This document shows, one piece after another, positions 1 to 64,000 of a DNA stretch of 64,000 bases. Where the stretch lies: the UHGV virus genome UHGV-0180032. One strand, given 5' to 3'. Source of the stretch: a virus. The translations under genes were made by a program, and so were the position numbers. How positions within the stretch are numbered: the first letter of the stretch is position 1; the number at the start of each line of letters is the position of its first letter. Under the pieces are notes generated by a model. It was not told the DNA's origin. It searched no databases and saw nothing but the letters and a program-made list of their open reading frames with translations.

Positions 1-2
1 CG

Positions 3-254
3 CTACATCAAGCCACGCCGGTAAGATTGTTGTACGACCACACTGACACATCGGAGTTAGCGTTTACCATTGAGACGCTCTCAGTGCGTAAAGATTTAGA
101 TAACGTAGGTAAAGGGAAGTGGTCGATTGAGCGCGTAGAGGAAATTCTCAGCCACTTTAAAGCCAACAACCGATTTAAACGCTGGTGTACATTACCTGAG
201 TTAGTAGAGGAGTTGAAAAAGCGGGATTGCAAGCCGCTACCTTTTAATCCGTAA
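3..254 (+). CDS. hypothetical protein, probably 5'-truncated by window edge
   Basis: Frame open to window start with no ATG; track ORF 27..254 begins at TTG; same strand as downstream operon. Confidence 0.35.
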   Translation, partial: LHQATPVRLLYDHTDTSELAFTIETLSVRKDLDNVGKGKWSIERVEEILSHFKANNRFKRWCTLPELVEELKKRDCKPLPFNP

Positions 255-298
255 CTTTTTACGAATGCAGCTATTTTAATGATTAGGAGAATATAGAG

Positions 299-694
299 AT
301 GACAGCAATACTAGGTGTAATGGCAAGAAAAGCCGACATCATTGAAACGTTTATTGAACAATACAACAATTCACCGTATACGCGTTTTAGATTACATAAA
401 CCGAAGAATAGTACAGAATGGGTTCGTTGGTTTAGGATTTGGGATAAAACAATAAGTAAAATTGATCCGTTATTTAGAATAACGGTTGAACCTGCTTATT
501 GGATTGTAATGGAAATTTCGCTATTACGTATTATCGAAAAACGTCCGATTGACACAATGACGATGTTTGGGAAAGATACGTATAAAATGTTGACCAACGG
601 TTTTGTGGGTAATGGGGAACACACGTTGTATCAAGCGATGCTGGAAATGTGTTTGTTCGATTTAGTTACTTACGAATTGGGGATTTCAAAATGA
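299..694 (+). CDS. hypothetical protein (131 aa)
   Basis: Track ORF; SD-like aggaga upstream of ATG; stop overlaps next start (ATGA). Confidence 0.55.
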   Translation: MTAILGVMARKADIIETFIEQYNNSPYTRFRLHKPKNSTEWVRWFRIWDKTISKIDPLFRITVEPAYWIVMEISLLRIIEKRPIDTMTMFGKDTYKMLTNGFVGNGEHTLYQAMLEMCLFDLVTYELGISK

Positions 695-1155
695 ATTGCT
701 TCGAATCTAAAGAAATTGTTGAGTTGTTTAAGCAGCGTGAGAAAACAACATTCCGTGACCTGTACGATTCCGATTATCGTCCTCTGTTTGCGGTATTGTT
801 GAAACTGGATAAAGAACCCGAAATCGCATTAGCAGAAGTTCAGCATCATCACATCAGTTTCGTGTTAACTGAAAACAAGGAACGTTGGGTAGATGACATA
901 CTGGGTCGTATTGCGCTTTTGGAAACACCGCATCGTTGGGAAGTGGTTATTCAGAAATCGTTGTTCCCACGGGAAGACATTTTCAACAACTATCGGCCGA
1001 AACAGTATTACAACCACGACGGGTCGCCAAAACGTGCTTTCCTGGCACCGCAACACTTCGTAACTTACGTAACGTTGCGTTATAAAGACACCGTGGTACC
1101 GTTTGACACCTACCTGGAAATGCGCGAGATAATTTTAGGGAAGAATCCAACATGA
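691..1155 (+). CDS. hypothetical protein
   Basis: Track ORF 649..1155 trimmed to internal ATG at 691 that forms ATGA overlap with upstream stop. Confidence 0.55.
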   Translation: MNCFESKEIVELFKQREKTTFRDLYDSDYRPLFAVLLKLDKEPEIALAEVQHHHISFVLTENKERWVDDILGRIALLETPHRWEVVIQKSLFPREDIFNNYRPKQYYNHDGSPKRAFLAPQHFVTYVTLRYKDTVVPFDTYLEMREIILGKNPT

Positions 1156-1634
1156 TTCAATTTTCTGTTGACGCAGAAAGACTGGCGTCATTTAAAGAGC
1201 GTGCTCAGTCTGCAACTAAAAACGGTTACATTGAGAAAGGTGTTCGTGATACCTGTAAACTAATCAACGACCATCCGCACCTGGCGACAATGTGGAGCTG
1301 TGAAGGTCACGGTATGTATTCTAAGTCACCTGGAAATCTGCATATCGTTTTTGCAACAGACGCTATTGGAAGTCAGATTCCAATGCAGGTTATGTCCGAA
1401 CTTGCAAAATCGGATTTACCTAATTTTTGGAATCTTAGTTTGTGTCGTCTTTATATACCAGATTCATACACGGATTTGGTATATCTTGAACCTGACTATG
1501 GATTAAATACCGACGACACGTCTTACTGGTCTTGGAAAATCGGATACATGTGCTTGATTAATCGGCCAGTATTAATTGAAGCACGTCAAGCTCTTTACAA
1601 AGCATTTCACACAGTATTAGTTGAGAATAAATAA
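1152..1634 (+). CDS. hypothetical protein (160 aa)
   Basis: Track ORF; ATGA overlap with upstream gene. Confidence 0.55.
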   Translation: MIQFSVDAERLASFKERAQSATKNGYIEKGVRDTCKLINDHPHLATMWSCEGHGMYSKSPGNLHIVFATDAIGSQIPMQVMSELAKSDLPNFWNLSLCRLYIPDSYTDLVYLEPDYGLNTDDTSYWSWKIGYMCLINRPVLIEARQALYKAFHTVLVENK

Positions 1635-2326
1635 TGGCTACCAAACAAAAGAAACCTCGTAACAAAAAGTATAACCCGAAAGCGGCTGCTAACCGTACTG
1701 CGCACACCATTGCTGAAAATGCGTTAAACCGCATTACTTTCGTCGGTAGCTCTATTCGTCCTATCGGCCCGTACGCGGGTCGTGGTTTCCAGTTTACAAC
1801 GTCACCGCGTATGCGCATGGCAGCAACTGATATGTTAATCGGTGGTCTGTTTGACGAACCACGTAACTGGAAACTCTGGGTTGCGCATCTGTACGAAACG
1901 GATAACGGTGTACAGGCAGAAACCGTCGTGGCAACTCTTGACGACTACACGTTAAGTGATTTCTGTCAACACGGCGACAAAATCATCAAGTCGTTACGTG
2001 AGACAGAAGAAAACTACTTCGGTTATGCTTTCGTTGCTGCACCTAACGAACGTTATGATTTCGACCAGGGAGAAGAACGCTTACTGGAAAACTTCATGCA
2101 TTCTGGACTGTTAGACAAATCCTTACACTTACCTGAAGAAGAACTGATGGTTACGCGTAAAGATATGGTAACGTTGCTGTTAGCCGACCGTGGTCGTTTT
2201 GATATCACCGAGCCACATGTACGTAAGGTACAGAAACTCGTGGATAAGGTAGACGAAACTGACCTGGACACTAATGAAGTCGCAACACGTATTCAAAGTG
2301 TAGTAAATCAGATTGAGGATTACTAA
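1634..2326 (+). CDS. hypothetical protein with very basic N-terminus (KQKKPRNKKYNPK)
   Basis: Track ORF; start overlaps upstream stop by 1 nt. Confidence 0.55.
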   Translation: MATKQKKPRNKKYNPKAAANRTAHTIAENALNRITFVGSSIRPIGPYAGRGFQFTTSPRMRMAATDMLIGGLFDEPRNWKLWVAHLYETDNGVQAETVVATLDDYTLSDFCQHGDKIIKSLRETEENYFGYAFVAAPNERYDFDQGEERLLENFMHSGLLDKSLHLPEEELMVTRKDMVTLLLADRGRFDITEPHVRKVQKLVDKVDETDLDTNEVATRIQSVVNQIEDY

Positions 2327-2328
2327 AC

Positions 2329-2859
2329 GTGATAGCACGACTTGTGGGTTGGTTTAAGCAACGTCGTGCAAAGGCGGTCGAATGGCCGCCTATTACGCAT
2401 GACGAGAAAGTGGCTCTTTTTTTGGGGTATAACAAAGACTTGGGGAGATTAGGCGAGTTAATGCACTTAACGGAACGCCAGGTTTTTGCTAAGATTTCGA
2501 GCAGCGAGTTGCGTAAAGAAGTAATTCCGCACCTATCCTTTTTAGGGCAGGTTTATGCAATGACGACAGAGGAATTTTTATCAACCCAAGGTAGCGAACG
2601 GCCACATATTCGGTTTTCCGTCGTAGGTGAACCTGATACGGTAGGTGAAATCGATTTTAAGATGCTGTATCGCAGAATAAAAGATGATGGGTTTATACAT
2701 GTTAAACGACTATCAAAAACTTCCGTGGTGATTTATCATCGCACTGATCAGGATTTGTTAGGGTGTGTTATAACGTTAACAAATTTACATAGTTTTTACG
2801 TTGATTTACTTACAGACTTTTATCCAGAACCTTGGTGCTTTATAGATGAAAATAAATGA
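2329..2859 (+). CDS. hypothetical protein (176 aa)
   Basis: Track ORF, GTG start immediately after upstream stop. Confidence 0.45.
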   Translation: MIARLVGWFKQRRAKAVEWPPITHDEKVALFLGYNKDLGRLGELMHLTERQVFAKISSSELRKEVIPHLSFLGQVYAMTTEEFLSTQGSERPHIRFSVVGEPDTVGEIDFKMLYRRIKDDGFIHVKRLSKTSVVIYHRTDQDLLGCVITLTNLHSFYVDLLTDFYPEPWCFIDENK

Positions 2860-3058
2860 CGGGTATATCATTTCAGCAATCGTTTCAACTGCGTTGATTG
2901 TAGCGATGTTGATGTTCTACGTTAAGACGTCTGACGAATCACGTAAAGAGTCCCTTTATCGTGAATGTATGTCAGGCACTACTGTAGATAGCCCACGTTA
3001 TGCTGAAATAGTAATGGCGTGTACGGAATACGCTAATCGAATGGGAGGAGGGAAATGA
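2846..3058 (+). CDS. small membrane-anchored protein
   Basis: Track ORF; single N-terminal hydrophobic helix; paralogous to next ORF. Confidence 0.45.
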   Translation: MKINDGYIISAIVSTALIVAMLMFYVKTSDESRKESLYRECMSGTTVDSPRYAEIVMACTEYANRMGGGK

Positions 3059-3252
3059 AAATTTGGTTGCCGATTCTAGTTTTTATCGTTATTGCAGGTG
3101 CACTAGCAACTGCTGAGTACGACTCTCGTACGTTAGAAACGAAACGTGAGTTGTATCAGGACTGTATAAAGGATTATACGCCGGGTACAGAGCTTCATGC
3201 ACAAGCTGTAAAAAGCTGTGCGTTGATGGCTGAATCACAGACTCGGTCCTGA
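3055..3252 (+). CDS. small membrane-anchored protein (paralog of 2846..3058)
   Basis: Track ORF; N-terminal hydrophobic helix; shared R-E-(S/L)-Y-(R/Q)-(E/D)-C motif; ATGA overlap. Confidence 0.45.
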   Translation: MKIWLPILVFIVIAGALATAEYDSRTLETKRELYQDCIKDYTPGTELHAQAVKSCALMAESQTRS

Positions 3253-3626
3253 TGCGTATCTGGACGCTACAACTCGCTAAGTGGCGGTTAGCTAAGCAGA
3301 AAGGGTTTCACGCAATGGATATCACCGTGAAGTCAGGGCGAAAGGAACTCGCCCCCGACTGGGATTTCCTAATGGCGTATAAATCTTCTGCCAAGGACGC
3401 TGTCGCTGAACGTGAGTACACGATAAAGTATTTGTACAAACTCGAACGACTGTTAGATACTGACGCCGAAGTTTTAGTGTCGTTACTCAGACACGATGAC
3501 TTGGTTTTGATGTGTTACTGTCCCGCAGGTAAGTTTTGTCATCGCCACCTACTGGCGAACAAACTTCAAGAAGTGGGAATGATGTTCGGTATCGATGTTG
3601 AGTTGTGTGGAGAATTAACCGAATGA
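3252..3626 (+). CDS. hypothetical protein with Cys/His motif (CYCPAGKFCHRH), possible zinc site
   Basis: Track ORF; start may be an internal ATG. Confidence 0.45.
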   Translation: MRIWTLQLAKWRLAKQKGFHAMDITVKSGRKELAPDWDFLMAYKSSAKDAVAEREYTIKYLYKLERLLDTDAEVLVSLLRHDDLVLMCYCPAGKFCHRHLLANKLQEVGMMFGIDVELCGELTE

Positions 3627-4060
3627 AAGTAAAAGCGGAAATTGTTAAAACATCAGCAGGGTTAATGATGTCAGCTGAAGGTTTGTTGTTGAAACTACCT
3701 TGTTCTGATTTCCGAGACCCAAATAATCCAGGGGCAGCTTTTGCACGTTTGCTGAAACGACGTATGACCGTTTGCGAGGTCTCTAAACCCCTTCTTTTAG
3801 ACGACTTACAAGAACCTACGCTACACAAAATTTTATTTAGTGCTGGGCATCTAACTAACACCAAATTGTTAGTCGTTGATGGTTCGGTCGAGTTTTACGG
3901 TAAAATTACCCCAGGAGGTTTTAACAACGAGCCTGTAAGGATGTTTATTCAAGAGAACGGCTATTTAGATGTAACACCAAAAATAGTTTATTATAATGAT
4001 AAAATCTCTCTTATCCCTACTTTTCTACTCGACGTATCAAAACCTTCCGAAAAACACTAA
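3623..4060 (+). CDS. hypothetical protein
   Basis: Track ORF 3605..4060 trimmed to ATG 3623 (ggag SD, ATGA overlap with upstream stop). Confidence 0.5.
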   Translation: MKVKAEIVKTSAGLMMSAEGLLLKLPCSDFRDPNNPGAAFARLLKRRMTVCEVSKPLLLDDLQEPTLHKILFSAGHLTNTKLLVVDGSVEFYGKITPGGFNNEPVRMFIQENGYLDVTPKIVYYNDKISLIPTFLLDVSKPSEKH

Positions 4061-4091
4061 CCGTTCTTGATTTTTAACTACAGAATAGTTT

Positions 4092-4134
4092 CCTACCGCC
4101 CGATTCTATGGGCGGTAGGTGTTTTATTTTTTTT
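4092..4134 (+). terminator. intrinsic terminator
   Basis: 10-bp perfect stem cctaccgccc/gggcggtagg, 8-nt loop, then T-rich run tgttttatttttttt. Confidence 0.65.
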
Positions 4135-4150
4135 GATCTTGGAGGGTTAA

Positions 4151-4714
4151 GTGGCCACATCTTACGTACCTGATTTGAGTCTGACCTCAGCAGAGCTAGT
4201 GGTCGCTTTAATCAATCATGATAACGGGTTACAGCTTACACTAAACGAAATCCGTATTAGCGGAACTGTAACAAACCCATCCCCAACAACTTCGCGACGT
4301 AACACTATCACCGAAATCAGTAAAATCAGAAAACCGGATGGTGCGACTGTTGTGGTTTACTACGACAGACTCGATGCCGATGAGGTATTAACGTCCGAAC
4401 CTATTTTGATTTCGTTAGACGGTACCGAAGCGAACATTCGTGATGTTCTTAGTGTTGTAAATGAATACTGCGGTACGAACTTACAACCTGAGGACTTACG
4501 TGCCTCAGATATTACTTCAGGTAATGATCCTATTGCTATTAACGTTGCTGACGATTCTCCTGCCTGGATGAATGCGTTTATGGTGACGTTGTTTGATAAA
4601 ACCGAACGTGCGTTAGCGAACGAAGAAGATGAAATCTTCTGCATCGGTGACGATAGCGTTCTTACATTCGAGGTTACAGATGGCGACAGCACTGAAGAAG
4701 ACGAGACTCCATGA
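4151..4714 (+). CDS. hypothetical protein, member of an intragenomic paralog family (YYDRL...NLQPEDL motif)
   Basis: Track ORF, GTG start after ggaggg SD; clear similarity to 14372..14884 product. Confidence 0.55.
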   Translation: MATSYVPDLSLTSAELVVALINHDNGLQLTLNEIRISGTVTNPSPTTSRRNTITEISKIRKPDGATVVVYYDRLDADEVLTSEPILISLDGTEANIRDVLSVVNEYCGTNLQPEDLRASDITSGNDPIAINVADDSPAWMNAFMVTLFDKTERALANEEDEIFCIGDDSVLTFEVTDGDSTEEDETP

Positions 4715-5141
4715 GCTTGAAAGCTACGCAGGCACACCCCAAGGCGGGGTACTGCTGTATAGCAAAGACAATAAAGAATATAAAATTGACGTTGATAAGT
4801 TAGCCCCGGTTGCGACAGTCACCACGGTTAACGGTTCGAATAATGCCGCCACGATGGATTTCAATACCAGCACTGACATTATTCTGGTGTTAAACGATCC
4901 TAACACTACAGTGACGTTCGCAGCCCTTACCAACGTTGCGGAAAATACCCGTTTCGAAGTAATGCTAACGATTAAGCAAGGAACAGGGGCGAATAAAGTA
5001 ACTTGGCCTGAAAACGTTAAGTGGCCTCACGGTGCACAACCGGTTTTATCCTACGCGGCAAATGCGGAAGACACTCTGTCGCTTTATACCCTTGATGGGG
5101 GTGCCACCTGGAAAGGTTCTCTTCTTGCAGCGGGTTACTAA
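4680..5141 (+). CDS. small protein homologous to the N-terminal module of the long tail fibre
   Basis: Track ORF 4629..5141 trimmed to ATG 4680 (gagg SD); N-terminus MATALKKTRLHELESYAGTPQGGVLLYSKDNKEYK aligns with N-terminus of 8225..12850 product. Confidence 0.55.
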   Translation: MATALKKTRLHELESYAGTPQGGVLLYSKDNKEYKIDVDKLAPVATVTTVNGSNNAATMDFNTSTDIILVLNDPNTTVTFAALTNVAENTRFEVMLTIKQGTGANKVTWPENVKWPHGAQPVLSYAANAEDTLSLYTLDGGATWKGSLLAAGY

Positions 5142-5312
5142 ATGAGAAAACATTTTCAGCGTCACGCGATTAGCTACGCGTTATCGTTAGCTTACGGACA
5201 CCAATCCTTCGTTACCCGGAATACGGGAACGACTCACGACGCGCACAACGAACACTATATTCAAAACGAAGAAGGTGTTCTGTAGAATAACCGTCATTTC
5301 ATTGCTGACACT

Positions 5313-8147
5313 ATGGCGGAATACCAACCGAACGGGGATGCGACGACCGAGGGTCAGTCGTTACACGTTATCGGTTACTGCCACATGTATATCGCAACGA
5401 AAGACGAAAGATGGTTAGATGCGGCGAAACACGCCTGGGATGCGTACAATACGTACTTCTACGCCGGGCAGCCTATTCCAACCACACCCCAGCGTCGTAT
5501 TTGTAACTGGTTGGTAAACGGGAAAGAACCGGTATTAGCACATTACCCAATAAACCCTACGGAACCTACCCAAGGTGGGTATAAAAGCGTCCCTGTAAGG
5601 TTTACAAACGGACAGTGTAAAATACCGCATGGTGCACCGTTCTGGGGAGAGTATTTGGATACCTTTACGTTTGCGCATCGTGGTCACCCTGCCTGGGAAG
5701 CCATTAACGCAGACGTACAGATTATCAAGGAAGACAAAGAAGGGTCAATTAATTGGGAAGATGTTTTAACTCACGTTATTACCAATCCTGATAAACCCTA
5801 CGAGGCCATAGCCTGGGTCGATTGGCCTACGTTGTTAAACAACGCTACAGGGTACACCCCGCTTTGGGGTGGTAGCGCAACAAAAGGCCCTAAATACGAC
5901 GCTGACTGGATAATTGCCTGGACAGGTAACAAAATCCAGGATAGTGAGATTATTGAGACAGGATTAGCAGACGCTGATAAAGGTACCGTACAGTTAAAAG
6001 ACACGCAGTTAAACGGTGTCTATTTGATTAACTACGCGGTAAAACTGCCTGTCGAACACGGGGGTTACGAGTTTAAACGTAACGAACCGTGGCACAACCG
6101 TCCGGTCCACACACCGTTCTTAGGGACGAAAAACCAATACGGCAACGCTGCTGATGCTGAACTGTGGTTTATTGACGCCTGTTATTTGCTGTGGCGAATC
6201 ACGGGTGAAGAGAAATACAAACAAGCATTAGACTGTACTTTCTACACAGCACACGAGTACACGTATATTGATGCAGTAGATAAATTCTTCCGTCGTTCTA
6301 CCGCTGCGGAAACACCGTTTACGGATGGTATTTCGTACGACTTCAATTACCCAGACACCGTAAGTGCTACCTACGGCCGTGATGAGAATGGGGATATTAC
6401 CATCCATGTGCCTGAAGCGGCACAACACTTTATGGAGCAGAAAGCGGTTCGATTCAGGATTAACAAAGACTCCAAACTACGTGTCACGTACGGCGGGGTT
6501 TGTAAGAACGGTGATCCTGTCTACTGCAAAGCAATGGTAAACATTAACCCTGCGAAAGGTGATACCGAGGAAGTAAACTGGTACGGTTTAACCTTACCTC
6601 GGTCTACGGTAAATGCCGTTAAGCAGTACGATGTTGACTTAGGCCAACTTGCTCGTATTACCACCCCAGAAGGGGAAGATTACCTGATAGCTGATGACCG
6701 CGCGTGTTCGGACTATGGTGGTTGTACGTGGGAAGAACGTTTTGAGGACAGCATTTACGACGGTCGCGCGGGTACCGTTATAGAAGCTGAATTTCCTGAT
6801 GACAGTGCCGGGTTTATTATCGGGTTCTGGTTAACCGCTGAAGAGAAGGTAAAACCGGTTTCTATTGTCTACCGTGCGGACGCGGATTTTAACCTGCGTT
6901 TAGCTGACAGTGATAACTGGCGTTGGTGGTGGATGTTACCCAACACAAACAACGAATGGCGTCAGGTAACGTTAAATCCGGATGATGCTACACTTTCCGG
7001 TTATCAGCCAGACCACACAGACGCTGACCCTAAACCGGCAGCACCGAATTTCGATAAGGTGGATCAGGTCACGATTCTCCCTGACTCTACGGTTGACCAT
7101 GCGCACTTTGCCTACTATTGCGTTAACAATGTTCCACCGCTCTTTAATAAAGACGACGGTTATATTCTCACCTTCCGTATTGGGTTACGCGGTGGTGGAG
7201 AGTATGATGCGAAGGTCGGCGACTGTACGATCAAAGATTACCGATTAGATTCGTTAGCGTATTGTCCGGGTACGATACCGTTCTCCAACAACTATTCAGA
7301 AGGTTCAGAACAGTTAGGTGCCTGGCACGGGATGCCTTATCCGGGTTATCAGTATCCGTTTATGTACACTATCCACAAAGACGACCGGTATAAGCTGTGG
7401 TTAGATAACCAGATTCAGTTCATGTACGACTCGCAGTTGGCTTACCAACGGCAGCTCGGTGAATTAGGGCCTGGTTGTGCTGCGTATATTTGGAACCGTT
7501 GGGACAACTACACCTACGGAGAAGCGGATACCTGGACAACGTTCCATTGGAGCGACGACCATCCGTGGCCAGGGTACCAACCGCGCGCGTTTCATGCGGC
7601 GTGTCGGTGCTGGTACGAACTGAAACTGCGAGGTAAAGAGGTTCCTGAGGCGTTAACAAACTATATTGAAAACTGGGTGAATTGGCTAGGTGGGTTTGTG
7701 GATCGGTTTAACGGACACACCCCTAACGAGTTCCCTACAGCACCGAATAAACCCGTTTGGGTGGAAGATGACTTCAACGCACATATGTGTGCGTTGTGGT
7801 TAGCAGGGTGTTGTTGGGCGTTACTCGCCGGTGCAACGAATCCGAACTACGAAAAAGTGGTTAATGCGGCAATTAAGGAGTTAGGTGAAGGGTTTACGAT
7901 TACCTCAATTCCGAATAAGCCGATTAACGGGGCGTGGTCTCCAGCCGCTCGAGAGTCTTCCGATAACGGTATGGCTTTTGGGTTCTACAGTGGGGAAGCG
8001 TTCCGTGCGTTAGGTCTCTACGTTACTTACAAAACCTACGGGGCCAACGCTAATATTTATCGTGACTTAGCGATTAGTGACCACAGTCAAGCGGTCTTAG
8101 ACGTTACGTTAACGATAGAAGACGATGCATTAAAACCAGAGCAATAA
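5313..8147 (+). CDS. large protein (944 aa), possibly tail-associated; function unknown
   Basis: Long uninterrupted ORF; Trp/aromatic-rich C-terminal half; sits between fibre N-module ORF and long tail fibre gene. Confidence 0.65.
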   Translation: MAEYQPNGDATTEGQSLHVIGYCHMYIATKDERWLDAAKHAWDAYNTYFYAGQPIPTTPQRRICNWLVNGKEPVLAHYPINPTEPTQGGYKSVPVRFTNGQCKIPHGAPFWGEYLDTFTFAHRGHPAWEAINADVQIIKEDKEGSINWEDVLTHVITNPDKPYEAIAWVDWPTLLNNATGYTPLWGGSATKGPKYDADWIIAWTGNKIQDSEIIETGLADADKGTVQLKDTQLNGVYLINYAVKLPVEHGGYEFKRNEPWHNRPVHTPFLGTKNQYGNAADAELWFIDACYLLWRITGEEKYKQALDCTFYTAHEYTYIDAVDKFFRRSTAAETPFTDGISYDFNYPDTVSATYGRDENGDITIHVPEAAQHFMEQKAVRFRINKDSKLRVTYGGVCKNGDPVYCKAMVNINPAKGDTEEVNWYGLTLPRSTVNAVKQYDVDLGQLARITTPEGEDYLIADDRACSDYGGCTWEERFEDSIYDGRAGTVIEAEFPDDSAGFIIGFWLTAEEKVKPVSIVYRADADFNLRLADSDNWRWWWMLPNTNNEWRQVTLNPDDATLSGYQPDHTDADPKPAAPNFDKVDQVTILPDSTVDHAHFAYYCVNNVPPLFNKDDGYILTFRIGLRGGGEYDAKVGDCTIKDYRLDSLAYCPGTIPFSNNYSEGSEQLGAWHGMPYPGYQYPFMYTIHKDDRYKLWLDNQIQFMYDSQLAYQRQLGELGPGCAAYIWNRWDNYTYGEADTWTTFHWSDDHPWPGYQPRAFHAACRCWYELKLRGKEVPEALTNYIENWVNWLGGFVDRFNGHTPNEFPTAPNKPVWVEDDFNAHMCALWLAGCCWALLAGATNPNYEKVVNAAIKELGEGFTITSIPNKPINGAWSPAARESSDNGMAFGFYSGEAFRALGLYVTYKTYGANANIYRDLAISDHSQAVLDVTLTIEDDALKPEQ

Positions 8148-8164
8148 TAACCCGCTTATAAAAT

Positions 8165-8195
8165 ATTGGGGGGGGGGTAAGCTACTCCCCCCGAT
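8165..8195 (+). promoter_or_regulatory. G-tract hairpin element, copy 1
   Basis: att-G10-taagctact-C6-gat; 30 nt upstream of tail fibre ATG. Confidence 0.4.
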
Positions 8196-8224
8196 CTTTA
8201 GCTCCCGATAGAGAACTTAATATC

Positions 8225-11200
8225 ATGGCAAAAGCGGTAAAGAAAATACGATTACATAATCTTAGACCATATACCGGTGATATCGGTGAAGGCGTTTTAC
8301 TTTTCTCCAAGGATGAGAAAGATTATAAGTTACCAGTCCGTGAGATCATTGCGGATATTGACACCGTACGTAATGCGGTGGCTGAAGCACAAACAGCAGC
8401 AACACAATCACAAGAAGCTGCAACGCAGGCTACACAAGCAAAGAATTTAGCAGAAACCGCAAAACAACAAACTGACACCGTTGCGGCGACGGTTGCTCAA
8501 CAAGCGCAAACTGTAACCGAAAAAGCAACTGAAGTCGGTACAAAACACACTGAAGTGTTAGCCGCGAAAACGGCGGTAGATACCCAGGTTGTGTCCGTTA
8601 ATGAGAAAGCGCAAGCGGTAGCGGCAAGTGAGGCCAACGTCACACTAGCAGAGACTGCCGTTACGAAGAAAGCAGAAGCCGTCGCCACACAAGCCGGTCA
8701 AGTCGAACAGTCGCTTACAGCAGTTAACGAAGCTGTCGCGTCGGTAGAGTCGTCAAAAGCCTCTGTAGAAGCTACAGCAACGCAAGTTACCACAGACAAA
8801 GAAACCGCAGAGAATGCGGCAACGCGTTCTGAGGCAGCCGCTAAGCGCGCAGAAGAAATCGCTGCAAAAGGTAACGTTGATGCATCAACGACCAGTAAAG
8901 GTATCGTTAAGCTTAATAATACCCTAAGCAGTGACTCTGTTACTGAAGCGGCTACGCCGTCAACGGTTAAGCAGTTAAATGAAGATTTGCAGTTAAAAGC
9001 AAACCGTCACAACCCAACATTTACTGGTACGGTAAAAGCACCAACTCCTGCTTCGGATTCTAACGACACGAGTGTCTCAACGACTGCATGGGTACGACAA
9101 GCGATTGCTGAATTAGTGGATTCTTCACCCGAGACGTTAGATACGTTATCAGAAATTGCAGCTGCGTTAGGGAACGATCCTAACTTTGCGACAACGATGA
9201 CGAACCAACTCGCGGGTAAGCAGCCGTTAAGTCCGTTACTGACAGCGATTGCCGCAGTCACCACCGCTGCAAACAAACTCCCTTACTTTACCGGTAGTAA
9301 TCAGGTAGGGTTAGCGGATTTCACCTCGACTGCGCGTGATTTGTTAGCGAAAGGGTCGACGACCGATATCATTAACTTCCTGGGTTTGAAAACCACCGTC
9401 GATAAAGCTGCGGGTGCTATGCAACGCAGTTCTAACGGTGCCGATATTCCCGACAAAGTCACCTTCGCGAAGAACATCGGGTTGTCAGCAGAGACGTACC
9501 TGAAGTACAACGGCGATATGGCGATAGACGCGGACCTTAATACCTTCGGTCCAGTCGAAGCGTCTATGGGTATTTGGTCGAAAGGCACATCTACAAACGC
9601 AACGATTGCAAAGAACTTCCCGGAAGAAAACGCAGTCGGTTATTTAGAGGTTTTTAGAGCAGGTAACTACGGCGGGAGTCAGCGTTTCACTGTACGTAAC
9701 GGTAACGTCTATACACGTCATCTTACTGCTTCATGGAATGGGACAAACGGCCCTTGGTCAGAATGGCGTAATGTTGCCGGTTCCGCCAGAACGTTGAACG
9801 AACAAAATAATCTGAATGACTTAGGCGGTGAACCCGCACTGGGTGTTTGGAGAAACAGTACAAGTACGTTAGCAACAGCTGCGCTGAATTATCCTGAGGA
9901 AGGTTCCTTTGCCCAGGGTGTATTAGAGGTCCTCAAAGGTGGTAACTACAGTTACACACAACGCTACACTACCCGTAGAGGTAATGTGTACGTTCGTTGT
10001 CTACAGGCCACGTGGGACGCTTCTAATCCGCAGTGGGAAGAATGGCGCTGTGTCGGTCATCAATCTGTCAGCGCATATTTCGAAGGCGATCTCGACACGT
10101 TAACTTCGCCTAACCGTTATAGCATTACCGACAAAGCGACTAACGTTCCTTTAATCGACGGCACTAAAATTATCGGTATCTTGGATGTCAGTCGTCGTTT
10201 TGATAACGTCAGTGTCGAACAAAAATTCACCTCGTTTGGTTCCGGTAGTAAAACCACAGGTCGCGTTTTCACTCGTGTATTCTCCGGCCAATCAAACGGT
10301 AAATGGAGTGAGTGGCGAGAGGTTTTCACCTCGTATTCACTTCCGTTAGTTTTAGGCATTGGTGGTGAAGCTGCTAAGGTTGACCCGTTAGACTGGCAAA
10401 CTTACGACTTCGTTCCTGGTCAGATGCTAACGACACCGTTGAACACCATGAAAAACATTCCTGCGGGAATGGATTGGGGTGTGATTGACGGTAACTTAGT
10501 TAACATCCTTGTCGGGCCGTCTGACGACACTGGTACCGGTCGGAGTATGTTGGTTTGGCGTAGCACGGTGTCTACTGCCAACTATCGCTTCTTTGCGGTA
10601 CGTGTCGCTGGTGAGAAGGGTAGCCGTACGATTACGCCACGTCAGATGCCTGTGTTGAACGCAGCGCACACCTGGGCAGAGAAACAGACCTTTGCAAAAG
10701 GGTTAGCAGGTGAGTTAACCGGCAATGCTTCAACCGCCACTAAGCTCCAGACTGCGCGTAGAATTGGCGGGGTCGCTTTCGACGGCAGCGGTGACATTAA
10801 CCTCCCCGGTGTTAACCAACAGGGTAATCAAAACACCACGGGTAACGCCGCGACAGCCACTAAACTTCAAACCGCCAGAAATATTAACGGTGTGAGGTTC
10901 GATGGCTCTGGAGACATCAATATCAACACCTTGGTAGGTCGTGGACGGGTTACCGCTCTGACCGGGTCGAACAAGGGTACACCTGGTATCCAGATGTACG
11001 AAGTTTACAATAATGGTTATCCAACCGCTTATGGTAACTTGCTGCACTTAGGTGGTGCTAGTGCCGTAGGCGAAGGTGAACTGTTAATCGGTTGGTCTGG
11101 CACCAGCGGTGCGCACGCGCCAGTTTTTATTCGTAGTCGCCGCGATACGGCTGACGCGCCGTGGTCAGACTGGGCACAAGTTTATACTGCCCGTGACAGT

Positions 11201-12850
11201 ATTCCTGGCGTAAATGCCACCGGTAATCAAGATACGACCGGAAACGCCGCTACCGCAACCAAATTGAAAACCGCTCGCAGAATCGGTGGTGTTACCTTTG
11301 ACGGTACTGGGGATATCAATTTACCGGGCGTAAACCAGCAAGGCAACCAGAACACGACAGGTAATGCTGCAACAGCGACTAAACTTCAGACTGCCCGAAG
11401 TATCGGTGGTGTGGCTTTTGATGGTACGAAAGACATCAGTTTACCTGGGGTAAACCAAACGGGGAATCAGTCAACTACGGGGAACGCTGCTACTGCAACG
11501 AAGTTGCAGACAGCGCGTACCATTAACGGTATCGAATTTGACGGTACTAAAAATATTGAACTGACCCCAAGAGCCATAGGCACGATTAACTCAACAACCA
11601 TGTCTTTTAATGGTGGTGCCGGATGGTTCAAGCTGGCAACTGTAACCATGCCACAAGCCAGTTCCGTGGTTTACATAAGCATGATTGGTGGTGCAGGGTA
11701 TAACGTTGGCTCCCCGCAACAAGCTGGTATCTCTGAGCTGGTCCTGCGTGCAGGAAATGGGAACCCAAAAGGTATTACTGGTGCTTTATGGCGACGGACC
11801 TCTGTTGCTTTTACTAATTTTGCATGGGTGAATACATCTGGTGACACCTATGACATTTATGTAGAAATAGGTAATTACGCAACAGGTGTTAATATCCAAT
11901 GGGATTATACAAGTGACGCCACAGTACAAATCTATACATCGCCAACTTATACATCAGATAAACCAGCTGGTCTGACTGATGGAACGGTATATGTCGTTTA
12001 CAGTTCACACATTAAACCTACTGCGAATGATGTTGGGGCGTTGCCATTATCCGGCGGCCAATTGAATGGAGCTTTGGGTATTGGAACCGCCAATGCTTTA
12101 GGTGGGAACTCCATAGTTTTAGGGGATAATGACACCGGCCTTAAGCAGAACGGGGATGGCGTTCTAGATGTTTACGCCAATAATGCTCACGTTTTACGCT
12201 TTACGAGTGGGGCTGTTCAAAGCAATAAACCTCTCAACGTTACTGGGGATATAAGAACCAATACTTGGGTTTATGCAAATAGATATTCTATTAACAGCAA
12301 CTCAGGTTCTTGGATTAGCATGAGAGACCATAACGTTATTTTTGGTCTTAATGCGGTAGGAACTAGTTCTGCTCAGGCTTTGTTAAGACAAGACCATGCT
12401 GATAGGAAATATTTTGTTGGTGGTTTAGGTAACAGTCAATTCGGCTTTTACATGATAAACAACTCACGTACTGATAATGGCACCGATGCTAATGCTTATT
12501 TGCAAAATGACGGTACTTGGGTTTGTGGTGGGAACGGTAACTTTAACGACGTTTATATACGTTCAGACGCCCGGCTGAAAAGTAATTTCTCTCCAATAAC
12601 TAATGCATTGGAGAAGGTAAAGAAATTGTCAGGTTTAATATACGACAAAAAGGAGAACTTTAAATCCACTAATGTTCATCGTGAGGCTGGCGTTGTAGCA
12701 CAGACCTTACAAAAAGTGTTACCTGAAGCAGTTTCTACTTATAAAGACGCTAATGGTGAGGACGTTTTGACGGTCTCTAATTCTGCTCAAATAGCTTTAC
12801 TTATTGAGGCAATAAAGGAGTTGGCGGAGATAATTGAGACCAAGTTATAA
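8225..12850 (+). CDS. long tail fibre protein with C-terminal intramolecular-chaperone (S74-like) domain
   Basis: 1541 aa; Ala/Thr/Gln-rich N-terminal region; five copies of a ~40-aa repeat; C-terminal SDARLKSNF...LIEAIKEL motif typical of auto-cleaving fibre chaperone domains. Confidence 0.9.
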   Translation: MAKAVKKIRLHNLRPYTGDIGEGVLLFSKDEKDYKLPVREIIADIDTVRNAVAEAQTAATQSQEAATQATQAKNLAETAKQQTDTVAATVAQQAQTVTEKATEVGTKHTEVLAAKTAVDTQVVSVNEKAQAVAASEANVTLAETAVTKKAEAVATQAGQVEQSLTAVNEAVASVESSKASVEATATQVTTDKETAENAATRSEAAAKRAEEIAAKGNVDASTTSKGIVKLNNTLSSDSVTEAATPSTVKQLNEDLQLKANRHNPTFTGTVKAPTPASDSNDTSVSTTAWVRQAIAELVDSSPETLDTLSEIAAALGNDPNFATTMTNQLAGKQPLSPLLTAIAAVTTAANKLPYFTGSNQVGLADFTSTARDLLAKGSTTDIINFLGLKTTVDKAAGAMQRSSNGADIPDKVTFAKNIGLSAETYLKYNGDMAIDADLNTFGPVEASMGIWSKGTSTNATIAKNFPEENAVGYLEVFRAGNYGGSQRFTVRNGNVYTRHLTASWNGTNGPWSEWRNVAGSARTLNEQNNLNDLGGEPALGVWRNSTSTLATAALNYPEEGSFAQGVLEVLKGGNYSYTQRYTTRRGNVYVRCLQATWDASNPQWEEWRCVGHQSVSAYFEGDLDTLTSPNRYSITDKATNVPLIDGTKIIGILDVSRRFDNVSVEQKFTSFGSGSKTTGRVFTRVFSGQSNGKWSEWREVFTSYSLPLVLGIGGEAAKVDPLDWQTYDFVPGQMLTTPLNTMKNIPAGMDWGVIDGNLVNILVGPSDDTGTGRSMLVWRSTVSTANYRFFAVRVAGEKGSRTITPRQMPVLNAAHTWAEKQTFAKGLAGELTGNASTATKLQTARRIGGVAFDGSGDINLPGVNQQGNQNTTGNAATATKLQTARNINGVRFDGSGDININTLVGRGRVTALTGSNKGTPGIQMYEVYNNGYPTAYGNLLHLGGASAVGEGELLIGWSGTSGAHAPVFIRSRRDTADAPWSDWAQVYTARDSIPGVNATGNQDTTGNAATATKLKTARRIGGVTFDGTGDINLPGVNQQGNQNTTGNAATATKLQTARSIGGVAFDGTKDISLPGVNQTGNQSTTGNAATATKLQTARTINGIEFDGTKNIELTPRAIGTINSTTMSFNGGAGWFKLATVTMPQASSVVYISMIGGAGYNVGSPQQAGISELVLRAGNGNPKGITGALWRRTSVAFTNFAWVNTSGDTYDIYVEIGNYATGVNIQWDYTSDATVQIYTSPTYTSDKPAGLTDGTVYVVYSSHIKPTANDVGALPLSGGQLNGALGIGTANALGGNSIVLGDNDTGLKQNGDGVLDVYANNAHVLRFTSGAVQSNKPLNVTGDIRTNTWVYANRYSINSNSGSWISMRDHNVIFGLNAVGTSSAQALLRQDHADRKYFVGGLGNSQFGFYMINNSRTDNGTDANAYLQNDGTWVCGGNGNFNDVYIRSDARLKSNFSPITNALEKVKKLSGLIYDKKENFKSTNVHREAGVVAQTLQKVLPEAVSTYKDANGEDVLTVSNSAQIALLIEAIKELAEIIETKL
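10722..11575 (+). repeat. phage tail-fibre repeats (about five copies) inside the fibre CDS
   Basis: Repeated unit GNQ(N/D)TTGNAATATKLQTAR-I-G(V)-FDG-GDI-LPGVNQ seen directly in the translation. Confidence 0.6.
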
Positions 12851-12854
12851 TTAT

Positions 12855-12877
12855 CAGTGAGGGGGAACCCCTCACTG
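12855..12877 (+). promoter_or_regulatory. intergenic stem-loop between fibre and adhesin genes
   Basis: 10-bp perfect stem cagtgagggg/cccctcactg, loop gaa; no T-run after it. Confidence 0.35.
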
Positions 12878-12897
12878 ACTCACAAGTACGTTATAAG

Positions 12898-13689
12898 GTG
12901 GTTATTTTGTCTGTATCAGCGACTCCCGGATGGATTGGTTCTTCAGCAAAAGCTGAAGCTGGTGACGGTTGGATGTCTGGCGCGATGCGCACACTTGGTG
13001 TGCCGGTTCCAGGCTGGATGTCGCAATTGGCGGGAAAATCAAAAGAGGCTCAGTATTCGATCGGGGCTAATCACAATTACAATAAAGATACGCTTATTAA
13101 CTATTTACGTTCCATAGGCTCTACTGCTGTCGTTGTGACCATTACAGGGGATTTAGTGTCTTATAGTAGCGGGGTTCCTTGTTTAGAGTTCCCTAGCAAT
13201 CTTCCAAATTCGTATATTACCCTCATCATCAATCCTGGGGTTACAGTATACGGCAGAGGAGGCAACGGCGGTTCTAACTCACCAGGCGGTGCAGGTGGAA
13301 CCGCAATACAGAACGGAATAGGAAACAGACTGCGTATAACCAACCGTGGCGCTATTGCCGGAGGCGGTGGCGGCGGTGGCGGCGGTAACAGGGGTAGACT
13401 AGTATTTGGTGGTGGCGGTGGTCGCCCATTCGGTGCTGGTGGGTCTTCCTCTCATATGAGTTCCGGTGCGGCTGCTGGTACTATTTCCGCTCCTGGTAGA
13501 GGATCTGTTGGTGAGGGGTCTCTTAGTGCATATACAGGCGGTTCGGGTGGTAATGTCGGTGCTGGTGGAGGAAGATGTAATACTCATGGTAACGGTACAG
13601 AATATAACGGCGGAGCAGCTGGTGCAGCTGTTACTGGTAATGCGCCAAGATGGGACGCAGTAGGTGCAATATACGGTTCACGTGTTTAA
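12898..13689 (+). CDS. gp38-like tail-fibre tip adhesin (T2-type, glycine-rich)
   Basis: N-terminal PGWIGSSAKAEAGDGWMS...PGWMSQLAG; poly-Gly blocks (GGGGGGGGG, FGGGGGRPFGAGGSSSHMSSG); C-terminal TGNAPRWDAVGAIYGSRV; matches my recollection of T2/T6 gp38. Confidence 0.75.
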   Translation: MVILSVSATPGWIGSSAKAEAGDGWMSGAMRTLGVPVPGWMSQLAGKSKEAQYSIGANHNYNKDTLINYLRSIGSTAVVVTITGDLVSYSSGVPCLEFPSNLPNSYITLIINPGVTVYGRGGNGGSNSPGGAGGTAIQNGIGNRLRITNRGAIAGGGGGGGGGNRGRLVFGGGGGRPFGAGGSSSHMSSGAAAGTISAPGRGSVGEGSLSAYTGGSGGNVGAGGGRCNTHGNGTEYNGGAAGAAVTGNAPRWDAVGAIYGSRV

Positions 13690-13705
13690 TTAAAAAAGAG
13701 GGTAG

Positions 13706-14218
13706 ATGGGGGTAGCGTCAGGATGGGTCGGTTCTTCGGCCAAGAGTGAAACGGGCGAACAATGGATGAGCGCTGCTGGTAGTAAATTAGGATTGGGTAG
13801 ACCTTTTATGATGAGCCAAATGGTAGGCAGGTCTGTAGGTTGCAAAATAGCAACAGCTTATTATAAAACGTCAAATACTGATAAGGTAGAGAACTGGGGT
13901 GCTGTCGGAGCCGATTGGCCGTTGGTAGATAAGAACAAAGGAACGCTTTCTGGTGCCTCGAACTGTGGCTTAGGACGTTTAGTGGGGATCGTACTTACGC
14001 AAGCTCACTACGTTGCCGGTGTTCCGCCTACTGCCGCTTTATATATTTCTGGCGGACGGGCGAGTAACATTACGGTGACGGTTGGTGGTGTTTCGCAAGC
14101 ATTTACTTACAATAGTGTTACTAACGGTTTTCACTATTATTGGCAAGGAACACCGAGTTCGGCCTTTATAGCGGCAATGAAGAAGACGGGTGTTACACAA
14201 GATTTGAAAATTAGCTAA
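13706..14218 (+). CDS. second gp38-like protein: conserved N-terminal module with a different, non-glycine-rich C-terminal domain
   Basis: N-terminus GWVGSSAKSETGEQWMS aligns with 12898 product; remainder unrelated. Confidence 0.6.
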   Translation: MGVASGWVGSSAKSETGEQWMSAAGSKLGLGRPFMMSQMVGRSVGCKIATAYYKTSNTDKVENWGAVGADWPLVDKNKGTLSGASNCGLGRLVGIVLTQAHYVAGVPPTAALYISGGRASNITVTVGGVSQAFTYNSVTNGFHYYWQGTPSSAFIAAMKKTGVTQDLKIS

Positions 14219-14303
14219 CTAATTGGGGTAAAACGATAACCAAAATTAGTAAAATAAGAATTCGTAATTCAATAATTTTTTATAGAAAGGTTGATTTATT
14301 AGA

Positions 14304-14354
14304 ATCGGGGGGGGGGTGAAATGTTTTTAGCCAACATTTTATGTCTCCCCAATC
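14304..14354 (+). promoter_or_regulatory. G-tract hairpin element, copy 2
   Basis: atc-G10-...-CCCC-aatc with an internal sub-hairpin; just upstream of SD/GTG of 14372 gene. Confidence 0.35.
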
Positions 14355-14371
14355 ATAGGAGGTAACCATAC

Positions 14372-14884
14372 GTGGAACAATTCACGCCTGATTTGTCCTT
14401 AACTTCACTTAACATGGTTATTTCACTGGTTAACCATGACCTCCAGCTCGACTTGCAAGAGAACGAGGTTGAAGTCAGCGACGTAAAGACCAGTGACGAA
14501 ATGGATCGTGACACCACTGCTGTTGTAAAGATAAAACGTCCCGGTAACAGAACGTTACAAATCTATTACAACCGTTTAACCGCAGAACGTTGGTTAAACC
14601 AGCAACCTATTCTGGTACAAGTAGCTGGAGAGGGGTTTAACACACACGATTTAATCGACGGGATTAACGCAGCCTGTGGCAGTAACCTGCAACCTGAAGA
14701 TCTTCAGGACGATTCATTTACAGTAGGAAAAGACGCTGTAACGTTACAGGTATCACCTAACTCCCTAAGTTATAAAGGCCAATTCTCTGTTTTGGTTTTT
14801 GGTAACGGTGAAGAAGCCGCAGTAACAAAAGATGACAACCTAATCGTTACCGCAGATAATCGCGTCTTAACCTTTGGTGGTTAA
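14372..14884 (+). CDS. hypothetical protein, paralog of 4151..4714 product
   Basis: Track ORF, GTG start after aggagg SD; shared PDLSLTS...LVNHD...YY(D/N)RL...CG(T/S)NLQPEDL. Confidence 0.55.
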   Translation: MEQFTPDLSLTSLNMVISLVNHDLQLDLQENEVEVSDVKTSDEMDRDTTAVVKIKRPGNRTLQIYYNRLTAERWLNQQPILVQVAGEGFNTHDLIDGINAACGSNLQPEDLQDDSFTVGKDAVTLQVSPNSLSYKGQFSVLVFGNGEEAAVTKDDNLIVTADNRVLTFGG

Positions 14885-14981
14885 TAGTGGCTGACACGAG
14901 CTACCATCACTTTCAGAAGACATCACTATTAAGCGTCTTACAGGGACAACGCTTTCTCAGAACGGAATGAAATAAATATTA

Positions 14982-15029
14982 GGTAGTAGGGGCTAAGCCC
15001 CTACTACCTTTCTTTTTTTTTATTTTTTC
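14982..15029 (+). terminator. intrinsic terminator
   Basis: Stem ggtagtagggg/cccctactacc, loop ctaag, followed by long T-run. Confidence 0.65.
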
Positions 15030-15074
15030 TCAGATATATATTACCTAGAGGAGAGCGAAATTTACATTCGCTCT
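15028..15074 (+). promoter_or_regulatory. conserved promoter-like box plus stem-loop, copy A
   Basis: tctcagatatatattacctagaggagag followed by hairpin agagcg/cgctct; near-identical box at 18331 and 54431. Confidence 0.45.
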
Positions 15075-15182
15075 ATTAGTTATAGCCGAAAGGAGGATTA
15101 GTTCTATCACCCGCATTATCTGTTCTGGTGAATTGGGCGAAGATAAATTAGTTGAAGATTACATTAAGAAGGAAGGGCAATT

Positions 15183-15626
15183 ATGAAACCAAATACTACT
15201 AACGGCATTATGCTACTTTGTGATTCTGAAACGTTAGCAAATCGTATTCGTGGTTTGATGGAAGTACGTTGGAAGCAAAAGGTTCGCGTGGACTATGCTG
15301 CCCCGTTTGTTCACGTTACTTGGTTACCAGAAGCTGACGATTTTAGAGAAAAAATAACCACGAGAAGAATTAAAGATTGGTTATCAGCAATCATTAATAA
15401 ACAGATTACCGTTATCAATTTCCAACTTTTCGGTACCGCTGAAGAACATGAAATCTTGAAACAGTGTTTAAGAGCATTGGCTCTTTCCTTCTCTGTTCGT
15501 GGAAACTGTTACACGACTTATTTTATCGGTTCGCTTGAACTGTTTAAGAATACGCTAATGCTTCAGCTAAAAGACGACTACAAACTTTTAGATAAAATCG
15601 ATTTCGAATTCCCAGCAATGATTTAA
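15183..15626 (+). CDS. hypothetical protein (147 aa)
   Basis: Track ORF; SD aaggaagg. Confidence 0.6.
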   Translation: MKPNTTNGIMLLCDSETLANRIRGLMEVRWKQKVRVDYAAPFVHVTWLPEADDFREKITTRRIKDWLSAIINKQITVINFQLFGTAEEHEILKQCLRALALSFSVRGNCYTTYFIGSLELFKNTLMLQLKDDYKLLDKIDFEFPAMI

Positions 15627-15636
15627 GGAGTATAAA

Positions 15637-16164
15637 ATGCATCAGAAATTAATGACTAGTAACAAAGTTCTCCGTTTTAACCAACGTGAGTTAGAAATTG
15701 GCGGAGAACGAATTGGTCGAGTTCGTAATCTTTTAACTGTGTTAGGTTTGGTCGGCGTTACATTTACATACACCGGTAAAATTCTTTACGCGACCTGGGC
15801 TTCATGCGAAAGTGACGCTACCTACGATAAAATTCTCGATGGTATTAAAGACGGCTCGGTTTATTGTAATGTTTTCCGTGGCGTTTCGTACATCGCTGGC
15901 GATAAGTTAATGGATAAACTGAAAGCCAAATACGGAGACGGTATTATCACCACCATCTTCTTTGGTGGCGATATGCTAATCGTAACGAAAAAGGAAATTA
16001 GTCTGGAACTTCAAAGTGATGTAAACTACGAACTTCAGATTGGTCCACAATTTAGCTGTAGAATTAATGTTGTTGTCGGTAAAGATGATTTCTACGATGA
16101 AGACGAGTCAGTAGAAATTCGAAAAATTGCGAGTCGCTACATGGATTCTATTTTCCGTAGTTAA
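15637..16164 (+). CDS. hypothetical protein (175 aa)
   Basis: Track ORF; SD aaggag. Confidence 0.6.
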   Translation: MHQKLMTSNKVLRFNQRELEIGGERIGRVRNLLTVLGLVGVTFTYTGKILYATWASCESDATYDKILDGIKDGSVYCNVFRGVSYIAGDKLMDKLKAKYGDGIITTIFFGGDMLIVTKKEISLELQSDVNYELQIGPQFSCRINVVVGKDDFYDEDESVEIRKIASRYMDSIFRS

Positions 16165-16220
16165 TAATCAAAAAGGGCTGTAAGTCCCCCACATAGAGTA
16201 AATCCCTAAAGGAGCATTAA

Positions 16221-16736
16221 ATGTCTGTAACAATCAACATGAATCTTTATACCAAACGTGAACGTCAAATCTTGGCTAATCAGCCAGGCGTTACTACTAT
16301 TGACGGTAAACCTATCGACCCATTAAAAGTTGTCGTCGCACACAACTGTCTCGAGAAAGACTGGGACATCATGTATTTCCGTTGCCGTTCTGTCGCCAAC
16401 GCACTTACCCAGCTCTCGAATTATCATCCTGGCCCAGTATTAAAAGACTGGGTTTGGTTAGTCCCTAAAACACCTTCAGCGATTGAGTATCCGTCGGGTA
16501 TGGTCTATATTCGTCCTGTCGCTTATCCAGAACGTTTAAAAGAATATCTGGAGGTTATCTGGGACCGACCTCGTAAAGAGCTGGTGACGATTATCCGTTT
16601 ACTTCAAATGTGCGATATCCCCAATGTTTCGAATCTGAAACTTACGTCTCGCGATGTTAACCAGGCTTACTGGGAACTGGAGTGGACTGAAATGAAATTC
16701 GAAAACACTAACCGCATCTTCTTGCACCGGGGGTAA
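16221..16736 (+). CDS. hypothetical protein (171 aa)
   Basis: Track ORF; SD aaggag. Confidence 0.6.
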   Translation: MSVTINMNLYTKRERQILANQPGVTTIDGKPIDPLKVVVAHNCLEKDWDIMYFRCRSVANALTQLSNYHPGPVLKDWVWLVPKTPSAIEYPSGMVYIRPVAYPERLKEYLEVIWDRPRKELVTIIRLLQMCDIPNVSNLKLTSRDVNQAYWELEWTEMKFENTNRIFLHRG

Positions 16737-16738
16737 AA

Positions 16739-17020
16739 ATGTTAGATTGGTTGTTGGGATTAATTAACTCACGTCAACAGGAGCTTTATAAAGAAAACAT
16801 GCGATTACGGCAGGAGCTTAGTAACAATCGCCAAACCAAACGCCAATTAATTCGGATGGTAAAACAACAGGCACGTTGTATACGTGATATCGATTATCAG
16901 TATCACCGCCTGAATACCTTAGACCCAACAACAAAAGCTTTAGGCAGTACGATTGGACACGCACGGAAAGTCAGTCACGATGCGTTAGTTCGAATCGACA
17001 CAATAGAAGAGAAACTGTGA
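16739..17020 (+). CDS. hypothetical coiled-coil protein (93 aa)
   Basis: Track ORF; heptad-like Leu/Gln/Arg-rich sequence. Confidence 0.5.
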   Translation: MLDWLLGLINSRQQELYKENMRLRQELSNNRQTKRQLIRMVKQQARCIRDIDYQYHRLNTLDPTTKALGSTIGHARKVSHDALVRIDTIEEKL

Positions 17021-17025
17021 TTAGC

Positions 17026-17050
17026 TCTCCCTCGGGATTACCGAGGGAGA
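17026..17050 (+). promoter_or_regulatory. intergenic stem-loop (not followed by T-run)
   Basis: Perfect 10-bp stem tctccctcgg/ccgagggaga, loop gatta. Confidence 0.35.
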
Positions 17051-17063
17051 TAAGGCGATTTAC

Positions 17064-17453
17064 ATGATGCGTTTATCTTACATTAAAAGACGTTTGTTAC
17101 TAAAAGCTCAACTGTATGCTAACGGGAAAGTTAAAAACTGGCTATGCGGTGAAAGGGTACAACGTATCGTCAGTGAGGGCGACTGGTATACGGAAATCGT
17201 GGTTTCCCCAAATGGCGAGCTTATAAACGTTACCATTCGTGACGTTTTAGTTAAGATTGGCAGGGAAGGTGGTCTGCTGTTTGAATCGGAAACTACAAAA
17301 GTCGTTGCTAAACAATTGAAAGAAGGTCGGGTTATATTCAATATCACCGCCCAGAAATATTACGACCATTTATTCGAATGTCAACGAGCATTAGACAGAA
17401 TGACCCGTGAGATGCGAAGAATGCACATCACGGAGATCACTATAGGGGTTTAA
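17064..17453 (+). CDS. hypothetical protein (129 aa)
   Basis: Track ORF. Confidence 0.55.
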   Translation: MMRLSYIKRRLLLKAQLYANGKVKNWLCGERVQRIVSEGDWYTEIVVSPNGELINVTIRDVLVKIGREGGLLFESETTKVVAKQLKEGRVIFNITAQKYYDHLFECQRALDRMTREMRRMHITEITIGV

Positions 17454-17764
17454 TGATGGAAAGTAAAATCACGAACACAACGACACCTGAGAACATTGTC
17501 AACTACATTCTCAGTGGCGGATTGTTAGAAGACAACAAAGAAACGTGTGATAAACTCGTTTCTCAACTTCTGCCGATTCGTTCAGAATACTGCGAAGTCG
17601 TTATCCTGGGTTCGGAGTATTGCGTACGTTCTTACTGTCGTCGTTTCGAAGCCTTACGCGTTCCACGTACGTTAGGTGGTGTGATACTCTTGGTCTCTAA
17701 CTTTCACAATGCACACGTTCGTGTTGCAACCTGGATTGCCAACGGTGGTGACAATGGTTTTTAA
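17453..17764 (+). CDS. hypothetical protein (103 aa)
   Basis: Track ORF; start overlaps upstream stop. Confidence 0.55.
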   Translation: MMESKITNTTTPENIVNYILSGGLLEDNKETCDKLVSQLLPIRSEYCEVVILGSEYCVRSYCRRFEALRVPRTLGGVILLVSNFHNAHVRVATWIANGGDNGF

Positions 17765-18050
17765 ACTAATTCGGCTGTTTAAACGTAAGAAATGTCCTGT
17801 CTGCGAAGTCAATGAAAAGGTTATTGCTAAGCAAGATGAATTAATTAAAGTACAGGAAAAATCGCTCAGGGAACAGCTAGAGCTTTATTACAAGCTTTGT
17901 GCTATTACCGAGTACATCTGCGAGGAGAAATTGCCAAAAGAAGCTGGTTTTTTAATACTAGAGAAAGCCACAAAAGATTGTCGTGCTCAGGTCGATATGT
18001 ATAAACAAGTTTTACGGCGAGAATTATGGGGGAAAATCAATGAAGCGTGA
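17754..18050 (+). CDS. hypothetical protein with CPVCE motif
   Basis: Track ORF 17709..18050 trimmed to ATG 17754 (ggtggtga SD-like). Confidence 0.5.
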   Translation: MVFKLIRLFKRKKCPVCEVNEKVIAKQDELIKVQEKSLREQLELYYKLCAITEYICEEKLPKEAGFLILEKATKDCRAQVDMYKQVLRRELWGKINEA

Positions 18051-18321
18051 AACAGTTGTATTTCGTAGCAACGGTGATGTGGTTTTGTATCGTGGTAAGA
18101 AACGTATTCGTACGTTAGAATACCGTGAAGCAAAACGTTTTGTTGAAGAGTGTGCATGGTTAATGCATTACGAAGGGAACTACCGAGCTATTTTAGAAGC
18201 ACCGCGTCTAGAACGTGCGGTTGCGCAGATGGCAATAGGTAATCCTAAGAACTGTTACCTGGCACGTAAGCCAAAATACCTACAGCGGCTTTCGTTAGGC
18301 AGCTTTATTGCTGGGTTTTAA
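18040..18321 (+). CDS. hypothetical protein
   Basis: Track ORF 17983..18321 trimmed to ATG 18040 (gggga SD, overlaps upstream stop). Confidence 0.5.
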   Translation: MKRETVVFRSNGDVVLYRGKKRIRTLEYREAKRFVEECAWLMHYEGNYRAILEAPRLERAVAQMAIGNPKNCYLARKPKYLQRLSLGSFIAGF

Positions 18322-18330
18322 TAAAAATAA

Positions 18331-18373
18331 TTTCAGATATATATTACCTAGGTGAGAGTTCAGCTACTCTCAC
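18331..18373 (+). promoter_or_regulatory. conserved promoter-like box plus stem-loop, copy B
   Basis: tttcagatatatattacctaggtgagag with hairpin gtgagagt/actctcac; upstream of 18404 gene. Confidence 0.45.
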
Positions 18374-18403
18374 TTAACCAAAACCATTTTAGGAGCATAT
18401 GCC

Positions 18404-18898
18404 ATGAACTTCACAAGACTTGATTACACTAACGAATTAGTTGACAAAGAAAAATACAAATTCACTGTTGACTTGGGTTACGGATTACTGGACGTAGAAA
18501 AAGATGTTCTGCACAAAGAATTCCGTGAGCAGTTCGGTGCTCTGTTCTGCGCAGGTTTCCGCAGAAACACTATCGATATCGGTTATAGCGCAACACCACA
18601 TACCGACGAAGAAATGTTTAAGCTGGTAACACAGATTATCGGAACGCGTGGAGCTAATCGTCTTAATTATTCCAACGAACTTGTTTCGAAAGAGCATTAC
18701 AAGTTCACCGTTAGACTACCTGTACACCTCACAGAAGAAGATAAGAACATCCTCTATAAAGCCCTTCAAACCGAATTCGGTAAAACGCTCAAAGTAGGGT
18801 TCCGTAATCGTAGTATCGATATCGGAATTAGTGTGGATGTGTGTAGTGACGATGACCTTTACGAATTAGTTTCGGAAGTTATCGGAAATCATCTCTAA
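18404..18898 (+). CDS. hypothetical protein built from two tandem ~80-aa repeats
   Basis: Translation shows RLDYTNELVDKEKYKFTV...IIG and RLNYSNELVSKEHYKFTV...VIG. Confidence 0.6.
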   Translation: MNFTRLDYTNELVDKEKYKFTVDLGYGLLDVEKDVLHKEFREQFGALFCAGFRRNTIDIGYSATPHTDEEMFKLVTQIIGTRGANRLNYSNELVSKEHYKFTVRLPVHLTEEDKNILYKALQTEFGKTLKVGFRNRSIDIGISVDVCSDDDLYELVSEVIGNHL

Positions 18899-18946
18899 AC
18901 CTAAATTAACTCATTAACACTTCGACTTGTAAATAAGGAATAGAAT

Positions 18947-19420
18947 ATGTTTAGCTTAGAATTCAACAACAACGTTCATGTCGCTTTCCATTCAGTAGAA
19001 AAAACCTATAAAACTAAAGATCTGTTTACTGGCAGAAGCGATGCTTTTTCGCTGATTAAGAATGGATGGAGAAAAAGCAAAGAGCTGAAACGTGATTCAA
19101 ACCTTTACATTATTGAACGTTTAACTGTAACCGACGATCTTGTCACTGCACGTTATGACTTTGTTGTAATGGACGATTTCATCCCGTTAGACAAACTGGT
19201 TATCTTGGCTGACAATGGGGAACGCTACGAGGCGGGCGAGAACGGTGAACGTTCATTTACTAATGACGGTAAACTAAAAGTTCGCCATTCTGTAATGGCA
19301 GTTTGCTACGATGGTGAATGGCTAGGATCTCTGAATAAAGGATTGGATTTGATTGACGCCGATGATTTAGAAAATTTCGCCGATGTTTTCTCCAGCTATC
19401 TGTTTGAATATAAGTGGTGA
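18947..19420 (+). CDS. hypothetical protein (157 aa)
   Basis: Track ORF; SD aaggaa. Confidence 0.55.
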   Translation: MFSLEFNNNVHVAFHSVEKTYKTKDLFTGRSDAFSLIKNGWRKSKELKRDSNLYIIERLTVTDDLVTARYDFVVMDDFIPLDKLVILADNGERYEAGENGERSFTNDGKLKVRHSVMAVCYDGEWLGSLNKGLDLIDADDLENFADVFSSYLFEYKW

Positions 19421-19425
19421 GTTCG

Positions 19426-19857
19426 ATGAGAAAAGAACTAAAATCAGAGTTACGTGATTACATTCGTAAATACCCAGCCAGTATTCCGGTACTGGCTTCA
19501 CTCTCTTTATCGGGTATGGACCTTAATACCTTAACGGTAGAAAAATTCCACGAAGTGGTGAAGTCGTCGTATCAAATTGTTACCGATATGTCAGTGCGGA
19601 AACGTGCTGACTACCCAGACGGTGATTTCGGTACAGAGATGTTCACGGACTACGCAGTTGCGTATCTGATGGGACGTCACTTTATCGATAAACTCAATAC
19701 GGCTGTAGAAGGAGAAACCGTTACGGAAATTGTCAATGCTTGGCAACAACGTATTGTGAGTGACGCTTACTGTCGTCAAGCCTTAAAGAAAATGTCGGCA
19801 GTAGCATTAACCAATGACCAACGTGCTTTAGAGTTCCTTAAGCACAACTACGAATAA
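19426..19857 (+). CDS. hypothetical protein, paralog of 21121..21552 product
   Basis: Track ORF 19414..19857 trimmed to ATG 19426; shared LRDYIRKYP...YP-G-(D/E)-G motifs with 21121 product. Confidence 0.55.
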   Translation: MRKELKSELRDYIRKYPASIPVLASLSLSGMDLNTLTVEKFHEVVKSSYQIVTDMSVRKRADYPDGDFGTEMFTDYAVAYLMGRHFIDKLNTAVEGETVTEIVNAWQQRIVSDAYCRQALKKMSAVALTNDQRALEFLKHNYE

Positions 19858-19878
19858 TTTACCAAAAGGAAAATTGAC

Positions 19879-21051
19879 ATGTATAATATCGAGATTACCT
19901 CACTCGTTAAAACTGAAATCCGTCCGGTTCCTGAAGGACAGTTACTCGATCGACTTTATCGTATATTCCTGGATAAAGGTGTGCATTTCCGTGTAGAACA
20001 GGCCAATGTTGAAAGCATAGTGTTCTACTGGACTGACAACAGTGAGTACGTTTGGTGGAGTATTGCGGTAGAGATCGGTGAGTTACTCAATCCGGTAGCC
20101 ACGACCGCCAAGGTAGAAACGACCGAGACCGAACAACCGAAAGTCGAAGAACAGCAGTGGCCGTACACCAGCGCCGACAACCCGCTCGTCTATCGGTATG
20201 GTGCCGAAACGAACGAGAAAATTAAAGAAACATTAGAGGCTCTCTATCCCGATTATTTAACCATCAGTCAACAATGCGACGTGTTAGTTATCTGGATGAA
20301 TGATCTCGAACCCAAGCTCATTAAAGCTATTCGCATCACCGTTGCACTGATCGTCAAAGACGCCGTTCGCCTTATTTCGTTTGAAGGTATCGGTCGACGT
20401 GACGCGGATGATTTCATGCGTGATGTCGTTCACGAACACAAGGAGAAAATTCTTCGGTCTAATTATGTTGGTGACACTCTAACTGTGCTTGTTGATAATG
20501 ACCCCGTTATTATTAATCAGCTGAACATCCGTATGCGTAAGTTAACAAAGAAAATTTTTCTTAAAGGGGAGCAATCGCTTGAAGAGTCCAAAGTGTCTAA
20601 AGTCTTTACTTACACTGGTCCAGATGCCAAAGCGATTAACGATACTTTGGCAGCTTTCTATTCTAGCAAAGTAGAGACTAAACTCGAGGGCGAAGAACTC
20701 ACCATTAAATGGAAATGGTGGGACATTGCTCTTGAAGAAGAAATTCATAGTCTTATTAAAGAGATTGTTGACAACCGTCTACGTCTTCTAACGATCACTA
20801 CTATCGGGGGAGAGGATGCCGATGCGTTTATAAGCGGGGTTCTTCGTGCGTATCCTGAGAAAGTCCGTCAATGGACTTACAATGACAATACACTTATCAT
20901 CCTGCTCAACTATGAACCTGGCCTTATTGGGAAATTGAAGGATCGTCTACGTGATCTGTGGTACAAACGATTTCTTAAGGATGGGTCGAAAGAGCTCATT
21001 AAAGGATTGTTTTCTGATTGCAACTGTCCTATATGTCAGAAGCATCGCTAA
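19879..21051 (+). CDS. hypothetical protein (390 aa) with internal duplication and C-terminal CNCPICQ
   Basis: Track ORF; two related segments (GIGRRDADDFMRDV... and IGGEDADAFISGV...). Confidence 0.6.
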   Translation: MYNIEITSLVKTEIRPVPEGQLLDRLYRIFLDKGVHFRVEQANVESIVFYWTDNSEYVWWSIAVEIGELLNPVATTAKVETTETEQPKVEEQQWPYTSADNPLVYRYGAETNEKIKETLEALYPDYLTISQQCDVLVIWMNDLEPKLIKAIRITVALIVKDAVRLISFEGIGRRDADDFMRDVVHEHKEKILRSNYVGDTLTVLVDNDPVIINQLNIRMRKLTKKIFLKGEQSLEESKVSKVFTYTGPDAKAINDTLAAFYSSKVETKLEGEELTIKWKWWDIALEEEIHSLIKEIVDNRLRLLTITTIGGEDADAFISGVLRAYPEKVRQWTYNDNTLIILLNYEPGLIGKLKDRLRDLWYKRFLKDGSKELIKGLFSDCNCPICQKHR

Positions 21052-21068
21052 TTAACTAAATTCGTACA

Positions 21069-21100
21069 AGGGGTGGTAAACCACCCCTCTATTATTGTAT
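21069..21100 (+). terminator. terminator-like hairpin
   Basis: Stem aggggtgg/ccacccct, loop taaa, then T-rich tail. Confidence 0.5.
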
Positions 21101-21120
21101 TTACCTAAAGGAGTATTAAA

Positions 21121-21552
21121 ATGTTTTTCGTATTAAAAGATGATATTCGTAACTACATTCGTAACAATCCGATTGCTCTAGGCGTTTTAGCAGGTTTCTG
21201 TCGTCCAAATACTGACTTCGATTTAGTTAAGTTAGAAGAATATCAGGAAATTGTGAATACTAACTACATGCACATCTGTAGCTGGGGTAAACGTCCCCGT
21301 GAAGAGTACCCTGTAGGTGAGTTAGGTGACACCATGCACCGTGACCAGAATCTGATGCACGAATTCGTTGAATACACACTGGAAAATCTTAACTATCCAC
21401 TCCTGGTCGACACTGTACCAGAAATGGTTGACGAATGGTTAAAACGTGTTTATAGCGATCCTACCGCCAACAAGTTACTGAGCCAGATGTCACAAACTTC
21501 TCGTGACATCGACACTCGTACCTTGATGTACTTAGCACATAACGTTCGCTAA
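21121..21552 (+). CDS. hypothetical protein, paralog of 19426..19857 product
   Basis: Track ORF; SD aaggag. Confidence 0.55.
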   Translation: MFFVLKDDIRNYIRNNPIALGVLAGFCRPNTDFDLVKLEEYQEIVNTNYMHICSWGKRPREEYPVGELGDTMHRDQNLMHEFVEYTLENLNYPLLVDTVPEMVDEWLKRVYSDPTANKLLSQMSQTSRDIDTRTLMYLAHNVR

Positions 21553-21559
21553 CCTCTTT

Positions 21560-21610
21560 CCGCTATAGGCTTCGGTCTATAGCGGAATTAATTTTCTTTC
21601 CCTTTTCTTT
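21560..21610 (+). terminator. terminator-like hairpin
   Basis: Stem ccgctatag/ctatagcgg followed by T-rich region. Confidence 0.45.
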
Positions 21611-21718
21611 TTTGTTATTTTGACACCACTTTACTTACGCCCTACCCGACTATTCCTATGCTGGCTGAGGGATGTAAAACGACCTCTTAAACCTTTTTAC
21701 TTACTGTGAGTTAACGCG

Positions 21719-22567
21719 ATGTCTCTTACGTCAAAACAGAAACTGCTAAAACTCATCAACACTGAAAACAATATTAGTCCACCGTTGACTTTCAGTGATG
21801 TTGAAATCGGGGAACCTACCGGTACTGGGGTTGATACCCAGGTGGTTCTGACCTCTAAACTTAAAGGCGATGAGTCTACTACTTTAACCGTGACTTACCA
21901 CCGTCGTAATTTACCTGACTACCTAACCGGTGAGTTGGTATTCGGTAACGACAGTGTGGTAACCGCATCCGATTTGCTTAATGCGATTAACGCAAAATAC
22001 AACCTAAATATTTTACCCTCGGATATCGTTGACGCAAAAGTTGAAGGTGAAACCCATCAGCTTACGGCTAACGAGAAATCTTACGAGTGGTGCGGTGTAG
22101 TAACGCTTACGCTGCGTGATCCTATTGACCTGACCGAACTGTTACCGGTTACTCAATTAGAAAATCTGGTAGAGTATCCGTCCACGAAGAAAGGTAACGC
22201 GGCGGTTTATTCTCACCCGATTGATTTCACCGCAGAAAAAGATTACCTTGACCCGATTACTATCAACGACACTGTAGACTTAGTAGAATTAGCTACTAAA
22301 CTGGATGGTGTGGTTGACGAGAAATGGGTAAGCGTACCTAAGAACGCTGCTTACAACCTGTACGGTGCGAAAGTTATTTACGATGGCCCAACCTCAGGCT
22401 ACGAAGGCGCAAATACGAAATTCACTCGTGTGTTGGTGCTAACACTCAGCCCGCTGTGTTCTAACCTGACCGGTAACCTGTTAATTCACTTTAACGGTAC
22501 CGATCGTCCGAAGTCGAAGATTGAATTAGCACAGACTAATCCGGTCTTACCGGGATTCTTAGATTAA
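21719..22567 (+). CDS. hypothetical protein (282 aa), distant member of the YYDRL-type paralog family
   Basis: Track ORF; contains TYHRRNL...LNAINAKY...LPSD similar to family motif. Confidence 0.55.
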   Translation: MSLTSKQKLLKLINTENNISPPLTFSDVEIGEPTGTGVDTQVVLTSKLKGDESTTLTVTYHRRNLPDYLTGELVFGNDSVVTASDLLNAINAKYNLNILPSDIVDAKVEGETHQLTANEKSYEWCGVVTLTLRDPIDLTELLPVTQLENLVEYPSTKKGNAAVYSHPIDFTAEKDYLDPITINDTVDLVELATKLDGVVDEKWVSVPKNAAYNLYGAKVIYDGPTSGYEGANTKFTRVLVLTLSPLCSNLTGNLLIHFNGTDRPKSKIELAQTNPVLPGFLD

Positions 22568-22580
22568 GAGGATTACAGTA

Positions 22581-23060
22581 ATGGCCAATCAAGAAACTAT
22601 CTTCGACCTTATTAAAAAGGCTAACCCGGACGCTGAGTTCGACACCACCAAAGTCACGCTGGGTGATCCGGTTGTGGCCACCGGTACTTACAATACCGAA
22701 ATTACGGTTGCGTCAATTAAGAATCTCGGTTACACTAACGAACAAACGTTCCAGTATAACCGCATTGACGCAGGTTTATATTTCCTGAACGTATTACCGA
22801 AGCTGTTGGTAGAATCTGCAACGACTACCGCTGACTTACTGCCCGTCATTAACGAGCAGTACAGCCTAGCCCTTACAGAAGACGATGTGTGGGTAGAACA
22901 GGTTGGTGAGTTACCGTTAGACGGTAGCGCAATCGAACACGGTATTTTCTTCCGTCCTGAGTGTCTGACTTGGGTTGGCGGTTTTACAGTGCGCGTTGCG
23001 CGTAAACCGGCTGAAGCCACACCGCCAAAGGCGGCGTCTCGCGCTAAAAAGAAAAAATAA
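22581..23060 (+). CDS. hypothetical protein (159 aa), distant paralog-family member with Lys/Ala-rich tail
   Basis: Track ORF; SD aagagga; FQYNRID...LPVINEQY motif. Confidence 0.55.
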   Translation: MANQETIFDLIKKANPDAEFDTTKVTLGDPVVATGTYNTEITVASIKNLGYTNEQTFQYNRIDAGLYFLNVLPKLLVESATTTADLLPVINEQYSLALTEDDVWVEQVGELPLDGSAIEHGIFFRPECLTWVGGFTVRVARKPAEATPPKAASRAKKKK

Positions 23061-23065
23061 TCACA

Positions 23066-23100
23066 GGGTGGGGGTAATCCCCACCCTCTTTTCTTTTTTG
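23066..23100 (+). terminator. intrinsic terminator
   Basis: Stem agggtgggg/ccccaccct, loop gtaat, then T-run. Confidence 0.7.
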
Positions 23101-23123
23101 TGTAAAATAGGAGTTAAACGAAA

Positions 23124-23714
23124 ATGGCCGAACGTTGGACTAAAGAAGGTATTATTGAATCCAAAACCGATTTGGAAGGTGGGTACGTCAACGACCCTGA
23201 CGACAAAGGTGGAGAAACCTGTCACGGCGTGACTTTAACTACCGCACGCGAGTACGGTTACACAGGGAAAATGAAAGACCTCACTCGTGCACAAGCATTC
23301 GATATCTACGATCGCGGTTGGTGGAAGAAACTCAAACTCGATGAGATTTTTGCTATTTCGCCGTTACTGGCTGACAGAATGTTTGATTTCGGGATTAACG
23401 CAGGGCGTGCTAACTGTGTGAAATCACTACAACGTATTCTCAACGTTTTAAATAACGAAGGGAAACTCTACGCGGATATCGACACAGACGGTGGGATGGG
23501 GCCTAAAACGCTGGGCGCGTTGAACGCGTATCTGAAATACCGTAAAGATGAAGGGCTAAGCATTTTAATCTTTGCATTAATCTCGCACCAGGTAACTTAC
23601 TACACGGAAATCTCCGAGAAACGTAAGCGAAACGAGAAATACACTTACGGCTGGTACGGCCGTGTGTTCAGAGAAATGGCAGATTATGCGGTAAAAGCGG
23701 GGTTAGTAAAATGA
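23124..23714 (+). CDS. endolysin: GH108-type lysozyme with C-terminal peptidoglycan-binding domain
   Basis: N-terminal EGGYVNDPDDKGGETCHGVT signature of GH108 lysozymes; C-terminal region resembles PG_binding_3; SD aggag. Confidence 0.75.
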   Translation: MAERWTKEGIIESKTDLEGGYVNDPDDKGGETCHGVTLTTAREYGYTGKMKDLTRAQAFDIYDRGWWKKLKLDEIFAISPLLADRMFDFGINAGRANCVKSLQRILNVLNNEGKLYADIDTDGGMGPKTLGALNAYLKYRKDEGLSILIFALISHQVTYYTEISEKRKRNEKYTYGWYGRVFREMADYAVKAGLVK

Positions 23715-23815
23715 ACTGGTTTGCTAAACTCTTAGCGTTATTGTGGAAAGCGTTAACGTCTGGTCGAAAACGTAAAGACGAAAAACGTGGGCAAGAATTC
23801 TTCTGGTTTTTGTAA
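23711..23815 (+). CDS. small hydrophobic ORF (34 aa), possible holin or lysis accessory
   Basis: ATG overlaps lysozyme stop (ATGA); MNWFAKLLALLWKALTSGRKRKDEKRGQEFFWFL; below track size cutoff. Confidence 0.3.
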   Translation: MNWFAKLLALLWKALTSGRKRKDEKRGQEFFWFL

Positions 23816-23830
23816 GGAAAGGTGTGGGTA

Positions 23831-24496
23831 ATGGAAAAGCTTCAATATAAACGTTTAAATAATAAGTGGTTTGTATTAACGGAGGATTACCATTATCCGT
23901 TTACGTTACGTGAGATTTATCACGACCACGTACACTTAGACCGTGCGGTATATTTAACCGGTGTATTACCTGACACGCAACTGTGGTTAACCGCTCCGAA
24001 AGGGTTCGTAACGGACTTAGCGTCGATACCCGAACACTTACAGGGAATTTTCCATCCTGACGGGCCTTGGGCACCGGCTGCGTGTATTCACGATTTGCTA
24101 TACCAGAAATGCAGTACGGAACGTAGCTACCCTATGACGCCCGGTGGTAACGTTTCTCGCATTATCGATAAAGAGTTCGCTGACTTAACGTTTCTGCGTA
24201 TTATGCAGTCATTAGAAATCTCACCGTATATCTGCCAAACGTTTTATAAAGCCGTTGTAGGATTCGGTTGGGATGCTTACGTAGACCCTAACGCGAAACC
24301 GTCTTATACCACTAACGACTACCGTACGTTAGACTATAATCGAAACTATTTGTTCGTTCGCGAGTTTAAGGAGTCTGCTATTCCTGACCACGAACGAGTT
24401 GATATCACCACAGGTTGTCCCGTTAATGTCAAATACCTGAACATCAAACGGGCTTTTCTGTCTGGGAGGGAAGATGTTTCATCCAAATCCGAGTAA
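23831..24496 (+). CDS. DUF1353-like phage protein
   Basis: Track ORF 23822..24496 trimmed to ATG 23831; motif GFVTDLASIP...AACIHDLLY resembles DUF1353 signature. Confidence 0.5.
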   Translation: MEKLQYKRLNNKWFVLTEDYHYPFTLREIYHDHVHLDRAVYLTGVLPDTQLWLTAPKGFVTDLASIPEHLQGIFHPDGPWAPAACIHDLLYQKCSTERSYPMTPGGNVSRIIDKEFADLTFLRIMQSLEISPYICQTFYKAVVGFGWDAYVDPNAKPSYTTNDYRTLDYNRNYLFVREFKESAIPDHERVDITTGCPVNVKYLNIKRAFLSGREDVSSKSE

Positions 24497-24989
24497 CTTT
24501 AAACTCAAAGAGTTAGTACCACAATCGTACATCACCAAATACGGTGATTCTGCAATTCGGTTTATGAACCCGTTGTTAATGATTTCACTACAACAGATTC
24601 GTAACCGTTTCGGCAGAATGGTAATTAACTCGTCTGCTGCGCAACAGCGTGGTCTAAGAACCTTAGACTTTTTCATTAACCAAGAAAAGCCTAAGGGCGG
24701 TAACTATAAACAACGTGCGTTACAACTCTACTCCGATTCAGGAAGTCAGCACAAGTTCGGTAACGCGTTCGACGCAACACTGTTAGATTCAACGGTAAAA
24801 CAAGTCCACGATTATATCGCTGCTAATCCTGATGAGTTTCCGTTTATTCACTTTATCGAATGCGACATCAGTTGGTTGCATATCGACGTTCGTAACCAAC
24901 CGAATATCACGTTCTGGTCACCGAATCGTGGTACTGTGAAAGTCGTGAAACAAAGCCCTATCGATTGGAGCGCCTTAGTTAAAATCTAA
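24474..24989 (+). CDS. peptidase M15-family peptidoglycan hydrolase (putative endopeptidase/carboxypeptidase)
   Basis: H-x6-D (SQHKFGNAFD) and WLHID motifs typical of zinc M15 peptidases; SD gggagg. Confidence 0.6.
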   Translation: MFHPNPSNFKLKELVPQSYITKYGDSAIRFMNPLLMISLQQIRNRFGRMVINSSAAQQRGLRTLDFFINQEKPKGGNYKQRALQLYSDSGSQHKFGNAFDATLLDSTVKQVHDYIAANPDEFPFIHFIECDISWLHIDVRNQPNITFWSPNRGTVKVVKQSPIDWSALVKI

Positions 24990-25080
24990 GCGCATAATCT
25001 TTAACTTAGGGTGATTGTACCTTATTTTGTATAAACCGTCTTAGAACTCGTTCTAGCGCGTTTTACGGACAAAATAAACC

Positions 25081-25115
25081 TACCCTCCTGCTAAGCAGGA
25101 GGGTATTTATTATTC
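25081..25115. terminator. bidirectional terminator between convergent genes
   Basis: Stem taccctcctgc/gcaggagggta with T-rich flanks on both strands. Confidence 0.6.
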
Positions 25116-25589
25116 TACCGGGTGCAACATAGTGCCGGTATCTGGAATGCTACCTTCGTGACATCTGAAGAACGTTACACCTTTACCTTCACCCGTTTTG
25201 TAGTTGACAGTAGAATACGCAAACGTTGGGGTTTTCGACAGTAACCCGTTTACACGGTAATAGCGCTCACCGGTAACAACGTTTAAGTTACCGTCCACTT
25301 TACCTAACAGGTCTTTATATAGTTGCGGAGATTCAATTTTACCTTCGTCCCATGTAGCGACCCAATTCGCCCCTGTATCCATGACTAACACCGAAAGGGG
25401 CATCAGTTTTAGGCTAGACGGTACCGGTTTAAAATCAACGAATTCTTGAGAAGCACCTGTACAGGTGTAAATGACCATATCGTGTTGGTCAACAGGTACG
25501 GTGGAAAACTGACCTTCCGCGTTCGGCTGAATAGCACAACTTGCCAACGTCATTACAAAAGCAACGACCACGAGAATGCGTTTTAGCAT
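25110..25589 (-). CDS. lipoprotein (signal peptide with LASC lipobox)
   Basis: Track ORF 25110..25649 trimmed to ATG 25589; MLKRILVVVAFVMTLASC lipobox. Confidence 0.6.
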   Translation of the reverse strand: MLKRILVVVAFVMTLASCAIQPNAEGQFSTVPVDQHDMVIYTCTGASQEFVDFKPVPSSLKLMPLSVLVMDTGANWVATWDEGKIESPQLYKDLLGKVDGNLNVVTGERYYRVNGLLSKTPTFAYSTVNYKTGEGKGVTFFRCHEGSIPDTGTMLHPVE

Positions 25590-25859
25590 AAACTCACCCT
25601 TATTAAAATTAAGAAAAAATAATTTTTTCAGGTTAGCGCTTACTGCCAACCGTCATATCTATATTTTAGGAAATGTCTAAAATAACATTCTTATGCAATC
25701 CACCCCTACCACTAACGAGGTAAAAAAAGATGGCTAAAGCCTTCAAACAACAGCTCAATTCGTCTGGCTTCTCAAGACCTGATCGGTGCCAAAGCTTACG
25801 AACAAGCCGGTAGCCTCGATCTGGAAAACTCCGTCATCGTAACCAAACTGAACGAAGAA

Positions 25860-26096
25860 ATGGTTACTAAAGGTTATGTCGATGACGCATTCGCCGAAAG
25901 CGAACTGTCCATTGAGAAATCCGAAGGCGACAGCGGTGCTAAAGTCTACACTGTCAAAGTAAGCGAAGGCCACATCAAATTCCTGGCTGGTACTATTGCC
26001 GTCTTCACTTATTCCAACCCAGCTCCTGAGAAGGTAGCACTGAGCGGTCTGGAAGGTGAACTTGATGGCTTCACTGCACCGGGTGTCGGTGGCTAA
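25860..26096 (+). CDS. hypothetical protein (78 aa), C-terminal GELDGFTA motif; possibly truncated or frameshifted
   Basis: Track ORF; shares C-terminal motif with 26161 product; upstream frame stays open without a start and an SD-preceded ATG at 25730 lies in another frame. Confidence 0.4.
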   Translation: MVTKGYVDDAFAESELSIEKSEGDSGAKVYTVKVSEGHIKFLAGTIAVFTYSNPAPEKVALSGLEGELDGFTAPGVGG

Positions 26097-26100
26097 TTAA

Positions 26101-26126
26101 ATCGGGGGGGGGTGACCTCCCCCGAT
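26101..26126 (+). promoter_or_regulatory. G-tract hairpin element, copy 3
   Basis: atc-G9-tgacct-C5-gat palindrome directly after stop of 25860 ORF. Confidence 0.4.
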
Positions 26127-26160
26127 ATTTCTCTAACACGTATTATTAAGGACCTAGATA

Positions 26161-26691
26161 ATGGCCGCTACTAACCAGATGATGTTGGTCGCGCTTTATA
26201 ATGCTGCTAACGCTGAGCTACCGCATCAGATTACAGATAAAGAAGTGTCCTTTGGTCTCCCTACTGCGCTGGAAGGCGAAAGTAAGAATACCAAAGTTAC
26301 CATGACTGCACTACCGGGTTCTGAGAATTTCAAAGGCGAAATCGAACTGCATTACGATCGTCTGGAACCAGGTGTTGTAGGACGGATTGAACTAACTGAC
26401 GATCTGTCTCGCTGGGTTCAAGAAAATGAACTCCGCGCTTGGTTACAATATTACATCAACAAAGTAAAACCTGACGACGCTATCGCACCAGGCGACGTTG
26501 TGTACAACACCGAAGACCAGAAAGACGAACATGAAAACGTCACTCTGCGTACCGTGACGTGCACCGTTACTGAAAAGAACCTCCGTTATAAACCGGGCGT
26601 AATGGCAACCTTCGTAATTACACCGAAGGTTGTCGATAATCGTATTGACCTGGCCACCACCAACGGTGAGTTGGACGGTTTTACTGCTTAA
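26161..26691 (+). CDS. hypothetical protein (176 aa), paralog-family member
   Basis: Track ORF; contains HYDRL motif and C-terminal NGELDGFTA. Confidence 0.55.
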   Translation: MAATNQMMLVALYNAANAELPHQITDKEVSFGLPTALEGESKNTKVTMTALPGSENFKGEIELHYDRLEPGVVGRIELTDDLSRWVQENELRAWLQYYINKVKPDDAIAPGDVVYNTEDQKDEHENVTLRTVTCTVTEKNLRYKPGVMATFVITPKVVDNRIDLATTNGELDGFTA

Positions 26692-26729
26692 TCGCTAAGT
26701 CAACTACTATAACAAAAAATAATAAGTTT

Positions 26730-26762
26730 ACCTACCTCCTTTACGGAGGTAGGTATTTTTTT
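26730..26762. terminator. bidirectional terminator
   Basis: Stem acctacctcc/ggaggtaggt, loop tttac, T-runs on both strands. Confidence 0.65.
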
Positions 26763-27435
26763 ATTCTAATCCCATTTCCAGTGCAAGAGCACGGATCGTG
26801 TCGTAGTCACGCTGTTCAGCGTACTGACGAATTTCACGTTTCTGGGCAGACATCGCGTTGTGTAACTGTTGGTCACGCTTCACAATAGCCCCCATCAACG
26901 CTTTACATTGCTCCAGCGTAAACGGTTCTATACGTGTATTCGACGTGTCCAGCCAATAATCCGGTGCAGTTTCAGACTGGATATATTGGCCCAGCATCTG
27001 ACGAGAGGTTTCGTCAGCTTGGAAATGACGACCGTCAACTTCGATGTAGCCGTGACGCTGGTCTTCGTAACGGTGTTCAATTTCCAACATGATTTTCTGG
27101 ATATCTAAATAGATATAGCGAGACGTCGAACGCATATTCGAACGAATCTCATCCAGGTCAATCTCCAGAACGTCAGTAATGAATTCTTTTGCTTTATTCA
27201 GTGTAAACTTCGACTCGATAGGAGACATTTCGTAAGTTTGCATCTGGGCTAAAGCTTCTTCATCACTCATCCCTTCAATCAACTTGTAGTGCAGTAAAGC
27301 ACAGAACCCCGTACGTCCACGGACTTCGTTACCTACACGTTCCATGTAGTTACCGTGGCGGTCAATTGGGAGATCGTGAGCGAAATAACGCGCGCGAATC
27401 TCTTCCTTCGTTAAGCTTTTGTTAGAAGCAGACAT
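26761..27435 (-). CDS. hypothetical protein (224 aa), last gene of the radical-SAM operon
   Basis: Track ORF; co-oriented and overlapping with upstream gene. Confidence 0.55.
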   Translation of the reverse strand: MSASNKSLTKEEIRARYFAHDLPIDRHGNYMERVGNEVRGRTGFCALLHYKLIEGMSDEEALAQMQTYEMSPIESKFTLNKAKEFITDVLEIDLDEIRSNMRSTSRYIYLDIQKIMLEIEHRYEDQRHGYIEVDGRHFQADETSRQMLGQYIQSETAPDYWLDTSNTRIEPFTLEQCKALMGAIVKRDQQLHNAMSAQKREIRQYAEQRDYDTIRALALEMGLE

Positions 27436-27977
27436 TCTTCTTCTCCAACCATACCTAATTCTTGCAGCAAGCCAAAATCAATCAACTGGAAGGTTTCAGA
27501 GAGATCGTTTGACCACACCACGTTTGCAATGTCGCGTTCTTCATCCGTTAACTGCGGTAACACACTTTCGTTGAACGTCTGATGCTCTACGTAATACGCA
27601 TCGTAGATAGACGTGGAACGCAAACAACGGATGGGTAGACGCGGGAAAGACACCGCTAACGCAGCAATAGACGCGCTGCTCGGATTCTCCGCTGAATAAC
27701 GAAGCAGTTCGATTTTGTGGCGTGGGTAGTCCAGTACACGTTGTTCGAAACCCGGATTACGTTTTTCGATTTCCACAACGGACTCATGGCCTGTTTCTGT
27801 GCAGTAAACAGGAATCATCACGTTTAACCCGTACTTAATCAGCAGGGGTTTAATCTCATCTGTAAAGTCTTCACCAGGGATAATGGCGTGGACGTTATAG
27901 AGTTTGTGTTTACGCAGAAAACGCTCAACCAGGTGGAGTTTACGCTTCGTAAAATTGTGGATCAGAATTGATTTCAT
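27411..27977 (-). CDS. hypothetical protein
   Basis: Track ORF 27411..28001 trimmed to second ATG (27977) with gagg SD; overlaps end of radical-SAM gene. Confidence 0.5.
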   Translation of the reverse strand: MKSILIHNFTKRKLHLVERFLRKHKLYNVHAIIPGEDFTDEIKPLLIKYGLNVMIPVYCTETGHESVVEIEKRNPGFEQRVLDYPRHKIELLRYSAENPSSASIAALAVSFPRLPIRCLRSTSIYDAYYVEHQTFNESVLPQLTDEERDIANVVWSNDLSETFQLIDFGLLQELGMVGEEECLLLTKA

Positions 27978-29274
27978 TATTTGCCTCAGTAGGTTGTGCA
28001 TTTAACGCACGTTTAGCTTGCTCACGCTCACGCGTACATTTCGGACAGTAACAAACAGACGAATCGTGCAGTGACGACGCGTGGACGGTACCTGTACGTT
28101 GACGCCAGTATTCTGCTGCCATCAGTTTGGCGGTCGTCCAACCACATTGACGACGTTCAGCGTGGTACGCCTTACGGTCTTCCAGTGTCCCTTCACCGTT
28201 TTCGTAGGATGCGGCCGCACAGCTCCCACAACCGTGTTTCATCGGACAGCCTAAGCACGTTTCAGGATAGTTGGTGTATTGCGTCTGAATCTCTTCCAGC
28301 AGTTTCCCACCGTCTAAGCTAACAAACTCACGACCGACTAACTCAAACACCGCAGAACGTGACGTTACCGTTGACATAAACCGGTTACAACCGTACACCT
28401 TACGGTCAAAACCTAAGCAGGTCATAAACGTCAACGTCCCACAGAACGGACGTAAACGTTCAGGGTTATAACGGTGCGTGTCGTCGTACAGCAGTTTATC
28501 GCGCCAATCCGGGTCCCAAATCTGACGGAAATCCAGACCTTCAGGAATGATGTGGGACAACACGTTACGTGGGTTGGTGTGCAGTCCTTTCTCAATCCAA
28601 TAATCCATCACCTCGATCATCTGCAACGCAATATCCGTCGCCATGCTTCGTGGAAGAATATCTTCGTACGTCACGTTACCTGAAATCGTACCGCCACCGG
28701 CAATATCGATTAACGACTTCATACTCGCCGCGTAATGCGGTAAGGTTTCGGACGTAAAGGTTGCCTTAATACCCAGTTCGGCGATACCCACTTCTTTTAA
28801 GTAGTTATAGCCACGAACAGCGGCTTCGTAAGAACCCTGACGCGACGTGGTAAAGATACGATAGCGGTCATGGACTTCTGGCAACCCGTCGATAGAAACA
28901 CCGATGGAGAGTTTGTCTTTCCAACGCTCAACAATCTCACGGTTTAACGGACGGTCTAACAACGTCCCGTTCGTGGAGATACTGAACATATACGGGCGGT
29001 TATGCTCCTTACACAGCTGTTCTGCGGTTTCAAACGCCGCTAACAGCAGTTTCGGTTGCATAAAAGGTTCGCCGCCGATGATATCAATAATGACGTCGAT
29101 GTTCGGAATATCTTTGTCACGCTCAAAACAGGCGTGTAAGAAATCCACGATATCCGCCGCTTTGTTATTACGCGGATACTTACGTTCGTAACAATACTCA
29201 CAGTCTAAGTTACAAGACAGGTTCGTTACCACCTGGTAAGTACGTTGTGAACGTGGTGCTTCATTATTGCTCAT
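27940..29274 (-). CDS. radical SAM enzyme with C-terminal SPASM-type Cys cluster (peptide/protein maturase-like)
   Basis: CNLDCEYC (CxxxCxxC), IIGGEPFM SAM-binding motif, C-terminal CLGCPMKHGCGSCAA plus further Cys; 444 aa. Confidence 0.85.
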   Translation of the reverse strand: MSNNEAPRSQRTYQVVTNLSCNLDCEYCYERKYPRNNKAADIVDFLHACFERDKDIPNIDVIIDIIGGEPFMQPKLLLAAFETAEQLCKEHNRPYMFSISTNGTLLDRPLNREIVERWKDKLSIGVSIDGLPEVHDRYRIFTTSRQGSYEAAVRGYNYLKEVGIAELGIKATFTSETLPHYAASMKSLIDIAGGGTISGNVTYEDILPRSMATDIALQMIEVMDYWIEKGLHTNPRNVLSHIIPEGLDFRQIWDPDWRDKLLYDDTHRYNPERLRPFCGTLTFMTCLGFDRKVYGCNRFMSTVTSRSAVFELVGREFVSLDGGKLLEEIQTQYTNYPETCLGCPMKHGCGSCAAASYENGEGTLEDRKAYHAERRQCGWTTAKLMAAEYWRQRTGTVHASSLHDSSVCYCPKCTREREQAKRALNAQPTEANNEINSDPQFYEA

Positions 29275-30181
29275 CTTTGCTTATCCTTTTACGCTCTGCA
29301 TAAATCACGCGTTTAATGTACTCGTAAGCACCTACCCCGATAGAGCAAGCAAGCTGATTGCACCCACCCTTTAAGATAGCCGGTGCATTCTGAAGCTGAT
29401 GTTCTGTTCCATCTGCGTTCAAATACAACTCTTCGCTACAGACATTACACTCGTTTTCGAAAATCTTGCTGACAGACACACCGCACGATTCTCCAGTTTG
29501 GACGTTCAGCCGTTCCATATTCTCCTGAATCTTTAAATAACCATAAACGAAGTTCATGATGTGATCGGGAGACAACGGTTTTGGCATTTGGGCATCAAAC
29601 ATCAGAGAGAACGCACGGGGACGATAGTGGTACATTGCACGATGCAGTTCCACAATATCTTCATACCAGCGCTTATCGGCTAACTGGTCACGCGTAATCA
29701 CAGCCCAGGTTTGGAAGTTATCGAGTTCGTATAACGCTTCCAGTGCTTCGTGGCTATCCTCTTCAATAAAGCGTATAAAAGGACGCTCAGAACGCTTGTA
29801 GCCATCAATTGATACAAACACATGCTCAAAGTCTTTTAGCAGCGTAAGATGCGATTTACGCAGCTTTAATCCGTTGGTATACAAGTGATGCTCAAGATGC
29901 GGATGAGACACTTTCAATTCGTTAACGAAATCCTCAATCTTACGTTGGACGAGTAGCGGTTCTCCACCGGTCCAATGTATTTCCTTAATAGCTGGATTCT
30001 CTTGTAGTAATTCCAGGATACGTTCGCGTTGAAAAGCACGAGACGAATCTTCACGATTCATGTAGTAGGCTCCACCGCAGAAACTACAGTCTAGGTTACA
30101 CTTAGACGTCGTAACTACGGACAATATAGTGGGTTTATCGTACAACTTCGTCGAGATCCTGGATTCCACATTGTCTATCAT
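29264..30181 (-). CDS. radical SAM enzyme (second, shorter) with C-terminal auxiliary Cys motifs
   Basis: CNLDCSFC, HWTGGEPLL, C-terminal CNVCSEE...GGCNQLACS; 305 aa; stop overlaps start of 27940..29274. Confidence 0.8.
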   Translation of the reverse strand: MIDNVESRISTKLYDKPTILSVVTTSKCNLDCSFCGGAYYMNREDSSRAFQRERILELLQENPAIKEIHWTGGEPLLVQRKIEDFVNELKVSHPHLEHHLYTNGLKLRKSHLTLLKDFEHVFVSIDGYKRSERPFIRFIEEDSHEALEALYELDNFQTWAVITRDQLADKRWYEDIVELHRAMYHYRPRAFSLMFDAQMPKPLSPDHIMNFVYGYLKIQENMERLNVQTGESCGVSVSKIFENECNVCSEELYLNADGTEHQLQNAPAILKGGCNQLACSIGVGAYEYIKRVIYAERKRISKDEQ

Positions 30182-30201
30182 TGCAGGTTGCTCCAGTATT
30201 T

Positions 30202-31089
30202 TTAAATATAATCGATGGCGAATAAAGGATCTTCGTCGAAGTTAACACCGGGTTTTAAAATCAGTGGTGAATTATACGCTTCCAGTAAACGGTTAAGTTC
30301 GTTGTAGCGGCTATTCATCCGTTTGAGGTCTTCTAAGGTTACAACACGGTCCAGCATCGGCTTAACCGCTTCGGCTTCTTCGTCAGTCAGCTTAACTTTC
30401 GACAGCAAGAAACTAACGAGTTTGGAAATGTCCGCTTCGGTAGCTGGGCTCTGACCAAAACGTACCTGAACCATATGCTGCATCCACGGTTTACGAATGC
30501 GTTTCGTAATTACGTGTTCGTCAGTAATGGCTTTCCAAACCGAACGTTCACGAATCCATTCAAACTTATAGCTGTAAGCCATTAAGTCAGCCAAATGCGT
30601 AATTCCGAGTTCTTGATAACCTTCAATATCGATATACGGTTCCGTATCGAAATACTCTTTGGTATCCTTCTCGACCAACGCGTAGTAGTTAGGGAATGCA
30701 CCCAGGTAGTCTGGACTCCACCAACGACGCGCCATCGGTTTAGCATCGAGTTCTTCAAACGGTGTGAACATAAGTTCTAAGTCAACTGTATTATTTAACA
30801 CACCGTCGCTAAAGAAATATTTACCATCGATAAGTTTACCGCGTTGTGAGTTGTCACCGGTAAAGACAACGATGCTTTCGCCAACCATGTCACGAATTTT
30901 GAACGTATTCTCAACCGTAAAGTTGTCACGATTAGCGATATGACGACCACGCACTTTCGGCCATTCCCCAGGAATCATGGCAATTAAGCGTACATCATCA
31001 GCAAGATGGTGACGTACCGAATCAGGGGAAGAGATGTGAAGTGGATGATTGAACGTTGTCGTATATGCAAGATGTAGATCGTTCTTCAT
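30202..31089 (-). CDS. hypothetical protein (295 aa) between precursor-like ORFs and radical SAM genes
   Basis: Track ORF; no recognisable motif. Confidence 0.6.
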   Translation of the reverse strand: MKNDLHLAYTTTFNHPLHISSPDSVRHHLADDVRLIAMIPGEWPKVRGRHIANRDNFTVENTFKIRDMVGESIVVFTGDNSQRGKLIDGKYFFSDGVLNNTVDLELMFTPFEELDAKPMARRWWSPDYLGAFPNYYALVEKDTKEYFDTEPYIDIEGYQELGITHLADLMAYSYKFEWIRERSVWKAITDEHVITKRIRKPWMQHMVQVRFGQSPATEADISKLVSFLLSKVKLTDEEAEAVKPMLDRVVTLEDLKRMNSRYNELNRLLEAYNSPLILKPGVNFDEDPLFAIDYI

Positions 31090-31238
31090 TGATTACTCCA
31101 ATTAATTCACGGTCAAACGGACGTTCAGGGTATAGAACCCACCCCGCCATTGTCTGCCGGTAACTTGAAACTCAGCAGTAAACCCATTCGATTTACTCGA
31201 TTGTTGTGTAATAGCCGTGCTACCACCGGAGGGTTTAT

Positions 31239-31445
31239 TTACCTTCCCCCCGCTCCTTTACTACAGCTACCACTGCACGCCCAGCTACAACTACCGTTAC
31301 AGTTATAGTGAGTTAACGGTAATCCCGCCAGGTTATTCGTTGAGGACACCGTACCTTGGTTAGCGATGTAGTTATTCGCGTCTGTGGTTTTAATGTAACC
31401 TTCAACCTGACCGACTCTGTCTCGAATATTTTTGAGGGAAATCAC
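31239..31445 (-). CDS. Cys-rich precursor-like peptide 1 (68 aa)
   Basis: GTG start after aggaggtga SD; N-terminal leader-like region MISLKNIRDRV...; C-terminal NCNGSCSWACSGSCSKGAGGR. Confidence 0.6.
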   Translation of the reverse strand: MISLKNIRDRVGQVEGYIKTTDANNYIANQGTVSSTNNLAGLPLTHYNCNGSCSWACSGSCSKGAGGR

Positions 31446-31455
31446 TTCTCACCTC

Positions 31456-31851
31456 CTATCGTCCTGTACACGACGAGCAGCCACCCGTACAGCTACTGGA
31501 GCACGATGCTGTACAGCCGCCCGTACAAGTGCCCGAACACGCATTAGCGCACCCACCCGAACAACTCCCCGAACATCCTGAACAACTACTGGAACACCCT
31601 GACGTGCAGTTTGCAGAGCATGAAGAACCACAACCACCAGACGCGTTCCCTGTACAACCACCAGAGCAACTCGAGCAGGTAAAGGAACACGTGCCCGCAC
31701 AATCATAATGCGCACGATTCCGACCACCGAACAGGTCCGCGTTATTCGTGGCCTTATTGCGGATGTAGTTCTGTACACCTGTGGTGTTTTTCAGCGCGAT
31801 ACTATCGACGTTATTAAGACGTCTTACTAATTCAGCTAATCCGACTGCCAT
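31456..31851 (-). CDS. Cys-rich precursor-like protein 2 (131 aa)
   Basis: SD ggggga; leader-like MAVGLAELVRRLNNVD...; long core with Cys every 3-4 residues ending CTGR; alternative-frame ORFs over the same DNA judged spurious. Confidence 0.65.
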   Translation of the reverse strand: MAVGLAELVRRLNNVDSIALKNTTGVQNYIRNKATNNADLFGGRNRAHYDCAGTCSFTCSSCSGGCTGNASGGCGSSCSANCTSGCSSSCSGCSGSCSGGCANACSGTCTGGCTASCSSSCTGGCSSCTGR

Positions 31852-31860
31852 TTCTTCCCC

Positions 31861-32253
31861 CTATCGTCCAGAGCATCCGCCGGAGCAAGCACCCGAACAG
31901 TTATGCGAACAACGCCCAGTACAACTTCCGGTACAGGTACTTGTACAACTGCTAGAACAGGCCCCCGAGCAACCGGAGCATCCTGAACAGTTGCCCCCAC
32001 AGGACGAAGAACAGCTACCCACGCACGACGCTGAACAGTTTCCTGAACAGCTCGAGCAACCGTGAGTACATCCGTTAGAACATGTCCACGAACACGCTCC
32101 CCCGCAGTCTAAACGCGAAGGCGTCCAACCGGAAAACGAATCTGCTGCGTTATGCGCTTTCGATGCGACCTGCGCATTGACACGAGGGCCGGTAGCGACT
32201 GTATTTTCTACCGTTGTTAACCGATCGCGCATTTGTTTAACACTAATCGCCAT
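31861..32253 (-). CDS. Cys-rich precursor-like protein 3 (130 aa)
   Basis: SD aaggaag; leader-like MAISVKQMRDRLTTVEN...; Cys-periodic core ending CSGR. Confidence 0.65.
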   Translation of the reverse strand: MAISVKQMRDRLTTVENTVATGPRVNAQVASKAHNAADSFSGWTPSRLDCGGACSWTCSNGCTHGCSSCSGNCSASCVGSCSSSCGGNCSGCSGCSGACSSSCTSTCTGSCTGRCSHNCSGACSGGCSGR

Positions 32254-32318
32254 TACGCTTCCTTAAAATTAAAATAGAGGAGGAACCAGCCATAAGCATA
32301 GTTCCTCCTGTAATTAAA

Positions 32319-33524
32319 TTATTTCGTACCCGCTTCCGCCTGTACGTCATCACGAGACGTCAGGTTAGCGTTAACGTGTACAGCGGCCTGAACCACACCA
32401 CCGTATCTCTTGTGGAGATAACCGCTGTGCGGGTTATCTGCCGCGATGTGGTTTTGTAGGTTCTGGTTCGCTTGACTGATTGCGTTCGTGTTATTGTTAA
32501 CCTGCTGTTTAAGCGCATCCAGGTTCTGTTGTACCTGATCGATTTTCTGATCGGTTTCTTGACCCTGTTGCTCTAACGCGGCAACACGCTGAATAACCTG
32601 ATTCAGTTTTGTGTTTAAATCGTTGATGCTCTTTTGCAGTTGTAACACTAACGAGTTCAGGTTCGCTAACGCTAAAGCCATTTTCTGGTAGTTTTGAGCA
32701 ACCACGTTAAGTTGGTCGTTCCACGCTTCCAGAGAGTTGACAACAGCGTCAATACGTTTACCTAAAGCTTCGTCTGCTTTCTTCAGTGCATTGATTTCCG
32801 TAATCGTTGCATCGATAGCAGACTGGACGTCACGAATAAGCGCACGGATTTCCGTTTCTGTTAACCCGTTAACCTGATGGATATCAAGATGGTGAACGTT
32901 ACCGGTTGCGTTGATGTGCGCATTTAAAGCGTCTAAGAAGTCATTTTTCAGGCTTTCTAAAATCGCTTTAATGTTCTCTAACTGTACCGCGTCACCGGAA
33001 CTGATCGCGTCTTTAATCCCCGCCAATACGGTGATGATATATTCAAAACCGTAGATGTCACCCACGTCTTTATACGTCGGTGCAGACGGGAATGTATCCG
33101 GTACGTTACGCAAGTCTTTAAACGCAATCGTACGGTTATCGAGGTTTAACTCAGCAATCGCCTGTTCGATAGCCACAATGTTCGCAGACTGTGGACCACC
33201 AACGACCTGCGCAGATACCGTAATATCTGTTGGAATCGCTGTGTTAGTGACCACCACCGCCATAACAATCTCGCGGTTTTTAGTCAGCTTTTCATAAGTC
33301 GGGTGTGCAAAAATCAACTCATAATCGGTACCACGTTCGTAGGTTGCATCCGGTCGGTTAGCAACGCGTAAACGGAACGTGTCCGCAAAGAACGGACCAT
33401 CAGGAAAAGCAAAAGCACGGTTTACTTTACCTGTACCTAACGTAATCTGACGCTCCACAGCGTTAGACGTTAGCGTGCCCGTTAAATCTAAAGGATATTG
33501 ATAAACAATGGAGGCCATGGCCAC
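32319..33524 (-). CDS. fibre-like coiled-coil protein (401 aa) sharing the N-terminal module of the giant proteins
   Basis: N-terminal FPDGPFFADTFRL...GTDYEL; long Gln/Asn/Leu-rich coiled-coil segment. Confidence 0.65.
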   Translation of the reverse strand: MAMASIVYQYPLDLTGTLTSNAVERQITLGTGKVNRAFAFPDGPFFADTFRLRVANRPDATYERGTDYELIFAHPTYEKLTKNREIVMAVVVTNTAIPTDITVSAQVVGGPQSANIVAIEQAIAELNLDNRTIAFKDLRNVPDTFPSAPTYKDVGDIYGFEYIITVLAGIKDAISSGDAVQLENIKAILESLKNDFLDALNAHINATGNVHHLDIHQVNGLTETEIRALIRDVQSAIDATITEINALKKADEALGKRIDAVVNSLEAWNDQLNVVAQNYQKMALALANLNSLVLQLQKSINDLNTKLNQVIQRVAALEQQGQETDQKIDQVQQNLDALKQQVNNNTNAISQANQNLQNHIAADNPHSGYLHKRYGGVVQAAVHVNANLTSRDDVQAEAGTK

Positions 33525-33558
33525 TCTCCTTTATTCGAGACGTCCTTGTCCCGAGTCA

Positions 33559-36500
33559 TTAAGATGTAAACATAAGATTGAACTGGAGTTTGTCGATATC
33601 GCGAGTTTCTGCCGGATTCACGGCATCGTACGCGGTCGCTACGTAAACGGTTAGCGTACCGTTCGCGTAAGACGATTTCACCGGTGGGTTAGTTCCGGAC
33701 TGACCATCTCGCACAATGAGTGTAGGTTCACTTGGGAGATTGTCAAACTGACCCTTAACCGCTTTATATACCAAACCCGATTGCGCAGCCAGTTCAGTGT
33801 CCGTAAAGACAAAGAACGGTGTGTCGATATCAGCCTGTTTGATTGTAGTACCAGACTCGACGTCAATCAACTGTACCGCCCCAAACTTCGTACGATAACT
33901 TCCATACTCGTTCTTCGGAATAACGAACGTGACATGAACACGAACCTCCTCGGCGGGTTTAAACCCACTGTGCTCTTTTTCCAGGTACTGGTTGGCGGTT
34001 AACGTTACCGTTTGTTCAGTCATCGTACCACCGGCCTGGTTTATTGCATACCGAGCTTCAACAATACCGGTTGGTGCAGCAAGTCGCAGTTTCAGAGCAC
34101 GATTCGCCGTTCCTGGATTACCTGGCACCTGAACGCGCAAACTCAATGTTAGGTAAGCATTCGTTCCGGTAGTCGGTTTCGTATACGCACCAATCCATTT
34201 CATGTTCGCAGACGCTGCCTGCGTGTTCTCAGAAGCAGTGGCTGTCGCAATGTTAGCAGCTACCGCTTTCTGCCAGAATTGGTCAGCGCAGTTCTCATAC
34301 GCTACCCTGGCCACGCTCTTATAACCCGAATACGTTTCCTGAATTGGTAACTTAGGACGCGTCGTAATGCCAGACAGTGAACCCCATTTCTGACCGTCAA
34401 CATACCCTTCACCTTTTGACGCAGACGCCGTAGGTGCTTTAACAGGCTTGTTAACCAGCGTTAATAGAGGACCCGTCTTTCTGTCAAACGCTGCTGCAAC
34501 ATCATGTTGGTCGATAATCGCTGCGTGGTCTTCCAGTTCTTTCACACGGCCCAAGCGTTTTACTTTGTCGATACGGATATCCGTAATACGGTTGGAATCA
34601 GTGGTTACTGTCCCGACGAACAGTCTCGTTGAAGTATCAGCTAACTGCTCCAAACCGATACGGTATTGCGCAGTAGAACCCGACACCTCAGCGTGCACGT
34701 AGAACGTCTGGTTAGCGTGGTTAGACGGGAATTCGCTGCTTAAGTCCACAGACCACGTTGGGAGCGTGTAACTGCTGCTACCGAAGTCTAATTTGACTTC
34801 TTCCGTCAAATATAGAATCCAGCCTTCTGCTGTCTCCACACCGGCAATAATAACAGCCTGACCTTCGGTTGAGAACGTCGTGTCGTTAACAAACTCTGCG
34901 GCTGTATACGCGTTACCTGAACAGAAAACACGGTCAGCTTTAGAGTAAATCAACGCCATCTTGTCCCAATCACCGGCACCCATAAAGCAGCCTGATTCTG
35001 GTCTATGTGCAGGGGCCATCTGTCGTAACTGTGATTTACCTGCAACGCGTGTCCAACCTGAACCAGGGTCGAAGGTATATTTCGCAGCGTAGCCCAGGGC
35101 GTTTAAGTCCCCGATATTTCGGGTAGTTAACGTATAAGGTAGCCAGATACCGAAGTTAGTTCCATCCACAGATGCAAAAATAGGCTGTCCCACGCGCCGC
35201 GTTTTACCACCCCCTTCTTCCCTCAAAGACTGATAACTTAAACCATAATCGAGGTCTAAGAACCAGTCCACCAACTTAAAGGTAGCGGAGTTGAAACGTA
35301 AGTAGCCGTTCTCTTTAGATGGGCTCACCATGAAGTAATAGATGTCCAGAATTCGACGTCCGTTACTTGAGGTTTTCATGCACGAAACTTGCAACAAGTC
35401 AAATTCGCACACGGTGTTGATACCCAACATCCAAAGAGCAAACAATGCATTACCGGTTTGATGGGCAGCACTAATACGTTCGTTCGCGTATCCGTTCGCT
35501 TCACCGGAAGGCGCACCGTCGACGATCATCCGAATCATTTTCTGCCGATCGGCTTCTTCTAACGTTAAACGTTCGGAGGACAACGCGAAATTACCGTAGA
35601 TGTTGCGATACGGGAACGTTTCTGCTTTGGTCAAATACCAACCGTTTAACTGTCCATGACGCTCCTCAGGGATCATACACGCAGCCATACAGCTAAGCTG
35701 CTCGTAAAGCGTCGCATCAACTTCACGACGGTTGTTGTTCGGACCGTACCCACTATACCCAGAAACATCGTAAGGTTTGTTCGGATCAACTTCCACTTCG
35801 ATCGTGTAACGGTTACGAGGGTTCGATAACCAGACCTTATTCGAACCACCAATCCCTACTGGATAAGACAAACCGATGGTGTAAATGGAGCCACGGCCTT
35901 TATCCCAGGTAAACGTTCCTTCGCCCGAGGTGTTGTTTGGGTTATCGTAACGCAGATAATCGAAAAGCTCTCTGCCTTGTGTACTCTTAATAGAAACATT
36001 AGGCATTTGGTCCGCATCGGCAATTTGCCAACAGGAAAGCATCATTCCTGTACCGTTGGGTTTAGCATACGTCGCGAAACAACGGTTGTTTGCCTGGCCA
36101 CCACCCCACTTACGATTGGTTCCTACAGTTGAACCATCTGCGAACGAGAGTGTAGTAGTAGCATCAGCCTTGATGGGGAAGCGTTCGCGGCCTTCTAACG
36201 TAACCTTGCCCGTCAACGTATCGATTGTAAAACTTGTTGCCCATTGAAGGAAATTAATCGTCGTACCGTCGGCCGCTGCAAACCACACGGTAGGCATATG
36301 GTTCACACGAATCACGCTATCGCGCACAGCACACGCGTGGTTACATTCTGGACCGTGAACAAAGTTACGCCCGATCGTCCATTTAGCACGACCCTCCGGT
36401 GTGAGATATGTAAAGAATTGACCCGTTTGCGACTCTTCGGTTTTCTGACCAATACGCAAGCAGAGGTTATCTCCGAATTGTCCCATCTCGCCGGTTAGAG

Positions 36501-38745
36501 TTACACGTTCAAATTCTAACGTAGTGTTAGTAGACAAATCGGCCTTACGTAGACGCCAAGCTGCTACGGCGTAAGCGGAGTTATTTACCGTTGAACGGAG
36601 AAGATAAACGTAGTCCTCAACCAACACGACATCGTCAGCTTCCGGCCACGGGTTCCAGGTTTGTTCCACAGTACCACTGGGGTTGCCGTTACGGTACACG
36701 GGCATCGTAACGCGACATACCACCGTGTGCTTAGTGTGGTCCATCGAGCCATTAAACAGCACCAAATAACGGTTATTGTCAGAACCCAGGCAAATAATCG
36801 CTTCCTGGCCACCGATCAAAATAGCTTTTAGGGTCACTCCAGGATATTTACTCATCCCGGCAGGGTGATATTTCACTGAGGTCTGCTGCGGATTTACAAA
36901 CGCGTTTGACGTGTCAATGTCAGCATAGCCGTAATAAATAGCTTCCGTACCCGGCACGCCGTTAGAACCGTTACGGAGCGAATAAACCTTACCCTGCTGA
37001 TACCCAACAACCCCTTTCTGGTAAGACTGGTTTTTGGTGTAGCCTGCGTAGTTGCCTAACGCTGGGATAGGTAAGAAGTTTTTATTACCGAATTTCGCAC
37101 CGCCTACTGTCCATGCCGGTAAGATGGTATTCAGTTTATCAGAGACCTTCTTAATCTCTTTTGCGAACAACCACCCTTGACGTGACGTGACAGCTTTATC
37201 GTTAGTGGTGTCAATTGCATCCCACAGCTGTAAGATACCATCAACCGTTGCACTACCAATCGGGACGTTATCCAAGTCAGCAGTGGTGTGGGTGTGCGTC
37301 TTCAAACTCTTGTTTTTCAACACGTTCGTTAACGCTTTTGTCACAGGCTTAGCACTCGGTATGGTGTTATCCATCTTATCGATACCGAAATCGGTTTTCG
37401 TTAAGGTTAACACCATGTTGTCGCCCGTCTTAACAAACCCTTTACCGTTAACGGTATAGTCATCGTCAACGTACAAGTCCAACCGGTCTTTTAATTCAGT
37501 TACGGCTTTCTGGGAGATAGCAGTACCTAACGCCGCAGACGTAGAGATATTCGTAATCGAGAACAACCCATAAACTGATTCGGACGCTGTGGGAATATTC
37601 GCGTTTAACGTGACCGGGTTAGTCTGTTTTGCGGTACCGTACGGTTTTACTGTGTCTGACGCTTTGAAATACGCGTTTGCTTCAAGCAACGTTACTGACG
37701 TCAGATACATGTTCACCATTTCTGGTGTAACCAGGTACACAGAGTTATAAACCGGTGCTAATACGTCCTGCTCTGACCCTGAGTGAACCCAAAGTGTATT
37801 CAGACCCGCACTGAATTCAACCGCTAAACCCGATTCGTTGTTGTCCTGGTCTGCTTTAATCACTAACGGTTGTGGCGAGGTAATTAACCACTTATCACCA
37901 CGAATACTGATGATGTGACCACCTGACGTTTTAAACGTTAATTCATTACCGTTCGTGGTGCCCCATCGACCGTAAACGGTGCCGAGGGCTTCACCCATTA
38001 ACTTGTCAACGTCGGATTGCTCAATACCCGCTGACCCCATCAGCGTAGCCAATTCGTCAATCGTTAACCCAAACGCTTTTGTGGCGTCAACCGCACGTCC
38101 TAATACGGGGAGAGCAGCAACGTCATCAGTGGTATAGTGATGCGCGTTAGGATTACGGTGATGCTGGTATAATTCTTCGTCGAAAACCTTTTTCCCGTTC
38201 TCGTAAATCAGGTTAGTGACTTCACTGAACGCAGCATCTAATTCCGTAGAACGTTTGATGATTTTCTTGCGAATGTCTTCTAAAGCCTTAACGACCTCGT
38301 CCCTCAGAATCGCTTCTTCTAAGTTAGCAGGCGGGTCGATAGGCTGAATAACCGGCGCATACGCCATTAGTTCAGACCAGTCCACGTTACGTGGGTCTTT
38401 CAGGTCAGTACGAACTAAGAACTTCCCGATTTCAGATTGCGGTACACGGTATTGACGTGCTACCCCTAAAATCTCGTATTCGATTTCTGTTGCGGTAAGC
38501 AACATAAACCCGCCGTAAATCTGATCCTGCTCAGCTTCGGCGAGTTCTTTAAAGTAATAGCCTAAATAGTAGTCCAACCCCTCAATCAGAGTACGACGTC
38601 CGTTAGGCGCGGTATCGTCGGCTACTGTGAGTTTTAATCCGATACGATAAAAAGGTCCTTCGGGTGGAATGACCACGTTAAATCGGTTAGGGTACGTCGC
38701 TGTGCTTAGCGTACCGTTAAACTGCGCCGCGTCTTCTCTCGGCAT
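33559..38745 (-). CDS. giant tail-fibre/tailspike-like protein (1728 aa)
   Basis: N-terminal PPEGPFYRIGLKL...GLDYYL module shared with neighbours; long ORF. Confidence 0.7.
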   Translation of the reverse strand: MPREDAAQFNGTLSTATYPNRFNVVIPPEGPFYRIGLKLTVADDTAPNGRRTLIEGLDYYLGYYFKELAEAEQDQIYGGFMLLTATEIEYEILGVARQYRVPQSEIGKFLVRTDLKDPRNVDWSELMAYAPVIQPIDPPANLEEAILRDEVVKALEDIRKKIIKRSTELDAAFSEVTNLIYENGKKVFDEELYQHHRNPNAHHYTTDDVAALPVLGRAVDATKAFGLTIDELATLMGSAGIEQSDVDKLMGEALGTVYGRWGTTNGNELTFKTSGGHIISIRGDKWLITSPQPLVIKADQDNNESGLAVEFSAGLNTLWVHSGSEQDVLAPVYNSVYLVTPEMVNMYLTSVTLLEANAYFKASDTVKPYGTAKQTNPVTLNANIPTASESVYGLFSITNISTSAALGTAISQKAVTELKDRLDLYVDDDYTVNGKGFVKTGDNMVLTLTKTDFGIDKMDNTIPSAKPVTKALTNVLKNKSLKTHTHTTADLDNVPIGSATVDGILQLWDAIDTTNDKAVTSRQGWLFAKEIKKVSDKLNTILPAWTVGGAKFGNKNFLPIPALGNYAGYTKNQSYQKGVVGYQQGKVYSLRNGSNGVPGTEAIYYGYADIDTSNAFVNPQQTSVKYHPAGMSKYPGVTLKAILIGGQEAIICLGSDNNRYLVLFNGSMDHTKHTVVCRVTMPVYRNGNPSGTVEQTWNPWPEADDVVLVEDYVYLLRSTVNNSAYAVAAWRLRKADLSTNTTLEFERVTLTGEMGQFGDNLCLRIGQKTEESQTGQFFTYLTPEGRAKWTIGRNFVHGPECNHACAVRDSVIRVNHMPTVWFAAADGTTINFLQWATSFTIDTLTGKVTLEGRERFPIKADATTTLSFADGSTVGTNRKWGGGQANNRCFATYAKPNGTGMMLSCWQIADADQMPNVSIKSTQGRELFDYLRYDNPNNTSGEGTFTWDKGRGSIYTIGLSYPVGIGGSNKVWLSNPRNRYTIEVEVDPNKPYDVSGYSGYGPNNNRREVDATLYEQLSCMAACMIPEERHGQLNGWYLTKAETFPYRNIYGNFALSSERLTLEEADRQKMIRMIVDGAPSGEANGYANERISAAHQTGNALFALWMLGINTVCEFDLLQVSCMKTSSNGRRILDIYYFMVSPSKENGYLRFNSATFKLVDWFLDLDYGLSYQSLREEGGGKTRRVGQPIFASVDGTNFGIWLPYTLTTRNIGDLNALGYAAKYTFDPGSGWTRVAGKSQLRQMAPAHRPESGCFMGAGDWDKMALIYSKADRVFCSGNAYTAAEFVNDTTFSTEGQAVIIAGVETAEGWILYLTEEVKLDFGSSSYTLPTWSVDLSSEFPSNHANQTFYVHAEVSGSTAQYRIGLEQLADTSTRLFVGTVTTDSNRITDIRIDKVKRLGRVKELEDHAAIIDQHDVAAAFDRKTGPLLTLVNKPVKAPTASASKGEGYVDGQKWGSLSGITTRPKLPIQETYSGYKSVARVAYENCADQFWQKAVAANIATATASENTQAASANMKWIGAYTKPTTGTNAYLTLSLRVQVPGNPGTANRALKLRLAAPTGIVEARYAINQAGGTMTEQTVTLTANQYLEKEHSGFKPAEEVRVHVTFVIPKNEYGSYRTKFGAVQLIDVESGTTIKQADIDTPFFVFTDTELAAQSGLVYKAVKGQFDNLPSEPTLIVRDGQSGTNPPVKSSYANGTLTVYVATAYDAVNPAETRDIDKLQFNLMFTS

Positions 38746-38839
38746 CGTAAAGACTCCTACTTTTAAATAAAATGGATACCCCTCCCCATTACAGGGAGGG
38801 GTTACCTACGGACACACAACTGCCCGCAGGCAGCCTGTC

Positions 38840-41800
38840 CTAAGTACGATCCCCTAACTGCTTCCCGTTAAGTTCTCGTTTCAGTACAGAAAGTATCCAT
38901 TTCCACGCTTTACTCGTGATGTGGTACGGATTGCGTTTCTCCATTAAGAACTGCTTTTCACCGCTACGCAGTTCGAAGCTCTGCGCATTAAGCTGATCCT
39001 GACGAGTGCTTTGCTCATCGGTCACATCTAACGAACAGGTAAAGTTAAGCTCGTAACCTTCAGGATTATTACCCGGCGGGTCTAAGACAATATAGATGTC
39101 CTGACCTACACGTAAGTCGGTGGCCGTGATACTAATCGCTTTACCTACGTCAGCGCTGGTCGACAGAGCAAACTCCGCACTGTCCGTAGACGCTAAGAAT
39201 GGGTCTTTCCCTGCGTCACCGATAATCACCTTACCTGGCCAGTTACTTTTTATCGTTCCCGTCACTTTTGCAATTCGGTACTGTTGTTTATCGGCACCTT
39301 GTGCAAAACGGAGAATGAGTTTGTGACGATAACGACTTGCAGCAGCCTTAGTCGTACTCCACTCGTTGTTCCAGGAAGTGTGCAGTTCGTTGTTCTTCGC
39401 CATCAACGCACCGCGAGACAGCTTACGATCAAAGAACTGCGCAGGTAACTGCCCATCATGAGAAACCGCAACGCTTCCCTGACCAGTTGGCAAGGCAATG
39501 CTCTCCGTAACGCGATATTTCTGACTAATCTCATAAGTCGCAGGGTCAATCACAGACTGACTATAATCAGCGTCTTTGTTATCAGCCAAATACCCAACGG
39601 ATGAATCCAGATACGACTCAAACAGCGAACGTAAGTAATGATACTTATCAATGTTGATGTTGTTCGTAACCGGATCAATCAGCGCATGGCTAATCGTTAC
39701 TCGGCATTTCGCACTCAGTTCTTTAAACGACAACCCTATTCCGTCACCGGTGAAATAATCCACTAAGTCGAACGGGAATTGAATTTCCAACTGACGTTGT
39801 TTAACTGTCGTCGTCCCAAACTGCGAGAACGACAACGCTAAACGCAGCACACGCGTACTTACGTTATAACGGTAACGAATCATCCCACGAGGTGCATGGT
39901 TTGCAGAGATTTTATCTCGAGCGGCACCCCAGCCAATCAAATCGAGAATCGCGGGGTTGGTTTCTTCACCGTTGAACAACACGTCCTTAAACGTTGCATT
40001 CACCGCTGTTTCCCCAGACTCTTCCATTACCAACGGAATGTCAGTAACGTCTGAAACTGAACGGGAACCAATCCCCAACTTGCACGCTTTGGCCGTCAGA
40101 TCGATACGTACGTAACGGCGTTTAACACTCGCCCCTTGCGTTGACGTACACAGCACCAAATCCGGTGCAGCAGTAAGTGCTTGTGTTCCACCGACGTCGT
40201 CAACGTCAAACACAAACGAACCTTCGAATGTCGGTGCGTTGTTTTCTTTCGGGTTAAACGGTGTAAACCAGCAATACGGTGTAGCGCCTTCAGGTATCAC
40301 AACGTACTGAAGACTGGACTTCACGTTTTGGTTGTGTGCGTAAGTATAAAGACCACGACTGACAAGATGGAAAACATCACCTGTACCGGCTGCTAACGCT
40401 TTCCTAAAGATACACGCTCTCGGTTCGGCAATGGCACGGTTTAATAACGGCAACCGTGGGTTATCCGTTAACGCCCAGTCCACAGAACTGAGTCCGTGTG
40501 CTTTACGCGTGGCGATGTGTCCACTAACCTCGGCACTTTTCCCGAAATCAAACGTGGTTTCGAACCCTACCGTTTTATTCGCGTAATTCTCACCAGCAAC
40601 AATATCAACGTAACCGATATAACCGCGTTCAGGATCAACCGCGACGCTCTGAATCGGTTCAGCACGCGAATACAGAGAGCCTGTGAGCATGTTAACGTAC
40701 AGATAGTGACGAATCCCTACGTGCGTGGTAACAAACTCCTGGAGAAGCTCTACGCGCGTTTCAGGGCCACTGAAGTAAACGGGGTAATCCCCATCGTAAA
40801 CTTCAAACTGTACCGCTGCGGACTTAGCCGTATCGCTACATTCGGCTTTAACCGCTATTGTGTAGTTTTCAACGTCTGATGACGTTTCGTACACTGCAAC
40901 GAGCGGAGACTCGCCTGACGCTGCCAGGTTACCGTTAATGTAAACCGTAACCGGACCGCCGCCCGCAGCATAAACCCAGAGCTTTGATTGGTACGCCCTT
41001 ACACGCGTTTTTGCCAGTACCGTAACCACTGACTGGTCACCCATCTGAGTAGCGGTTTTACCTACCGCAACAGACTGGAATCCCATCAACGGCGGTTCTT
41101 CAATACCTGTCCAGTTGATTCCCGTACCGTTACTCACCTTACCCGTAGGCCAAGTCAGTTCAAGCTGGTTGTTAGGTGAGAACCAGTTAAACATCGGGGT
41201 GGTTTGCAGGTCAATCGCACCAGTAACGGTACTGTCGCCTTTCGTCCCGTCCAGCAAATAGAAATATTTCAAATCCTGAACAGAGATTGACGTACCCTGG
41301 CTATTAAAACGCCAGTCCGCACCTTTCACAGCAGCAAAATCGGTTACCGTACCTTCTTTCGCGTTTGCAATTGCCGCAGCGACCACATCTAAACGTGCTG
41401 AAAGCTCTTTTAGGATGTTCGGTACCACCGCTCGGTTTTCAACTAAGCCGTTCTGGTTAGTTGCGTAACGACCAATACCGTAAATCGTCTGCGAGGCTTT
41501 ATAAATGCCTAACTCTGACCAGTCGTGATGGTGACCGACATCTGCTAAACCACTAACCGAAGCATTCAGTGCGGTAGACAACGGTTTGTCAAGGTCTGCG
41601 GTGTTATCCGCTTGCCCTAATCCCAGGTCAGCTTTCGTGATTGTCCTGGAACCGTCGTTCATCGGCTTACCGTTAATCATGGTCGTTTTAGTCACGTACC
41701 CTGATAAGTCGGTTGAATACGGCGTTAATGACGCAGGAGTTGCTGCAACCCCAACCGTTTCTGTGCCTTTACCGGTTTTAAGCTTAACAACACCTTTTTC

Positions 41801-43024
41801 AGCGGTGGTCGCTTTCGTCGGGTCGATAGTCCCCACGATGGGATCGGCACGAGAACCTTTACCGGTAAAACTAATCCCGTTACGGCCTTCGATATACACT
41901 TTGGAGTCATCAGGATCGCTACCGCCACTCCCGCCAGCATCAGGGTCTTGCTGATACTCCATCAGCGCTGTGGTGGTCAACAACGGGTTACCGTTCAGGG
42001 TGAGTTTGTTCATCCCTAAAGCGTCACCGGTTGACTCGATGCGTAAGGTGTTTTTACCCGCACGCCAGTTAATGTAACGCCCCGCACCTGTGCCTTCCAG
42101 ATGCCCTACCGCTAATACCACAGAACCGTTGGATTTTAACGTAAAGCCATCATTCGCAAAAATGATTTCGGATTCACCGTTTTTCGAACGGAATTGTGCG
42201 CGGTTTCCAGACACCGTACAGTTAAACACGCCCCGTACTTCCGAAGAAATCCAGTGGGAGATATACGTGTCAATAACTGACTGTGGTAAACGAAACGCTT
42301 TCAGTTCATCCGTTAACGCTTTCAATTTTAACCCGTACGCCATAAAGGTGTCAGGTGTTTTCAGGTTAACGGGATGGGCATTAATTTGTGCGCTCGTGGT
42401 TTCGTGCGGGTTCGTCGCGGCGATATGTGCTGGGTAGTTAAACGCTTCAATTTCTTTCCCCAACGCAGTCACTAGCACTTTAACTTCGGCTATTTTATCC
42501 TTAATTAGCTGGTTAGCGTCATCGGTTTTCAACTCAATATCGTGAATCGCTGACGCTAAGTATTTTTTGTTCAGCAAATCCGCCCAGGACGTTGCCGCAG
42601 GCGTAGCTGGGTATAACGACGGTCTACCGTCTAACAACAGCCAGTCTGCACTGACTGGGTTATTCAGATATTTCACCAACTCGTCGAGCATGTCAACGAA
42701 CGGGTCGTAGAACGTACCGCCGAGCATTTGTCCTTCAAAGGTTACGATCCCTTTGATGGATGGGTTGATAAGGTGTACCCCACAATACACGTTGGCTGCT
42801 ACCGAGTCATCCAGTTCCGTCAGCTGATATTGCAGTTCGTAGTCCACCCCACGGCTCAGTGGGGTGGTTGAACCTGGTTGTCTGACGACTAAGTCTTCAA
42901 AGAACGGGCGATGGTCTAAAATCACCACCCGGTCATTGTTGTTTTCTGACCCGATGATACGCTCCTCTAAGAAGTGATTCTCGGTTTTCGTCCCCCGAGG
43001 ATCGTAAGGATACGCTTTCATCAA
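38840..43024 (-). CDS. giant tail-fibre/tailspike-like protein (1394 aa)
   Basis: N-terminal HRPFFEDLVV...GVDYEL module; long ORF. Confidence 0.7.
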   Translation of the reverse strand: MMKAYPYDPRGTKTENHFLEERIIGSENNNDRVVILDHRPFFEDLVVRQPGSTTPLSRGVDYELQYQLTELDDSVAANVYCGVHLINPSIKGIVTFEGQMLGGTFYDPFVDMLDELVKYLNNPVSADWLLLDGRPSLYPATPAATSWADLLNKKYLASAIHDIELKTDDANQLIKDKIAEVKVLVTALGKEIEAFNYPAHIAATNPHETTSAQINAHPVNLKTPDTFMAYGLKLKALTDELKAFRLPQSVIDTYISHWISSEVRGVFNCTVSGNRAQFRSKNGESEIIFANDGFTLKSNGSVVLAVGHLEGTGAGRYINWRAGKNTLRIESTGDALGMNKLTLNGNPLLTTTALMEYQQDPDAGGSGGSDPDDSKVYIEGRNGISFTGKGSRADPIVGTIDPTKATTAEKGVVKLKTGKGTETVGVAATPASLTPYSTDLSGYVTKTTMINGKPMNDGSRTITKADLGLGQADNTADLDKPLSTALNASVSGLADVGHHHDWSELGIYKASQTIYGIGRYATNQNGLVENRAVVPNILKELSARLDVVAAAIANAKEGTVTDFAAVKGADWRFNSQGTSISVQDLKYFYLLDGTKGDSTVTGAIDLQTTPMFNWFSPNNQLELTWPTGKVSNGTGINWTGIEEPPLMGFQSVAVGKTATQMGDQSVVTVLAKTRVRAYQSKLWVYAAGGGPVTVYINGNLAASGESPLVAVYETSSDVENYTIAVKAECSDTAKSAAVQFEVYDGDYPVYFSGPETRVELLQEFVTTHVGIRHYLYVNMLTGSLYSRAEPIQSVAVDPERGYIGYVDIVAGENYANKTVGFETTFDFGKSAEVSGHIATRKAHGLSSVDWALTDNPRLPLLNRAIAEPRACIFRKALAAGTGDVFHLVSRGLYTYAHNQNVKSSLQYVVIPEGATPYCWFTPFNPKENNAPTFEGSFVFDVDDVGGTQALTAAPDLVLCTSTQGASVKRRYVRIDLTAKACKLGIGSRSVSDVTDIPLVMEESGETAVNATFKDVLFNGEETNPAILDLIGWGAARDKISANHAPRGMIRYRYNVSTRVLRLALSFSQFGTTTVKQRQLEIQFPFDLVDYFTGDGIGLSFKELSAKCRVTISHALIDPVTNNINIDKYHYLRSLFESYLDSSVGYLADNKDADYSQSVIDPATYEISQKYRVTESIALPTGQGSVAVSHDGQLPAQFFDRKLSRGALMAKNNELHTSWNNEWSTTKAAASRYRHKLILRFAQGADKQQYRIAKVTGTIKSNWPGKVIIGDAGKDPFLASTDSAEFALSTSADVGKAISITATDLRVGQDIYIVLDPPGNNPEGYELNFTCSLDVTDEQSTRQDQLNAQSFELRSGEKQFLMEKRNPYHITSKAWKWILSVLKRELNGKQLGDRT

Positions 43025-43034
43025 AAAATTCTCC

Positions 43035-46000
43035 TTAATCGCGAATGATTACCGCCTGCACTTTATTGTTGGTGTCGATAAACGACATTACGCGCTCCTT
43101 GTTAAGATAAGGAGGTATCGGCAACGCAGCATAATCCGCCAGGTTGTTATTAAACTCGGTTGCCACTAACGCATTAAGCGTTTCAGGGTCTGAGCTTGTC
43201 CCGGCCAATTCCACGACGCGTACACGATTTAACGAGGAGTAGTTGCTGATATAATCCAACAGCGTACCGTAGAGTTTATTCCCGGTTATGCTGTCCGCCG
43301 TAGAGCGGATATTGGCACGCACTTCGTCCTCATAAAGTCCCCCTAATCCGTAGTAAATAGGGGTGTACGGATCGTTAACGATAGGCGCGAGGTTGAACCC
43401 GGTTAAACGGTCGGTCAGCGAGATTTTCTGCGTAGTACCACCTGCCGCCGTACAGCTTACGTATTTATCTGCCGCAGACAAATACACCACAATAGTGTAA
43501 ACAGTACCTGCTAAGGTCAGCGTTGCGTTAAACGTTAATTCGTTATTCGCACCACGCGTGTGGGTAAATGTCACATCAGGTTGTAACGTACTCCACGGTG
43601 CTGGGGTAACACGTTTGGTCGGCGTGAAGCCTAACACCACAGATCTCCCGTTACCGAAGTTTAAACCAAACCCGGCGTAACAATACTCACCGTTGCTGTC
43701 AGTTAAACGATAACCACGGGTGATAAGTAACGACAACCGCATAAACTCGTCATCGGTATTTTTCCAGCAACCCAGGATGGTTTCTAGCACCGTACCGGTT
43801 TTTGCGTTGCTTTCGGTTTCCCAACTGACTCGCATCCCCGTATTGTTAAATACTGGGAACAGGTTGTGGATAAACCCGTGAACGTTATCACTTACCCCTT
43901 TCGCATCAAACACCCACTTCGACGCAAGCTGGTCGTATTTCACACCGTCGAGTGCTTTATATCCGCCGCCAACCACATAACGCCAGTCTGCTTCACCACG
44001 CACAACCGCTTGAAGTCCAGAAGCCCAGCAGGGCGCACCTACTGTTAAATTGCTTAACCCCAGCACTGCACGTGAAGCAGAACGCTGAATGTGTGCGTTG
44101 TCATTAGCGACATGGTCTTTCAGCTCACGGAAATCCCCTAACCGTGTCACGTTACGTAGTTCAGTAACGAACACTTCAGAAAGGTCGTTAATACCGATCA
44201 ACCCCACGCGCGTCATGATATCCGTTTCAGCCTGACTGTAGCTGTCGTGAATAATGTACTTCGCTTTGTTATCGACAATGTCAACAAAAATCCCTGCGTA
44301 AACTTCCTTATTCAGATTCGGGAAACGTTCGGTAACGTTAACCGACATCAACGGTACGTTGTACGTTTCACCACCAATGAAATACGTGGAAGCAGGAAGT
44401 GTCACCAGGATTTTGTCTTTAACCGTAACGTCAATTAAGTCGTTACCGGACTTACCAAAGCGAATAATGTCAACTCGCGCACCCGAGTCAACCCCGCCGA
44501 CGGTATTCTCCAGTTTTTCAATCTGGGAAGTCTGCGCCATCACCACACTACTATCGAGTGCTAAAGTGACATCATCCACATCCAGACCGAACTTAATCAG
44601 ACCCCGTTTCGTGGTGTCTGCGTTTTCAACACCGAACACAGAAGACGGGTGTTGGTGAACCTTCGGTGAGTATTTGTCTAACTCAGTCTGCTGTGCAACA
44701 GAAATCGGCAAGTCGAGGTCCGGGGTATTCGCAACATTACCTAAACCAAAGGTAATTTTGTCGATAGTCACCGAACTGGTAAGCTGCATGTCGTTGATAT
44801 ACGACTTGGCAGCAACTAACTTACCGGTAAACTCTGCGTCTAGTTTTTCAATTAACGCGGGTGTAGCTGCAAGGTTTTCAGCCGTACCGAATTCGTCCGT
44901 TAACTGCCAGCAGGCTAACGTTGTGACGTCGTTGGCAACCGGAAGGATAAACGTTGCGACAAACGGTGATGCTTTAATCCCGCTGCCAGTAAGTTCCACG
45001 GTAGACGTCGACGCACCGTAGAACAGACCTGTACCGCCTGCGGTATTACCCGGCAAATACGGACCGACCGTAGTGGGGTCTAAGAGTTTCTTACCACGCC
45101 ACAACAGTCCACGGTCATCGGGGTATAGCACAAGCTGGTTATCGCCTGCCTGTAACGTAACAGGGTTGTTACCCGCATTAACATCGGTGGAGCCTTGACC
45201 GATAAACTTAATGGACTTCGGATCAACGACGAACTGGGCACCTAAACGTTTTTCGTCAACTACACCAGGTGCTTTCTTAATGGTAACCGTGTTACCTTTG
45301 TTTTGCGAACTAATAGAGACGCCGTCAGCAACATTATTGATCAGCGATTTAAAGTGATACCGATTCTCTAATGCTTCTAACGCAGAGTCCATGTTATCGA
45401 AGTTAATCCGGGCGCTATACGTTTTACCGTTTACGGTAATAACGGCGTCAAACACGTTCCCTGTACGCTTCAGTTGAAAACGCAGCGTAAAATCCCCATC
45501 CGGTATTGCTGGATCAGGAGCTTGAGAAATATACCGAACTGACGGTACCGGACTCCCGTAACCGTGCAACGACAGTTCGATAGTAAGAGTACCACCCCAG
45601 ACTTCACCGAAAATCTCTACGTACTTACCGGAGTTACTACCGGGATTTTCGTAGAAACGTAAACCGGCCCTACCGACTGCCTCATTACCAGACGCTGTTT
45701 TACGTCCAGTAACAATAAAGTCAATATCTTGCAGGTTAGCGGGTACCGCATTAAAAGAAGCACTAAATCCATTCTTCGTTCCTGTGTAACGAAGCGCGCC
45801 GTGATACGTGCGGCCTTGACTAACATAGCTTTCGCTAAAATAAGGACTCACGTATTTAGACATCGAAACCGGATCAACTTCTGTCGTGAACGAAGTAAAA
45901 CCGGGCAGCGTTCCAATGGTTCCGTCGGCCGTTTTCGTAGTTGACGTGCGCAGTAGTTTCTTTTGCGCAGCCAATGTTGCTTGCGTTGGATACTTAGCAT

Positions 46001-47357
46001 TAACATAATCTGTTAACTGCGGCTTCGTTTTTCCGTAAGCTAACGCTGTATCCGTCGCAATACCATTCAACTCTAACGCACGGATCGGGCCCCACGTATC
46101 GTTGTGCGGGTTGTCCTTACGTGTAACGTGTTCGTGCGCAGGTGCGTTGCGATAGAGCTGTTCTACTAACTGATGGTACTTAACGATTAGCTGATAAACG
46201 TCATTACTTACGTCTGCTTCTGGCGCACCAGGTAACGCAAGGAATTGAGCGTAATCGTTTTCAGCCGCCCACCAGTTTAAGTTAACGTTGGTTTTGTATT
46301 TCAGCCACTTCGCAACATCCGTTTTGGTGTAACCTGCTGAAAATTCGTCTGGCGGTGTGTCAACGTTAAAGGTGTAGTCCATGGACTGTTTGTTAGTCGT
46401 CACCTCGATAACGTATACACCGTTACCCGGTTGACGAACAACGCTAAACGTTAACTCGCCTTTTAATTCGTCGTCGGTCAAACCGTTGATTAACGTATAA
46501 TCATAATCGGTCGAACCGCTGCCTAACGCAACCGTCAGTCGTAGACCGATTTTACGTTGTTTTAATTGGAGACGAAGGATACTTGCACCACCGTTCGCGT
46601 AGCACAGCATCCAATCGATTTGTTCGTTCGGGTTAATACTCCCCATGTTCGGAAAAATAGCCGGGATACGGTATTTCATCGACAGGGAATATTCATTTAA
46701 CGTGGTGGTTTTGTACGTAACGGAGAAACGACGTTTAGCGGTGTTGTAAGTATACCCACCTTTGTTGTCGTACGTTGCGTACTGTTCAGATGTGATAACC
46801 GTACCATTAGCACGGTGTTCGATATCTAACGTGTTACGTGCAATCGGGTCTACCCGATTCACCACGTTACCTAACGAATCACCTAAGCCTGCAATGGCCT
46901 GCATTAATTCCAGTTCACCTTTCCAGTTTTCCCAGTCGAACTGAATGTCAACCGGTGGAAAGTAAACGTCGCCGATAACGGTATCCCATTGACACGCAGA
47001 CGGGTATTTATCTTTATTGAGTTCGCGTTCTGCGGTAATCTGTTCTTGGGTCGCTTCACCACAACCTACGGCGTGGTAATCTACCGTGAAATTCGATTTG
47101 TATTTGTCGTTAACAATCCAAATCATCCCGTGCACGAGATAGGCTGTGCGCAACATACCGGTCTCGTACGGGTGTGTAATAACGTAATCGTCGCCTAAGG
47201 TCAGTATTTTGCCGCCGCTCTTGACCACCAGGGATGTGGTGAAAAAAGGGGCGTGGGCAGGTACCAACATTCGGTACTTCGTACCAATGACGGCGACCGC
47301 TTCACCGGTTATTTTATTCCCCGGTTCTTTGAAGTGTGGGTCTAGGACGACAGCCAT
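43035..47357 (-). CDS. giant tail-fibre/tailspike-like protein (1440 aa)
   Basis: N-terminal AHAPFFTTSLVV...GDDYVI module; long ORF. Confidence 0.7.
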   Translation of the reverse strand: MAVVLDPHFKEPGNKITGEAVAVIGTKYRMLVPAHAPFFTTSLVVKSGGKILTLGDDYVITHPYETGMLRTAYLVHGMIWIVNDKYKSNFTVDYHAVGCGEATQEQITAERELNKDKYPSACQWDTVIGDVYFPPVDIQFDWENWKGELELMQAIAGLGDSLGNVVNRVDPIARNTLDIEHRANGTVITSEQYATYDNKGGYTYNTAKRRFSVTYKTTTLNEYSLSMKYRIPAIFPNMGSINPNEQIDWMLCYANGGASILRLQLKQRKIGLRLTVALGSGSTDYDYTLINGLTDDELKGELTFSVVRQPGNGVYVIEVTTNKQSMDYTFNVDTPPDEFSAGYTKTDVAKWLKYKTNVNLNWWAAENDYAQFLALPGAPEADVSNDVYQLIVKYHQLVEQLYRNAPAHEHVTRKDNPHNDTWGPIRALELNGIATDTALAYGKTKPQLTDYVNAKYPTQATLAAQKKLLRTSTTKTADGTIGTLPGFTSFTTEVDPVSMSKYVSPYFSESYVSQGRTYHGALRYTGTKNGFSASFNAVPANLQDIDFIVTGRKTASGNEAVGRAGLRFYENPGSNSGKYVEIFGEVWGGTLTIELSLHGYGSPVPSVRYISQAPDPAIPDGDFTLRFQLKRTGNVFDAVITVNGKTYSARINFDNMDSALEALENRYHFKSLINNVADGVSISSQNKGNTVTIKKAPGVVDEKRLGAQFVVDPKSIKFIGQGSTDVNAGNNPVTLQAGDNQLVLYPDDRGLLWRGKKLLDPTTVGPYLPGNTAGGTGLFYGASTSTVELTGSGIKASPFVATFILPVANDVTTLACWQLTDEFGTAENLAATPALIEKLDAEFTGKLVAAKSYINDMQLTSSVTIDKITFGLGNVANTPDLDLPISVAQQTELDKYSPKVHQHPSSVFGVENADTTKRGLIKFGLDVDDVTLALDSSVVMAQTSQIEKLENTVGGVDSGARVDIIRFGKSGNDLIDVTVKDKILVTLPASTYFIGGETYNVPLMSVNVTERFPNLNKEVYAGIFVDIVDNKAKYIIHDSYSQAETDIMTRVGLIGINDLSEVFVTELRNVTRLGDFRELKDHVANDNAHIQRSASRAVLGLSNLTVGAPCWASGLQAVVRGEADWRYVVGGGYKALDGVKYDQLASKWVFDAKGVSDNVHGFIHNLFPVFNNTGMRVSWETESNAKTGTVLETILGCWKNTDDEFMRLSLLITRGYRLTDSNGEYCYAGFGLNFGNGRSVVLGFTPTKRVTPAPWSTLQPDVTFTHTRGANNELTFNATLTLAGTVYTIVVYLSAADKYVSCTAAGGTTQKISLTDRLTGFNLAPIVNDPYTPIYYGLGGLYEDEVRANIRSTADSITGNKLYGTLLDYISNYSSLNRVRVVELAGTSSDPETLNALVATEFNNNLADYAALPIPPYLNKERVMSFIDTNNKVQAVIIRD

Positions 47358-47424
47358 TATCTACTCCTATAGTCCGTGGGCGTCGAGTTCATACTATGAC
47401 TTGAATCTATTGAGGAAAAGAGCT

Positions 47425-48687
47425 GTGACTACTGCTTATCAAGTGCGGCCTGACAGCGCTTTTGGCTTCTCTCGTGAGACCCGTACCTGGGGAGCCATCG
47501 ACGTCACGCAACCCTTAGAAACCTTGTGTTCTGATTACCATATTTTCGAAGTCGGTCTGAGTGCGCTTGGTAGAGACTATACGTTAATTAGCCAATATCA
47601 CCTCGCTGACTTACAAAACCGTACCGATACGTTACAAGACTGGCTGAATGAAAAAGCCGGTGTGGTTATCTCTGCGTTGAAAGACGGTTTACCGACGTTA
47701 GAGTTTGATTGGGCACACTACCAATCGATTAATGCCGATGTTCCAGTAGAAACCTACCTGTGCCCTCCTGGTTATCACTACAGTCAAGAATTCAGTATAG
47801 ACGATGCTGACGACGTTGTGGTGGTGTGTGAAGATAAATGGAAAGACAAGTACCGTAACGGGGTGTTGTACAACATCAACGGACAGTGGGTGCCGCATCA
47901 ATCCGATACTGTTGGTGTACGTTTACCGGGTGCAGGTAAAATAGTACGTCGCGCAGGGACACCGGATATCGGGTGTATGGTCTTTAGTAAATTGGGGAAT
48001 GTTAAAACGTACCCCATTGCTAATTTGACCTTAAACAAACTCGACACCACTCGCGACTATTACTCCACGTTAATGATTTCTTTACCGGAATCTATTACAG
48101 GTAAAACCGTGGGGTTTGTTATCGGGGGATTGATACACTGGTTACCGGTTACTGGGTACTTCTCCGACAAAGCCATTATGGTATCGCTACCGAACTTTGA
48201 CGTTGCGCGTACGGTGTTAGAAACCCGACGTTATTACGACTGGGACAGCATTGGCGTGGGTGATTTGTCATCACCGACCAACGTACAGCGTATCCGTAAC
48301 CCAGAAACGTTAAAGGCGCTTTTAACCCACGAGTCGTCGTTTATCTTTACGGTGGATAATCCGTATCTGGAAGAAGAAGTTGTGGGGGTTTCTCACAACG
48401 CTATCTGGGGGCGTTTATACCTTAAAGATCCTACTGACCCTGATGGGGAAAAACAACTGGGGTATCTGTTAAACCGCTTCGGTAAAACCGTTGCCTATTG
48501 GCCGACGTGGGAAGAAGGAGAATGGGTATTTAACACCACGGAGTTCGACAGTCAAAACTACGTGTTCCGTGAAGCCCGCTGGTATAACCAGAATAAAATT
48601 AACGATGCACAGGCAATCGTAGGGCCTTTCGGTCCCTGGGAAAAAGTCTATTTAGAAATGCATCGTTTCCGTGCAAGAAAAAAATAA
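47425..48687 (+). CDS. hypothetical protein (about 420 aa)
   Basis: Track ORF 47209..48687 trimmed to GTG 47425, because upstream part overlaps the minus-strand giant gene; gagg SD. Confidence 0.5.
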   Translation: MTTAYQVRPDSAFGFSRETRTWGAIDVTQPLETLCSDYHIFEVGLSALGRDYTLISQYHLADLQNRTDTLQDWLNEKAGVVISALKDGLPTLEFDWAHYQSINADVPVETYLCPPGYHYSQEFSIDDADDVVVVCEDKWKDKYRNGVLYNINGQWVPHQSDTVGVRLPGAGKIVRRAGTPDIGCMVFSKLGNVKTYPIANLTLNKLDTTRDYYSTLMISLPESITGKTVGFVIGGLIHWLPVTGYFSDKAIMVSLPNFDVARTVLETRRYYDWDSIGVGDLSSPTNVQRIRNPETLKALLTHESSFIFTVDNPYLEEEVVGVSHNAIWGRLYLKDPTDPDGEKQLGYLLNRFGKTVAYWPTWEEGEWVFNTTEFDSQNYVFREARWYNQNKINDAQAIVGPFGPWEKVYLEMHRFRARKK

Positions 48688-48692
48688 GTAAC

Positions 48693-48734
48693 CTCCTACC
48701 CTCTTAGAGGGTAGGAGTAGCACGTTTTTTTTTT
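48693..48734. terminator. bidirectional terminator between convergent genes
   Basis: 11-bp stem ctcctaccctc/gagggtaggag; T10 downstream on plus strand, T-run on minus strand. Confidence 0.65.
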
Positions 48735-48737
48735 CAC

Positions 48738-48947
48738 TTAGTCTTTTTTGTAGACGATCGCGTTACCGTGCAGTTTGTTGTTACCGGAAATACCGATAAC
48801 TTTAAACGCTTCACCGCCGATCTTTTCAGCTTCGACAGCCAGCTTAGCAGTAACGTCGTCTACGGTGTCACCGAAAGCGCTTACGTTACCAATTTTCTTG
48901 AACTCTTCAGGAATGTGTTCGGCAGAAGAGAATTCTTTAATAGCCAT
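48738..48947 (-). CDS. BhsA/YcfR-like DUF1471 domain protein without signal peptide
   Basis: KIGNVSAFGDTVDDVTAKLAVEAEKIGGEAFKVIGISGNNKLHGNAIVYK closely resembles recalled E. coli BhsA domain; in-frame stop right upstream of ATG; SD ggagag. Confidence 0.65.
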   Translation of the reverse strand: MAIKEFSSAEHIPEEFKKIGNVSAFGDTVDDVTAKLAVEAEKIGGEAFKVIGISGNNKLHGNAIVYKKD

Positions 48948-49147
48948 AGCTACTCTCCAGTTAAAGAAAGGAAGGACTGTATCGTGTTACAACCAAAGCA
49001 TAAGATAGCTCCTCCCGGAAGGGAGGAGTAGAGTGCGCGAAAAAAGTGGCCTGCTTAACTAAACGACGAGGTTTAAGAAAAGTGTTGATAAGAAGCTTAC
49101 CAACGTCAGGTCACAATATATAATACCAACGTAAGAAAAAGGGGAAA

Positions 49148-50113
49148 TTAGCGCGGGCCTGAAGTTGGACCATGTACACCGTCGTGGATGTGTACGCTGA
49201 AGGTAATACCGGAAATCACCGCATCCTTAACCGTAAAGACACCCACACCTTCACCCGTACCACCGTATTTGAAGTTCTTAGCAACTTCCAAATTACCGGT
49301 GAACATTGCTTCATTACCCTCTTGCTTAAAGTTCGGCGTTTTATACGTTGTGGAACCGGAGGCTTCGGTTAGCCACGTTTCTGTTTTAAAGGTAACCGAT
49401 TTCGACGCTTCGGTATTCCGAACTTCGCATTTCTCATTAATCGTTTTCGTTTCCAGGTTAATCGAACGTTTTGCGTAAATGAACGCATCCTCTTTGTTGA
49501 TGTTCACTTTCGAGAGCATCGCGTTCTCAAAACCTAAATCGTCTTCCACCGAGTTAATGTAATACTTATTCCCTTTATGGTCAACGCACTGCCACGATCC
49601 GTTAGCGTTATCGAATTGGAATAACCACGCCGCTTTCTCCCCGTTCACCATGCTTGTTCTTAGGGTAACGTGTTTGTCAATCGTTGAGACGTTTAACACA
49701 TACGCGTTCGACAAGTCATCCGCCATCTGGTTTTCAGGGTCAGCAGACCACGCGTAAACCGCATCCTCTAATCGCTTAACGTTAGCGAAATTCAAATCAA
49801 TCCAAAAATAAATATCAGTTTGCCCTAGACGTAGCAGAATAACGTAATCTTCACGCTTAACGTCTGGGGAATTAATTCGGTTGGAATTAAACTTCCACCA
49901 CTTTGCAGTAATCGTGTTACCGGTTTTAATCGTTAGGTTGTCGGTAGCACCCCCGGCTTCGTGTACCTTTTCAGCGGTTGAAGAAACGGATTGTACAACG
50001 GTAGGGTTCGCAAAGTTGGTTTCAATGGGAATAACACTCACCCGATCCGTACCACGAGGTTTATCTTCCGCGACGATACCAATCGAGAAAAAGTCAACGC
50101 TGGATTTCTCCAT
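49148..50113 (-). CDS. hypothetical protein (321 aa) with C-terminal His-rich motif (VHIHDGVHGP)
   Basis: Track ORF; possible structural protein, unverified. Confidence 0.55.
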   Translation of the reverse strand: MEKSSVDFFSIGIVAEDKPRGTDRVSVIPIETNFANPTVVQSVSSTAEKVHEAGGATDNLTIKTGNTITAKWWKFNSNRINSPDVKREDYVILLRLGQTDIYFWIDLNFANVKRLEDAVYAWSADPENQMADDLSNAYVLNVSTIDKHVTLRTSMVNGEKAAWLFQFDNANGSWQCVDHKGNKYYINSVEDDLGFENAMLSKVNINKEDAFIYAKRSINLETKTINEKCEVRNTEASKSVTFKTETWLTEASGSTTYKTPNFKQEGNEAMFTGNLEVAKNFKYGGTGEGVGVFTVKDAVISGITFSVHIHDGVHGPTSGPR

Positions 50114-50140
50114 TAGGTCGTTCCTTAGATCGGAAATGTA

Positions 50141-50193
50141 ATCAGATATATTTTACTTAGGTGAGTAGGGGCTGAACTCGCACTTCAGCCCCT
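50141..50193 (+). promoter_or_regulatory. degenerate copy (D) of promoter-like box plus stem-loop
   Basis: atcagatatattttacttaggtgag followed by perfect 10-bp hairpin aggggctgaa/ttcagcccct; lies in divergent intergenic region. Confidence 0.4.
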
Positions 50194-50245
50194 ATGGGCA
50201 CGTTTCTTTCGAAACGGAGTTACCACGTGATTAGGAGACAGACCA

Positions 50246-50323
50246 ATGTCTACTGAGAAGAAAAGCGGATTGGACGAAGTCATCGAACTGTTCAAACGCT
50301 ACAACCCGGCTATTCCTCGGTAA
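50246..50323 (+). CDS. tiny ORF (25 aa) downstream of box D
   Basis: ATG with aggag SD; MSTEKKSGLDEVIELFKRYNPAIPR. Confidence 0.25.
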   Translation: MSTEKKSGLDEVIELFKRYNPAIPR

Positions 50324-50501
50324 TCATAGTATTACTTAAAATTTACAGATTGACCCTTTATTCTGCTACTCGGGATACCGGTAGGGGGTAGGGGGCAATA
50401 TGTATACGGATATAAATAGCGGAGGTATACGTAGTATACCGACATACTCTTCCCAGAGGAACGTAGTGACTTCCTTATTCCTTTTTAGGAGAATAAACCC
50501 C

Positions 50502-51239
50502 ATGAGAGACTTAATTGACGATATCTTTACCAATACCAGTTTAGAGCTTTCTTCTACGGTGGTTAACGATCTAATAGGGCAACCGTATCCTGCTAAGTTA
50601 ATGTCAGTCGGTACCATTAAACCCGAAGATTATCCAGACAATGACATTATCGACTGTATAATTGACGAATACACGATAGCCAGTTACGCCAGCCGGGTCT
50701 TCTTTGTTCTTAATAGCGAAACCAGTGTCATTTTAATCTATAAGTTGATTAGTGGTGCTGAACTTGAAGTTGTAGCCGACCACATTCGTCTTATTGCGAG
50801 TACGATTGATGATTTCGCTGTTGCGCTTTTTGGAGACAGTTGGCCTTTGCAACCCCTGTTCGCTTACTTCCCACTGTTTAAGCATGGAATAGGGTTAATC
50901 CGACATACAGAAACCCTTCCCGATAACGTAGAGCTATCGCTGCTTGGACCCGGCATCGATCTTTATCCATTAAAAGACGAGGGCACGCTATATGGTTTGC
51001 GCATTTATGTTTCTCTGTTAGAGGGATACCGCGTTATTGAATTGATTGCATCAGATTTAGCAAAACAGATCCCTGAAGTAGAAACGATTTCTAAAGCCAC
51101 CCACCAGGTTGAGATTAACCTAGGCGATCCCTTATTGAAATATCACAAAGAAATTGACCTTCGTAAAATCGCCACAACAAGAGGGTGGGGGTGTGCTGAG
51201 GTTACGAATGGCTATCTGTTATTAATTAAAACCGCGTAA
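50502..51239 (+). CDS. hypothetical protein, member 1 of GW...LLF paralog family
   Basis: Track ORF 50400..51239 trimmed to ATG 50502 (aggag SD); C-terminus RGWGCAEVTNGYLLLIKTA. Confidence 0.5.
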   Translation: MRDLIDDIFTNTSLELSSTVVNDLIGQPYPAKLMSVGTIKPEDYPDNDIIDCIIDEYTIASYASRVFFVLNSETSVILIYKLISGAELEVVADHIRLIASTIDDFAVALFGDSWPLQPLFAYFPLFKHGIGLIRHTETLPDNVELSLLGPGIDLYPLKDEGTLYGLRIYVSLLEGYRVIELIASDLAKQIPEVETISKATHQVEINLGDPLLKYHKEIDLRKIATTRGWGCAEVTNGYLLLIKTA

Positions 51240-51264
51240 GTAAAAACCTAAAGGAGAAAATATC

Positions 51265-51804
51265 ATGATTAGTATCGAAATGAAACAACAAGTTATTGAA
51301 TTTATTAACCGGGGCGTGGGTAAACATCGTTTTGAAAACCCGTACAATATATTGTCTAACGTTATCCAACCGGGTACATTGATCACTGGTATTGAAGTAG
51401 AAAAAATCAGCGAAGATGCTGTGCTTTATTATCGCGGTTACGGGGATAGCTTTACCGAATTATTCCGTAAACTGTTTTCCGGTACCGGATGGAAAGTGAC
51501 GAGCGCGTCCTACGACGGTGGCGCGGATGTTGTTACGCTTCTAGACACGGGGAAAGCACTCTATATCGTGAACTTTACTTTCGCAAGACGCTACGCGTAT
51601 TTCCCGAACCCTCTTACGTGTACGTTAAGTAACCCAGGATTACTGTTGACAGATAAAGAAGCGGAAACACTACTTACAGAACTGAAGAAGGACGGTTGCG
51701 ACGCTGGCGATTGGGAAACATTGGTAGGGACAGCAAAAGCACACGGTTGGTATACCGTGCGTAATCTCGGTCAGCAGTTGTTGTTCTTAGCTTATAATGT
51801 TTAA
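51265..51804 (+). CDS. hypothetical protein, member 2 of GW...QLLF paralog family
   Basis: SD aaggag; C-terminus AHGWYTVRNLGQQLLFLAYNV plus internal GWKVTSASYDGGADVVTLL. Confidence 0.6.
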   Translation: MISIEMKQQVIEFINRGVGKHRFENPYNILSNVIQPGTLITGIEVEKISEDAVLYYRGYGDSFTELFRKLFSGTGWKVTSASYDGGADVVTLLDTGKALYIVNFTFARRYAYFPNPLTCTLSNPGLLLTDKEAETLLTELKKDGCDAGDWETLVGTAKAHGWYTVRNLGQQLLFLAYNV

Positions 51805-51815
51805 AGGATAATATC

Positions 51816-52943
51816 ATGCATATTTGCCATAACGCACCGTCGCACAGACTTTATCTTGAAATGCTTTTCGAGGACTACAAGAAAGGGGTGCCGAAAATAT
51901 TACTTAGCATCTCAGGTGCCACGCAAACTGAATTGTTCGGTCGTGTTTTTGGTTGTACCGTTAACGCTTTGCCAGAACCAATCTGTGCACCTGTGGATGT
52001 TTGTGTTTTCGACGAGCGAATTGAGGATTTTCAATTCACCTTTTACGTAAATGATTCTTTACCGTACGACAAACTTTACGTTCGTGAGTTGAAATCAAAT
52101 CAGCGGTTAATGTACCGCGTCTATCCACCCCACAAATGGTCGGTGCTAGAGTATAAAATCAGGCGGCTACCTTACGAGGGTGTGCAATTACTCGACCAGC
52201 AGGATATGGCTTTTCTGGAAGAACTTTGCGGATTTGAAATTGAGAAGATTCACGTAACCCAGGAAATATCCCGAAACGTACCTAGTCGTCATACCCCTAA
52301 CGGTGGATTTCCGTACGAGTTCACCGACACAGGACTAAGGCTCGTAACCGAATTTAACGACGTAATGTATTACGCAGTGTGTATTGAACGTAAAGTAGTG
52401 GAGAAAGAAATGGCAAGTACATTGAAAGAAGAATTAGCCCAATTCATTCGTGATGTTGAAGAGAAAAGCAAGAGCGATCACATATTCTCACAACGCTATC
52501 CTGAACTTATTGACGAAACCACCGATAGTGTCGTCGACGGTATACGCATTTTCCCAAGTGGTCTTGCAATCTACCGACTACCTAGCGTTAACCAGCTTAA
52601 AGTCATGGAAATGCTAAAAGACGTTTTAGCAGAAGCGGGTTGGGAATATCGCTTCGATTGCAATTTCGAAGGGATGGCGTTATTCGTTACAAAGAAAAAC
52701 TATACCTTGTCAATCGATCTACCTAAAAGTCAATATTACAGTTTCTTCCCGAAAGCGGATGACCGCACTGAAAAAGAACCTGCGATGTTACTTGATGCGG
52801 CAGAATCCAATACGTTAATGGTGCGTCTGCGGTCAATTGACAAAAAGTTAAACACCAGTCATTTAACGACGATCGGTAAAGATTACGGTTGGAAATCTGT
52901 CGAACCGTACGGCAGTCAGCTGCTGTTTGTTGCTGACCTTTAA
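51816..52943 (+). CDS. hypothetical protein, member 3 of GW...QLLF paralog family
   Basis: SD aaggat; C-terminus DYGWKSVEPYGSQLLFVADL plus internal AGWEYRFDCNFEGMALFV. Confidence 0.6.
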   Translation: MHICHNAPSHRLYLEMLFEDYKKGVPKILLSISGATQTELFGRVFGCTVNALPEPICAPVDVCVFDERIEDFQFTFYVNDSLPYDKLYVRELKSNQRLMYRVYPPHKWSVLEYKIRRLPYEGVQLLDQQDMAFLEELCGFEIEKIHVTQEISRNVPSRHTPNGGFPYEFTDTGLRLVTEFNDVMYYAVCIERKVVEKEMASTLKEELAQFIRDVEEKSKSDHIFSQRYPELIDETTDSVVDGIRIFPSGLAIYRLPSVNQLKVMEMLKDVLAEAGWEYRFDCNFEGMALFVTKKNYTLSIDLPKSQYYSFFPKADDRTEKEPAMLLDAAESNTLMVRLRSIDKKLNTSHLTTIGKDYGWKSVEPYGSQLLFVADL

Positions 52944-53010
52944 TAAGTGAAAATACACTTTCTCTAACTGCCGCGCTTTAGTCGCGGCTTTTGTTAAGAA
53001 GGAAATAGAA

Positions 53011-53784
53011 ATGAAAGTCCATTTAGACGACCTCTTTAAAACTGAACCGTATATGGTTAAAGGTTCATTGGCTTCACTGTTGTTAGATGATAGATTTCAT
53101 CGAACGCTCCAATTACAATCGGTCGAATCCGCACCAACAGAAGACGTGGGTCTTTATCAACGTATCACTTATACACGCGGAGAATATCGGCGATATAAAC
53201 CTGATACGCTAACCGTTAAGCTCTGGCAAGTGGCCACAGGCAAAGTATTAACTTATCGCACTGTTGGTCTGTACTACGTTGAACGTGCCTACGCGTGGTT
53301 AGAAGAAGTTAAAGAAATGGATTACGACCGCTTAAGCAAAAGACTGCGCGATAACAACGCCAGTTTACCGATACGCAATTATTTCTCCACAATTGAAAAT
53401 AGTCGTTGTTTCGTTTCACGCGAATCCATGATATTGCCTGGGGCTGATGTTCAGACGACACTAAAAGATGTGGTTGTGAGGAAAATCTTTCATGAATCTG
53501 AACACGTTGGATTTCGTATCTATTTAACTCACAAGAGGCCATTTACCGTGATTCATCTTGTTACCGTACCCGAAGGCTCAGCGGTCGTACGTGAACTTCC
53601 TGACGCACGTGACCGTAGTCCTAATGAGCCGCTTTACTTAATGTCAGGAACAAAATCAGAATCTTTGATGTCCCGTTACAGCATGGTTGATGTTGTTGAT
53701 ACTGCTATGAAGTTAGGTTGGAAAGAAGTACAGCAGCACGGCAAACAATTGCTGTTTATCGCAGATGTAAATCTCAATAACTAA
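53011..53784 (+). CDS. hypothetical protein, member 4 of GW...QLLF paralog family
   Basis: SD aaggaa; C-terminus LGWKEVQQHGKQLLFIADV. Confidence 0.6.
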   Translation: MKVHLDDLFKTEPYMVKGSLASLLLDDRFHRTLQLQSVESAPTEDVGLYQRITYTRGEYRRYKPDTLTVKLWQVATGKVLTYRTVGLYYVERAYAWLEEVKEMDYDRLSKRLRDNNASLPIRNYFSTIENSRCFVSRESMILPGADVQTTLKDVVVRKIFHESEHVGFRIYLTHKRPFTVIHLVTVPEGSAVVRELPDARDRSPNEPLYLMSGTKSESLMSRYSMVDVVDTAMKLGWKEVQQHGKQLLFIADVNLNN

Positions 53785-53796
53785 AGAGGTGGTACC

Positions 53797-54375
53797 GTGT
53801 ACCGATTAATAGAAATGAGAAAAGACGTTTGGTTGGAAAACCTCGTCGATGGGGAGCTCGAGGGAATAGAGCTTTCCTTACCAGAGAGAGCGGACACGGT
53901 ATTGGCCTTTCTGGTAAAACAGGCAGACCGTGAACCGGTAGGAATCTTCACTGTGGACTATAAAGATCCACGAGGAATCCATTTACGGAACATTTGCAGT
54001 GGTTTGGAAAACTTACCGGCTAATCCGTTCTTAAACTACGCAAAACGTAAACTCCAACCGGGACAACACCTCTGGGTAACGTTATCGCCTGACGTTAGGA
54101 TCATACGTGACGATTACTCGGCGTTTGTACAGGCAACGAAAGTCAGTCTGTATAACCCGAACGCAGAGCGTACCGATATGCCGTTTATAATTACCTTAGA
54201 AGACGATGGAACGCAAGAAGGTATCGAGGCAATTACGGAATTAGTAAACTCTTATCCGGTTGCCACTATGGAGTTAGAAAACCCAAGCCGACTACCGTTG
54301 GGTGACCTGCTCGAATGGATTGAACTGAATACAGAATTCTTAATCAATTCTCGTCAGTATCGATTCGATGTTTAA
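53797..54375 (+). CDS. hypothetical protein (192 aa)
   Basis: Track ORF; SD agaggtgg. Confidence 0.55.
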   Translation: MYRLIEMRKDVWLENLVDGELEGIELSLPERADTVLAFLVKQADREPVGIFTVDYKDPRGIHLRNICSGLENLPANPFLNYAKRKLQPGQHLWVTLSPDVRIIRDDYSAFVQATKVSLYNPNAERTDMPFIITLEDDGTQEGIEAITELVNSYPVATMELENPSRLPLGDLLEWIELNTEFLINSRQYRFDV

Positions 54376-54379
54376 CAAC

Positions 54380-54410
54380 GGTGGGGTGTAAGCCCCACCT
54401 TTTATTTTTT
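54380..54410 (+). terminator. intrinsic terminator
   Basis: Stem ggtgggg/ccccacc then T-run ttttattttttt. Confidence 0.65.
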
Positions 54411-54430
54411 GTTCGCTGACATTAAAAATA

Positions 54431-54473
54431 ATCTCAGATATATATTACTCAGGTGAGAGTTAAGATTAACTCT
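54431..54473 (+). promoter_or_regulatory. conserved promoter-like box plus stem-loop, copy C
   Basis: atctcagatatatattactcaggtgagag with hairpin agagtta/taactct; upstream of secreted-protein gene block. Confidence 0.45.
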
Positions 54474-54504
54474 TTTACTTGGTAACCCCACGAGGAGCAA
54501 AACA

Positions 54505-54966
54505 ATGAAAATCTTCACTTCCTTTTTAATCGCCCTTTTCGCAATCGGATTCAATACTGCACACGCCGCAATCAATAGCTGGGAACAACTACCGAACCCA
54601 GGTCAGGCTGTTTACGAAATTGAAGATACCGCCGGAAACGGACTGTCTATCAACTGTGACACTGAAACTGCGAATCGCAAATTTTACGGTCGCATGGTTT
54701 GGTATTACGGGGAACCTGTAGGTGCAACTAACGCTGAAGACAACACGTTGGATATTGTCGTAAATGGCAAAACCTACAACATCCCTACCGTGGATGGTAG
54801 TGACAAAGCAGAACTCGCTTGGGTGGCTTTCGTTAACGCTATCGGTAACGCCAAAACGTTCAGTGTGAATATCAATGGTAACGAAGCTGCTAACTTTACC
54901 GTAGAAGGCGAACGTCTGTCGGAAACTTTCTTCCAGAACTGTGGACACACCCGTCCTAACAAATAA
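54505..54966 (+). CDS. small secreted protein (cleavable signal peptide)
   Basis: N-terminal MKIFTSFLIALFAIGFNTAHA; SD aggag. Confidence 0.6.
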   Translation: MKIFTSFLIALFAIGFNTAHAAINSWEQLPNPGQAVYEIEDTAGNGLSINCDTETANRKFYGRMVWYYGEPVGATNAEDNTLDIVVNGKTYNIPTVDGSDKAELAWVAFVNAIGNAKTFSVNINGNEAANFTVEGERLSETFFQNCGHTRPNK

Positions 54967-54988
54967 GTATTAATCTTTTTTAGAGTGC

Positions 54989-55381
54989 GTGAAAATGAAT
55001 ATCAGAACTATACTTTATACAATCATTATTTTCTGTGCAATCGGCATTACTGGCACTTATGCTTTCGGTGGCTCGGATGTCAGCCATTACGAACCGGCTC
55101 CTGACTCACCGATTATCAACCCGGATGAGTCCCCTACGTTAATGCGCAGTTTCGGTAAACTGCAAGTTTATCGCTTAGTACGTGGTGAAACGTGTACCGG
55201 ATTACTCATTGCTGACACCCGTGCACAAGTCTACCAACGTCTGACGGATATCGCCTGCGAACAACCAAAAGTCATGTCGGTCAGTATTCATCCGTTAGAG
55301 GTCGGTAATTATACTGCTGTGGACTTCTTCCATAATGCAGAACTGATTGGCCGTATTACTTTAAATCGTAGCGCTGAATAA
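54989..55381 (+). CDS. small secreted protein (signal peptide); start GTG 54989 or ATG 54995
   Basis: N-terminal hydrophobic segment TILYTIIIFCAIGITGTYA. Confidence 0.5.
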   Translation: MKMNIRTILYTIIIFCAIGITGTYAFGGSDVSHYEPAPDSPIINPDESPTLMRSFGKLQVYRLVRGETCTGLLIADTRAQVYQRLTDIACEQPKVMSVSIHPLEVGNYTAVDFFHNAELIGRITLNRSAE

Positions 55382-55399
55382 TTTAATGGAGAATTTACA

Positions 55400-55888
55400 A
55401 TGAAACGTTTACACACCCTGATGTTCTTCGTGGCTATTCTTTTCACAGGCTTTACCTTTAACGCAGAAGCGGCTACCGTAAAACAAGCTCTTAGCTGTAA
55501 CCCGGAAGCCTGGGCTGAACAACCTGGTGCGTGTCCATCAACGTACGAGTTGTACGAAGGTGACGCTACCTACAAAGCCGCTATCGACAAAGCATTAAAA
55601 CCGGTCGGACTGAGCGGCATGTTCGGTAAAGGCGGCTATATGGATGGCCCTGGTGGAGGTATCACGCCAGTAAACATTAACGGTACAGTCTGGCTCCAGG
55701 GCGACGGTTGCAAAGCCAATACCTGCGGCTGGGACTTTATCGTAACACTCTATAACCCAAAAACCCATGAAGTTGTTGGCTACCGTTACTTTGGTTTAGA
55801 TGACCCGGCCTACCTGGTTTGGTTCGGTGAAATTGGCGTGCATGAATTCGCGTATCTGGTGAAAAACTACGTAGCTGCGGTTAACTAA
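55400..55888 (+). CDS. Ivy-family periplasmic lysozyme inhibitor homologue
   Basis: Signal peptide; KGGYM...GDGCKANTCGWDFIVTLYNPKTHEVVG resembles recalled Ivy CKPHDCGSQRIAVMW region; SD ggaga. Confidence 0.6.
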   Translation: MKRLHTLMFFVAILFTGFTFNAEAATVKQALSCNPEAWAEQPGACPSTYELYEGDATYKAAIDKALKPVGLSGMFGKGGYMDGPGGGITPVNINGTVWLQGDGCKANTCGWDFIVTLYNPKTHEVVGYRYFGLDDPAYLVWFGEIGVHEFAYLVKNYVAAVN

Positions 55889-55903
55889 TTTAAGGAGTCT
55901 ATC

Positions 55904-56314
55904 ATGAAAACGTTTATCAAAACTTTACTCGTTGCTGTAACTGTTCTGTTCTCTCTTAACGTGGCAGCAAAAACAGTAAAACTACCGGCGGGTATCAAAT
56001 ACGTCAACAGTACCGATGAATTCTACTGCACAGAAATTGACGGTCTGTATTGCCAGACAAAGAATTTGTTTGAATACAAAGGTAACAGATATGTTTTCGT
56101 TGTTGAGCAAGGCGGTGCCTGGTGCTACGACAGCCCTATGTCGGTACTCAACCTGGAAACTTGGAAAGCACAGAAAATTGAATACAAAGACAACCAACTG
56201 TGTTCAGGCGAAAACAAACCGTTCTTCAAAATCAAAAATGGTGTCCCGACTGTAGGTATTATCGACACCTCTGGAACACCAATCGTTGTAGCTCAGGACA
56301 AACTTAAAATCTAA
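55904..56314 (+). CDS. small secreted protein (signal peptide), Cys-containing
   Basis: N-terminal MKTFIKTLLVAVTVLFSLNVAA; SD aaggag. Confidence 0.6.
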   Translation: MKTFIKTLLVAVTVLFSLNVAAKTVKLPAGIKYVNSTDEFYCTEIDGLYCQTKNLFEYKGNRYVFVVEQGGAWCYDSPMSVLNLETWKAQKIEYKDNQLCSGENKPFFKIKNGVPTVGIIDTSGTPIVVAQDKLKI

Positions 56315-56324
56315 GGAGTAAACC

Positions 56325-56714
56325 ATGCGTCTTATCTGCGCTTTGTTGGCGTTTTTCTCAATCGGAGTTATGGCTTCTACACACATCGACGATTTATTAC
56401 TTACCCCGGCAACGAACACAGACTATCACTACAACCCACCGGGTTTTGAAGTCTGCGAAGGCGATGCAGGCGAATGCCAAGAAGTTGGCGCAGATGGACG
56501 CTATATACTCGTAAAAGCAGACGGCGGGACAACCTGTCCTGCGGGTTATTATTTCGTACTTGACTCTGTAGCAAAAGAGGTGCTTCCTGTAACGACCAAA
56601 ACGTGTGACCCCACAGTTGTACTAACGCTTGCGAAAAGCAAATCACGTGACCGTCATCTTATCGTCATCGAAGAACGCGGTGAGATGCTAGGCGCTATCG
56701 AATTAGATTACTGA
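56325..56714 (+). CDS. small secreted protein (signal peptide), Cys-containing
   Basis: N-terminal MRLICALLAFFSIGVMAS; SD aaggag. Confidence 0.6.
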   Translation: MRLICALLAFFSIGVMASTHIDDLLLTPATNTDYHYNPPGFEVCEGDAGECQEVGADGRYILVKADGGTTCPAGYYFVLDSVAKEVLPVTTKTCDPTVVLTLAKSKSRDRHLIVIEERGEMLGAIELDY

Positions 56715-56725
56715 TGTGTAGTCTT

Positions 56726-56764
56726 GACCCCGGTTCGTGCCGATTCGTCCGGGGTCCTTTTTAC
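56726..56764 (+). terminator. terminator-like hairpin
   Basis: Stem gaccccgg/ccggggtc then ctttttac. Confidence 0.5.
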
Positions 56765-56792
56765 GACTTGTTTTACCTAAAGGAGAATTAAA

Positions 56793-57269
56793 ATGCGTTT
56801 ATCTAATGTTTATCAAGCAGCCCAATTCCATCACGAACTGACGGCTAAGCCTGAGTATATTCGCCACAACTTAACGGTGGCATGGAAACTGTTAGTGATT
56901 GCTGATGCAGCACGGCACAACGACCAGGAAACCATTATCAAAACTGTGCGTACTTTACGCCCTATTGACCTGGAAACAATTTGGTCGTTTGACTTAACTC
57001 GAATTTATCATCGTCGTTTTAATGCGGCGGTGGATGCGATACGTCCTTATTTCCACTATTTGCAAGCAACATCGGACTGTGGTCCATCCTTAGAGTGGGT
57101 CTTGGTACAAAGCGTATGGAGCGATTACATTTATCTCCTATCTTTAGAGACGGGTGAATGCATTATCGCTAACGAGGTATTCTCAACCAACGCCGAAATG
57201 TATCGTTCCCACGCTACTATCCAGGGTGTCTCACAGCCTATCTTATCACTCACGCACTTAGGGCTGTGA
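56793..57269 (+). CDS. hypothetical protein (158 aa)
   Basis: Track ORF; SD aaggag. Confidence 0.55.
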   Translation: MRLSNVYQAAQFHHELTAKPEYIRHNLTVAWKLLVIADAARHNDQETIIKTVRTLRPIDLETIWSFDLTRIYHRRFNAAVDAIRPYFHYLQATSDCGPSLEWVLVQSVWSDYIYLLSLETGECIIANEVFSTNAEMYRSHATIQGVSQPILSLTHLGL

Positions 57270-57277
57270 TTAGCCCG

Positions 57278-57306
57278 GCCCCGCTGTGTACGGGGCTTCT
57301 TTTTTG
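57278..57306 (+). terminator. intrinsic terminator
   Basis: Stem gccccg/cggggc, loop ctgtgta, then T-run. Confidence 0.6.
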
Positions 57307-57323
57307 CCCAAGGAAACTGAAAC

Positions 57324-57932
57324 ATGAACGAAATTACTTTGGTTCGTTTTATCGAAGCGATGCATCGAAACGAAGCTAATCCGCACTCTCCGTTATTCAT
57401 CGATTTAATGGAGGAAGAAGTCGAAGGGTTCTTAGCGTACCCGCGTTTGAAAGCGTATTTCGAACGTAAAACACCAACCGCTTACGAGAAGTTGATGTAC
57501 GCGTTAGACAACCGTACTACGCTGAACACCACACCGTTTAAAGCGCTGGAAGCAATTGACCCTACCGGGGGCGCAGGTATCCCACAACGTGTTGTGTTCT
57601 ACTACATCGACAACGGCCGTATTAAAGCCGACGTTGTAAACTGGATCTCCGAAGGGGAAATCCCAGAAACGCGTACTTTTAACCTCTGTCCGGTGGAAGA
57701 AGGTTGGGTCGCAGGAACGCATTATTCCTATCCGTATCAAAGCATCAAATCGCCTTATCTGTATCCGGTGTATTTAGATGACGTTACGCCAGGCAAATGT
57801 ATTCCCGTTACCAATCTGATTTGCTTACTGACGATGGAAGTTGTTGCGTCAGATGCAGGCCAGGCTTGGGTTGAGCAATCGAAGAATATCCAAAACTGGC
57901 AGGAGATGGGTTACAAACTCTACCAGCCGTAA
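57324..57932 (+). CDS. hypothetical protein (202 aa)
   Basis: Track ORF; SD aaggaaa. Confidence 0.55.
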   Translation: MNEITLVRFIEAMHRNEANPHSPLFIDLMEEEVEGFLAYPRLKAYFERKTPTAYEKLMYALDNRTTLNTTPFKALEAIDPTGGAGIPQRVVFYYIDNGRIKADVVNWISEGEIPETRTFNLCPVEEGWVAGTHYSYPYQSIKSPYLYPVYLDDVTPGKCIPVTNLICLLTMEVVASDAGQAWVEQSKNIQNWQEMGYKLYQP

Positions 57933-57938
57933 TACCAC

Positions 57939-57988
57939 GAGAGAACCTTCGGGTTCTCTCCCTTCTCTTTTATTTTTTTTTCTTTTTA
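57939..57988 (+). terminator. intrinsic terminator
   Basis: Stem gagagaacc/ggttctctc then long T-run. Confidence 0.65.
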
Positions 57989-58017
57989 CACCACGCTCCG
58001 TGAATATGGAGGTGGAC

Positions 58018-60522
58018 ATGTTAAAAGTTGAACGTATTGTACTTAAAGGATTTACCGGAATGGGGTTACACGAAATCGAAACCTTCGATTTTACTATCCA
58101 TTCCCCGACCACCATTATCCTCGGTGGTAACGGCTGCGGTAAGACCAGCTTACTGTCCGTGTTTCTACCTATCGCACCTTCGAAATCCGAATTCCGTGAC
58201 GGGGGTTCTTACACCAATATCTGTTTGGTTAACGACCATCGTTACAAGTTTAAAGTTGCACGTAAAGGCAACTCACTGGTTTGCGATATCGAGAACCTGA
58301 CGACGGGTACCAAAATCGTCGAGCAAGGTAATGCGAAAGTGTACAACTCTCGCGTGGAAGAAATCACGGGTATTACAAAAGAGATTAAAGAGTTACTGAA
58401 CGGGGAAGTGCTTTTAACCGATGCAGGAACGGAACTGCGTCGTAAGTGGTTCTACCGTTTAAGTACATCAGACTTAACGTACGCGTTAGGTTTTTATCAA
58501 CGTTTACGAAAAAACCTGACGATGCTAAACGGCGGTATTGAAATCACCAGCCGTAAAATTGCAGAGTTGCGTACCCGCGTAATTGATAACGAGGAAGAAC
58601 GACAGCAGTTAGCAACACGGTTAAAAGCATTAGAAGCAGATTTACGTGAACTCAACAAACAGATCGAACAACTGCCTGGTCTGAATCGTGACGTTACGGT
58701 GGCAACGATTCAATCGCTATTGCTTAAAATCGAAGCACCGATTAATGCTATCTTGGAACACCGTGGTGGATTACCTACGGAAGAACAGGTAGAGGAAGCA
58801 CGACGCGTTGAAGCCACTGCCCGTGAAGCGGTGGTCTCTGCTGAAACAGAACTGTCTATGCTAAACAAAGATTTGTCTTTGTTGATGGACGAGTCTACCC
58901 GCCAAGATTACCTGATGCGAAATCACGAAGGGTTAAAGAACACGGTTGCGAAACTGCGCGAGTTATTAAAGCAGTGGGACACTGAGCACCTTTTCCCTGA
59001 ACTGTTTGCGGAGACCGTTAACATCGACCAGCTTAAAGCAGCGACGGATGCGCGTGTCTGGGGACAACGTTTAGGAACAACGCTGGACGCCATTAAATCA
59101 ACGGAACGGTTGAACGTACTGGAAGAGAAACTGTTGACCTTAGACCAAAACTCGTCTGGGTTGCGTGACCGACTGCAACGTGTTGAAAACGTATTGCAGA
59201 ACCTCAACCACGAACGGAATCACTATTTGGAAACCGCCGAGGTTGATTGTCCGCAGTGTCAGTTTAAATTCCGTCCGGGTGTCCGTCGTTCTTTGCCTGA
59301 ATTGGAAGAAGCCATTCGTGGGCAGATGGAGCAACGTAATACGTTACAGACTCAACTTGATTCCGTGTTGCGAGACCGTACGGAATTAGAATCGGACGTT
59401 AATTACATGCGTCAAGTACGAGAAATCGTTTTAACATACTCGAAAGACCCGGTATTGAGTTTGTTCTTTAAACGTCTCCAGGAGCGGAATGTCTTTACGG
59501 ATAACCGCAGTCAGTTCGGCAGTTTGTGCGCAGAGTTCGATCGTGAACTTTATTCCGCAATTGAGTACCACGAAACGAAACACCGTTTCGCTAAAGCGGA
59601 AAAAGAGTGGGCAAACGCAGTTGCAGCGGTAGGTAACGTTGACGGTGCACTACAGCAGAAAATTGCCTTCCAACAGGAACGTTTGGGTAAGGCAACAGAA
59701 ACGCTCTCAGAGCGCCGTAGAGAGCACGCAGTTGCTAATGATACCTTTTGTTATCTAAACGAACTTAAAGCCACTGTAGACAATTTTAATGCGGTTTTTG
59801 AGCGTTTAGAGAACGATGTTAAGGTAACATTAACCAACACGGTGGTCGAAACGTTATTAAACGCCCGAGAAAACAAGTTGGATGCGTTCACCACAGCACG
59901 AGAACGGTATCGTCAAATGGAAAACGAACTCAACCAACTTACTGCGTTAGAAAAGGAGTTATCAGATTTACAAGCGCAGCAATTCAATAACAAGCTGATG
60001 ATTCAAGCGTTCTCGCCCGAGAAAGGGGTACTACGCAAATACTTCTACAACGCTATCGTGAGAATCACGGAATTGATGACGCGGTATATCGAACAAGTCT
60101 GGACCTACCCTATGCGGGTCATGCCGTGTGACTTAACCGACGGTGACTTAGACTACACCTTCCCAGTGCAGTTGAAAACCCATCCTGAACCGGTACCTGA
60201 CGTACGGAAAGGGTCGAAAGCACAGCGAGCCATCTTTAATTTGATGTTTCGTTTAACCGCTTACAAGGCCCTGAAACTCCATCAGTATCCGCTACTGTTG
60301 GATGAACCGTCAGAAGGGATGGATGAAGAACACCGAAATAACCTCGTTGGGTTTATTAAAACCTTGGCGAATTCCGGTGAGTTCTCTCAGTTACTGGTGG
60401 TGTCTCACGAAGCAGAAATTCATTCAAAACTTAACGAAGCCGCATACTGTGTTATTGAACCTGAAGGCGTAACACTGCCTGCGGTTTACAATGAAGGAGT
60501 AAAAATTGTCTACGCAAACTGA
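58018..60522 (+). CDS. Rad50/SbcC-like recombination/repair ATPase with coiled coil and zinc hook
   Basis: Track ORF 57841..60522 trimmed to ATG 58018 (ggaggtgg SD); Walker A GGNGCGKTS, central CPQC hook within coiled coil, C-terminal LLLDEPSEGMD Walker B and SHEAE. Confidence 0.65.
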   Translation: MLKVERIVLKGFTGMGLHEIETFDFTIHSPTTIILGGNGCGKTSLLSVFLPIAPSKSEFRDGGSYTNICLVNDHRYKFKVARKGNSLVCDIENLTTGTKIVEQGNAKVYNSRVEEITGITKEIKELLNGEVLLTDAGTELRRKWFYRLSTSDLTYALGFYQRLRKNLTMLNGGIEITSRKIAELRTRVIDNEEERQQLATRLKALEADLRELNKQIEQLPGLNRDVTVATIQSLLLKIEAPINAILEHRGGLPTEEQVEEARRVEATAREAVVSAETELSMLNKDLSLLMDESTRQDYLMRNHEGLKNTVAKLRELLKQWDTEHLFPELFAETVNIDQLKAATDARVWGQRLGTTLDAIKSTERLNVLEEKLLTLDQNSSGLRDRLQRVENVLQNLNHERNHYLETAEVDCPQCQFKFRPGVRRSLPELEEAIRGQMEQRNTLQTQLDSVLRDRTELESDVNYMRQVREIVLTYSKDPVLSLFFKRLQERNVFTDNRSQFGSLCAEFDRELYSAIEYHETKHRFAKAEKEWANAVAAVGNVDGALQQKIAFQQERLGKATETLSERRREHAVANDTFCYLNELKATVDNFNAVFERLENDVKVTLTNTVVETLLNARENKLDAFTTARERYRQMENELNQLTALEKELSDLQAQQFNNKLMIQAFSPEKGVLRKYFYNAIVRITELMTRYIEQVWTYPMRVMPCDLTDGDLDYTFPVQLKTHPEPVPDVRKGSKAQRAIFNLMFRLTAYKALKLHQYPLLLDEPSEGMDEEHRNNLVGFIKTLANSGEFSQLLVVSHEAEIHSKLNEAAYCVIEPEGVTLPAVYNEGVKIVYAN

Positions 60523-60706
60523 TTGGTGGCGTCAGTTACTAAGCGTTTTAGGGTTTAGCGTCATGGTACTGGTTGCCATTCTGTACGTGCTATTTTGTAT
60601 AACGGCGATTTTATGGGTGGTCTTAGCGTACGCGATTAGACTCGCCTGGGGTTCAATTTGGCACCAACGCGAATGTGAGTGGCGGTGTGTTGGAGGGAAG
60701 TCATGA
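60506..60706 (+). CDS. small membrane protein (66 aa)
   Basis: Track ORF; two hydrophobic segments. Confidence 0.45.
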   Translation: MSTQTDWWRQLLSVLGFSVMVLVAILYVLFCITAILWVVLAYAIRLAWGSIWHQRECEWRCVGGKS

Positions 60707-60813
60707 TTGAGGGTATTCTGTTAACACTTGGGTCGTTGTGGATTATTGGGAAATCCCTCAACTGGCTGATTAATAAGTACGGATGGGCTTTCAAAGGCTC
60801 TACGCACAGTTAA
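60703..60813 (+). CDS. tiny membrane ORF (36 aa)
   Basis: ATGA overlap with upstream stop, ggaggg SD; MIEGILLTLGSLWIIGKSLNWL... Confidence 0.35.
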   Translation: MIEGILLTLGSLWIIGKSLNWLINKYGWAFKGSTHS

Positions 60814-60863
60814 GTTAGAACCCCCTCCTGGGTAACTGGGAGGGCGTTTTACGAGGGGAAACC

Positions 60864-60992
60864 ATGACTGTTGTCAATACTACCAATGCTGCAATTGGCG
60901 CTTTATACAACGCGGAACTAACATGGGGTGCGGGATTTATTACCGTACTGCTTCTCGCCGCAGCCGCTTTTATCATTGGACGTTGGTTTTAA
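60864..60992 (+). CDS. tiny membrane ORF (42 aa)
   Basis: SD gagggga; ...GFITVLLLAAAAFIIGRWF. Confidence 0.35.
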   Translation: MTVVNTTNAAIGALYNAELTWGAGFITVLLLAAAAFIIGRWF

Positions 60993-61024
60993 TTTCATCT
61001 TTTTGCGTCTGTAAGGTCTGATAA

Positions 61025-61468
61025 ATGGAAATTTATTTGTTGAACGCACTTTCTAAAATCGGTGAAGAACAAGCGAAAGATTTACTCGCGCTTCATTACC
61101 GTTACTTAGATCATCAAGCAACGATGCTGAAAATCAAAACCGCTGTACCGAAATTAAACGTGCGTCAACTGATCGAAGGCAACTGTGTTGTTCTGATTTA
61201 TATCGACGATGTTGCGGTGGGTTATTGCAGTTATCGTAATCGCAACGGGGTACTCAAAATTCGTTCGTTATACGTGCTGCCTGATTACCGTCAGCGTGGG
61301 GTAATGAAAGAAATCTTCAAAGCGATAGCCGCTGATGAAGCATTCGGTGAAATTGCCATTGGGATGTACACGAAGTGCAAAGAAGCGAAAGAGTATTTCA
61401 TTCGTCGTGGCTACAAAGCAACCTATTCTCACGATAAAGAATGGGTGGATTTCAGCAAAACTTTCTAA
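61025..61468 (+). CDS. GNAT-family N-acetyltransferase
   Basis: VAVGYCSY...LYVLPDYRQRGV motif pattern typical of GNAT motif A. Confidence 0.5.
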   Translation: MEIYLLNALSKIGEEQAKDLLALHYRYLDHQATMLKIKTAVPKLNVRQLIEGNCVVLIYIDDVAVGYCSYRNRNGVLKIRSLYVLPDYRQRGVMKEIFKAIAADEAFGEIAIGMYTKCKEAKEYFIRRGYKATYSHDKEWVDFSKTF

Positions 61469-61535
61469 AACAATAAAAGGCTCTCTTGACGTTCCTCACT
61501 ATGAGTGTGAGAATTTTACGTCAGGAGAGCTACTT

Positions 61536-61772
61536 ATGTTAAACAGTTTCGGTGTAGGTGGAATGGATACAAGCATTTGCTGGAAAGAATACGAACGCGC
61601 AAAAGCATTTCTCCAGCATCCCAACGTGGGCAAGATCGGTCAGGTGTGTTTTGGTAAACCTGCACTGACGGCCTGTATTCAAGGTGCGTTAGGAACGCTG
61701 CCACCTGAATCACCTTTCGAGCCTAAGGAGAATCCAGATGTTACCAGGAACCCAAACCCCGTATCTATTTAG
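61536..61772 (+). CDS. hypothetical protein (78 aa)
   Basis: Track ORF 61335..61772 trimmed to ATG 61536 (aggag SD), because upstream part overlaps GNAT gene in another frame. Confidence 0.45.
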   Translation: MLNSFGVGGMDTSICWKEYERAKAFLQHPNVGKIGQVCFGKPALTACIQGALGTLPPESPFEPKENPDVTRNPNPVSI

Positions 61773-62112
61773 TGAACCACTGGATAACAGCGACATCTTA
61801 CAAATCTGTTATCAGTGTCACGAAGTCGGTGGTAGTGAACTTACGCGGGTTAATAAACTACTGTGGCTGATTCCAGAAATCGAATTACCGTTCGTTAAAC
61901 CGAGTTTGTGGCGTCGTGGTGCGTGTCGTGAAGCGTATATGCTGTCAAGATTTAACATTAATCTGGAGAAGGTCTGGGAGAAAATGAATGATGCCCAAAC
62001 CCGAGAACAGATTACGCACACGCTGGAATTGCATCTTGCCATGAAACGCCTCGGTCTTGAGCATGAAGGGCTAGAGTCCGTTATCAGTCAATGGGTGAAA
62101 AGGAATCGTTAA
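61738..62112 (+). CDS. hypothetical protein (124 aa) with CYQCH motif
   Basis: Track ORF; SD aaggag. Confidence 0.5.
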   Translation: MLPGTQTPYLFSEPLDNSDILQICYQCHEVGGSELTRVNKLLWLIPEIELPFVKPSLWRRGACREAYMLSRFNINLEKVWEKMNDAQTREQITHTLELHLAMKRLGLEHEGLESVISQWVKRNR

Positions 62113-62212
62113 TGTCTAAAACGTATATAGCGATTTTGGTTGAGTTAGCAATTGGCGGTACGCGGTTTATTCCTGTGCATCAACTGCGCATAGCCCAGTC
62201 GGTAAGACCGTT

Positions 62213-62710
62213 ATGCTAACGATACTTCCAGAATCGGATATTAACAACGACCTGTTTAACGCGCCTGAACGCTTCAAGGTCGTTACGATAAATTGCGTAG
62301 GGGCAATGGGTCGGGGTATCGCTTTAGCGTGCAGAGAACGCTATCCTGGGCTTTATCAGGACTACCGAGAGCGTTGCTTCGCTAACGAAATACGAATAGG
62401 GAATGTGTACGTTTACCCCGAGGAAAACTGCATTCTCTTACCAACAAAAACACATTGGAAACTGAAATCCCAGGTTTCTTATGTTATCGCGGGTATCACC
62501 GCGTTGGCAGATGCCGCAGAAAACTTAGAGGGTGGGGTGGCTTTACCGCCGTTGGGGATGGCTAACGGTTGGTTGACAAAAGCTGAACGTCAACAAATCT
62601 TTTTGTTTATCGAAAAGAAACTCGTACCGAGGAGACAACATTACCGTTTCTATTTACCTGATACGCTTTACCAAGAAGCAAAACCTTTAATTCCAAACCT
62701 TTTTAAATAG
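62213..62710 (+). CDS. macro-domain-like protein (possible ADP-ribose binding/hydrolase)
   Basis: VVTINCVGAMGRGIALA and VALPPLGMANGW loosely resemble macro-domain Gly-rich loops; weak call. Confidence 0.35.
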   Translation: MLTILPESDINNDLFNAPERFKVVTINCVGAMGRGIALACRERYPGLYQDYRERCFANEIRIGNVYVYPEENCILLPTKTHWKLKSQVSYVIAGITALADAAENLEGGVALPPLGMANGWLTKAERQQIFLFIEKKLVPRRQHYRFYLPDTLYQEAKPLIPNLFK

Positions 62711-62810
62711 ATATTATCATTAGGGCACACAACAAAGGAGTACCAGCTGTCCGCGCCGTGATTTCGTTCTACGGAACACGGAAATGTATAAATCCAACTG
62801 GAGAACTAGT

Positions 62811-63497
62811 ATGTTTCGTATTTTCTTTCTTTTACTGGTAACACTTTTCGCGTTTAACGCATACGCATCCAAATCCGCGCCCAGTGCCAAACACCATCGT
62901 GAATTCGAAATGATTCAAGACCGTTTCGAACGTGTAAAACCGTTGATTGTGGAAATCTCCCGAAAGCAGGGCGTCGATCCTAAATTGATGACCACGCTAA
63001 TCTATCGAGAGTCACGGTTTAATCCGAAGGCGTATAATCGAACGTCTAAAGCGCACAGTCTGGTTCAGATGCTACCGAGCACAAAGCGTAATTTGCTAAA
63101 ACTCTACGGCAACGAAATCGGGCTTAGTCGTAACGCGGATTTGTACAATCCTCGCAATGCGGTGCTATTGGCTTCCGTCTACGTTAAACATTTAGAAAAG
63201 GGGTTGACTAAACGACTCAAACGCAAGCCCACTATTGCAGAAATTGCATTGGCTTATCACTGGGGTGAAAGCGGTGCACACGCCAGGATTAAAAGCAAGT
63301 CTCGGGCAGCACAACGAGAAATGGCGAGCTTTATGAAAGATGCAACGTTCTACAGTGCGAAAATCGACAAGCCTGTAGCGTCTCGTCAGCTTGCGTTTGC
63401 GAAGAAACCAGAACGCCAGATTCAGTTAGCGGAAGTTAACCGAATTTGGGATACGATAAACACCAGTTTTCCATTTAAACAAGGAGTCACCCTTTGA
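62811..63497 (+). CDS. secreted lytic transglycosylase (SLT domain)
   Basis: Track ORF 62784..63497 trimmed to ATG 62811 (ggag SD); signal peptide; ESRFNPKAYNRTSKAHSLVQMLPST matches SLT catalytic-Glu motif pattern. Confidence 0.65.
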   Translation: MFRIFFLLLVTLFAFNAYASKSAPSAKHHREFEMIQDRFERVKPLIVEISRKQGVDPKLMTTLIYRESRFNPKAYNRTSKAHSLVQMLPSTKRNLLKLYGNEIGLSRNADLYNPRNAVLLASVYVKHLEKGLTKRLKRKPTIAEIALAYHWGESGAHARIKSKSRAAQREMASFMKDATFYSAKIDKPVASRQLAFAKKPERQIQLAEVNRIWDTINTSFPFKQGVTL

Positions 63498-64000
63498 GCA
63501 TCGTTGTAACCGATTGGTATAAAGGTATCACTAAGGCTACCCAACTTACTGCCCAGGACGTATACAGCATCGTTCGTAGCAGTAGCGAAGACCAGATAAA
63601 GTCCGACGAAGACTTTGCAACGCGTCATGAGTTTTACGATGCCCTTAAAACGGCTTTCGGTGATGACGAAGAAGAAGGTTTAGAGTTTGACTGGAATGTC
63701 AACCTTGCCTTGTTGTGGATTTGCGGATTACGTCCGAGTGTGAAAGACACGGAGCAAGGGAAAGTTCTGTTGTGGCACTACACCGGTAAATACAATCCGA
63801 ACCAGGTCTTTAAAGAAGCGTATATGGAAGCCACTGTAGAGTTACAGAATCTGCTGTTGGGTGAGAACACCTACTGCCAGCGTAGCTTCCTGACGATTCT
63901 GGAGAAACTGGCGACTACGCACAAAATCTGGCGACAGGCAGATGCCCCTGAACACATCTTCGTTCTGGAATTTGCTGTGATTCCAAACCAACCGTTCTTC
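63494..64000 (+). CDS. hypothetical protein, 3'-truncated by window end
   Basis: Frame open from 63479 to window end; TTG at 63494 preceded by aaggag SD; no ATG available. Confidence 0.45.
   Translation, partial: MSIVVTDWYKGITKATQLTAQDVYSIVRSSSEDQIKSDEDFATRHEFYDALKTAFGDDEEEGLEFDWNVNLALLWICGLRPSVKDTEQGKVLLWHYTGKYNPNQVFKEAYMEATVELQNLLLGENTYCQRSFLTILEKLATTHKIWRQADAPEHIFVLEFAVIPNQPFF

Follow-up and report, generated by a model that had tools for sequence, protein, structure and literature searches.

The locus described here lies in a 64-kb stretch of DNA (the window) from an SPN3US-like jumbo (Salmonella) phage, and comprises a pair of radical SAM genes situated within the tail-fibre operon. An earlier note had described two overlapping radical SAM genes behind a gene for a 295-aa protein and three Cys-rich ORFs, and all of these ORFs were recovered on the minus strand with matching coordinates. 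The features of the locus, with the evidence for each in brackets, are as follows:

33559..38745, minus strand: 1728-aa baseplate/fibre protein, SPN3US gp168 homologue (phrog_7449, synteny)
32319..33524, minus strand: 401-aa virion structural protein, SPN3US gp167 homologue (phrog_2163)
31861..32253, minus strand: Cys-repeat protein A, 130 aa, 21 Cys (phrog_6085)
31456..31851, minus strand: Cys-repeat protein B, 131 aa, 20 Cys (phrog_6085)
31239..31445, minus strand: Cys-repeat protein C, 68 aa, 4 Cys (phrog_6085)
30202..31089, minus strand: 295-aa accessory protein of the orphan family phrog_8030, SPN3US gp165 homologue (PHROG)
29264..30181, minus strand: second, smaller radical SAM enzyme, 305 aa, SPN3US gp164 homologue (Pfam, alignment)
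27940..29274, minus strand: SPASM-type radical SAM maturase, 444 aa, SPN3US gp163 homologue (Pfam, NCBIfam, family profile)
27411..28001, minus strand: 196-aa protein, phrog_7988 (PHROG, 8.6e-78)
26761..27435, minus strand: 224-aa DUF4376 protein, final gene of the minus-strand unit (Pfam, PHROG)
26729..26755, no strand assigned: bidirectional terminator-like hairpin with convergent genes on either side (consensus match)

The reported co-orientation with the giant fibre genes was borne out: the radical SAM locus runs in the same direction as four virion-structural paralogues, three of them giant (1440, 1394 and 1728 aa) and one of 401 aa. The 401-aa protein matches phrog_2163 'virion structural protein' (2.4e-104) as well as coiled-coil entries, indicating a long coiled coil, and shares the phrog_2163 domain with the N-termini of the 1728-, 1394- and 1440-aa proteins. 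The 1728-aa protein matches phrog_7449 over its full length and is syntenic with SPN3US_0168, the product of which (gp168) was found by mass spectrometry-based proteomics to be a 188-kDa tail 'baseplate/fiber protein' (PMC5105663). The 305-aa gene overlaps the start of the 444-aa gene by 11 nt. The 196-aa protein is found 3′ of the radical SAM pair in 14 SPN3US-like loci and is conserved in this position only in the SPN3US-like clade, and the 224-aa protein matches Pfam DUF4376 (1.5e-10), phrog_2837 'tail protein' (5e-6) and phrog_1807 'tail fiber protein' (2e-3); a DUF4376 gene also lies 3′ of the radical SAM pair in another phage locus (L089). The hairpin at 26729-26755 (11-bp stem, T-run on the plus strand; a consensus match only) likely marks the end of the fibre/radical SAM transcription unit, and a scan of positions 26000-34000 gave only one minus-strand terminator-like match upstream of it, which was weak (33066-33050; seven pairs, three of them G-C).

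The Cys-rich ORFs are genuine genes rather than artefacts of low-complexity sequence, because substitutions relative to SPN3US and pEa_SNUABM_29 are concentrated at the third codon position (27/17/77 at the three codon positions for ORF A, 32/28/77 for B and 15/8/27 for C), every Cys residue is kept in these comparisons, and each ORF is preceded by its own Shine-Dalgarno sequence (AAGGAAG for ORF A and a strong AGGAGG before the GTG of ORF C). No other long CxxxC ORFs occur in the window. In the public SPN3US annotation these ORFs are missed or misframed, and therefore published proteomes could not find them; the repeat cores also have almost no tryptic sites. Protein A consists of a 49-aa leader followed by 21 Cys with 17 spacings of 4 and 3 spacings of 3, protein B of a 50-aa leader ending in ...ATNNADLFGGRNRAHYD followed by 20 Cys mostly arranged in C-S/T-G-x tetrads, and protein C of a leader of approximately 48 aa followed by CNGSCSWACSGSC, with four Cys. 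The leaders have an N-terminal helix and a fibre-like '...NAxxLGGxxxxHY' junction, and the cores contain no Asp or Glu. All three proteins match phrog_6085 (1.6e-36, 1.6e-42 and 1.9e-25 for A, B and C), and A and B score 19.5 and 17.6 bits against TIGR04114 (cut-off 20). AlphaFold2 (AF2) modelling of ORF A gave no fold (pLDDT 38). A bacterial member of the repeat family (P0172) carries a twin-arginine signal peptide.

Both enzymes are radical SAM proteins, as previously proposed, with Pfam Radical_SAM scores of 53.2 and 55.3 bits against a cut-off of 29.5 (5e-14 for the 444-aa and 1.2e-14 for the 305-aa enzyme). The 444-aa enzyme has the CX3CX2C motif CNLDCEYC at residues 21-28, and its SPASM-type C-terminal cluster, also noted earlier, comprises the auxiliary-cluster residues Cys 278/286/296 and 340/343/349/352/377 together with a clade-specific CxCxxC at 408-413 (Cys 408, 410 and 413). 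Seven of these (286, 296, 340, 343, 349, 352 and 377) are invariant in 19 homologues with identity down to 26%, and Cys278 forms a frequent eighth column. The highest-scoring NCBIfam models were TIGR04115 'CXXX-repeat target family' (2e-36; 126 bits, cut-off 350) and PapB (6.5e-32; 111 bits, cut-off 340). A profile of the 444-aa family aligned with CteB (4e-38) through the SPASM region (CteB residues 104-429) and with anSME (7e-18), and the enzyme alone matched CteB (PDB 5WGG; 1e-12), the closest solved structure. The suggested comparison with SPASM, SCIFF-maturase and anSME models supported the earlier interpretation, with qualifications: the alignments class the 444-aa enzyme as a SPASM peptide or protein maturase and not as a nucleotide or cofactor enzyme, but the Pfam SPASM model did not match it, and none of the curated NCBIfam family cut-offs was reached. 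By these profiles, 'SCIFF/anSME-type' denotes resemblance rather than membership, and the clade is placed as a sister clade of TIGR04115 because both the enzyme (126 against 350 bits) and the repeats (17.6-19.5 against 20) score below the respective cut-offs.

The 305-aa enzyme carries CNLDCSFC at residues 28-35, as described before, and a GGEPLL motif, while the C-terminal Cys motifs attributed to it were reduced in a nine-homologue alignment to the invariant C245 and C274, plus C248 in seven of the nine; these residues could provide a twitch-like auxiliary binding site. No NCBIfam family was approached by this enzyme, the best matches (tungsten-cofactor maturase, MoaA and HxsC) reaching 47-52 bits against cut-offs of 268-380 and covering the radical SAM core only. 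Membership of both enzymes in a nucleotide- or cofactor-modifying family, the outcome that had been named as contrary to a maturase role, is not what the profiles indicate for the 444-aa enzyme; the 305-aa enzyme is left with no family and core-only cofactor matches, and no RRE was detected by profile and structure searches in any module component, including the N-terminus of the 444-aa enzyme. A full-length homologue of the 305-aa enzyme adjoins the SPASM enzyme in a Campylobacter prophage (BLASTP 6e-6 over 286 aa), and a small radical SAM protein is located beside the SPASM enzyme in a Deferribacter prophage and in the phage loci L019, L088 and L089.

The module is conserved beyond the SPN3US-like phages, with a protein of the 295-aa family (phrog_8030, 1e-138) present in nearly all of the two-enzyme versions examined: the 295-aa protein matches 250-aa module proteins of the Deferribacter (6e-12) and Campylobacter (0.002) prophages, and family HMM matches occur in L018/19, L088 and L089. 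The family is small, with only 46 representatives among 1.84 billion proteins. The AF2 model of the 295-aa protein (pLDDT 87, pTM 0.83) has no fold match in PDB or BFVD and no known chaperone fold, and a role as a substrate-handling or chaperone partner is proposed.

Association of the enzymes with the neighbouring Cys-rich ORFs, as envisaged in the earlier note, extends across phages. A long CxxxC-repeat ORF is found on the strand of the enzyme in 133 of 140 phage contigs with a relative of the 444-aa protein; this count combines 75 of 80 viral loci in which a same-strand ORF of at least 9 chained Cys lies no more than 3 kb away (a limit that applies to this first set only) with 58 of 60 loci of a further set. 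Three of the five exceptions among the 80 are truncated contigs. Around other SPASM enzymes such an ORF occurs in just 12 of 79 loci, and 616 kb of distant flank contained only two ORFs with at least 9 chained Cys. With 497 and 513 bits against 350, relatives in gut-phage contigs qualify as true TIGR04115 members, and phrog_6085, the profile that detects the Cys proteins of the window, also matches theirs. In relatives with a single enzyme, the Cys protein includes a domain of approximately 100 aa in which no fibre fold is recognised, and its gene comes immediately after those for minor-tail and tail-fibre proteins. We infer with high confidence that the Cys repeats are the substrate of the 444-aa enzyme.

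In unrelated prophages a tail fibre ends, at its C-terminus, in the Cys repeat; this finding is new here and lends support to the earlier idea of an action on virion components. In a Campylobacter P2-like prophage, the interval from tail protein I to the sheath contains a gene for a fibre of 384 aa (Pfam Phage_tail_fib, 1.8e-40) with the C-terminal end CNGCSGSCSGSCSSGCTACSGCSGSC, and then genes for the 250-aa protein homologous to the 295-aa one and for the two radical SAM enzymes. A Deferribacter prophage encodes, 3′ of a gene for a GpJ-like tail-tip protein, a fibre-like protein of 302 aa that carries HxH..YY repeats and at least 28 C-terminal CxxxC units, again followed by the 250-aa homologue and both enzymes, and a 213-kb phage contig (L017) encodes a 600-aa fibre-like protein with the same Cys-repeat tail. 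Fibre status is Pfam-confirmed (P2-type) for the Campylobacter protein, and the other two are termed fibre-like. Each fused fibre in the unrelated prophages is followed by a 295-aa-family protein and/or the radical SAM pair. The phrog_6085 profile matches the C-termini of fused fibres (4e-12 and 3e-14), and the junction between leader and first Cys in protein B aligns with the fibre-fused proteins L003 (1e-6) and L017 (3e-5). In L088, a T7-type fibre gene is followed by genes for a 76-aa Cys protein, a 295-aa homologue and the two radical SAM enzymes.

The best explanation, to which we assign a probability of roughly 0.55, is that the locus encodes a four-part post-translational modification module for a fibre-associated Cys-repeat protein. 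The baseplate/fibre paralogues upstream of the module and the DUF4376 protein with its tail-protein matches on the 3′ side count in favour of this. Its substrates would be the three small paralogous proteins, each with a leader of approximately 50 residues and a C-S/T-G-x core (21, 20 and 4 Cys). The 444-aa SPASM enzyme would act on the substrate cysteines, most probably forming many short-range thioether (S-C) cross-links, a chemistry held with moderate confidence by analogy with its closest characterised relatives CteB, PapB and QhpD. Such cross-links would convert a flexible chain of Cys, Ser and Gly into a rod or knot held by covalent staples and, unlike disulfides, could form in the reducing cytoplasm and would be insensitive to reductants. 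The cores lack Asp and Glu, and therefore the acceptor chemistry of PapB and QhpD is not directly transferable; the acceptor would be Ser, Thr, Gly, Asn or Ala. Further points against this explanation are the missing AF2 fold of ORF A, the sub-cut-off family scores of the 444-aa enzyme with no Pfam SPASM match, and the domain in the Cys proteins of single-enzyme relatives in which no fibre fold is recognised. Since no module component has a recognisable RRE, the 305-aa enzyme and the 295-aa protein may tentatively be given a second modification and/or substrate presentation. The product would be a tail-fibre component or attachment rather than a secreted natural product, because in other phages the same leader junction and repeat form the C-terminal end of a fibre polypeptide; incorporation of the Cys proteins into the virion is proposed with moderate confidence, and the 401-aa protein is a candidate shaft for them. 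If true, this would be an enzymatic modification of a virion part of a kind with no prior description.

It is also conceivable, if rather unlikely, that the precursors are matured by the two radical SAM enzymes into a diffusible RiPP that leaves the cell at lysis, its leader removed or not, and functions off the virion, for instance as a bacteriocin, signal, metal chelator or anti-defence factor, the fibre operon providing late expression only. The Cys proteins of the jumbo phage do stand alone, which counts against a fibre role, and their leader-core layout and three paralogues are typical of RiPP clusters; the nearest enzyme families are RiPP maturases, and the signal peptide of P0172 implies export of some repeat-family members. 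In L019, the 295-aa homologue and both enzymes adjoin a helicase gene outside any tail context, and the candidate substrate, no more than a 97-aa ORF with a C-terminal CESCAMGC, is more like a free RiPP precursor. However, Pfam, NCBIfam and PHROG profile searches of the unit brought up neither a peptidase nor a transporter or immunity gene. In at least three further lineages the repeat belongs to the same polypeptide as a tail fibre, and the fibre sequence that precedes it is homologous to the leader junction; the module also comes consistently after genes for fibres or minor-tail proteins, in phages whose tails are of different types.

Less probable again is that the repeat, modified or not, nucleates trimerisation of the 401-aa or giant fibres in the manner of C-terminal intramolecular chaperones or Tfa and is then cleaved or dissociates, with the 295-aa protein as fibre chaperone. 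The repeat forms the far C-terminal end of the fused fibres, the site of intramolecular chaperones; the 250-aa homologue of the P2-like prophage takes the place of gene G, which serves fibre assembly; L088 has a gene for a tail-fibre assembly chaperone shortly 3′ of its module; and DUF1353, labelled 'tail assembly chaperone' in RefSeq SPN3US, is encoded close to the module of the window and immediately behind that of Campylobacter. Against this, no protease or autocleavage motif was identified, the 295-aa model resembles no known chaperone fold, and two Fe-S radical enzymes would be unparsimonious for a disposable segment. Coincidental adjacency, with metal- or Fe-S-binding (metallothionein-like) Cys proteins in the virion or cytoplasm and radical SAM enzymes acting on a nucleotide, cofactor or lipid, is highly improbable: Cys-rich repeats can bind metals, T4-type fibre tips do bind metal ions and the core-only best matches of the 305-aa enzyme are of cofactor type, but the association is specific to the 444-aa clade, that enzyme aligns end to end with peptide maturases, and the curated name of its nearest family already makes the repeat its target.

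Among known systems, the nearest is TIGR04115/TIGR04114 (with TIGR04117), a bioinformatically defined pair of a radical SAM maturase of the CXXX-repeat target family and its Cys-rich target; we know of, and found, no experimental characterisation of it, and our literature search found no published link between the TIGR04115 family and phage tail modules. The targets are long C-x-x-x runs in both cases, whereas the clade in the window adds a second radical SAM enzyme and a 230-320-aa orphan protein, and its targets have a fibre-type junction or are fused to fibres. PapB, which introduces several repeated short-range Cys thioethers (CX3D units) into one substrate, PapA (freyrasin, a ranthipeptide), is likewise a SPASM enzyme whose model has no long N-terminal extension; the window substrates differ in having no Asp/Glu acceptor and in being 4-20-fold more repetitive, and the surroundings of the module offer no genes for export or proteolysis. 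CteB forms a Cys-Thr thioether in SCIFF and aligns with the phage enzyme through the radical SAM core and SPASM cysteines, but has an N-terminal RRE of approximately 100 residues, whereas the phage enzyme begins 20 residues ahead of its CX3CX2C motif and scores 55.7 against TIGR03974 (cut-off 425). HxsB/HxsC share the two-enzyme layout of a SPASM enzyme beside a smaller non-SPASM radical SAM enzyme (444-aa enzyme against HxsB, 7e-21, 74.5 against a cut-off of 370; 305-aa enzyme against HxsC, 1.5e-12, 47.1 against 268), and neither a His-Xaa-Ser repeat peptide nor HxsD was found at the window locus. The T4 gp37 needle, P2 H/G and intramolecular chaperones resemble the module in their distal or C-terminal fibre position, in the HxH..Y repeats that precede the Cys tail of the Deferribacter protein, and in the dedicated accessory gene after the fibre gene. 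These systems rely on non-covalent metal coordination or folding chaperones; to our knowledge none involves radical SAM chemistry, and none was found in our literature search. The best functional precedent for the module is QhpD, a SPASM enzyme by which multiple structural Cys-Asp/Glu thioethers are introduced into QhpC, the quinohemoprotein amine dehydrogenase gamma subunit, which stays in its complex. QhpD differs in its Asp/Glu acceptors and in its non-viral, periplasmic redox enzyme context, and is the third-best family for the single-enzyme relatives (1e-30), matching the window enzyme at 4e-15, with scores far below the cut-off of 453.

Nucleotide comparison placed the region at ~74% identity to the SPN3US-like jumbo phages of the genus Seoulvirus. 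The 444-aa radical SAM (rSAM) protein has a 100% identical copy on a 226-kb contig of a Salmonella Chester assembly and another on an IMG/VR contig, and shares 83% identity with SPN3US gp163; the order of SPN3US genes 161-168 is the same as in the window. The genes are arranged as follows, in 5′ to 3′ order:

32319-47357 (shared with the next entry), minus strand: giant virion-structural paralogues of 1440, 1394 and 1728 aa
32319-47357 (shared with the previous entry), minus strand: 401-aa paralogue with a long coiled coil, after the giant paralogues and just upstream of the Cys-rich ORFs
31861-32253, 31456-31851 and 31239-31445, minus strand: Cys-rich ORFs A (130 aa), B (131 aa) and C (68 aa), after the 401-aa gene
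After the Cys-rich ORFs, minus strand: 295-aa ORF, then the 305-aa rSAM, then the 444-aa rSAM
Downstream of the 444-aa rSAM, minus strand: 196-aa ORF, then a 224-aa DUF4376 ORF

The earlier note had described the module as co-oriented with the giant fibre genes and the enzyme genes as overlapping, and this is correct: all lie on the minus strand, and the 444-aa and 305-aa ORFs overlap by 11 nt. A hairpin at 26729-26755 (perfect 11-bp stem with T-runs on its flanks), located between the convergent genes 26161-26691 (plus strand) and 26761-27435 (minus strand), is likely a bidirectional terminator marking the end of the minus-strand unit. A sigma-70 promoter scan showed no enrichment (8 found, 10.3 expected), the sigma-70 consensus not being applicable to phiKZ-like transcription. 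The 401-, 1728-, 1394- and 1440-aa proteins have a common N-terminal domain (phrog_2163) and distal parts that differ, and form a four-member baseplate/fibre paralogue set like that described for SPN3US gp168 and phiKZ gp131. For the 1728-aa protein, the SPN3US homologue gp168 was assigned by mutant proteomics to the tail, as a 'baseplate/fiber' protein (PMC5105663).

Both rSAM proteins scored above the Pfam gathering score of 29.5 bits for PF04055 Radical_SAM (53.2 bits for the 444-aa protein, 55.3 bits for the 305-aa protein), establishing their membership of this superfamily. The 444-aa protein carries CNLDCEYC at residues 21-28, together with GGEPF. Its C-terminal Cys cluster had been read as SPASM-type, and was compared with a pattern based on homology to the anSME and CteB auxiliary clusters (7-8 C-terminal Cys, as C..C-x9-15-..C, then CX2CX5CX3C, then C). 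The arrangement found, C278, C286-x9-C296, C340-x2-C343-x5-C349-x2-C352 and C377, follows this pattern, with a final spacing of CX2C, not CX3C; C286, C296, C340, C343, C349, C352 and C377 do not vary among 19 homologues, the most distant at 26% identity, and C278 is usually present. The Pfam SPASM model gave no match to this protein at E≤0.1. The enzyme-family profile aligned to CteB (5WGG) at 4e-38 over CteB residues 104-429, spanning the core and the SPASM domain, and to anSME at 7e-18 over the SPASM region, bearing out the assignment. The enzyme has no N-terminal extension, and the CteB alignment leaves out the N-terminal RiPP recognition element (RRE) of CteB. Since the profile aligns to the core and SPASM domain of CteB and not to its RRE, the 444-aa enzyme is classed by homology as an RRE-less maturase of the SPASM type. 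The best NCBIfam matches were TIGR04115 (2e-36) and PapB (6.5e-32), then HxsB, SCIFF, QhpD and anSME types, all under their curated cut-offs. Beyond the SPASM domain, a CxCxxC motif (CYCPKC, residues 408-413, window 28036-28053) is kept only in the jumbo-phage clade (CYCVSC, CNCYQC, CQCPNC and others), and is absent from prophage and gut-phage relatives.

The 305-aa protein carries the CNLDCSFC (CX3CX2C) that had been noted, at residues 28-35, together with GGEPLL; of its supposed C-terminal Cys motifs, only C245 and C274, beyond the core, are invariant among nine homologues from like loci, with C248 present in 7/9. The 7-Cys SPASM pattern is absent, and these residues would at most form a twitch-like partial site. 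Of the features that the earlier note had left to profile searches, SPASM was therefore found on the 444-aa enzyme and not on the 305-aa enzyme, and NCBIfam and family-profile searches detected an RRE on neither. The best NCBIfam matches of the 305-aa protein (tungsten-cofactor maturase, MoaA and HxsC, 47-52 bits) place no family near it. Identification as MoaA, QueE, NrdG or viperin was rejected, as these matches covered the core only and lay far under the cut-offs (39-52 bits), in agreement with the earlier remark that the enzymes do not resemble NrdG, QueE or viperin. The 295-aa protein has no Pfam or NCBIfam family match and gave a confident AF2 model (pLDDT 87, pTM 0.83). When 1.84 billion representatives were searched exhaustively by profile, only 46 relatives emerged, all stand-alone proteins of 230-320 aa with a conserved core at residues ~160-275. 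It is only strict co-occurrence that points, weakly, to roles for the small rSAM and the 295-aa protein.

The observation of Cys-rich ORFs beside two rSAM enzymes is real, and codon bias backs the ORFs. Comparison with SPN3US and Erwinia phage pEa_SNUABM_29 showed synonymous differences in ~40% of codons, with differences at codon positions 1/2/3 of 27/17/77, 32/28/77 and 15/8/27 in the three ORFs and all cysteines kept. Each ORF has its own Shine-Dalgarno sequence, 9-10 nt separate the genes, and all three belong to PHROG family 6085 (phrog_6085, 1e-25 to 1e-42); judged from sequence, the three ORFs are genes. They are paralogues adjoining the enzymes, each with a conserved ~50-aa leader and a Cys core of C-S/T-G-x tetrads; Asp and Glu are absent from all three cores. 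The corresponding intervals (window 31239-32253) are 12409-13438 in SPN3US (NC_027402) and 11412-12434 in pEa_SNUABM_29. SPN3US gp166/ACQ60_gp100 is a misframed call over ORF B, with no annotation for ORFs A and C; the interval is empty in SPLA1a, and two opposite-strand ORFs are annotated there in pEa_SNUABM_29. Three conserved genes are in this way absent or misframed in reference jumbo-phage genomes, and the published SPN3US proteomes are uninformative on the Cys proteins because the genes are missing or misframed in the SPN3US records. A word-indexed protein search with the Cys protein returned 8 matches only, due to gene callers overlooking these ORFs. Four of the 8 (P0167, P0169, P0170 and the bacterial P0172) bear a precomputed Pfam PF27846.1, which may be a recent entry already modelling this repeat. 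AF2 modelling of protein A (6-sequence alignment) gave pLDDT 38 and an N-terminal helix only, which would fit a chain needing cross-links or partners and proves nothing; the model is uninformative as to a solenoid or rod.

A scan of IMG/VR with the enzyme alignment gave 378 relatives, of which 80 loci were kept, and a repeat ORF was defined by at least 9 chained Cys at a spacing of 2-5. Such an ORF lay within 3 kb of the enzyme, on its strand, in 75/80 loci, three of the five exceptions being truncated contigs, and the more distant flank (616 kb) contained only two, both extra paralogues of one locus. Class I members (defined below) served as seeds for a second scan of viral sequences, which showed a repeat ORF in 58/60 further loci and added few new two-enzyme loci, so that the two scans together gave 133/140 related loci. 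A scan of bacterial genome contigs with one generic pattern, recovering mostly other SPASM families (e.g. Geobacter), was used solely as a negative control; 12/79 loci of these other SPASM enzymes had a repeat ORF, mostly those resembling the query over almost full length. This co-occurrence, already implied by the NCBIfam name, demonstrates the association, and the Cys repeats are almost certainly the substrates of the enzymes.

Two classes were distinguished. In class I, which includes the window, a Cys-repeat protein is followed by a 295-aa-family protein, the small rSAM and the SPASM rSAM. Class II, found mostly on gut-phage contigs, pairs a single rSAM with a Cys protein of 200-570 aa that has a conserved non-Cys domain of ~100 aa. 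Both classes are matched by the phrog_6085 profile and therefore form one superfamily. A close relative of the window phage (L016, 84% identity, 224-kb contig) has an extra small rSAM copy (4552-5472) between two long Cys-repeat genes, for a total of three rSAM genes in its module. In some gut phages the maturase gene is broken into 2-4 ORFs by in-frame stops, near locus position 8000-9200. The stop is always one codon (TAG in L033, L036, L065, L066, L069, L080, L081 and L085; TGA in L082), which suggests stop-codon-recoded phages, not pseudogenes.

Fusion of the repeat to fibre and fibre-like proteins was observed. In a Campylobacter pinnipediorum P2-like prophage, baseplate J and tail protein I are followed by a 384-aa fibre (Pfam Phage_tail_fib, 1.8e-40) whose final 38 residues are CNGCSGSCSGSCSSGCTACSGCSGSCSGKSDGCGCRHS, and then by a 250-aa protein homologous to the 295-aa one, the rSAM pair, DUF1353 and the sheath. 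In a Deferribacter abyssi prophage (L003), a 302-aa protein with HxH..YY fibre repeats, ending '...ATNADQLGGQAGSYYRCSDCSWTCSSSC...' and containing at least 28 Cys, is encoded downstream of a GpJ-like tip protein, with two small ORFs between, and its gene precedes a 250-aa homologue (6e-12) and both rSAMs. A 600-aa fibre-like protein on a 213-kb phage contig (L017) bears the same Cys tail. The phrog_6085 profile matches the C-termini of fused fibre proteins (4e-12, 3e-14), and the window leader junction (...ATNNADLFGGRNRAHYDCAGTCSFTC) aligns to the fused L003 and L017 proteins exactly at the repeat boundary (1e-6 and 3e-5), so that homology and fusion link the repeat family to recognised fibre proteins. 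On another viral contig (L088), an ATGA overlap joins a T7-type fibre (phrog_1640, 1e-29) to the start of a 76-aa Cys protein, with a 295-aa homologue, two rSAMs and, further downstream, a tail-fibre assembly chaperone gene. DUF4376 follows the rSAM pair in L089, likewise in the window, and minor-tail or tail-fibre genes immediately precede the Cys gene at two class II loci. The main reason for regarding the small jumbo-phage proteins as fibre-associated is that they are split in the window and fused elsewhere; the 401-aa coiled-coil paralogue is the obvious candidate for their shaft. A DUF1353 gene (23822-24496, plus strand, 1.2e-15; RefSeq SPN3US label 'tail assembly chaperone') lies ~3 kb from the module, and in the Campylobacter prophage one directly follows the rSAM pair (10068-10433); DUF1353 may be a further accessory link.

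The earlier reading of the locus holds, and its proposal that the products could act on virion components is supported by the fibre fusions. By analogy with CteB, PapB and QhpD, the module would introduce thioether cross-links at the Cys residues of the CXXX repeat. The window cores have no acidic residue, so that the Asp and Glu acceptors of PapB and QhpD cannot apply here, and PapB-type Cys-Asp chemistry was rejected for the window phage on the same ground. We give a probability of about 0.4 to the full reading, that phages of several unrelated tail types (phiKZ-like jumbo, P2-like, lambda-like and T7-fibre-bearing) covalently cross-link a Cys-x-x-x repeat by radical SAM chemistry at the distal end of the tail fibre. 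The small Cys proteins could instead be free RiPP products apart from the virion, because their leader-core layout is RiPP-like, a bacterial repeat protein carries a Tat signal, and on a 279-kb phage contig (L019) the 295-aa homologue and both rSAMs lie behind a 909-aa helicase-like gene (4133-6862) rather than behind tail genes. That contig's sole candidate substrate is a 97-aa ORF (6883-7176) ending CESCAMGCHGPQ, CESCAMGC, and the locus may represent the system in a minimal or free-peptide form. On balance, this free-RiPP reading is rather improbable.

Virion protein maturation is generally attributed to folding, proteolysis, chaperones and metal binding, and to our knowledge radical SAM chemistry is outside this accepted picture. 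Cross-linking at the fibre would, if true, be the first instance of a virion structural protein being modified post-translationally by enzymatic radical chemistry, and would give a 'stapled', reductant-proof fibre tip. Such a covalently stapled, protease- and reductant-resistant element could affect gut stability, host range and fibre design, and since the enzymes are oxygen-labile Fe-S proteins, fibre function and host range could track the redox state of the infected cell. The idea is directly testable in SPN3US, for which amber-mutant genetics and virion proteomics are already available. At least 63 sequenced isolates carry the module, all of them jumbo phages of SPN3US/phiEaH2/CR5 type. 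GenBank record JN641803 (SPN3US) labels the genes 'putative radical SAM superfamily protein 1/2', and one automated annotation calls the pair AlbA and MoaA. No paper was found that ties these enzymes or CXXX repeats to tail fibres. Eight rSAM genes within the tail-fibre cluster of the Aeromonas giant phage 332-Vera were described in 2025 as 'highly unusual', without explanation (PMC12390700). A 136-kb phage contig (L238, 2201-9765) with five rSAM ORFs beside two ~200-aa proteins of repeat CxCxxxC (e.g. CTCNARCSCNCNYAC) recalls this fibre cluster (PMC12390700).

Compared with the general definition of a RiPP cluster, the window has a leader-core precursor adjoining the enzyme, and lacks the RRE, leader peptidase and/or exporter; Pfam, NCBIfam and PHROG searches assigned none of the unit's ORFs to a peptidase or transporter family. 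The SCIFF maturase CteB/ScfB (TIGR03974; 55.7 bits, cut-off 425) differs in its N-terminal RRE and its six-Cys-in-45 substrate pattern. HxsB and HxsC (74.5 bits, cut-off 370, and 47.1 bits, cut-off 268) are separated by the absence of HXS repeats, and PapB (111 bits, cut-off 340) by the absence of its Cys-X3-Asp/Glu units from the window cores. The closest system is TIGR04115 rSAM_Cxxx_rpt, 'radical SAM peptide maturase, CXXX-repeat target family', for which the window enzyme scored 126.2 bits against a cut-off of 350. Its class I relatives L003 (Deferribacter) and L004 (Campylobacter) scored 155 and 144 bits, whereas some class II gut-phage enzymes pass (L028, 497 bits; L037, 513 bits) and others lie just under (about 308). 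Two window proteins scored 17.6 and 19.5 bits with the Cys-rich repeat target model TIGR04114, narrowly under its 20. The window has the CXXX-repeat neighbours of TIGR04115, as three such genes within 3 kb on the same strand, and the targets of genuine TIGR04115 members are matched by the phrog_6085 profile as well. For RiPP enzymology, the module places an uncharacterised CXXX-repeat family in a biological setting, with substrates that are unusually long and regular, and adds a two-enzyme variant that has a new accessory fold and no RRE. The locus represents the uncharacterised CXXX-repeat/SPASM system in a divergent, two-enzyme form that lies within tail-fibre modules and is fused to fibres in some phages.

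Follow-up and report, generated by a model that had tools for sequence, protein, structure and literature searches.

Three adjoining genes (A, B and C) in a 64 000-nucleotide stretch of DNA (UHGV-0180032; the window) from a giant SPN3US-like phage probably encode tail-fibre-associated proteins whose Cys repeats are cross-linked by two neighbouring radical SAM (rSAM) enzymes, and not the precursors of released peptides, as judged from sequence comparison. The cassette, which is widespread in the tail-fibre gene clusters of phages, suggests that antibiotic-style peptide cross-linking chemistry is used by phages on their own tail fibres. The features are listed in Table 1.

Table 1. Features of the Cys-repeat/rSAM region in the window and the corresponding ORFs in SPN3US
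Feature	Position	Strand	Details
gp168-like giant tail protein, 1728 aa; belongs to the phiKZ gp131-like family of baseplate-periphery/fibre paralogs	33559-38745	minus	synteny with SPN3US gp168
gp167-like virion structural protein (401 aa) with a long coiled coil, directly upstream of the Cys-repeat genes	32319-33524	minus	phrog_2163, E 2.4e-104
Terminator-like hairpin and U-tract between the gp167-like gene and A	32264-32309	minus	dG -20 kcal/mol, z -2.8
Cys-repeat protein A, 130 aa	31861-32253	minus	ATG start; ORF list
Cys-repeat protein B, 131 aa	31456-31851	minus	ATG start; ORF list
Cys-repeat protein C, 68 aa	31239-31445	minus	GTG start; ORF list
gp165-like accessory protein, 295 aa	30202-31089	minus	phrog_8030
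Radical SAM enzyme 2, 305 aa	29264-30181	minus	PF04055, E 1.2e-14; phrog_1802
Radical SAM/SPASM enzyme 1, 444 aa	27940-29274	minus	PF04055, E 5e-14; TIGR04115
gp162-like protein, 196 aa	27411-28001	minus	phrog_7988; overlaps the 3' end of the enzyme 1 gene by 62 nt
gp161-like protein (DUF4376, 224 aa), with which the minus-strand block ends	26761-27435	minus	PF14301, E 1.5e-10
Bidirectional terminator hairpin after the gp161-like gene	26729-26755		terminator scan
SPN3US true ORF A	NC_027402.1, 143828-144220	complement	
SPN3US true ORF B	NC_027402.1, 143413-143817	complement	
SPN3US true ORF C	NC_027402.1, 143191-143397	complement	

The Cys-repeat genes

The three minus-strand ORFs described by a first-pass annotation are present with the lengths and positions given in Table 1. 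Protein A consists of a 49-residue Cys-free N-terminal region and an 81-residue C-[S/T]-G-x core with the C-terminal end CSGR; its 21 Cys residues are separated by 17 spacings of four and three of three. Protein B, a paralog of A (45% identity), ends in CTGR and contains 20 Cys, with 15 spacings of four, three of three and one of eight. Protein C has the same N-terminal region and a core truncated to CNGSCSWACSGSC (4 Cys, three spacings of four). The spacing is four in 35 of 42 cases when the three proteins are pooled. The recurrence of Cys every three to four residues noted in the first-pass annotation agrees with these counts in A and B, the core of C being minimal; the core quoted there, CSFTCSSCSGGCTGNASGGCGSSCSANC, is found in B, and the Gly-Arg ending is common to all three proteins.

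The cores consist of about 75% Ser, Cys and Gly with the repeat unit C-[S/T]-G-x, and Ser or Thr directly follows Cys in 80% of cases in the window proteins and in 53% across 82 phage proteins. Codons for Cys, Ser and Gly are mixed, so the cores are not a DNA tandem repeat. Among 261 open segments of the window, the Cys fraction is highest in A and B, and the Cys pattern lies far outside chance expectation.

A, B and C are genuine genes, and the purifying selection on them is strong. Compared with SPN3US and an Erwinia phage, the Cys-rich frames gave pN/pS values of 0.1-0.27, with synonymous sites saturated (0.12-0.24 for gene A against SPN3US and Ea29), and dN/dS was 0.05-0.19 for gene C. Four of the five alternative frames gave pN/pS of about 1 or above in the same comparisons; the exception, an antisense frame sharing third codon positions, gave 0.23-0.43. 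Alternative-frame ORFs (for example the 109-aa frame annotated as SPN3US gp166 and the plus-strand 'PEQ' ORFs) were rejected as true genes with pN/pS >1. Aligned Cys positions are kept across the three phages. The order A, B, C is retained in all 13 SPN3US-like loci examined, and gene C was found in 13 of 13 Seoulvirus-like loci (cluster c7).

The shared leader-like N-terminal region that had been proposed is real at the profile level. All three proteins match phrog_6085 from residue 1 (A, E 1.6e-36; B, E 1.6e-42; C, E 1.9e-25 over residues 1-66), and HMMs built from the N-terminal regions only gave cross-matches of 23-65 bits in most directions, the weakest being those from B to C (9.5-27 bits) and a single C-to-A match (2.8 bits), against at most 1.8 bits for shuffled controls. 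BLASTP between pairs of these three N-terminal regions found nothing significant; the homology is visible with profiles only. A Pfam profile search with proteins A-C, using a copy of Pfam that did not contain PF27846, gave no match, and the PF27846 assignment is a precomputed label. A homologue search with protein A returned 8 matches only, because such ORFs are rarely called. AF2 modelling of protein A from a six-sequence alignment gave a pLDDT of 38 and no confident fold. Tryptic peptides from its N-terminal region (VQIVEANMATGPR and IDAQVASK) are independent of any modification.

Upstream SD regions had been described as near-identical. SD sequences are indeed present, but the likeness is mostly GGA CGA TAG, the conserved Gly-Arg-stop of the preceding paralog, and the region upstream of gene A differs (AAGGAAG after a hairpin).

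In the GenBank/RefSeq entry of SPN3US one of the three genes is annotated in the wrong frame (gp166) and the other two (A and C) are omitted. At the gene B locus pN/pS is above 1 in the frame annotated as gp166, and purifying selection acts in the Cys frame. Gene callers systematically miss or misframe the substrate genes, as in the SPN3US RefSeq entry and the Caproicibacterium prophages. The list of SPN3US virion proteins obtained by MS skips gp161-gp166; because the true ORFs were missing from the MS search database, non-detection of A-C is uninformative, and proteomic surveys could not have seen the Cys-repeat proteins.

Radical SAM enzymes and the CXXX-repeat family

The adjoining radical SAM genes reported in the first-pass annotation were confirmed. 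Enzyme 1 has the SAM-cluster motif and the C-terminal seven/eight-Cys SPASM region of rSAM/SPASM maturases. The CX3CX2C motif lies at residues 21-28, with C21, C25 and C28 invariant (alignment A1), and within the 8-Cys SPASM region CX2CX5CX2C and the flanking Cys are conserved in the same alignment. The best NCBIfam match was TIGR04115, 'radical SAM peptide maturase, CXXX-repeat target family' (E 2e-36, 126.2 bits, cutoff 350), and the second was PapB (NF047865; 111 bits, cutoff 340). Enzyme 1 shares 24-29% identity with members that pass the TIGR04115 cutoff and itself falls below every curated family cutoff; the anSME, QhpD, HxsB and cyclophane-synthase models all scored similarly, at about 55-75 bits. 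The closest solved structure is CteB, the SCIFF thioether synthase (5WGG, E 1e-12). Residue 20 of enzyme 1 aligns to CteB residue 106 and the SAM motif starts at residue 21, so enzyme 1 has no N-terminal RRE.

Enzyme 2 contains CNLDCSFC and GGEP motifs, a partial Cys cluster at the C-terminus that falls short of a complete SPASM domain, and an HxsC-like match (47 bits). It is paired with a SPASM enzyme in 18 loci, and a third rSAM copy occurs in loci L010 and L020.

On profile comparison, A-C are probably divergent members of the database-defined, uncharacterized CXXX-repeat rSAM target family (TIGR04114/PF27846). Their TIGR04114 scores are 19.5 (A), 17.6 (B) and 11.4 bits (C) for a cutoff of 20. 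Relatives exceed the cutoffs: the L041 protein scores 41.7 bits with TIGR04114 and the L026 enzyme 471.7 bits with TIGR04115, and true members of these types have the same gene layout as the other CXXX loci. The system comprises the TIGR04114 repeat, TIGR04117 paralogs, the TIGR04115 maturase and PF27846 (tSAM_targ_Cxxx_rpt). The window cassette resembles it in having Cys at every fourth residue amid small residues, in the same-strand adjoining rSAM/SPASM enzyme and in its setting, since true members (L026, L041 and the Caproicibacterium prophages) also lie in phage tail modules. It differs in that its proteins and enzyme score under the curated cutoffs, in having three short paralogs with another N-terminal region, in being carried by a lytic jumbo phage and in having two rSAMs and a gp165-like protein, whereas the family system has one rSAM and a helper of about 100 aa. 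The small proteins preceding the rSAM in TIGR04115-type loci gave no NCBIfam match. In the literature searched we found no paper on the CXXX-repeat/rSAM system and no chemistry demonstrated for any member; the family exists in silico only.

The cores of SCIFF peptides also contain C-x3-C runs, and the residue to which CteB joins a Cys is the Thr after the next Cys. This geometry matches the preference for Ser or Thr after Cys in the window cores, where a link from Cys(i) to Ser/Thr(i+5) would be expected. However, SCIFF peptides have about 45 residues and six Cys, whereas A and B have about 130 residues with 20-21 Cys and C has 68 residues with four, and CteB has an N-terminal RRE that the phage enzyme lacks. 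The first-pass annotation had likened the Cys spacing to SCIFF/ranthipeptide cores; SCIFF membership did not hold when checked with NCBIfam: no SCIFF peptide match was obtained at E <=1, and the SCIFF maturase model (TIGR03974), which has a cutoff of 425 bits, scored 55.7. The C-x3-D/E ranthipeptide system PapB/freyrasin shares the four-residue register of the Cys donor; its Asp/Glu acceptor is missing from the window cores, where position i+4 is the next Cys. PapB-type membership was ruled out on this ground and on the score. QhpD/QhpC offers a precedent in which an rSAM/SPASM enzyme puts several Cys thioethers into a protein that is retained in an assembly (the quinohemoprotein amine dehydrogenase gamma subunit). 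The QhpD model TIGR03906 matches the window enzyme with 55 bits and the L026 enzyme with 98 bits; QhpC differs in its unrelated sequence, in being a periplasmic enzyme subunit and in having few crosslinks, in contrast to the 20-unit repeat here.

Tail-module context

In the window, the giant tail proteins and the gp167-like gene are followed by A, B, C, the gp165-like gene and the two rSAM genes. SPN3US gp168 is a tail protein resembling phiKZ gp131 (PMC5105663), and gp167 and gp168 were both found in SPN3US virions by MS. The hairpin between the gp167-like gene and A has counterparts at the same place in SPN3US and Ea29 whose stems differ in sequence (z -3.6 and -5.0), so the Cys-repeat/rSAM block may be regulated apart from the virion genes. 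An iterative HMM search located the gp165-like gene at 17 loci. At each of them it lies between the Cys-repeat gene and the rSAMs, and it is a conserved partner of the two-rSAM subtype. Its AF2 model (pLDDT 86.6) had no structural relatives in a fold search. The gp162-like gene, downstream of the rSAMs, is co-conserved in Seoulvirus-like phages (13 loci). MS of SPN3US virions did not detect gp161-gp165, in keeping with a role as maturation factors. Comparison of every gene in the block with Pfam, NCBIfam and PHROGs revealed no peptidase, transporter or RRE/PqqD family.

A CXXX-repeat ORF lies beside a related rSAM gene on the same strand at 76 of 80 viral loci, mostly upstream within about 2.5 kb and in a few cases just downstream. 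The four exceptions are two contigs that end just upstream of the rSAM gene and two loci with a minimal 3-Cys CESCAMGC protein. In the loci examined the cassette is always within a baseplate/tail-fibre gene block; the order in L026 is Baseplate_J, Mu Gp48, tail-collar fibre, CXXX protein, rSAM and lysin. Bacterial copies, where examined, are part of prophage tail modules; among them are both copies on a Caproicibacterium chromosome. The rSAM family comprises >4,386 clusters at 90% identity, and the only cultured carriers found were SPN3US-like jumbo phages of Salmonella, Erwinia, Cronobacter, Escherichia and Proteus.

In three loci the repeat is part of a fibre protein. L022 encodes, in a P2-like V-W-J-I-H module, a 384-aa protein in which PF12571 (E 1.8e-40) is combined with fibre repeats and the C-terminus is a CXXX run, and which gave tail-fibre PHROG matches down to E 1e-54; a gp165-like gene at the position of gpG (tail-fibre assembly), two rSAM genes and then sheath and tube genes follow downstream. 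The 568-aa fibre of L021 has the C-terminal end ...NAVTLGGQPPDFYTCGGSCSWSC...CKGR and covers phrog_6085 positions 35-121, which include the end of the 'leader' of the window proteins. The L023 protein, with the C-terminal end ...NADMLEGQHGDYYRCSGCTWTC, matches phrog_6085 including the pre-core motif. The pre-core motif NADxLxG...Y-C at the end of the 'leader', together with the repeat, thus forms the C-terminus of tail-fibre proteins in relatives.

At most non-jumbo loci the CXXX protein is encoded by a separate gene between the fibre gene and the lysis genes. The fibre-to-lysis interval is also a classic place for cargo ('moron') genes. CXXX proteins reach 480 aa with 92 Cys, for which a structural polymer is a better fit than a secreted peptide, and those of L063 and L084 carry a non-Cys domain at the C-terminus.

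Proposed modification and alternative explanations

Each of the proteins A-C has a Cys-free N-terminal region of about 50 residues with a tail-fibre-type motif (N-A-D-x-L/F-x-G-x5-Y/L-x-C) at its end, and then the C-[S/T]-G-x core. After translation, in the reducing host cytoplasm, the repeat Cys would be modified by enzyme 1, with enzyme 2 and the gp165-like protein as probable helpers. The most likely reaction would be abstraction of H from a neighbouring residue and formation of a thioether bridge from the Cys sulfur to carbon, as by CteB and PapB. A floppy low-complexity tail would thereby be laced covalently into a rod or knob resistant to reduction and to proteases, and the product would join, or sit on, the gp167/gp168 baseplate fibres. 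Extra bonds stiffen extracellular virion parts in the isopeptide chain-mail of the HK97 capsid and in the T4 gp37 tip with its His-coordinated iron. Such reinforcement is autocatalytic or metal-mediated, whereas here dedicated radical enzymes are encoded beside the substrate. A broader version, which we put forward tentatively and hold somewhat less likely to be true than false, is that in many phage lineages, gut prophages and the SPN3US-like jumbo phages among them, rSAM/SPASM enzymes lace the C-[S/T]-G-x repeat of the tail-fibre tip or side with a continuous thioether ladder; if so, the paralogs A, B and C might be three chains of one fibre element.

The first-pass annotation regarded the genes as RiPP precursors, with cross-linked Cys-rich virion proteins as the alternative. 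Part of the former idea stands: A-C are substrate-like partners of rSAM/SPASM enzymes from the RiPP-maturase clade (TIGR04115, CteB), a linkage seen at nearly all the viral loci, and the Cys core is variable while the N-terminal region before it is conserved. In a classical RiPP pathway this leader of about 50 residues would be removed by a host or unidentified protease and the cross-linked core freed at lysis as an antibacterial, a signal or a metal chelator. The position of the block behind a terminator-like hairpin and beside non-virion genes, in a region that often carries cargo genes, would suit such a pathway. We nevertheless consider it unlikely, as complete tail-fibre proteins carry the repeat and the last part of the 'leader' as a fusion in L021-L023, tail-module placement is invariant in unrelated phages and prophages, cores with up to 92 Cys are unlike known RiPPs and the non-Cys domain of L063 and L084 is C-terminal. 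Moreover, enzyme 1 has no RRE, and the search of the block revealed no gene for a protease, a transporter or immunity. Cross-linked Cys-rich virion proteins fit the tail block and the fibre fusions better. Most likely, RiPP-type enzymology acts on a structural tail protein, and both earlier ideas were half right.

Structural Cys-repeat proteins could also be the targets of rSAM chemistry other than thioether formation, such as anSME-like formylglycine formation, dehydrogenation, epimerization, C-methylation or a different reaction for each rSAM. The similar scores of the anSME, QhpD, HxsB and cyclophane-synthase models, the placement of enzyme 1 under every curated cutoff and the joint conservation of two distinct rSAMs, with a third copy in two loci, are consistent with this. 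It is rendered rather doubtful, more so than a released peptide, by the top families (TIGR04115 and PapB) and the top PDB match (CteB), all of them thioether formers; moreover, the cores lack the anSME motif C/S-x-P/A-x-R and have no aromatic residues for cyclophanes. It is improbable that A-C are non-virion assembly factors, that is, fibre chaperones or scaffolds like P2 gpG or Mu U that need rSAM modification: although a gene directly after the fibre gene occupies the Tfa chaperone position in P2- and Mu-like modules, and the neighbouring gp161-gp165 are non-virion proteins with a DUF4376 protein nearby, the repeat lies covalently within the fibre protein in L021-L023, and the gpG position in L022 is held by the gp165-like protein, not by the repeat. 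The least probable explanation is that the repeats remain unmodified and bind metal or Fe-S, or become disulfide-bonded later, in virion proteins comparable to the metal-lined fibre tips of T4, the rSAM function being unrelated. Regular Cys arrays are good metal ligands, and metal binding had been named in the alternative of the first-pass annotation. Unrelated functions are nevertheless hard to reconcile with a near-obligate rSAM-CXXX linkage that persists while other genes differ, in a family that is itself defined by rSAM co-occurrence, as the names of TIGR04114 and TIGR04115 indicate.

If this broader version is true, it would provide the first case of a RiPP-type cross-link that enzymes install in a virion protein, and the database 'CXXX-repeat RiPP' family would be a phage tail-fibre maturation system. 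TIGR04114/TIGR04115/PF27846, a very large family that has so far been an orphan, would be assigned a role. SPN3US, for which amber-mutant genetics and virion proteomics exist, allows a direct test of the hypothesis. Thioether-laced fibres would be of interest for stable receptor-binding proteins in therapeutic phages, and the finding would join two fields that have so far been apart, radical-SAM peptide cross-linking in RiPP enzymology and phage tail-fibre assembly.

Gene block and composition of the Cys-repeat genes

The window is jumbo-phage DNA of the SPN3US (Seoulvirus) group. In a megablast search positions 27000-34000 were about 74% identical to Salmonella phage SPN3US, Erwinia phage pEa_SNUABM_29 (Ea29) and their relatives, and the IMG/VR contig IMGVR_UViG_3300045988_095954 is a 100% identical copy. 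The first-pass annotation had placed three Cys-rich ORFs (A, B and C) in this region, and their coordinates were confirmed exactly. They lie within one long minus-strand block that also encodes two radical SAM enzymes (rSAMs); gene products are named after their SPN3US counterparts.

Features of the minus-strand block, in transcription order, followed by related genes at other loci
Feature	Position	Strand	Remarks
Three giant tail proteins	33559-47357	minus	1440, 1394 and 1728 aa; the last is the SPN3US gp168 counterpart
gp167-like coiled-coil virion protein		minus	401 aa
Terminator-like hairpin and U-tract	32264-32309	minus	Between gp167-like gene and A
A	31861-32253	minus	130 aa, 21 Cys; 17 Cys spacings of four residues, 3 of three
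B	31456-31851	minus	131 aa, 20 Cys
C	31239-31445	minus	68 aa, GTG start, only four Cys
gp165-like protein		minus	295 aa
gp164-like rSAM		minus	305 aa
gp163-like rSAM/SPASM enzyme		minus	444 aa
gp162-like protein		minus	196 aa
gp161-like DUF4376 protein		minus	224 aa; last gene of block
Bidirectional terminator hairpin	26729-26755		Ends the block
SPN3US Cys-repeat genes	NC_027402.1 143191-144220		Locus L001 9409-10438
Minimal putative substrate	L024 6883-7176, also L025		97 aa, ends CESCAMGCHGPQ, only three Cys
Reversed-order genes	L063 8322-9029, 12505-13179, 13928-14512; L084 6878-7465		Downstream of rSAM; three paralogs in L063

The giant genes (1728, 1394 and 1440 aa) correspond to gp168-gp170 of SPN3US, a paralog family of baseplate-periphery/fibre proteins; of these, gp168 is a tail protein and a relative of phiKZ gp131, which is located at the baseplate periphery and fibres (PMC5105663). 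A 492-aa ORF on the plus strand (47209-48687) extends over the start of the last (1440-aa) giant gene, and at 27940-28001 the 444-aa rSAM gene and the gp162-like ORF share 62 nt, the 3' end of the former lying over the start of the latter. The structure of the hairpin preceding A is kept in SPN3US and Ea29 with different stem sequences (z = -2.8 in the window, -3.6 in SPN3US and -5.0 in Ea29), and it may act as an attenuator of transcription entering the Cys-repeat/rSAM block.

The repeat unit is C-[S/T]-G-x, with Ser or Thr after Cys in 80% of the units and Gly as the second residue in 51%. The Cys, Ser and Gly codons are mixed within the repeats: it is on the protein that selection for the periodicity acts, and the DNA itself is not a tandem repeat. 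Orthologues occupy the same position in SPN3US and Ea29. Among the window phage and these two the Cys frames gave pN/pS values of 0.1-0.27 with saturated synonymous sites, whereas four of the other five frames gave about 1 or more; the exception (0.23-0.43) is the one antisense frame that shares third codon positions. This purifying selection identifies A, B and C as real genes.

The N-terminal similarity reported in the first-pass annotation is genuine, as all three proteins align to the PHROG profile phrog_6085 from residue 1. HMMs of the Cys-free N-terminus of one paralog group generally scored 23-65 bits against the others (weakest from B to C, 9.5-27 bits), compared with 1.8 bits or less for shuffled controls; pairwise BLASTP of the N-termini was not significant. 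The near-identical Shine-Dalgarno regions described there consist mainly of the conserved Gly-Arg-stop codons of the preceding paralog, after which a Shine-Dalgarno sequence does follow.

Family assignment and coupling to radical SAM enzymes

A, B and C have no Pfam match. Against the NCBIfam model TIGR04114 ('Cys-rich repeat-containing protein', tSAM_targ_Cxxx; cutoff 20) they scored 19.5, 17.6 and 11.4 bits, respectively, and B also weakly matched TIGR04117 ('Cys-Xaa-Xaa-Xaa repeat radical SAM target protein'). The best family for the 444-aa enzyme was TIGR04115 ('radical SAM peptide maturase, CXXX-repeat target family'; E = 2e-36, 126 bits, cutoff 350), followed by the ranthipeptide synthase PapB (111 bits). 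Its SAM-cluster motif and full SPASM cysteine set are conserved (alignment A1); beyond the SPASM region it carries a C-terminal extension with a CYCPKC motif. The closest solved structure is the SCIFF thioether synthase CteB (5WGG, E = 1e-12); the first CteB residue aligned is 106, so the phage enzyme is without the N-terminal RRE domain. The resemblance to SCIFF systems suggested earlier does not extend to membership, which was excluded: no SCIFF peptide matched, and the SCIFF maturase model gave 55.7 bits versus 425. The 305-aa rSAM falls in the same PHROG as the SPASM enzyme, its paralog, and has only part of the C-terminal Cys set. Together the two resemble the paired rSAMs HxsB and HxsC, both of which were among the matches. 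Judged by these scores, the window system is a divergent relative of a database family predicted in silico; no experimental description of the TIGR04114/TIGR04115 family was found in the literature searched.

A scan of IMG/VR with a profile built from the window rSAM and its relatives (A1) yielded more than 413 relatives. For 80 retrieved loci all six frames were searched by regular expression for ORFs with Cys at every fourth residue (CXXX). Such an ORF was present on the rSAM strand in 76 of them, mostly no more than about 2.5 kb upstream of the rSAM and in a few just downstream (L043, L050, L055, L063 and L074). Among the four exceptions, two contigs end just upstream of the rSAM and two carry a 97-aa protein ending CESCAMGC; in these two (L024 and L025) a gp165-like gene and two rSAMs follow on a 279-kb phage contig. 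Repeat proteins are 68-574 aa long and contain as many as 92 Cys. In 82 distinct proteins 74% of the Cys spacings were 4 and 26% were 3, and the consensus was C-[ST]-G-[SGT], as in the window. Loci L026-L087 include true family members (L026 rSAM, 471.7 bits for TIGR04115; L041 repeat protein, 41.7 bits for TIGR04114). A, B and C are almost certainly real rSAM-coupled CXXX-repeat genes.

At 90% identity the broader rSAM family falls into more than 4,386 clusters. By tblastn the only cultured carriers were SPN3US-like jumbo phages of Salmonella, Erwinia, Cronobacter, Escherichia and Proteus; 13 uncultured human-gut phage contigs also matched. In the two close relatives L010 and L020 (about 4540-5500) an additional 303-aa rSAM gene between A and B brings the cassette to three rSAMs. 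Some TIGR04115-type rSAM homologues (P0108, P0151 and P0166) contain intein and homing-endonuclease domains (Hint_2, Intein_splicing, LAGLIDADG_3), which fits a phage-borne gene. Gene callers appear to miss CXXX-repeat genes systematically: in the SPN3US records gp166 (143409-143744) is annotated in the wrong frame over B and no CDS covers A or C, and the CXXX ORF was left uncalled in both Caproicibacterium prophages (L088 and L089, 8979-9692).

Tail-module placement and fibre fusions

TIGR04115-type loci have the order Baseplate_J (PF04865), Mu Gp48/P2 gpI, tail-collar fibre (PF12571), CXXX protein, one or two small proteins, rSAM and endolysin. The complete Caproicibacterium chromosome CP135996.1 carries a TIGR04115-type rSAM twice, each in a prophage tail module ordered tape measure, sheath initiator, Baseplate_J, Gp48, CXXX ORF, rSAM and GH25 lysin. 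RnlA/RnlB and ParE/Phd toxin-antitoxin pairs and an Abi_alpha gene lie in or beside these modules (L088 13837-15667; L089 5292-5799).

In L021, L022 and L023, three loci of the two-rSAM subtype and the closest non-Seoulvirus relatives of the window cassette, the repeat is part of the fibre protein. In L022, a P2-like V-W-J-I-H module, the 384-aa 'H' protein has the tail-collar fibre N-terminal domain (PF12571, E = 1.8e-40), fibre repeats and numerous matches to tail-fibre PHROGs, and it ends in CNGCSGSCSGSCSSGCTACSGCSGSC; a gp165-like gene follows where P2 has its fibre-assembly gene gpG, and after it come two rSAMs and then sheath and tube genes. The 568-aa fibre-like protein of L021 ends ...NAVTLGGQPPDFYTCGGSCSWSC...CKGR and matches phrog_6085 positions 35-121, a range that takes in the end of the 'leader' (the Cys-free N-terminal region) of A, B and C. 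In L023 the protein has 247 aa and ends ...FASNADMLEGQHGDYYRCSGCTWTC; a gp165-like gene comes next, and then two rSAMs. On the 213-kb L021 contig the rSAM right after the Cys-tipped fibre gene (5065-5780) is split into 71-aa and 157-aa ORFs, which suggests a frameshift or pseudogene; two more intact rSAMs (472 and 375 aa) follow.

The stretch preceding the first Cys is NAADSFSGWTPSRLDC in A, NNADLFGGRNRAHYDC in B and TNNLAGLPLTHYNC in C. The same motif occurs in the L021-L023 context and resembles NADxLDGxHAxxF of neighbouring fibre proteins at other loci (e.g. L041 c1). Because of this common motif the 'leader' is better read as the putative last segment of a fibre shaft, which the Seoulvirus lineage would express as three separate small proteins.

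Proposed role and alternatives

Comparison of the loci shows the substrate-like repeat proteins to be genomically locked to predicted rSAM/SPASM enzymes of a thioether-forming clade, the cassette to lie inside tail-fibre modules and the CXXX repeat to be able to form the predicted C-terminus of a fibre. The rSAMs would reductively cleave SAM, abstract H from a residue close to each Cys and install Cys-S-C thioethers, making the Gly/Ser-rich tail a covalently laced element, stable to reduction and proteases, that would join the baseplate fibres. CteB joins a Cys to the Thr one position beyond the next Cys. By analogy, bridges from Cys(i) to Ser/Thr(i+5) might speculatively give overlapping rings along the whole repeat, with which the strong Ser/Thr preference after each Cys is compatible. 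AlphaFold2 gave no usable model of A (pLDDT 38), which would be unsurprising if the fold needs cross-links or trimerisation. We regard tail-fibre cross-linking as the somewhat more probable reading of A, B and C.

A classical released RiPP, in line with the RiPP precursors proposed in the first-pass annotation, is possible but disfavoured. The enzyme clade and the leader-like region agree with it, as do the conserved terminator-like hairpin, which sets the block apart from gp167, and the fibre-to-lysis junction, a common cargo site. However, the repeat is fused to fibres, the tail-module placement is invariant, protease, exporter and RRE are all absent and the cores are very long. It also speaks against a released RiPP that in L063 and L084 the order is reversed, with the CXXX repeat N-terminal and a conserved helical, non-Cys domain (…LKAAIDREYTRRG…) C-terminal. 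Placement and fibre attachment thus shift the interpretation away from a free peptide. As every curated cutoff was missed, rSAM chemistry other than thioether formation is also possible. The near-obligate linkage to an rSAM is difficult to reconcile with proteins that stay unmodified and bind metal or form disulfides, and a chaperone-only role of the Cys-repeat proteins is contradicted by the repeat-fibre fusions. The SPN3US virion MS tables list gp160, gp167, gp168 and gp169 onward and none of gp161-gp166 (PMC5694885 supplement), which fits gp161-gp165 being non-structural maturation factors; the sequences of A, B and C were absent from the MS search database, so the tables are uninformative on them.

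The system is not categorically new, since its kind is already catalogued (TIGR04114, TIGR04115, TIGR04117 and PF27846). The window variant is distinct in its three short paralogs, two rSAMs, gp165-like partner and lytic jumbo phage carrier. For the whole CXXX/rSAM family the comparative evidence points to a role in the maturation of phage tail-fibre proteins, of which no description was found in the literature searched, and the tail-fibre cross-linking hypothesis is directly testable in SPN3US.

Follow-up and report, generated by a model that had tools for sequence, protein, structure and literature searches.

Four tandem genes and a divergent neighbour

The window, a 64,000-nucleotide stretch of the virus genome UHGV-0180032, carries four consecutive long ORFs, as the first-pass annotation had described, all on the minus strand, and a divergent gene beside them. 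These five genes are called A to E here, and they were compared with those of Salmonella phage SPN3US, Erwinia phage Asesino, and other relatives of phiKZ.

32319..33518, minus strand: gene A, 399 aa; class II gp131-like N-domain, then a long coiled coil; ortholog of SPN3US gp167 and Asesino gp187
33559..38745, minus strand: gene B, 1728 aa; class I N-domain, helix, fibre-shaft module, and a large predicted beta-propeller body; matched over its full length by phrog_7449; ortholog of SPN3US gp168 and Asesino gp188
38840..43021, minus strand: gene C, 1393 aa; class I N-domain, shaft, and variable body; matched over its full length by phrog_8078; ortholog of SPN3US gp169 and Asesino gp189
43035..47357, minus strand: gene D, 1440 aa; class I N-domain, inserted segments, shaft, and body; matched by phrog_7557; ortholog of SPN3US gp170 and Asesino gp190
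47425..48687, plus strand: gene E, 420 aa; divergent from D; homolog of phiKZ gp130 and SPN3US gp171

The starts of two genes probably differ slightly from those in the ORF list. Comparison with the orthologs suggested that A likely starts at ATG 33518 (399 aa) rather than GTG 33524 (401 aa), and C at ATG 43021 (1393 aa) rather than TTG 43024. Each of the four products has a match to a phage protein family (PHROG) that spans the whole or the major part of its length. A is 77% identical to the SPN3US-like and Asesino proteins at the amino acid level, and D is about 51% identical to its SPN3US ortholog. The synteny extends to Asesino gp177-207 and to the SPN3US gp163-186 region. Judging from the sequence, the source is an undescribed phiKZ-related (Chimalliviridae) jumbo phage close to SPN3US and Asesino. 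The gene family is already known from SPN3US, 201phi2-1, and phiKZ; thus, the window provides a fresh example and not a new type. Since promoter and terminator counts in 31000-50500 were not above those of shuffled sequence, no operon is claimed. Just downstream of the array lies a conserved cysteine-repeat and radical-SAM cassette.

The common N-terminal domain

Is the resemblance among the four N-termini genuine? By pairwise BLAST, only two pairs were supported: A with C (2e-07 over 226 aa) and B with C (1e-17 over 512 aa). The A-B pair was not significant (0.37), and the N-terminus of D had no match. Such values could be expected if the genes were unrelated and alike by chance or composition. 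However, when the 261 stop-to-stop ORFs of the window were searched with an independent profile, made solely of N-termini of phiKZ gp131/133/134/135 and 201phi2-1 gp216/218/219/220, just four matched. The matches were A (2e-28), C (1.9e-17), D (6.2e-15), and B (4.7e-4, the weakest), each at the N-terminus. PHROG family 2163 also matches the N-termini of all four (2e-104, 2e-42, 5e-29, and 3e-17), and the same pattern recurs in the 12 phages examined. The chance explanation is refuted by these results and retains a negligible probability. The significance of the common N-terminus, on which the first-pass annotation had staked its proposal, is thus upheld. In addition, BLAST of A to D against the N-termini of phiKZ gp131/133/134/135 gave colinear alignments.

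33003..33518, minus strand: gp131-like N-domain of A (profile positions 1-172, E 2e-28)
38266..38739, minus strand: gp131-like N-domain of B (aa 3-160; profile match; AlphaFold2 model confident for aa 8-128)
38158..38322, minus strand: predicted long alpha-helix of B (aa 142-196), right after the N-domain (AlphaFold2, pLDDT about 75-80)
42530..43018, minus strand: gp131-like N-domain of C (profile match)
46881..47357, minus strand: gp131-like N-domain of D (profile match)

The four-way alignment bears out the motif noticed earlier, with P-F and G-x-D-Y invariant, while the common segment is about 130-170 aa long instead of the roughly 70 aa first proposed. In an AlphaFold2 model of B residues 1-620, the N-domain (aa 8-128) has a pLDDT of about 90 and is followed by the long helix. 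A search of 1.84 billion representative proteins returned 1250 N-domain representatives, 468 of them at E <= 1e-10. Among the 150 matches listed, the domain lies at the extreme N-terminus (start residues 1-17) of proteins of 166-1560 aa, with one atypical repeat-like exception. A search of PDB sequences with phiKZ gp131 found 4GBF alone; no chain with the gp131 N-terminal sequence was present in the PDB copy used.

Two classes of N-domain can be told apart. Bootstrap support for the class II clade is 72%, and N-domains of one class are on average more alike (mean identity 0.31 and 0.275) than those of different classes (0.19). None of the genomes examined lacks either class. A single clade of B, C, and D was also considered and had 0% bootstrap; the split among the three class I paralogs is old, and the tree does not resolve its order.

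Modules beyond the N-domain

It had been stated that the four proteins diverge completely after the common N-terminus. This does not hold for B, C, and D. Colinearity between B and C extends for about 600 aa (hhalign probability 99.8), and the alignment of C with D covers about 750 columns (probability 98.9). D has two further common modules, one found in both B and C and the other in B.

37279..37950, minus strand: fibre-shaft module in B (aa 266-489), common to B, C, and D
41462..42061, minus strand: fibre-shaft module in C (aa 322-521), common to B, C, and D
44586..45296, minus strand: fibre-shaft module in D (aa 688-924), common to B, C, and D
34453..34890, minus strand: module in B (aa 1286-1431), homologous to D 962-1105 (probability 97.6)
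44043..44474, minus strand: module in D (aa 962-1105), homologous to B 1286-1431
32430..32867, minus strand: coiled-coil region of A (aa about 220-365), with matches of coiled-coil type only
45264..45872, minus strand: inserted segment of D, about 203 aa long (aa about 496-698), which the orthologs of Asesino, SPN3US, ChrisDB, and Phobos lack

Pfam matches on A were coiled-coil noise only. The inserted segment of D had no tblastn match in 50,697 phage records. By eye, it gave the impression of a duplicate of another D domain; this was unsupported, as self-BLAST of D for internal repeats found nothing.

Distal bodies and their variation

The first-pass annotation expected depolymerase or beta-helix bodies. 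This expectation failed where it could be tested. Pfam found no domain in B, C, or D, and neither the individual sequences of A to D nor profiles made from them had a meaningful match among PDB sequences. A confident model of B residues 540-1728 has beta-propellers, not beta-helices, as its fold matches, and the beta-helix/depolymerase reading of B was rejected. The modelled propeller belongs to the fold class of lectins, sialidases, and GH32/43/130 enzymes. No sequence match was found between the B propeller region and 4GBF, the C-terminal propeller of gp131. A separate protein of phage Goslar, gp26, is homologous to the B body (4.7e-26; profile positions 544-1379).

34546..37128, minus strand: all-beta body of B (aa 540-1400), modelled as one or more beta-propellers; mostly homologous to Goslar gp26
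39422..40624, minus strand: variation hot spot in C (aa about 800-1200), 66-79% identical to a metagenomic relative that is otherwise 95-100% identical

Over the first 100 aa, identity to the orthologs is 73-86%; at the C-termini, it is down to 15-40%. It may be argued that A to D are purely architectural proteins of the peripheral baseplate, without a role in host recognition, and that their C-termini have diverged by neutral drift. The Pfam and PDB sequence searches recognised no receptor-binding or enzyme domain, and phiKZ gp131 was initially placed at the baseplate periphery only, according to the passages that cite this placement in the SPN3US reports (PMC5694885, PMC5105663). However, this explanation is poorly compatible with the steep fall in conservation from N- to C-terminus, with a hot spot confined to one part of C within otherwise nearly identical proteins, and with the predicted fold of B, which is common to lectins and sialidases. 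Furthermore, the phiKZ fibres are positioned for contact with the cell surface (PMC13250141). A purely architectural role is therefore very improbable. The hot spot of C is a candidate receptor-binding region, and the bodies of B, C, and D, which differ among related phages, presumably contact the host surface.

A probable composite fibre base beneath the gp130 homolog

A profile of the E family has exactly one match per locus, the divergent neighbour, at 12 of 12 loci, and it matches phiKZ gp130 at 1.8e-19. In the cryo-EM study of phiKZ, six gp131-like N-domains from different paralogs, together with a six-helix bundle, form one hetero-hexameric fibre base beneath gp130 (PMC13250141). Each baseplate has 12 fibres, at only two near-identical kinds of site (PMC13250141). 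The authors call the fibre composition a "candidate", as AlphaFold3 models were fitted in 4.4-4.6 Å maps (PMC13250141). In SPN3US, gp167-170 were all detected in virions by mass spectrometry, gp168-170 were missing from tailless particles, and gp171, the E homolog, is essential and tail-associated (PMC5694885, PMC5105663).

Taken together with the homology described above, these reports make it probable, at roughly three in four, that A to D are a baseplate-fibre paralog set of the phiKZ gp131/133/134/135 family, which includes "paralog family C" of SPN3US, with a hetero-hexameric base under E. By homology with phiKZ, six N-domains from different paralogs would pack round a six-helix bundle as the base of a single composite fibre, and this base would sit beneath E. 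The helix of B (aa 142-196) is a candidate contributor to such a bundle. The N-domains would not dock singly. Beyond the base, B, C, and D would run through the common fibre-shaft module and end in their different bodies. Part of the first-pass proposal is thus supported by the mass spectrometry of the SPN3US orthologs and the conservation gradient, namely that A to D belong to the tail or baseplate fibres of the virion, attach through a common N-terminal module, and differ in their bodies.

The rest of that proposal envisaged fibres or tailspikes that are separate from one another and that each dock through a common adaptor. In such a branched multivalent set, as in CBA120/Vi01-type phages, A to D would be four independent homotrimeric fibres or tailspikes that bear the same adaptor and occupy equivalent sockets. 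A common N-terminal module followed by differing bodies is indeed the hallmark of these sets, and the shaft modules bear motifs of trimeric-fibre type and match tail-fibre PHROG families. However, separate docking does not agree with the cryo-EM of phiKZ, the only member with an imaged baseplate and fibre base, where N-domains of several paralogs are mixed in one base and the sites are of two near-identical kinds only (PMC13250141). Twelve sites cannot be filled symmetrically by three or four types of fibre. The retention of both N-domain classes in all the genomes examined fits an obligate mixed assembly better than interchangeable plugs, and each Goslar virion has only about 9-21 copies of the B-body homolog. 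Four independent fibres are therefore unlikely, although they are a more serious alternative than the architectural one, and the mixed base under E is preferred here.

The two-trimer proposal

Two N-domain genes only were found in Goslar, Moabite, KpLz-2_45, RP12, and LucasX. In these phages, the fibre base might consist of two homotrimers, one of each class. In phiKZ, class II may have been triplicated, giving three copies of gp131 with gp133, gp134, and gp135. In the SPN3US lineage, including the phage of the window, class I may have been triplicated instead. The class split with its unequal triplication suggests a fibre of three copies of A with one each of B, C, and D. I tentatively propose that the fibre base is a class I trimer plus a class II trimer, and that lineages have swapped a homotrimer for a heterotrimer by gene triplication; the chance that this is right is put at somewhat below even. 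If so, the phage would have one kind of fibre instead of three, and each fibre would bear three giant distal bodies that differ from one another.

The numbers of N-domain genes per phage agree with this scheme, and the colinear proximal parts of B, C, and D are in keeping with it. A Goslar virion has similar numbers of gp25 and gp29 (87 and 75 copies), and gp26 is present at about 13 copies (range about 9-21), roughly one per fibre (bioRxiv 10.64898/2026.04.21.720040). In SPN3US, spectral counts per kDa of the B, C, and D orthologs are about equal to one another and to those of the 12-copy portal, and the A ortholog is 1.45-2.4 times higher (data from PMC5694885).

Comparison with known systems

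The locus resembles that of phiKZ gp131, gp133, gp134, and gp135 (with gp132) and gp130 in the homologous domain at the extreme N-terminus and in the tandem paralogs beside a divergent gp130 homolog. The predicted helix after the N-domain of B and the modelled beta-propeller of its distal body (PDB 4GBF in phiKZ gp131) may be further likenesses. In contrast, class I is represented in phiKZ by a single long protein (gp131, 771 aa) and class II by three short ones (about 460 aa), while in the window class I comprises three very long products (1393-1728 aa) and class II a single short one. 201phi2-1 gp216-gp220, annotated as paralogous virion proteins, belong to the same family and have a gp130-like neighbour, gp215; all were detected in virions by mass spectrometry (GenBank EU197055). 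Their layout is of the phiKZ type (one long and three short), with bodies much shorter than those of the window.

SPN3US gp167-170 and gp171 are direct orthologs in the same order and orientation. The published paralog family C contains gp168-170 only (PMC5694885, PMC5105663), whereas A, the ortholog of gp167, clearly bears the same N-domain. Other differences from SPN3US are the extra segment of about 203 aa in D and the distal parts, which are only 15-40% identical. Goslar has gp29 with a class I N-domain, gp25 with a class II N-domain, the gp130-like gp30, and the B-body homolog gp26; unlike the window, it has only two N-domain proteins, and the B-type body is encoded by its own gene. The Goslar map does not resolve the fibres (bioRxiv 10.64898/2026.04.21.720040). 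As a functional analogy, CBA120/Vi01-like phages and the Klebsiella jumbo phage phiKp24 also have adjacent receptor-binding genes joined via N-terminal modules. Those sets have T4 gp10-like or XD-type adaptor domains and beta-helix depolymerase bodies.

Implications

Four genes of the "hypothetical" or "virion structural" kind, and their relatives, can now be annotated as baseplate fibre proteins of the gp131 family, and gene E as the putative gp130-type docking protein of A to D. The ortholog of SPN3US gp167 is now tied to the same family. The giant bodies are modular: Goslar encodes the B body in a gene of its own, and D has acquired the 203-aa insertion. The predicted propellers of B and aa 800-1200 of C are candidate sites for host-range determinants, and these pointers are of use should phages of this kind be engineered for hosts such as Salmonella, Erwinia, or their relatives. 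The two-trimer model is directly testable in the SPN3US genetic system. If it is true, three different heads on one heterotrimeric fibre would make an unusual design for a multivalent adsorption organelle.

The fibre gene array and its phage

It was found that the window is syntenic with the gp177-207 region of Erwinia phage Asesino and the gp163-186 region of SPN3US, with a DNA identity of only about 77%, and patchy. Four neighbouring fibre-type genes (A to D) each have one counterpart in Asesino (gp187-190) and one in SPN3US (gp167-170), and a fifth gene (E) is divergently oriented beside D.

Fibre genes and their divergent neighbour (A to D as ORF calls)
32319-33524, minus strand: A, ortholog of SPN3US gp167 and Asesino gp187
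33559-38745, minus strand: B, ortholog of SPN3US gp168 and Asesino gp188
38840-43024, minus strand: C, ortholog of SPN3US gp169 and Asesino gp189
43035-47357, minus strand: D, ortholog of SPN3US gp170 and Asesino gp190
47425-48687, plus strand: E, gp130 homolog, divergent neighbour of D

The mechanical ORF starts at 33524 (A), 43024 (C), and 47209 (E) are probably wrong. Judging from the orthologous sequences, A likely starts at ATG 33518 (399 aa) and C at ATG 43021, while E probably starts at ATG 47425 (420 aa instead of 492), which would abolish the apparent overlap of E and D. A, B, and C match phrog_2163, phrog_7449, and phrog_8078, respectively, over the full length, and the phrog_7557 match of D covers the C-terminal half (aa 698-1440). 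At the amino acid level, A is about 77% and D about 51% identical to its counterpart in SPN3US-like phages. The phage is thus related to Seoulvirus and Erskinevirus and has yet to be described. Contigs almost identical to the window occur in several public sequencing runs (Logan assemblies SRR16327195, SRR16327228, and SRR16327204); their B homolog is 97% identical and represents a cluster of 803 member sequences.

A shared N-terminal domain places A to D in a known family

The first-pass annotation had noticed a motif at the N-termini of the four products, and its P-F and G-x-D-Y residues are indeed invariant in the alignment of all four. Pairwise BLAST supports only A with C (2e-07) and B with C (1e-17). 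On the other hand, the phrog_2163 profile matches the N-termini of A, B, C, and D. An independent profile was built only from the N-termini of phiKZ gp131/133/134/135 and 201phi2-1 gp216/218/219/220. Among the 261 stop-to-stop ORFs of the window (at least 60 aa each), it matches four, always N-terminally: A (2e-28), C (1.9e-17), D (6.2e-15), and B (4.7e-4). Both profile searches thus confirm that the N-termini are related. The common unit is about 130-170 aa long, not about 70 aa as first proposed. AlphaFold2 models B 1-620 with a domain at aa 8-128 (pLDDT about 90) and, after it, a long helix (aa 142-196). At 50% clustering, the family of this N-domain counts 1250 representatives, of which 468 have E <= 1e-10; the 150 matches listed carry the domain N-terminally, in proteins of 166-1560 aa, with one atypical repeat-like exception.

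The proteins were also said to diverge completely after this segment, which is incorrect, since profile-profile alignments revealed further common modules: B with C (aa 1-626 and 1-631, probability 99.8), C with D (about 750 columns, 98.9), B 1286-1431 with D 962-1105 (97.6), and A with C (about 210 aa, 97.3). A colinear fibre-shaft module is common to B 266-489, C 322-521, and D 688-924.

A to D are members of an already known paralog family, the phiKZ gp131-like fibre proteins. All the family features that could be tested were found at this locus, namely the N-domain homology, its N-terminal position, and the gp130 neighbour; for the helix and the propeller, partial results come from the models of B. 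SPN3US gp168-170 constitute "Paralog family C", phiKZ gp131-like candidates for baseplate or tail-fibre proteins, which are present in virions and missing in tailless particles (PMC5694885). SPN3US gp167 is a virion protein too, yet lies outside the listed Paralog family C; the membership of this gp167-type protein, the ortholog of A, is a new link made here. In the 201phi2-1 GenBank record, gp216-220 are annotated as paralogous virion proteins resembling phiKZ proteins. SPN3US gp171, the phiKZ ORF130 homolog, is essential and tail-associated (PMC5105663). By analogy with work on relatives, A to D would be located in the virion and take part in a hexameric assembly. The fibre array is a real feature, rightly noticed at first pass and wrongly described in part.

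Distal bodies and the insertion in D

Over the first 100 aa, 73-86% identity is seen with the orthologs of SPN3US and Asesino; by the C-terminal ends of B, C, and D it has dropped to 15-40%. Compared with a relative otherwise 95-100% identical, divergence is focused in C aa 800-1200 (66-79% identity). Both this gradient and the hot spot in C speak for distal parts that face the host.

B 540-1728 gave a confident model (pLDDT 83.3, pTM 0.68), which is nearly all beta. A Foldseek search with this model returned tandem WD40-type propellers and GH43/GH32 five-bladed propellers, and no beta-helix was found. The assignment is a generic beta-propeller one, compatible with carbohydrate binding or hydrolysis and proof of neither. 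The beta-helix or depolymerase bodies expected at first pass are not seen in the model of B, and the Pfam search of B, C, and D found no domains.

In the Goslar locus (12372-14975 and 11360-11869), gp26 is homologous to the B body at profile positions 544-1379 (4.7e-26), and gp28 matches B positions 1298-1378 (1e-06). Thus, the giant B corresponds to several Goslar genes, by fusion or fission. That the body of B exists as a separate gene in Goslar is new here.

Another new feature is an insertion in D.

45264-45872, minus strand: clean insertion of about 203 aa (D aa about 496-698)

The orthologs in Asesino, SPN3US, ChrisDB, and Phobos lack it, and tblastn against 50,697 phage records gave no match. 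It is presumably also present in one near-identical metagenomic relative (SRR16327195), whose D ortholog is likewise 1440 aa.

Other features of the window

A conserved cassette lies directly downstream of A on the same strand.

31456-31851 and 31861-32253, minus strand: tandem paralogous CxxxC-repeat proteins, about 130 aa each
30202-31089, 29264-30181, and 27940-29274, minus strand: genes for a protein of 295 aa and for two radical SAM enzymes

The repeat proteins have an ordinary N-terminal region of about 50 aa and then a C-terminal repeat region of about 80 aa (C-x-x-x-C / CSG), in which 60 aa contain 15-17 Cys. They score 19.5 and 17.6 bits against TIGR04114 (Cys-rich repeat target family; cutoff 20). 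The top NCBIfam match of the larger (444-aa) enzyme is TIGR04115, "radical SAM peptide maturase, CXXX-repeat target family" (2e-36, under the curated cutoff), and its second match is the PapB ranthipeptide maturase. In Asesino, SPN3US, ChrisDB, and Phobos, a conserved repeat pair likewise follows the A ortholog, with annotation there that seems incomplete; all seven phiKZ-type or Goslar-type loci compared lack it. The genes resemble a RiPP-like thioether cassette carried by the phage, or else a cross-linked structural protein that belongs with the fibre operon; the literature library searched contained no paper on it.

A second fibre system, unrelated to A to D, and further features were found.

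5313-8147, plus strand: 944-aa tail protein, preceding the next gene
8225-12850, plus strand: 1541-aa protein with tail-fibre matches
26161-26691, plus strand: 176-aa protein, Pfam DUF7941 (3.6e-09)
26761-27435, minus strand: this position, or one near it, holds a gene annotated as tail assembly chaperone or tail assembly protein in ChrisDB and Phobos
38778-38802: hairpin within the 94-nt C/B intergenic gap
48693-48717: hairpin directly after E
49009-49028: hairpin about 320 nt downstream of E

The 1541-aa protein has many tail-fibre PHROG matches, including the T4-type long tail fibre distal subunit, and a C-terminal Peptidase_S74 intramolecular chaperone domain (aa 1447-1503). The candidate receptor-binding organelles of this phage are thus of at least two kinds. 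For the DUF7941 family, a peripheral "fibre cloud" was proposed in the Goslar preprint (bioRxiv 10.64898/2026.04.21.720040); two such genes lie side by side on a relative's contig. The 26761-27435 product is a possible fibre assembly factor. The three hairpins are perfect and GC-rich, with stems of 8-11 bp, in or near intergenic gaps; overall, terminator-like sites are no more numerous than after shuffling of the sequence.

Two N-domain classes and the fibre base

In the phiKZ structural atlas of 2026, the fibre base was assigned as three gp131 with one each of gp133, gp134, and gp135; it docks under gp130, and the baseplate has 12 fibres (PMC13250141). In every one of 12 phage loci, the E-family profile has a single match (in phiKZ, gp130 at 1.8e-19), and this ORF invariably sits next to the first N-domain gene in divergent orientation. 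By extension from phiKZ, the paralogous N-domains and following helices would co-assemble into one fibre base beneath E.

Scanning 12 loci with the N-domain profile, I found two or four such genes per phage, always adjacent: two in Goslar, KpLz-2_45, LucasX, Moabite, and RP12, and four in phiKZ, 201phi2-1, SPN3US, Asesino, ChrisDB, Phobos, and the window. In a neighbour-joining tree, a class II clade (bootstrap 72%) stands apart from the rest (class I). Its members are the orthologs of A, the three phiKZ proteins gp133-135 and their equivalents in 201phi2-1, and, in each phage with two N-domain genes, the last one. Average identities are 0.31 and 0.275 for pairs of the same class, against 0.19 for mixed pairs. 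Thus, phiKZ has one class I and three class II members, and the window three class I (B, C, D) and one class II (A).

The N-domain hexamer might consist of one trimer per class, to which I would give about two chances in five; if so, the window fibre would be A3 + B·C·D. Label-free quantification of Goslar estimated (as medians) about equal numbers of gp25 (class II, 87 copies) and gp29 (class I, 75), with about 18 of the gp130-like gp30 and about 13 of gp26 (bioRxiv 10.64898/2026.04.21.720040). Given the homology of gp26 to the B body, this suggests roughly one B-type body per fibre. In SPN3US, crude spectral counts per kDa are 1.08, 1.41, and 1.00 for gp168-170 and 0.93-1.29 for the 12-copy portal; those of gp167 are, equally crudely, 1.45-2.4 times those of gp168-170 in four data sets. 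These crude numbers lend indirect support to A3 + B·C·D. The two-class N-domain scheme, in which phiKZ and the window phage would have undergone reciprocal triplication, is a new proposal for this fibre family.
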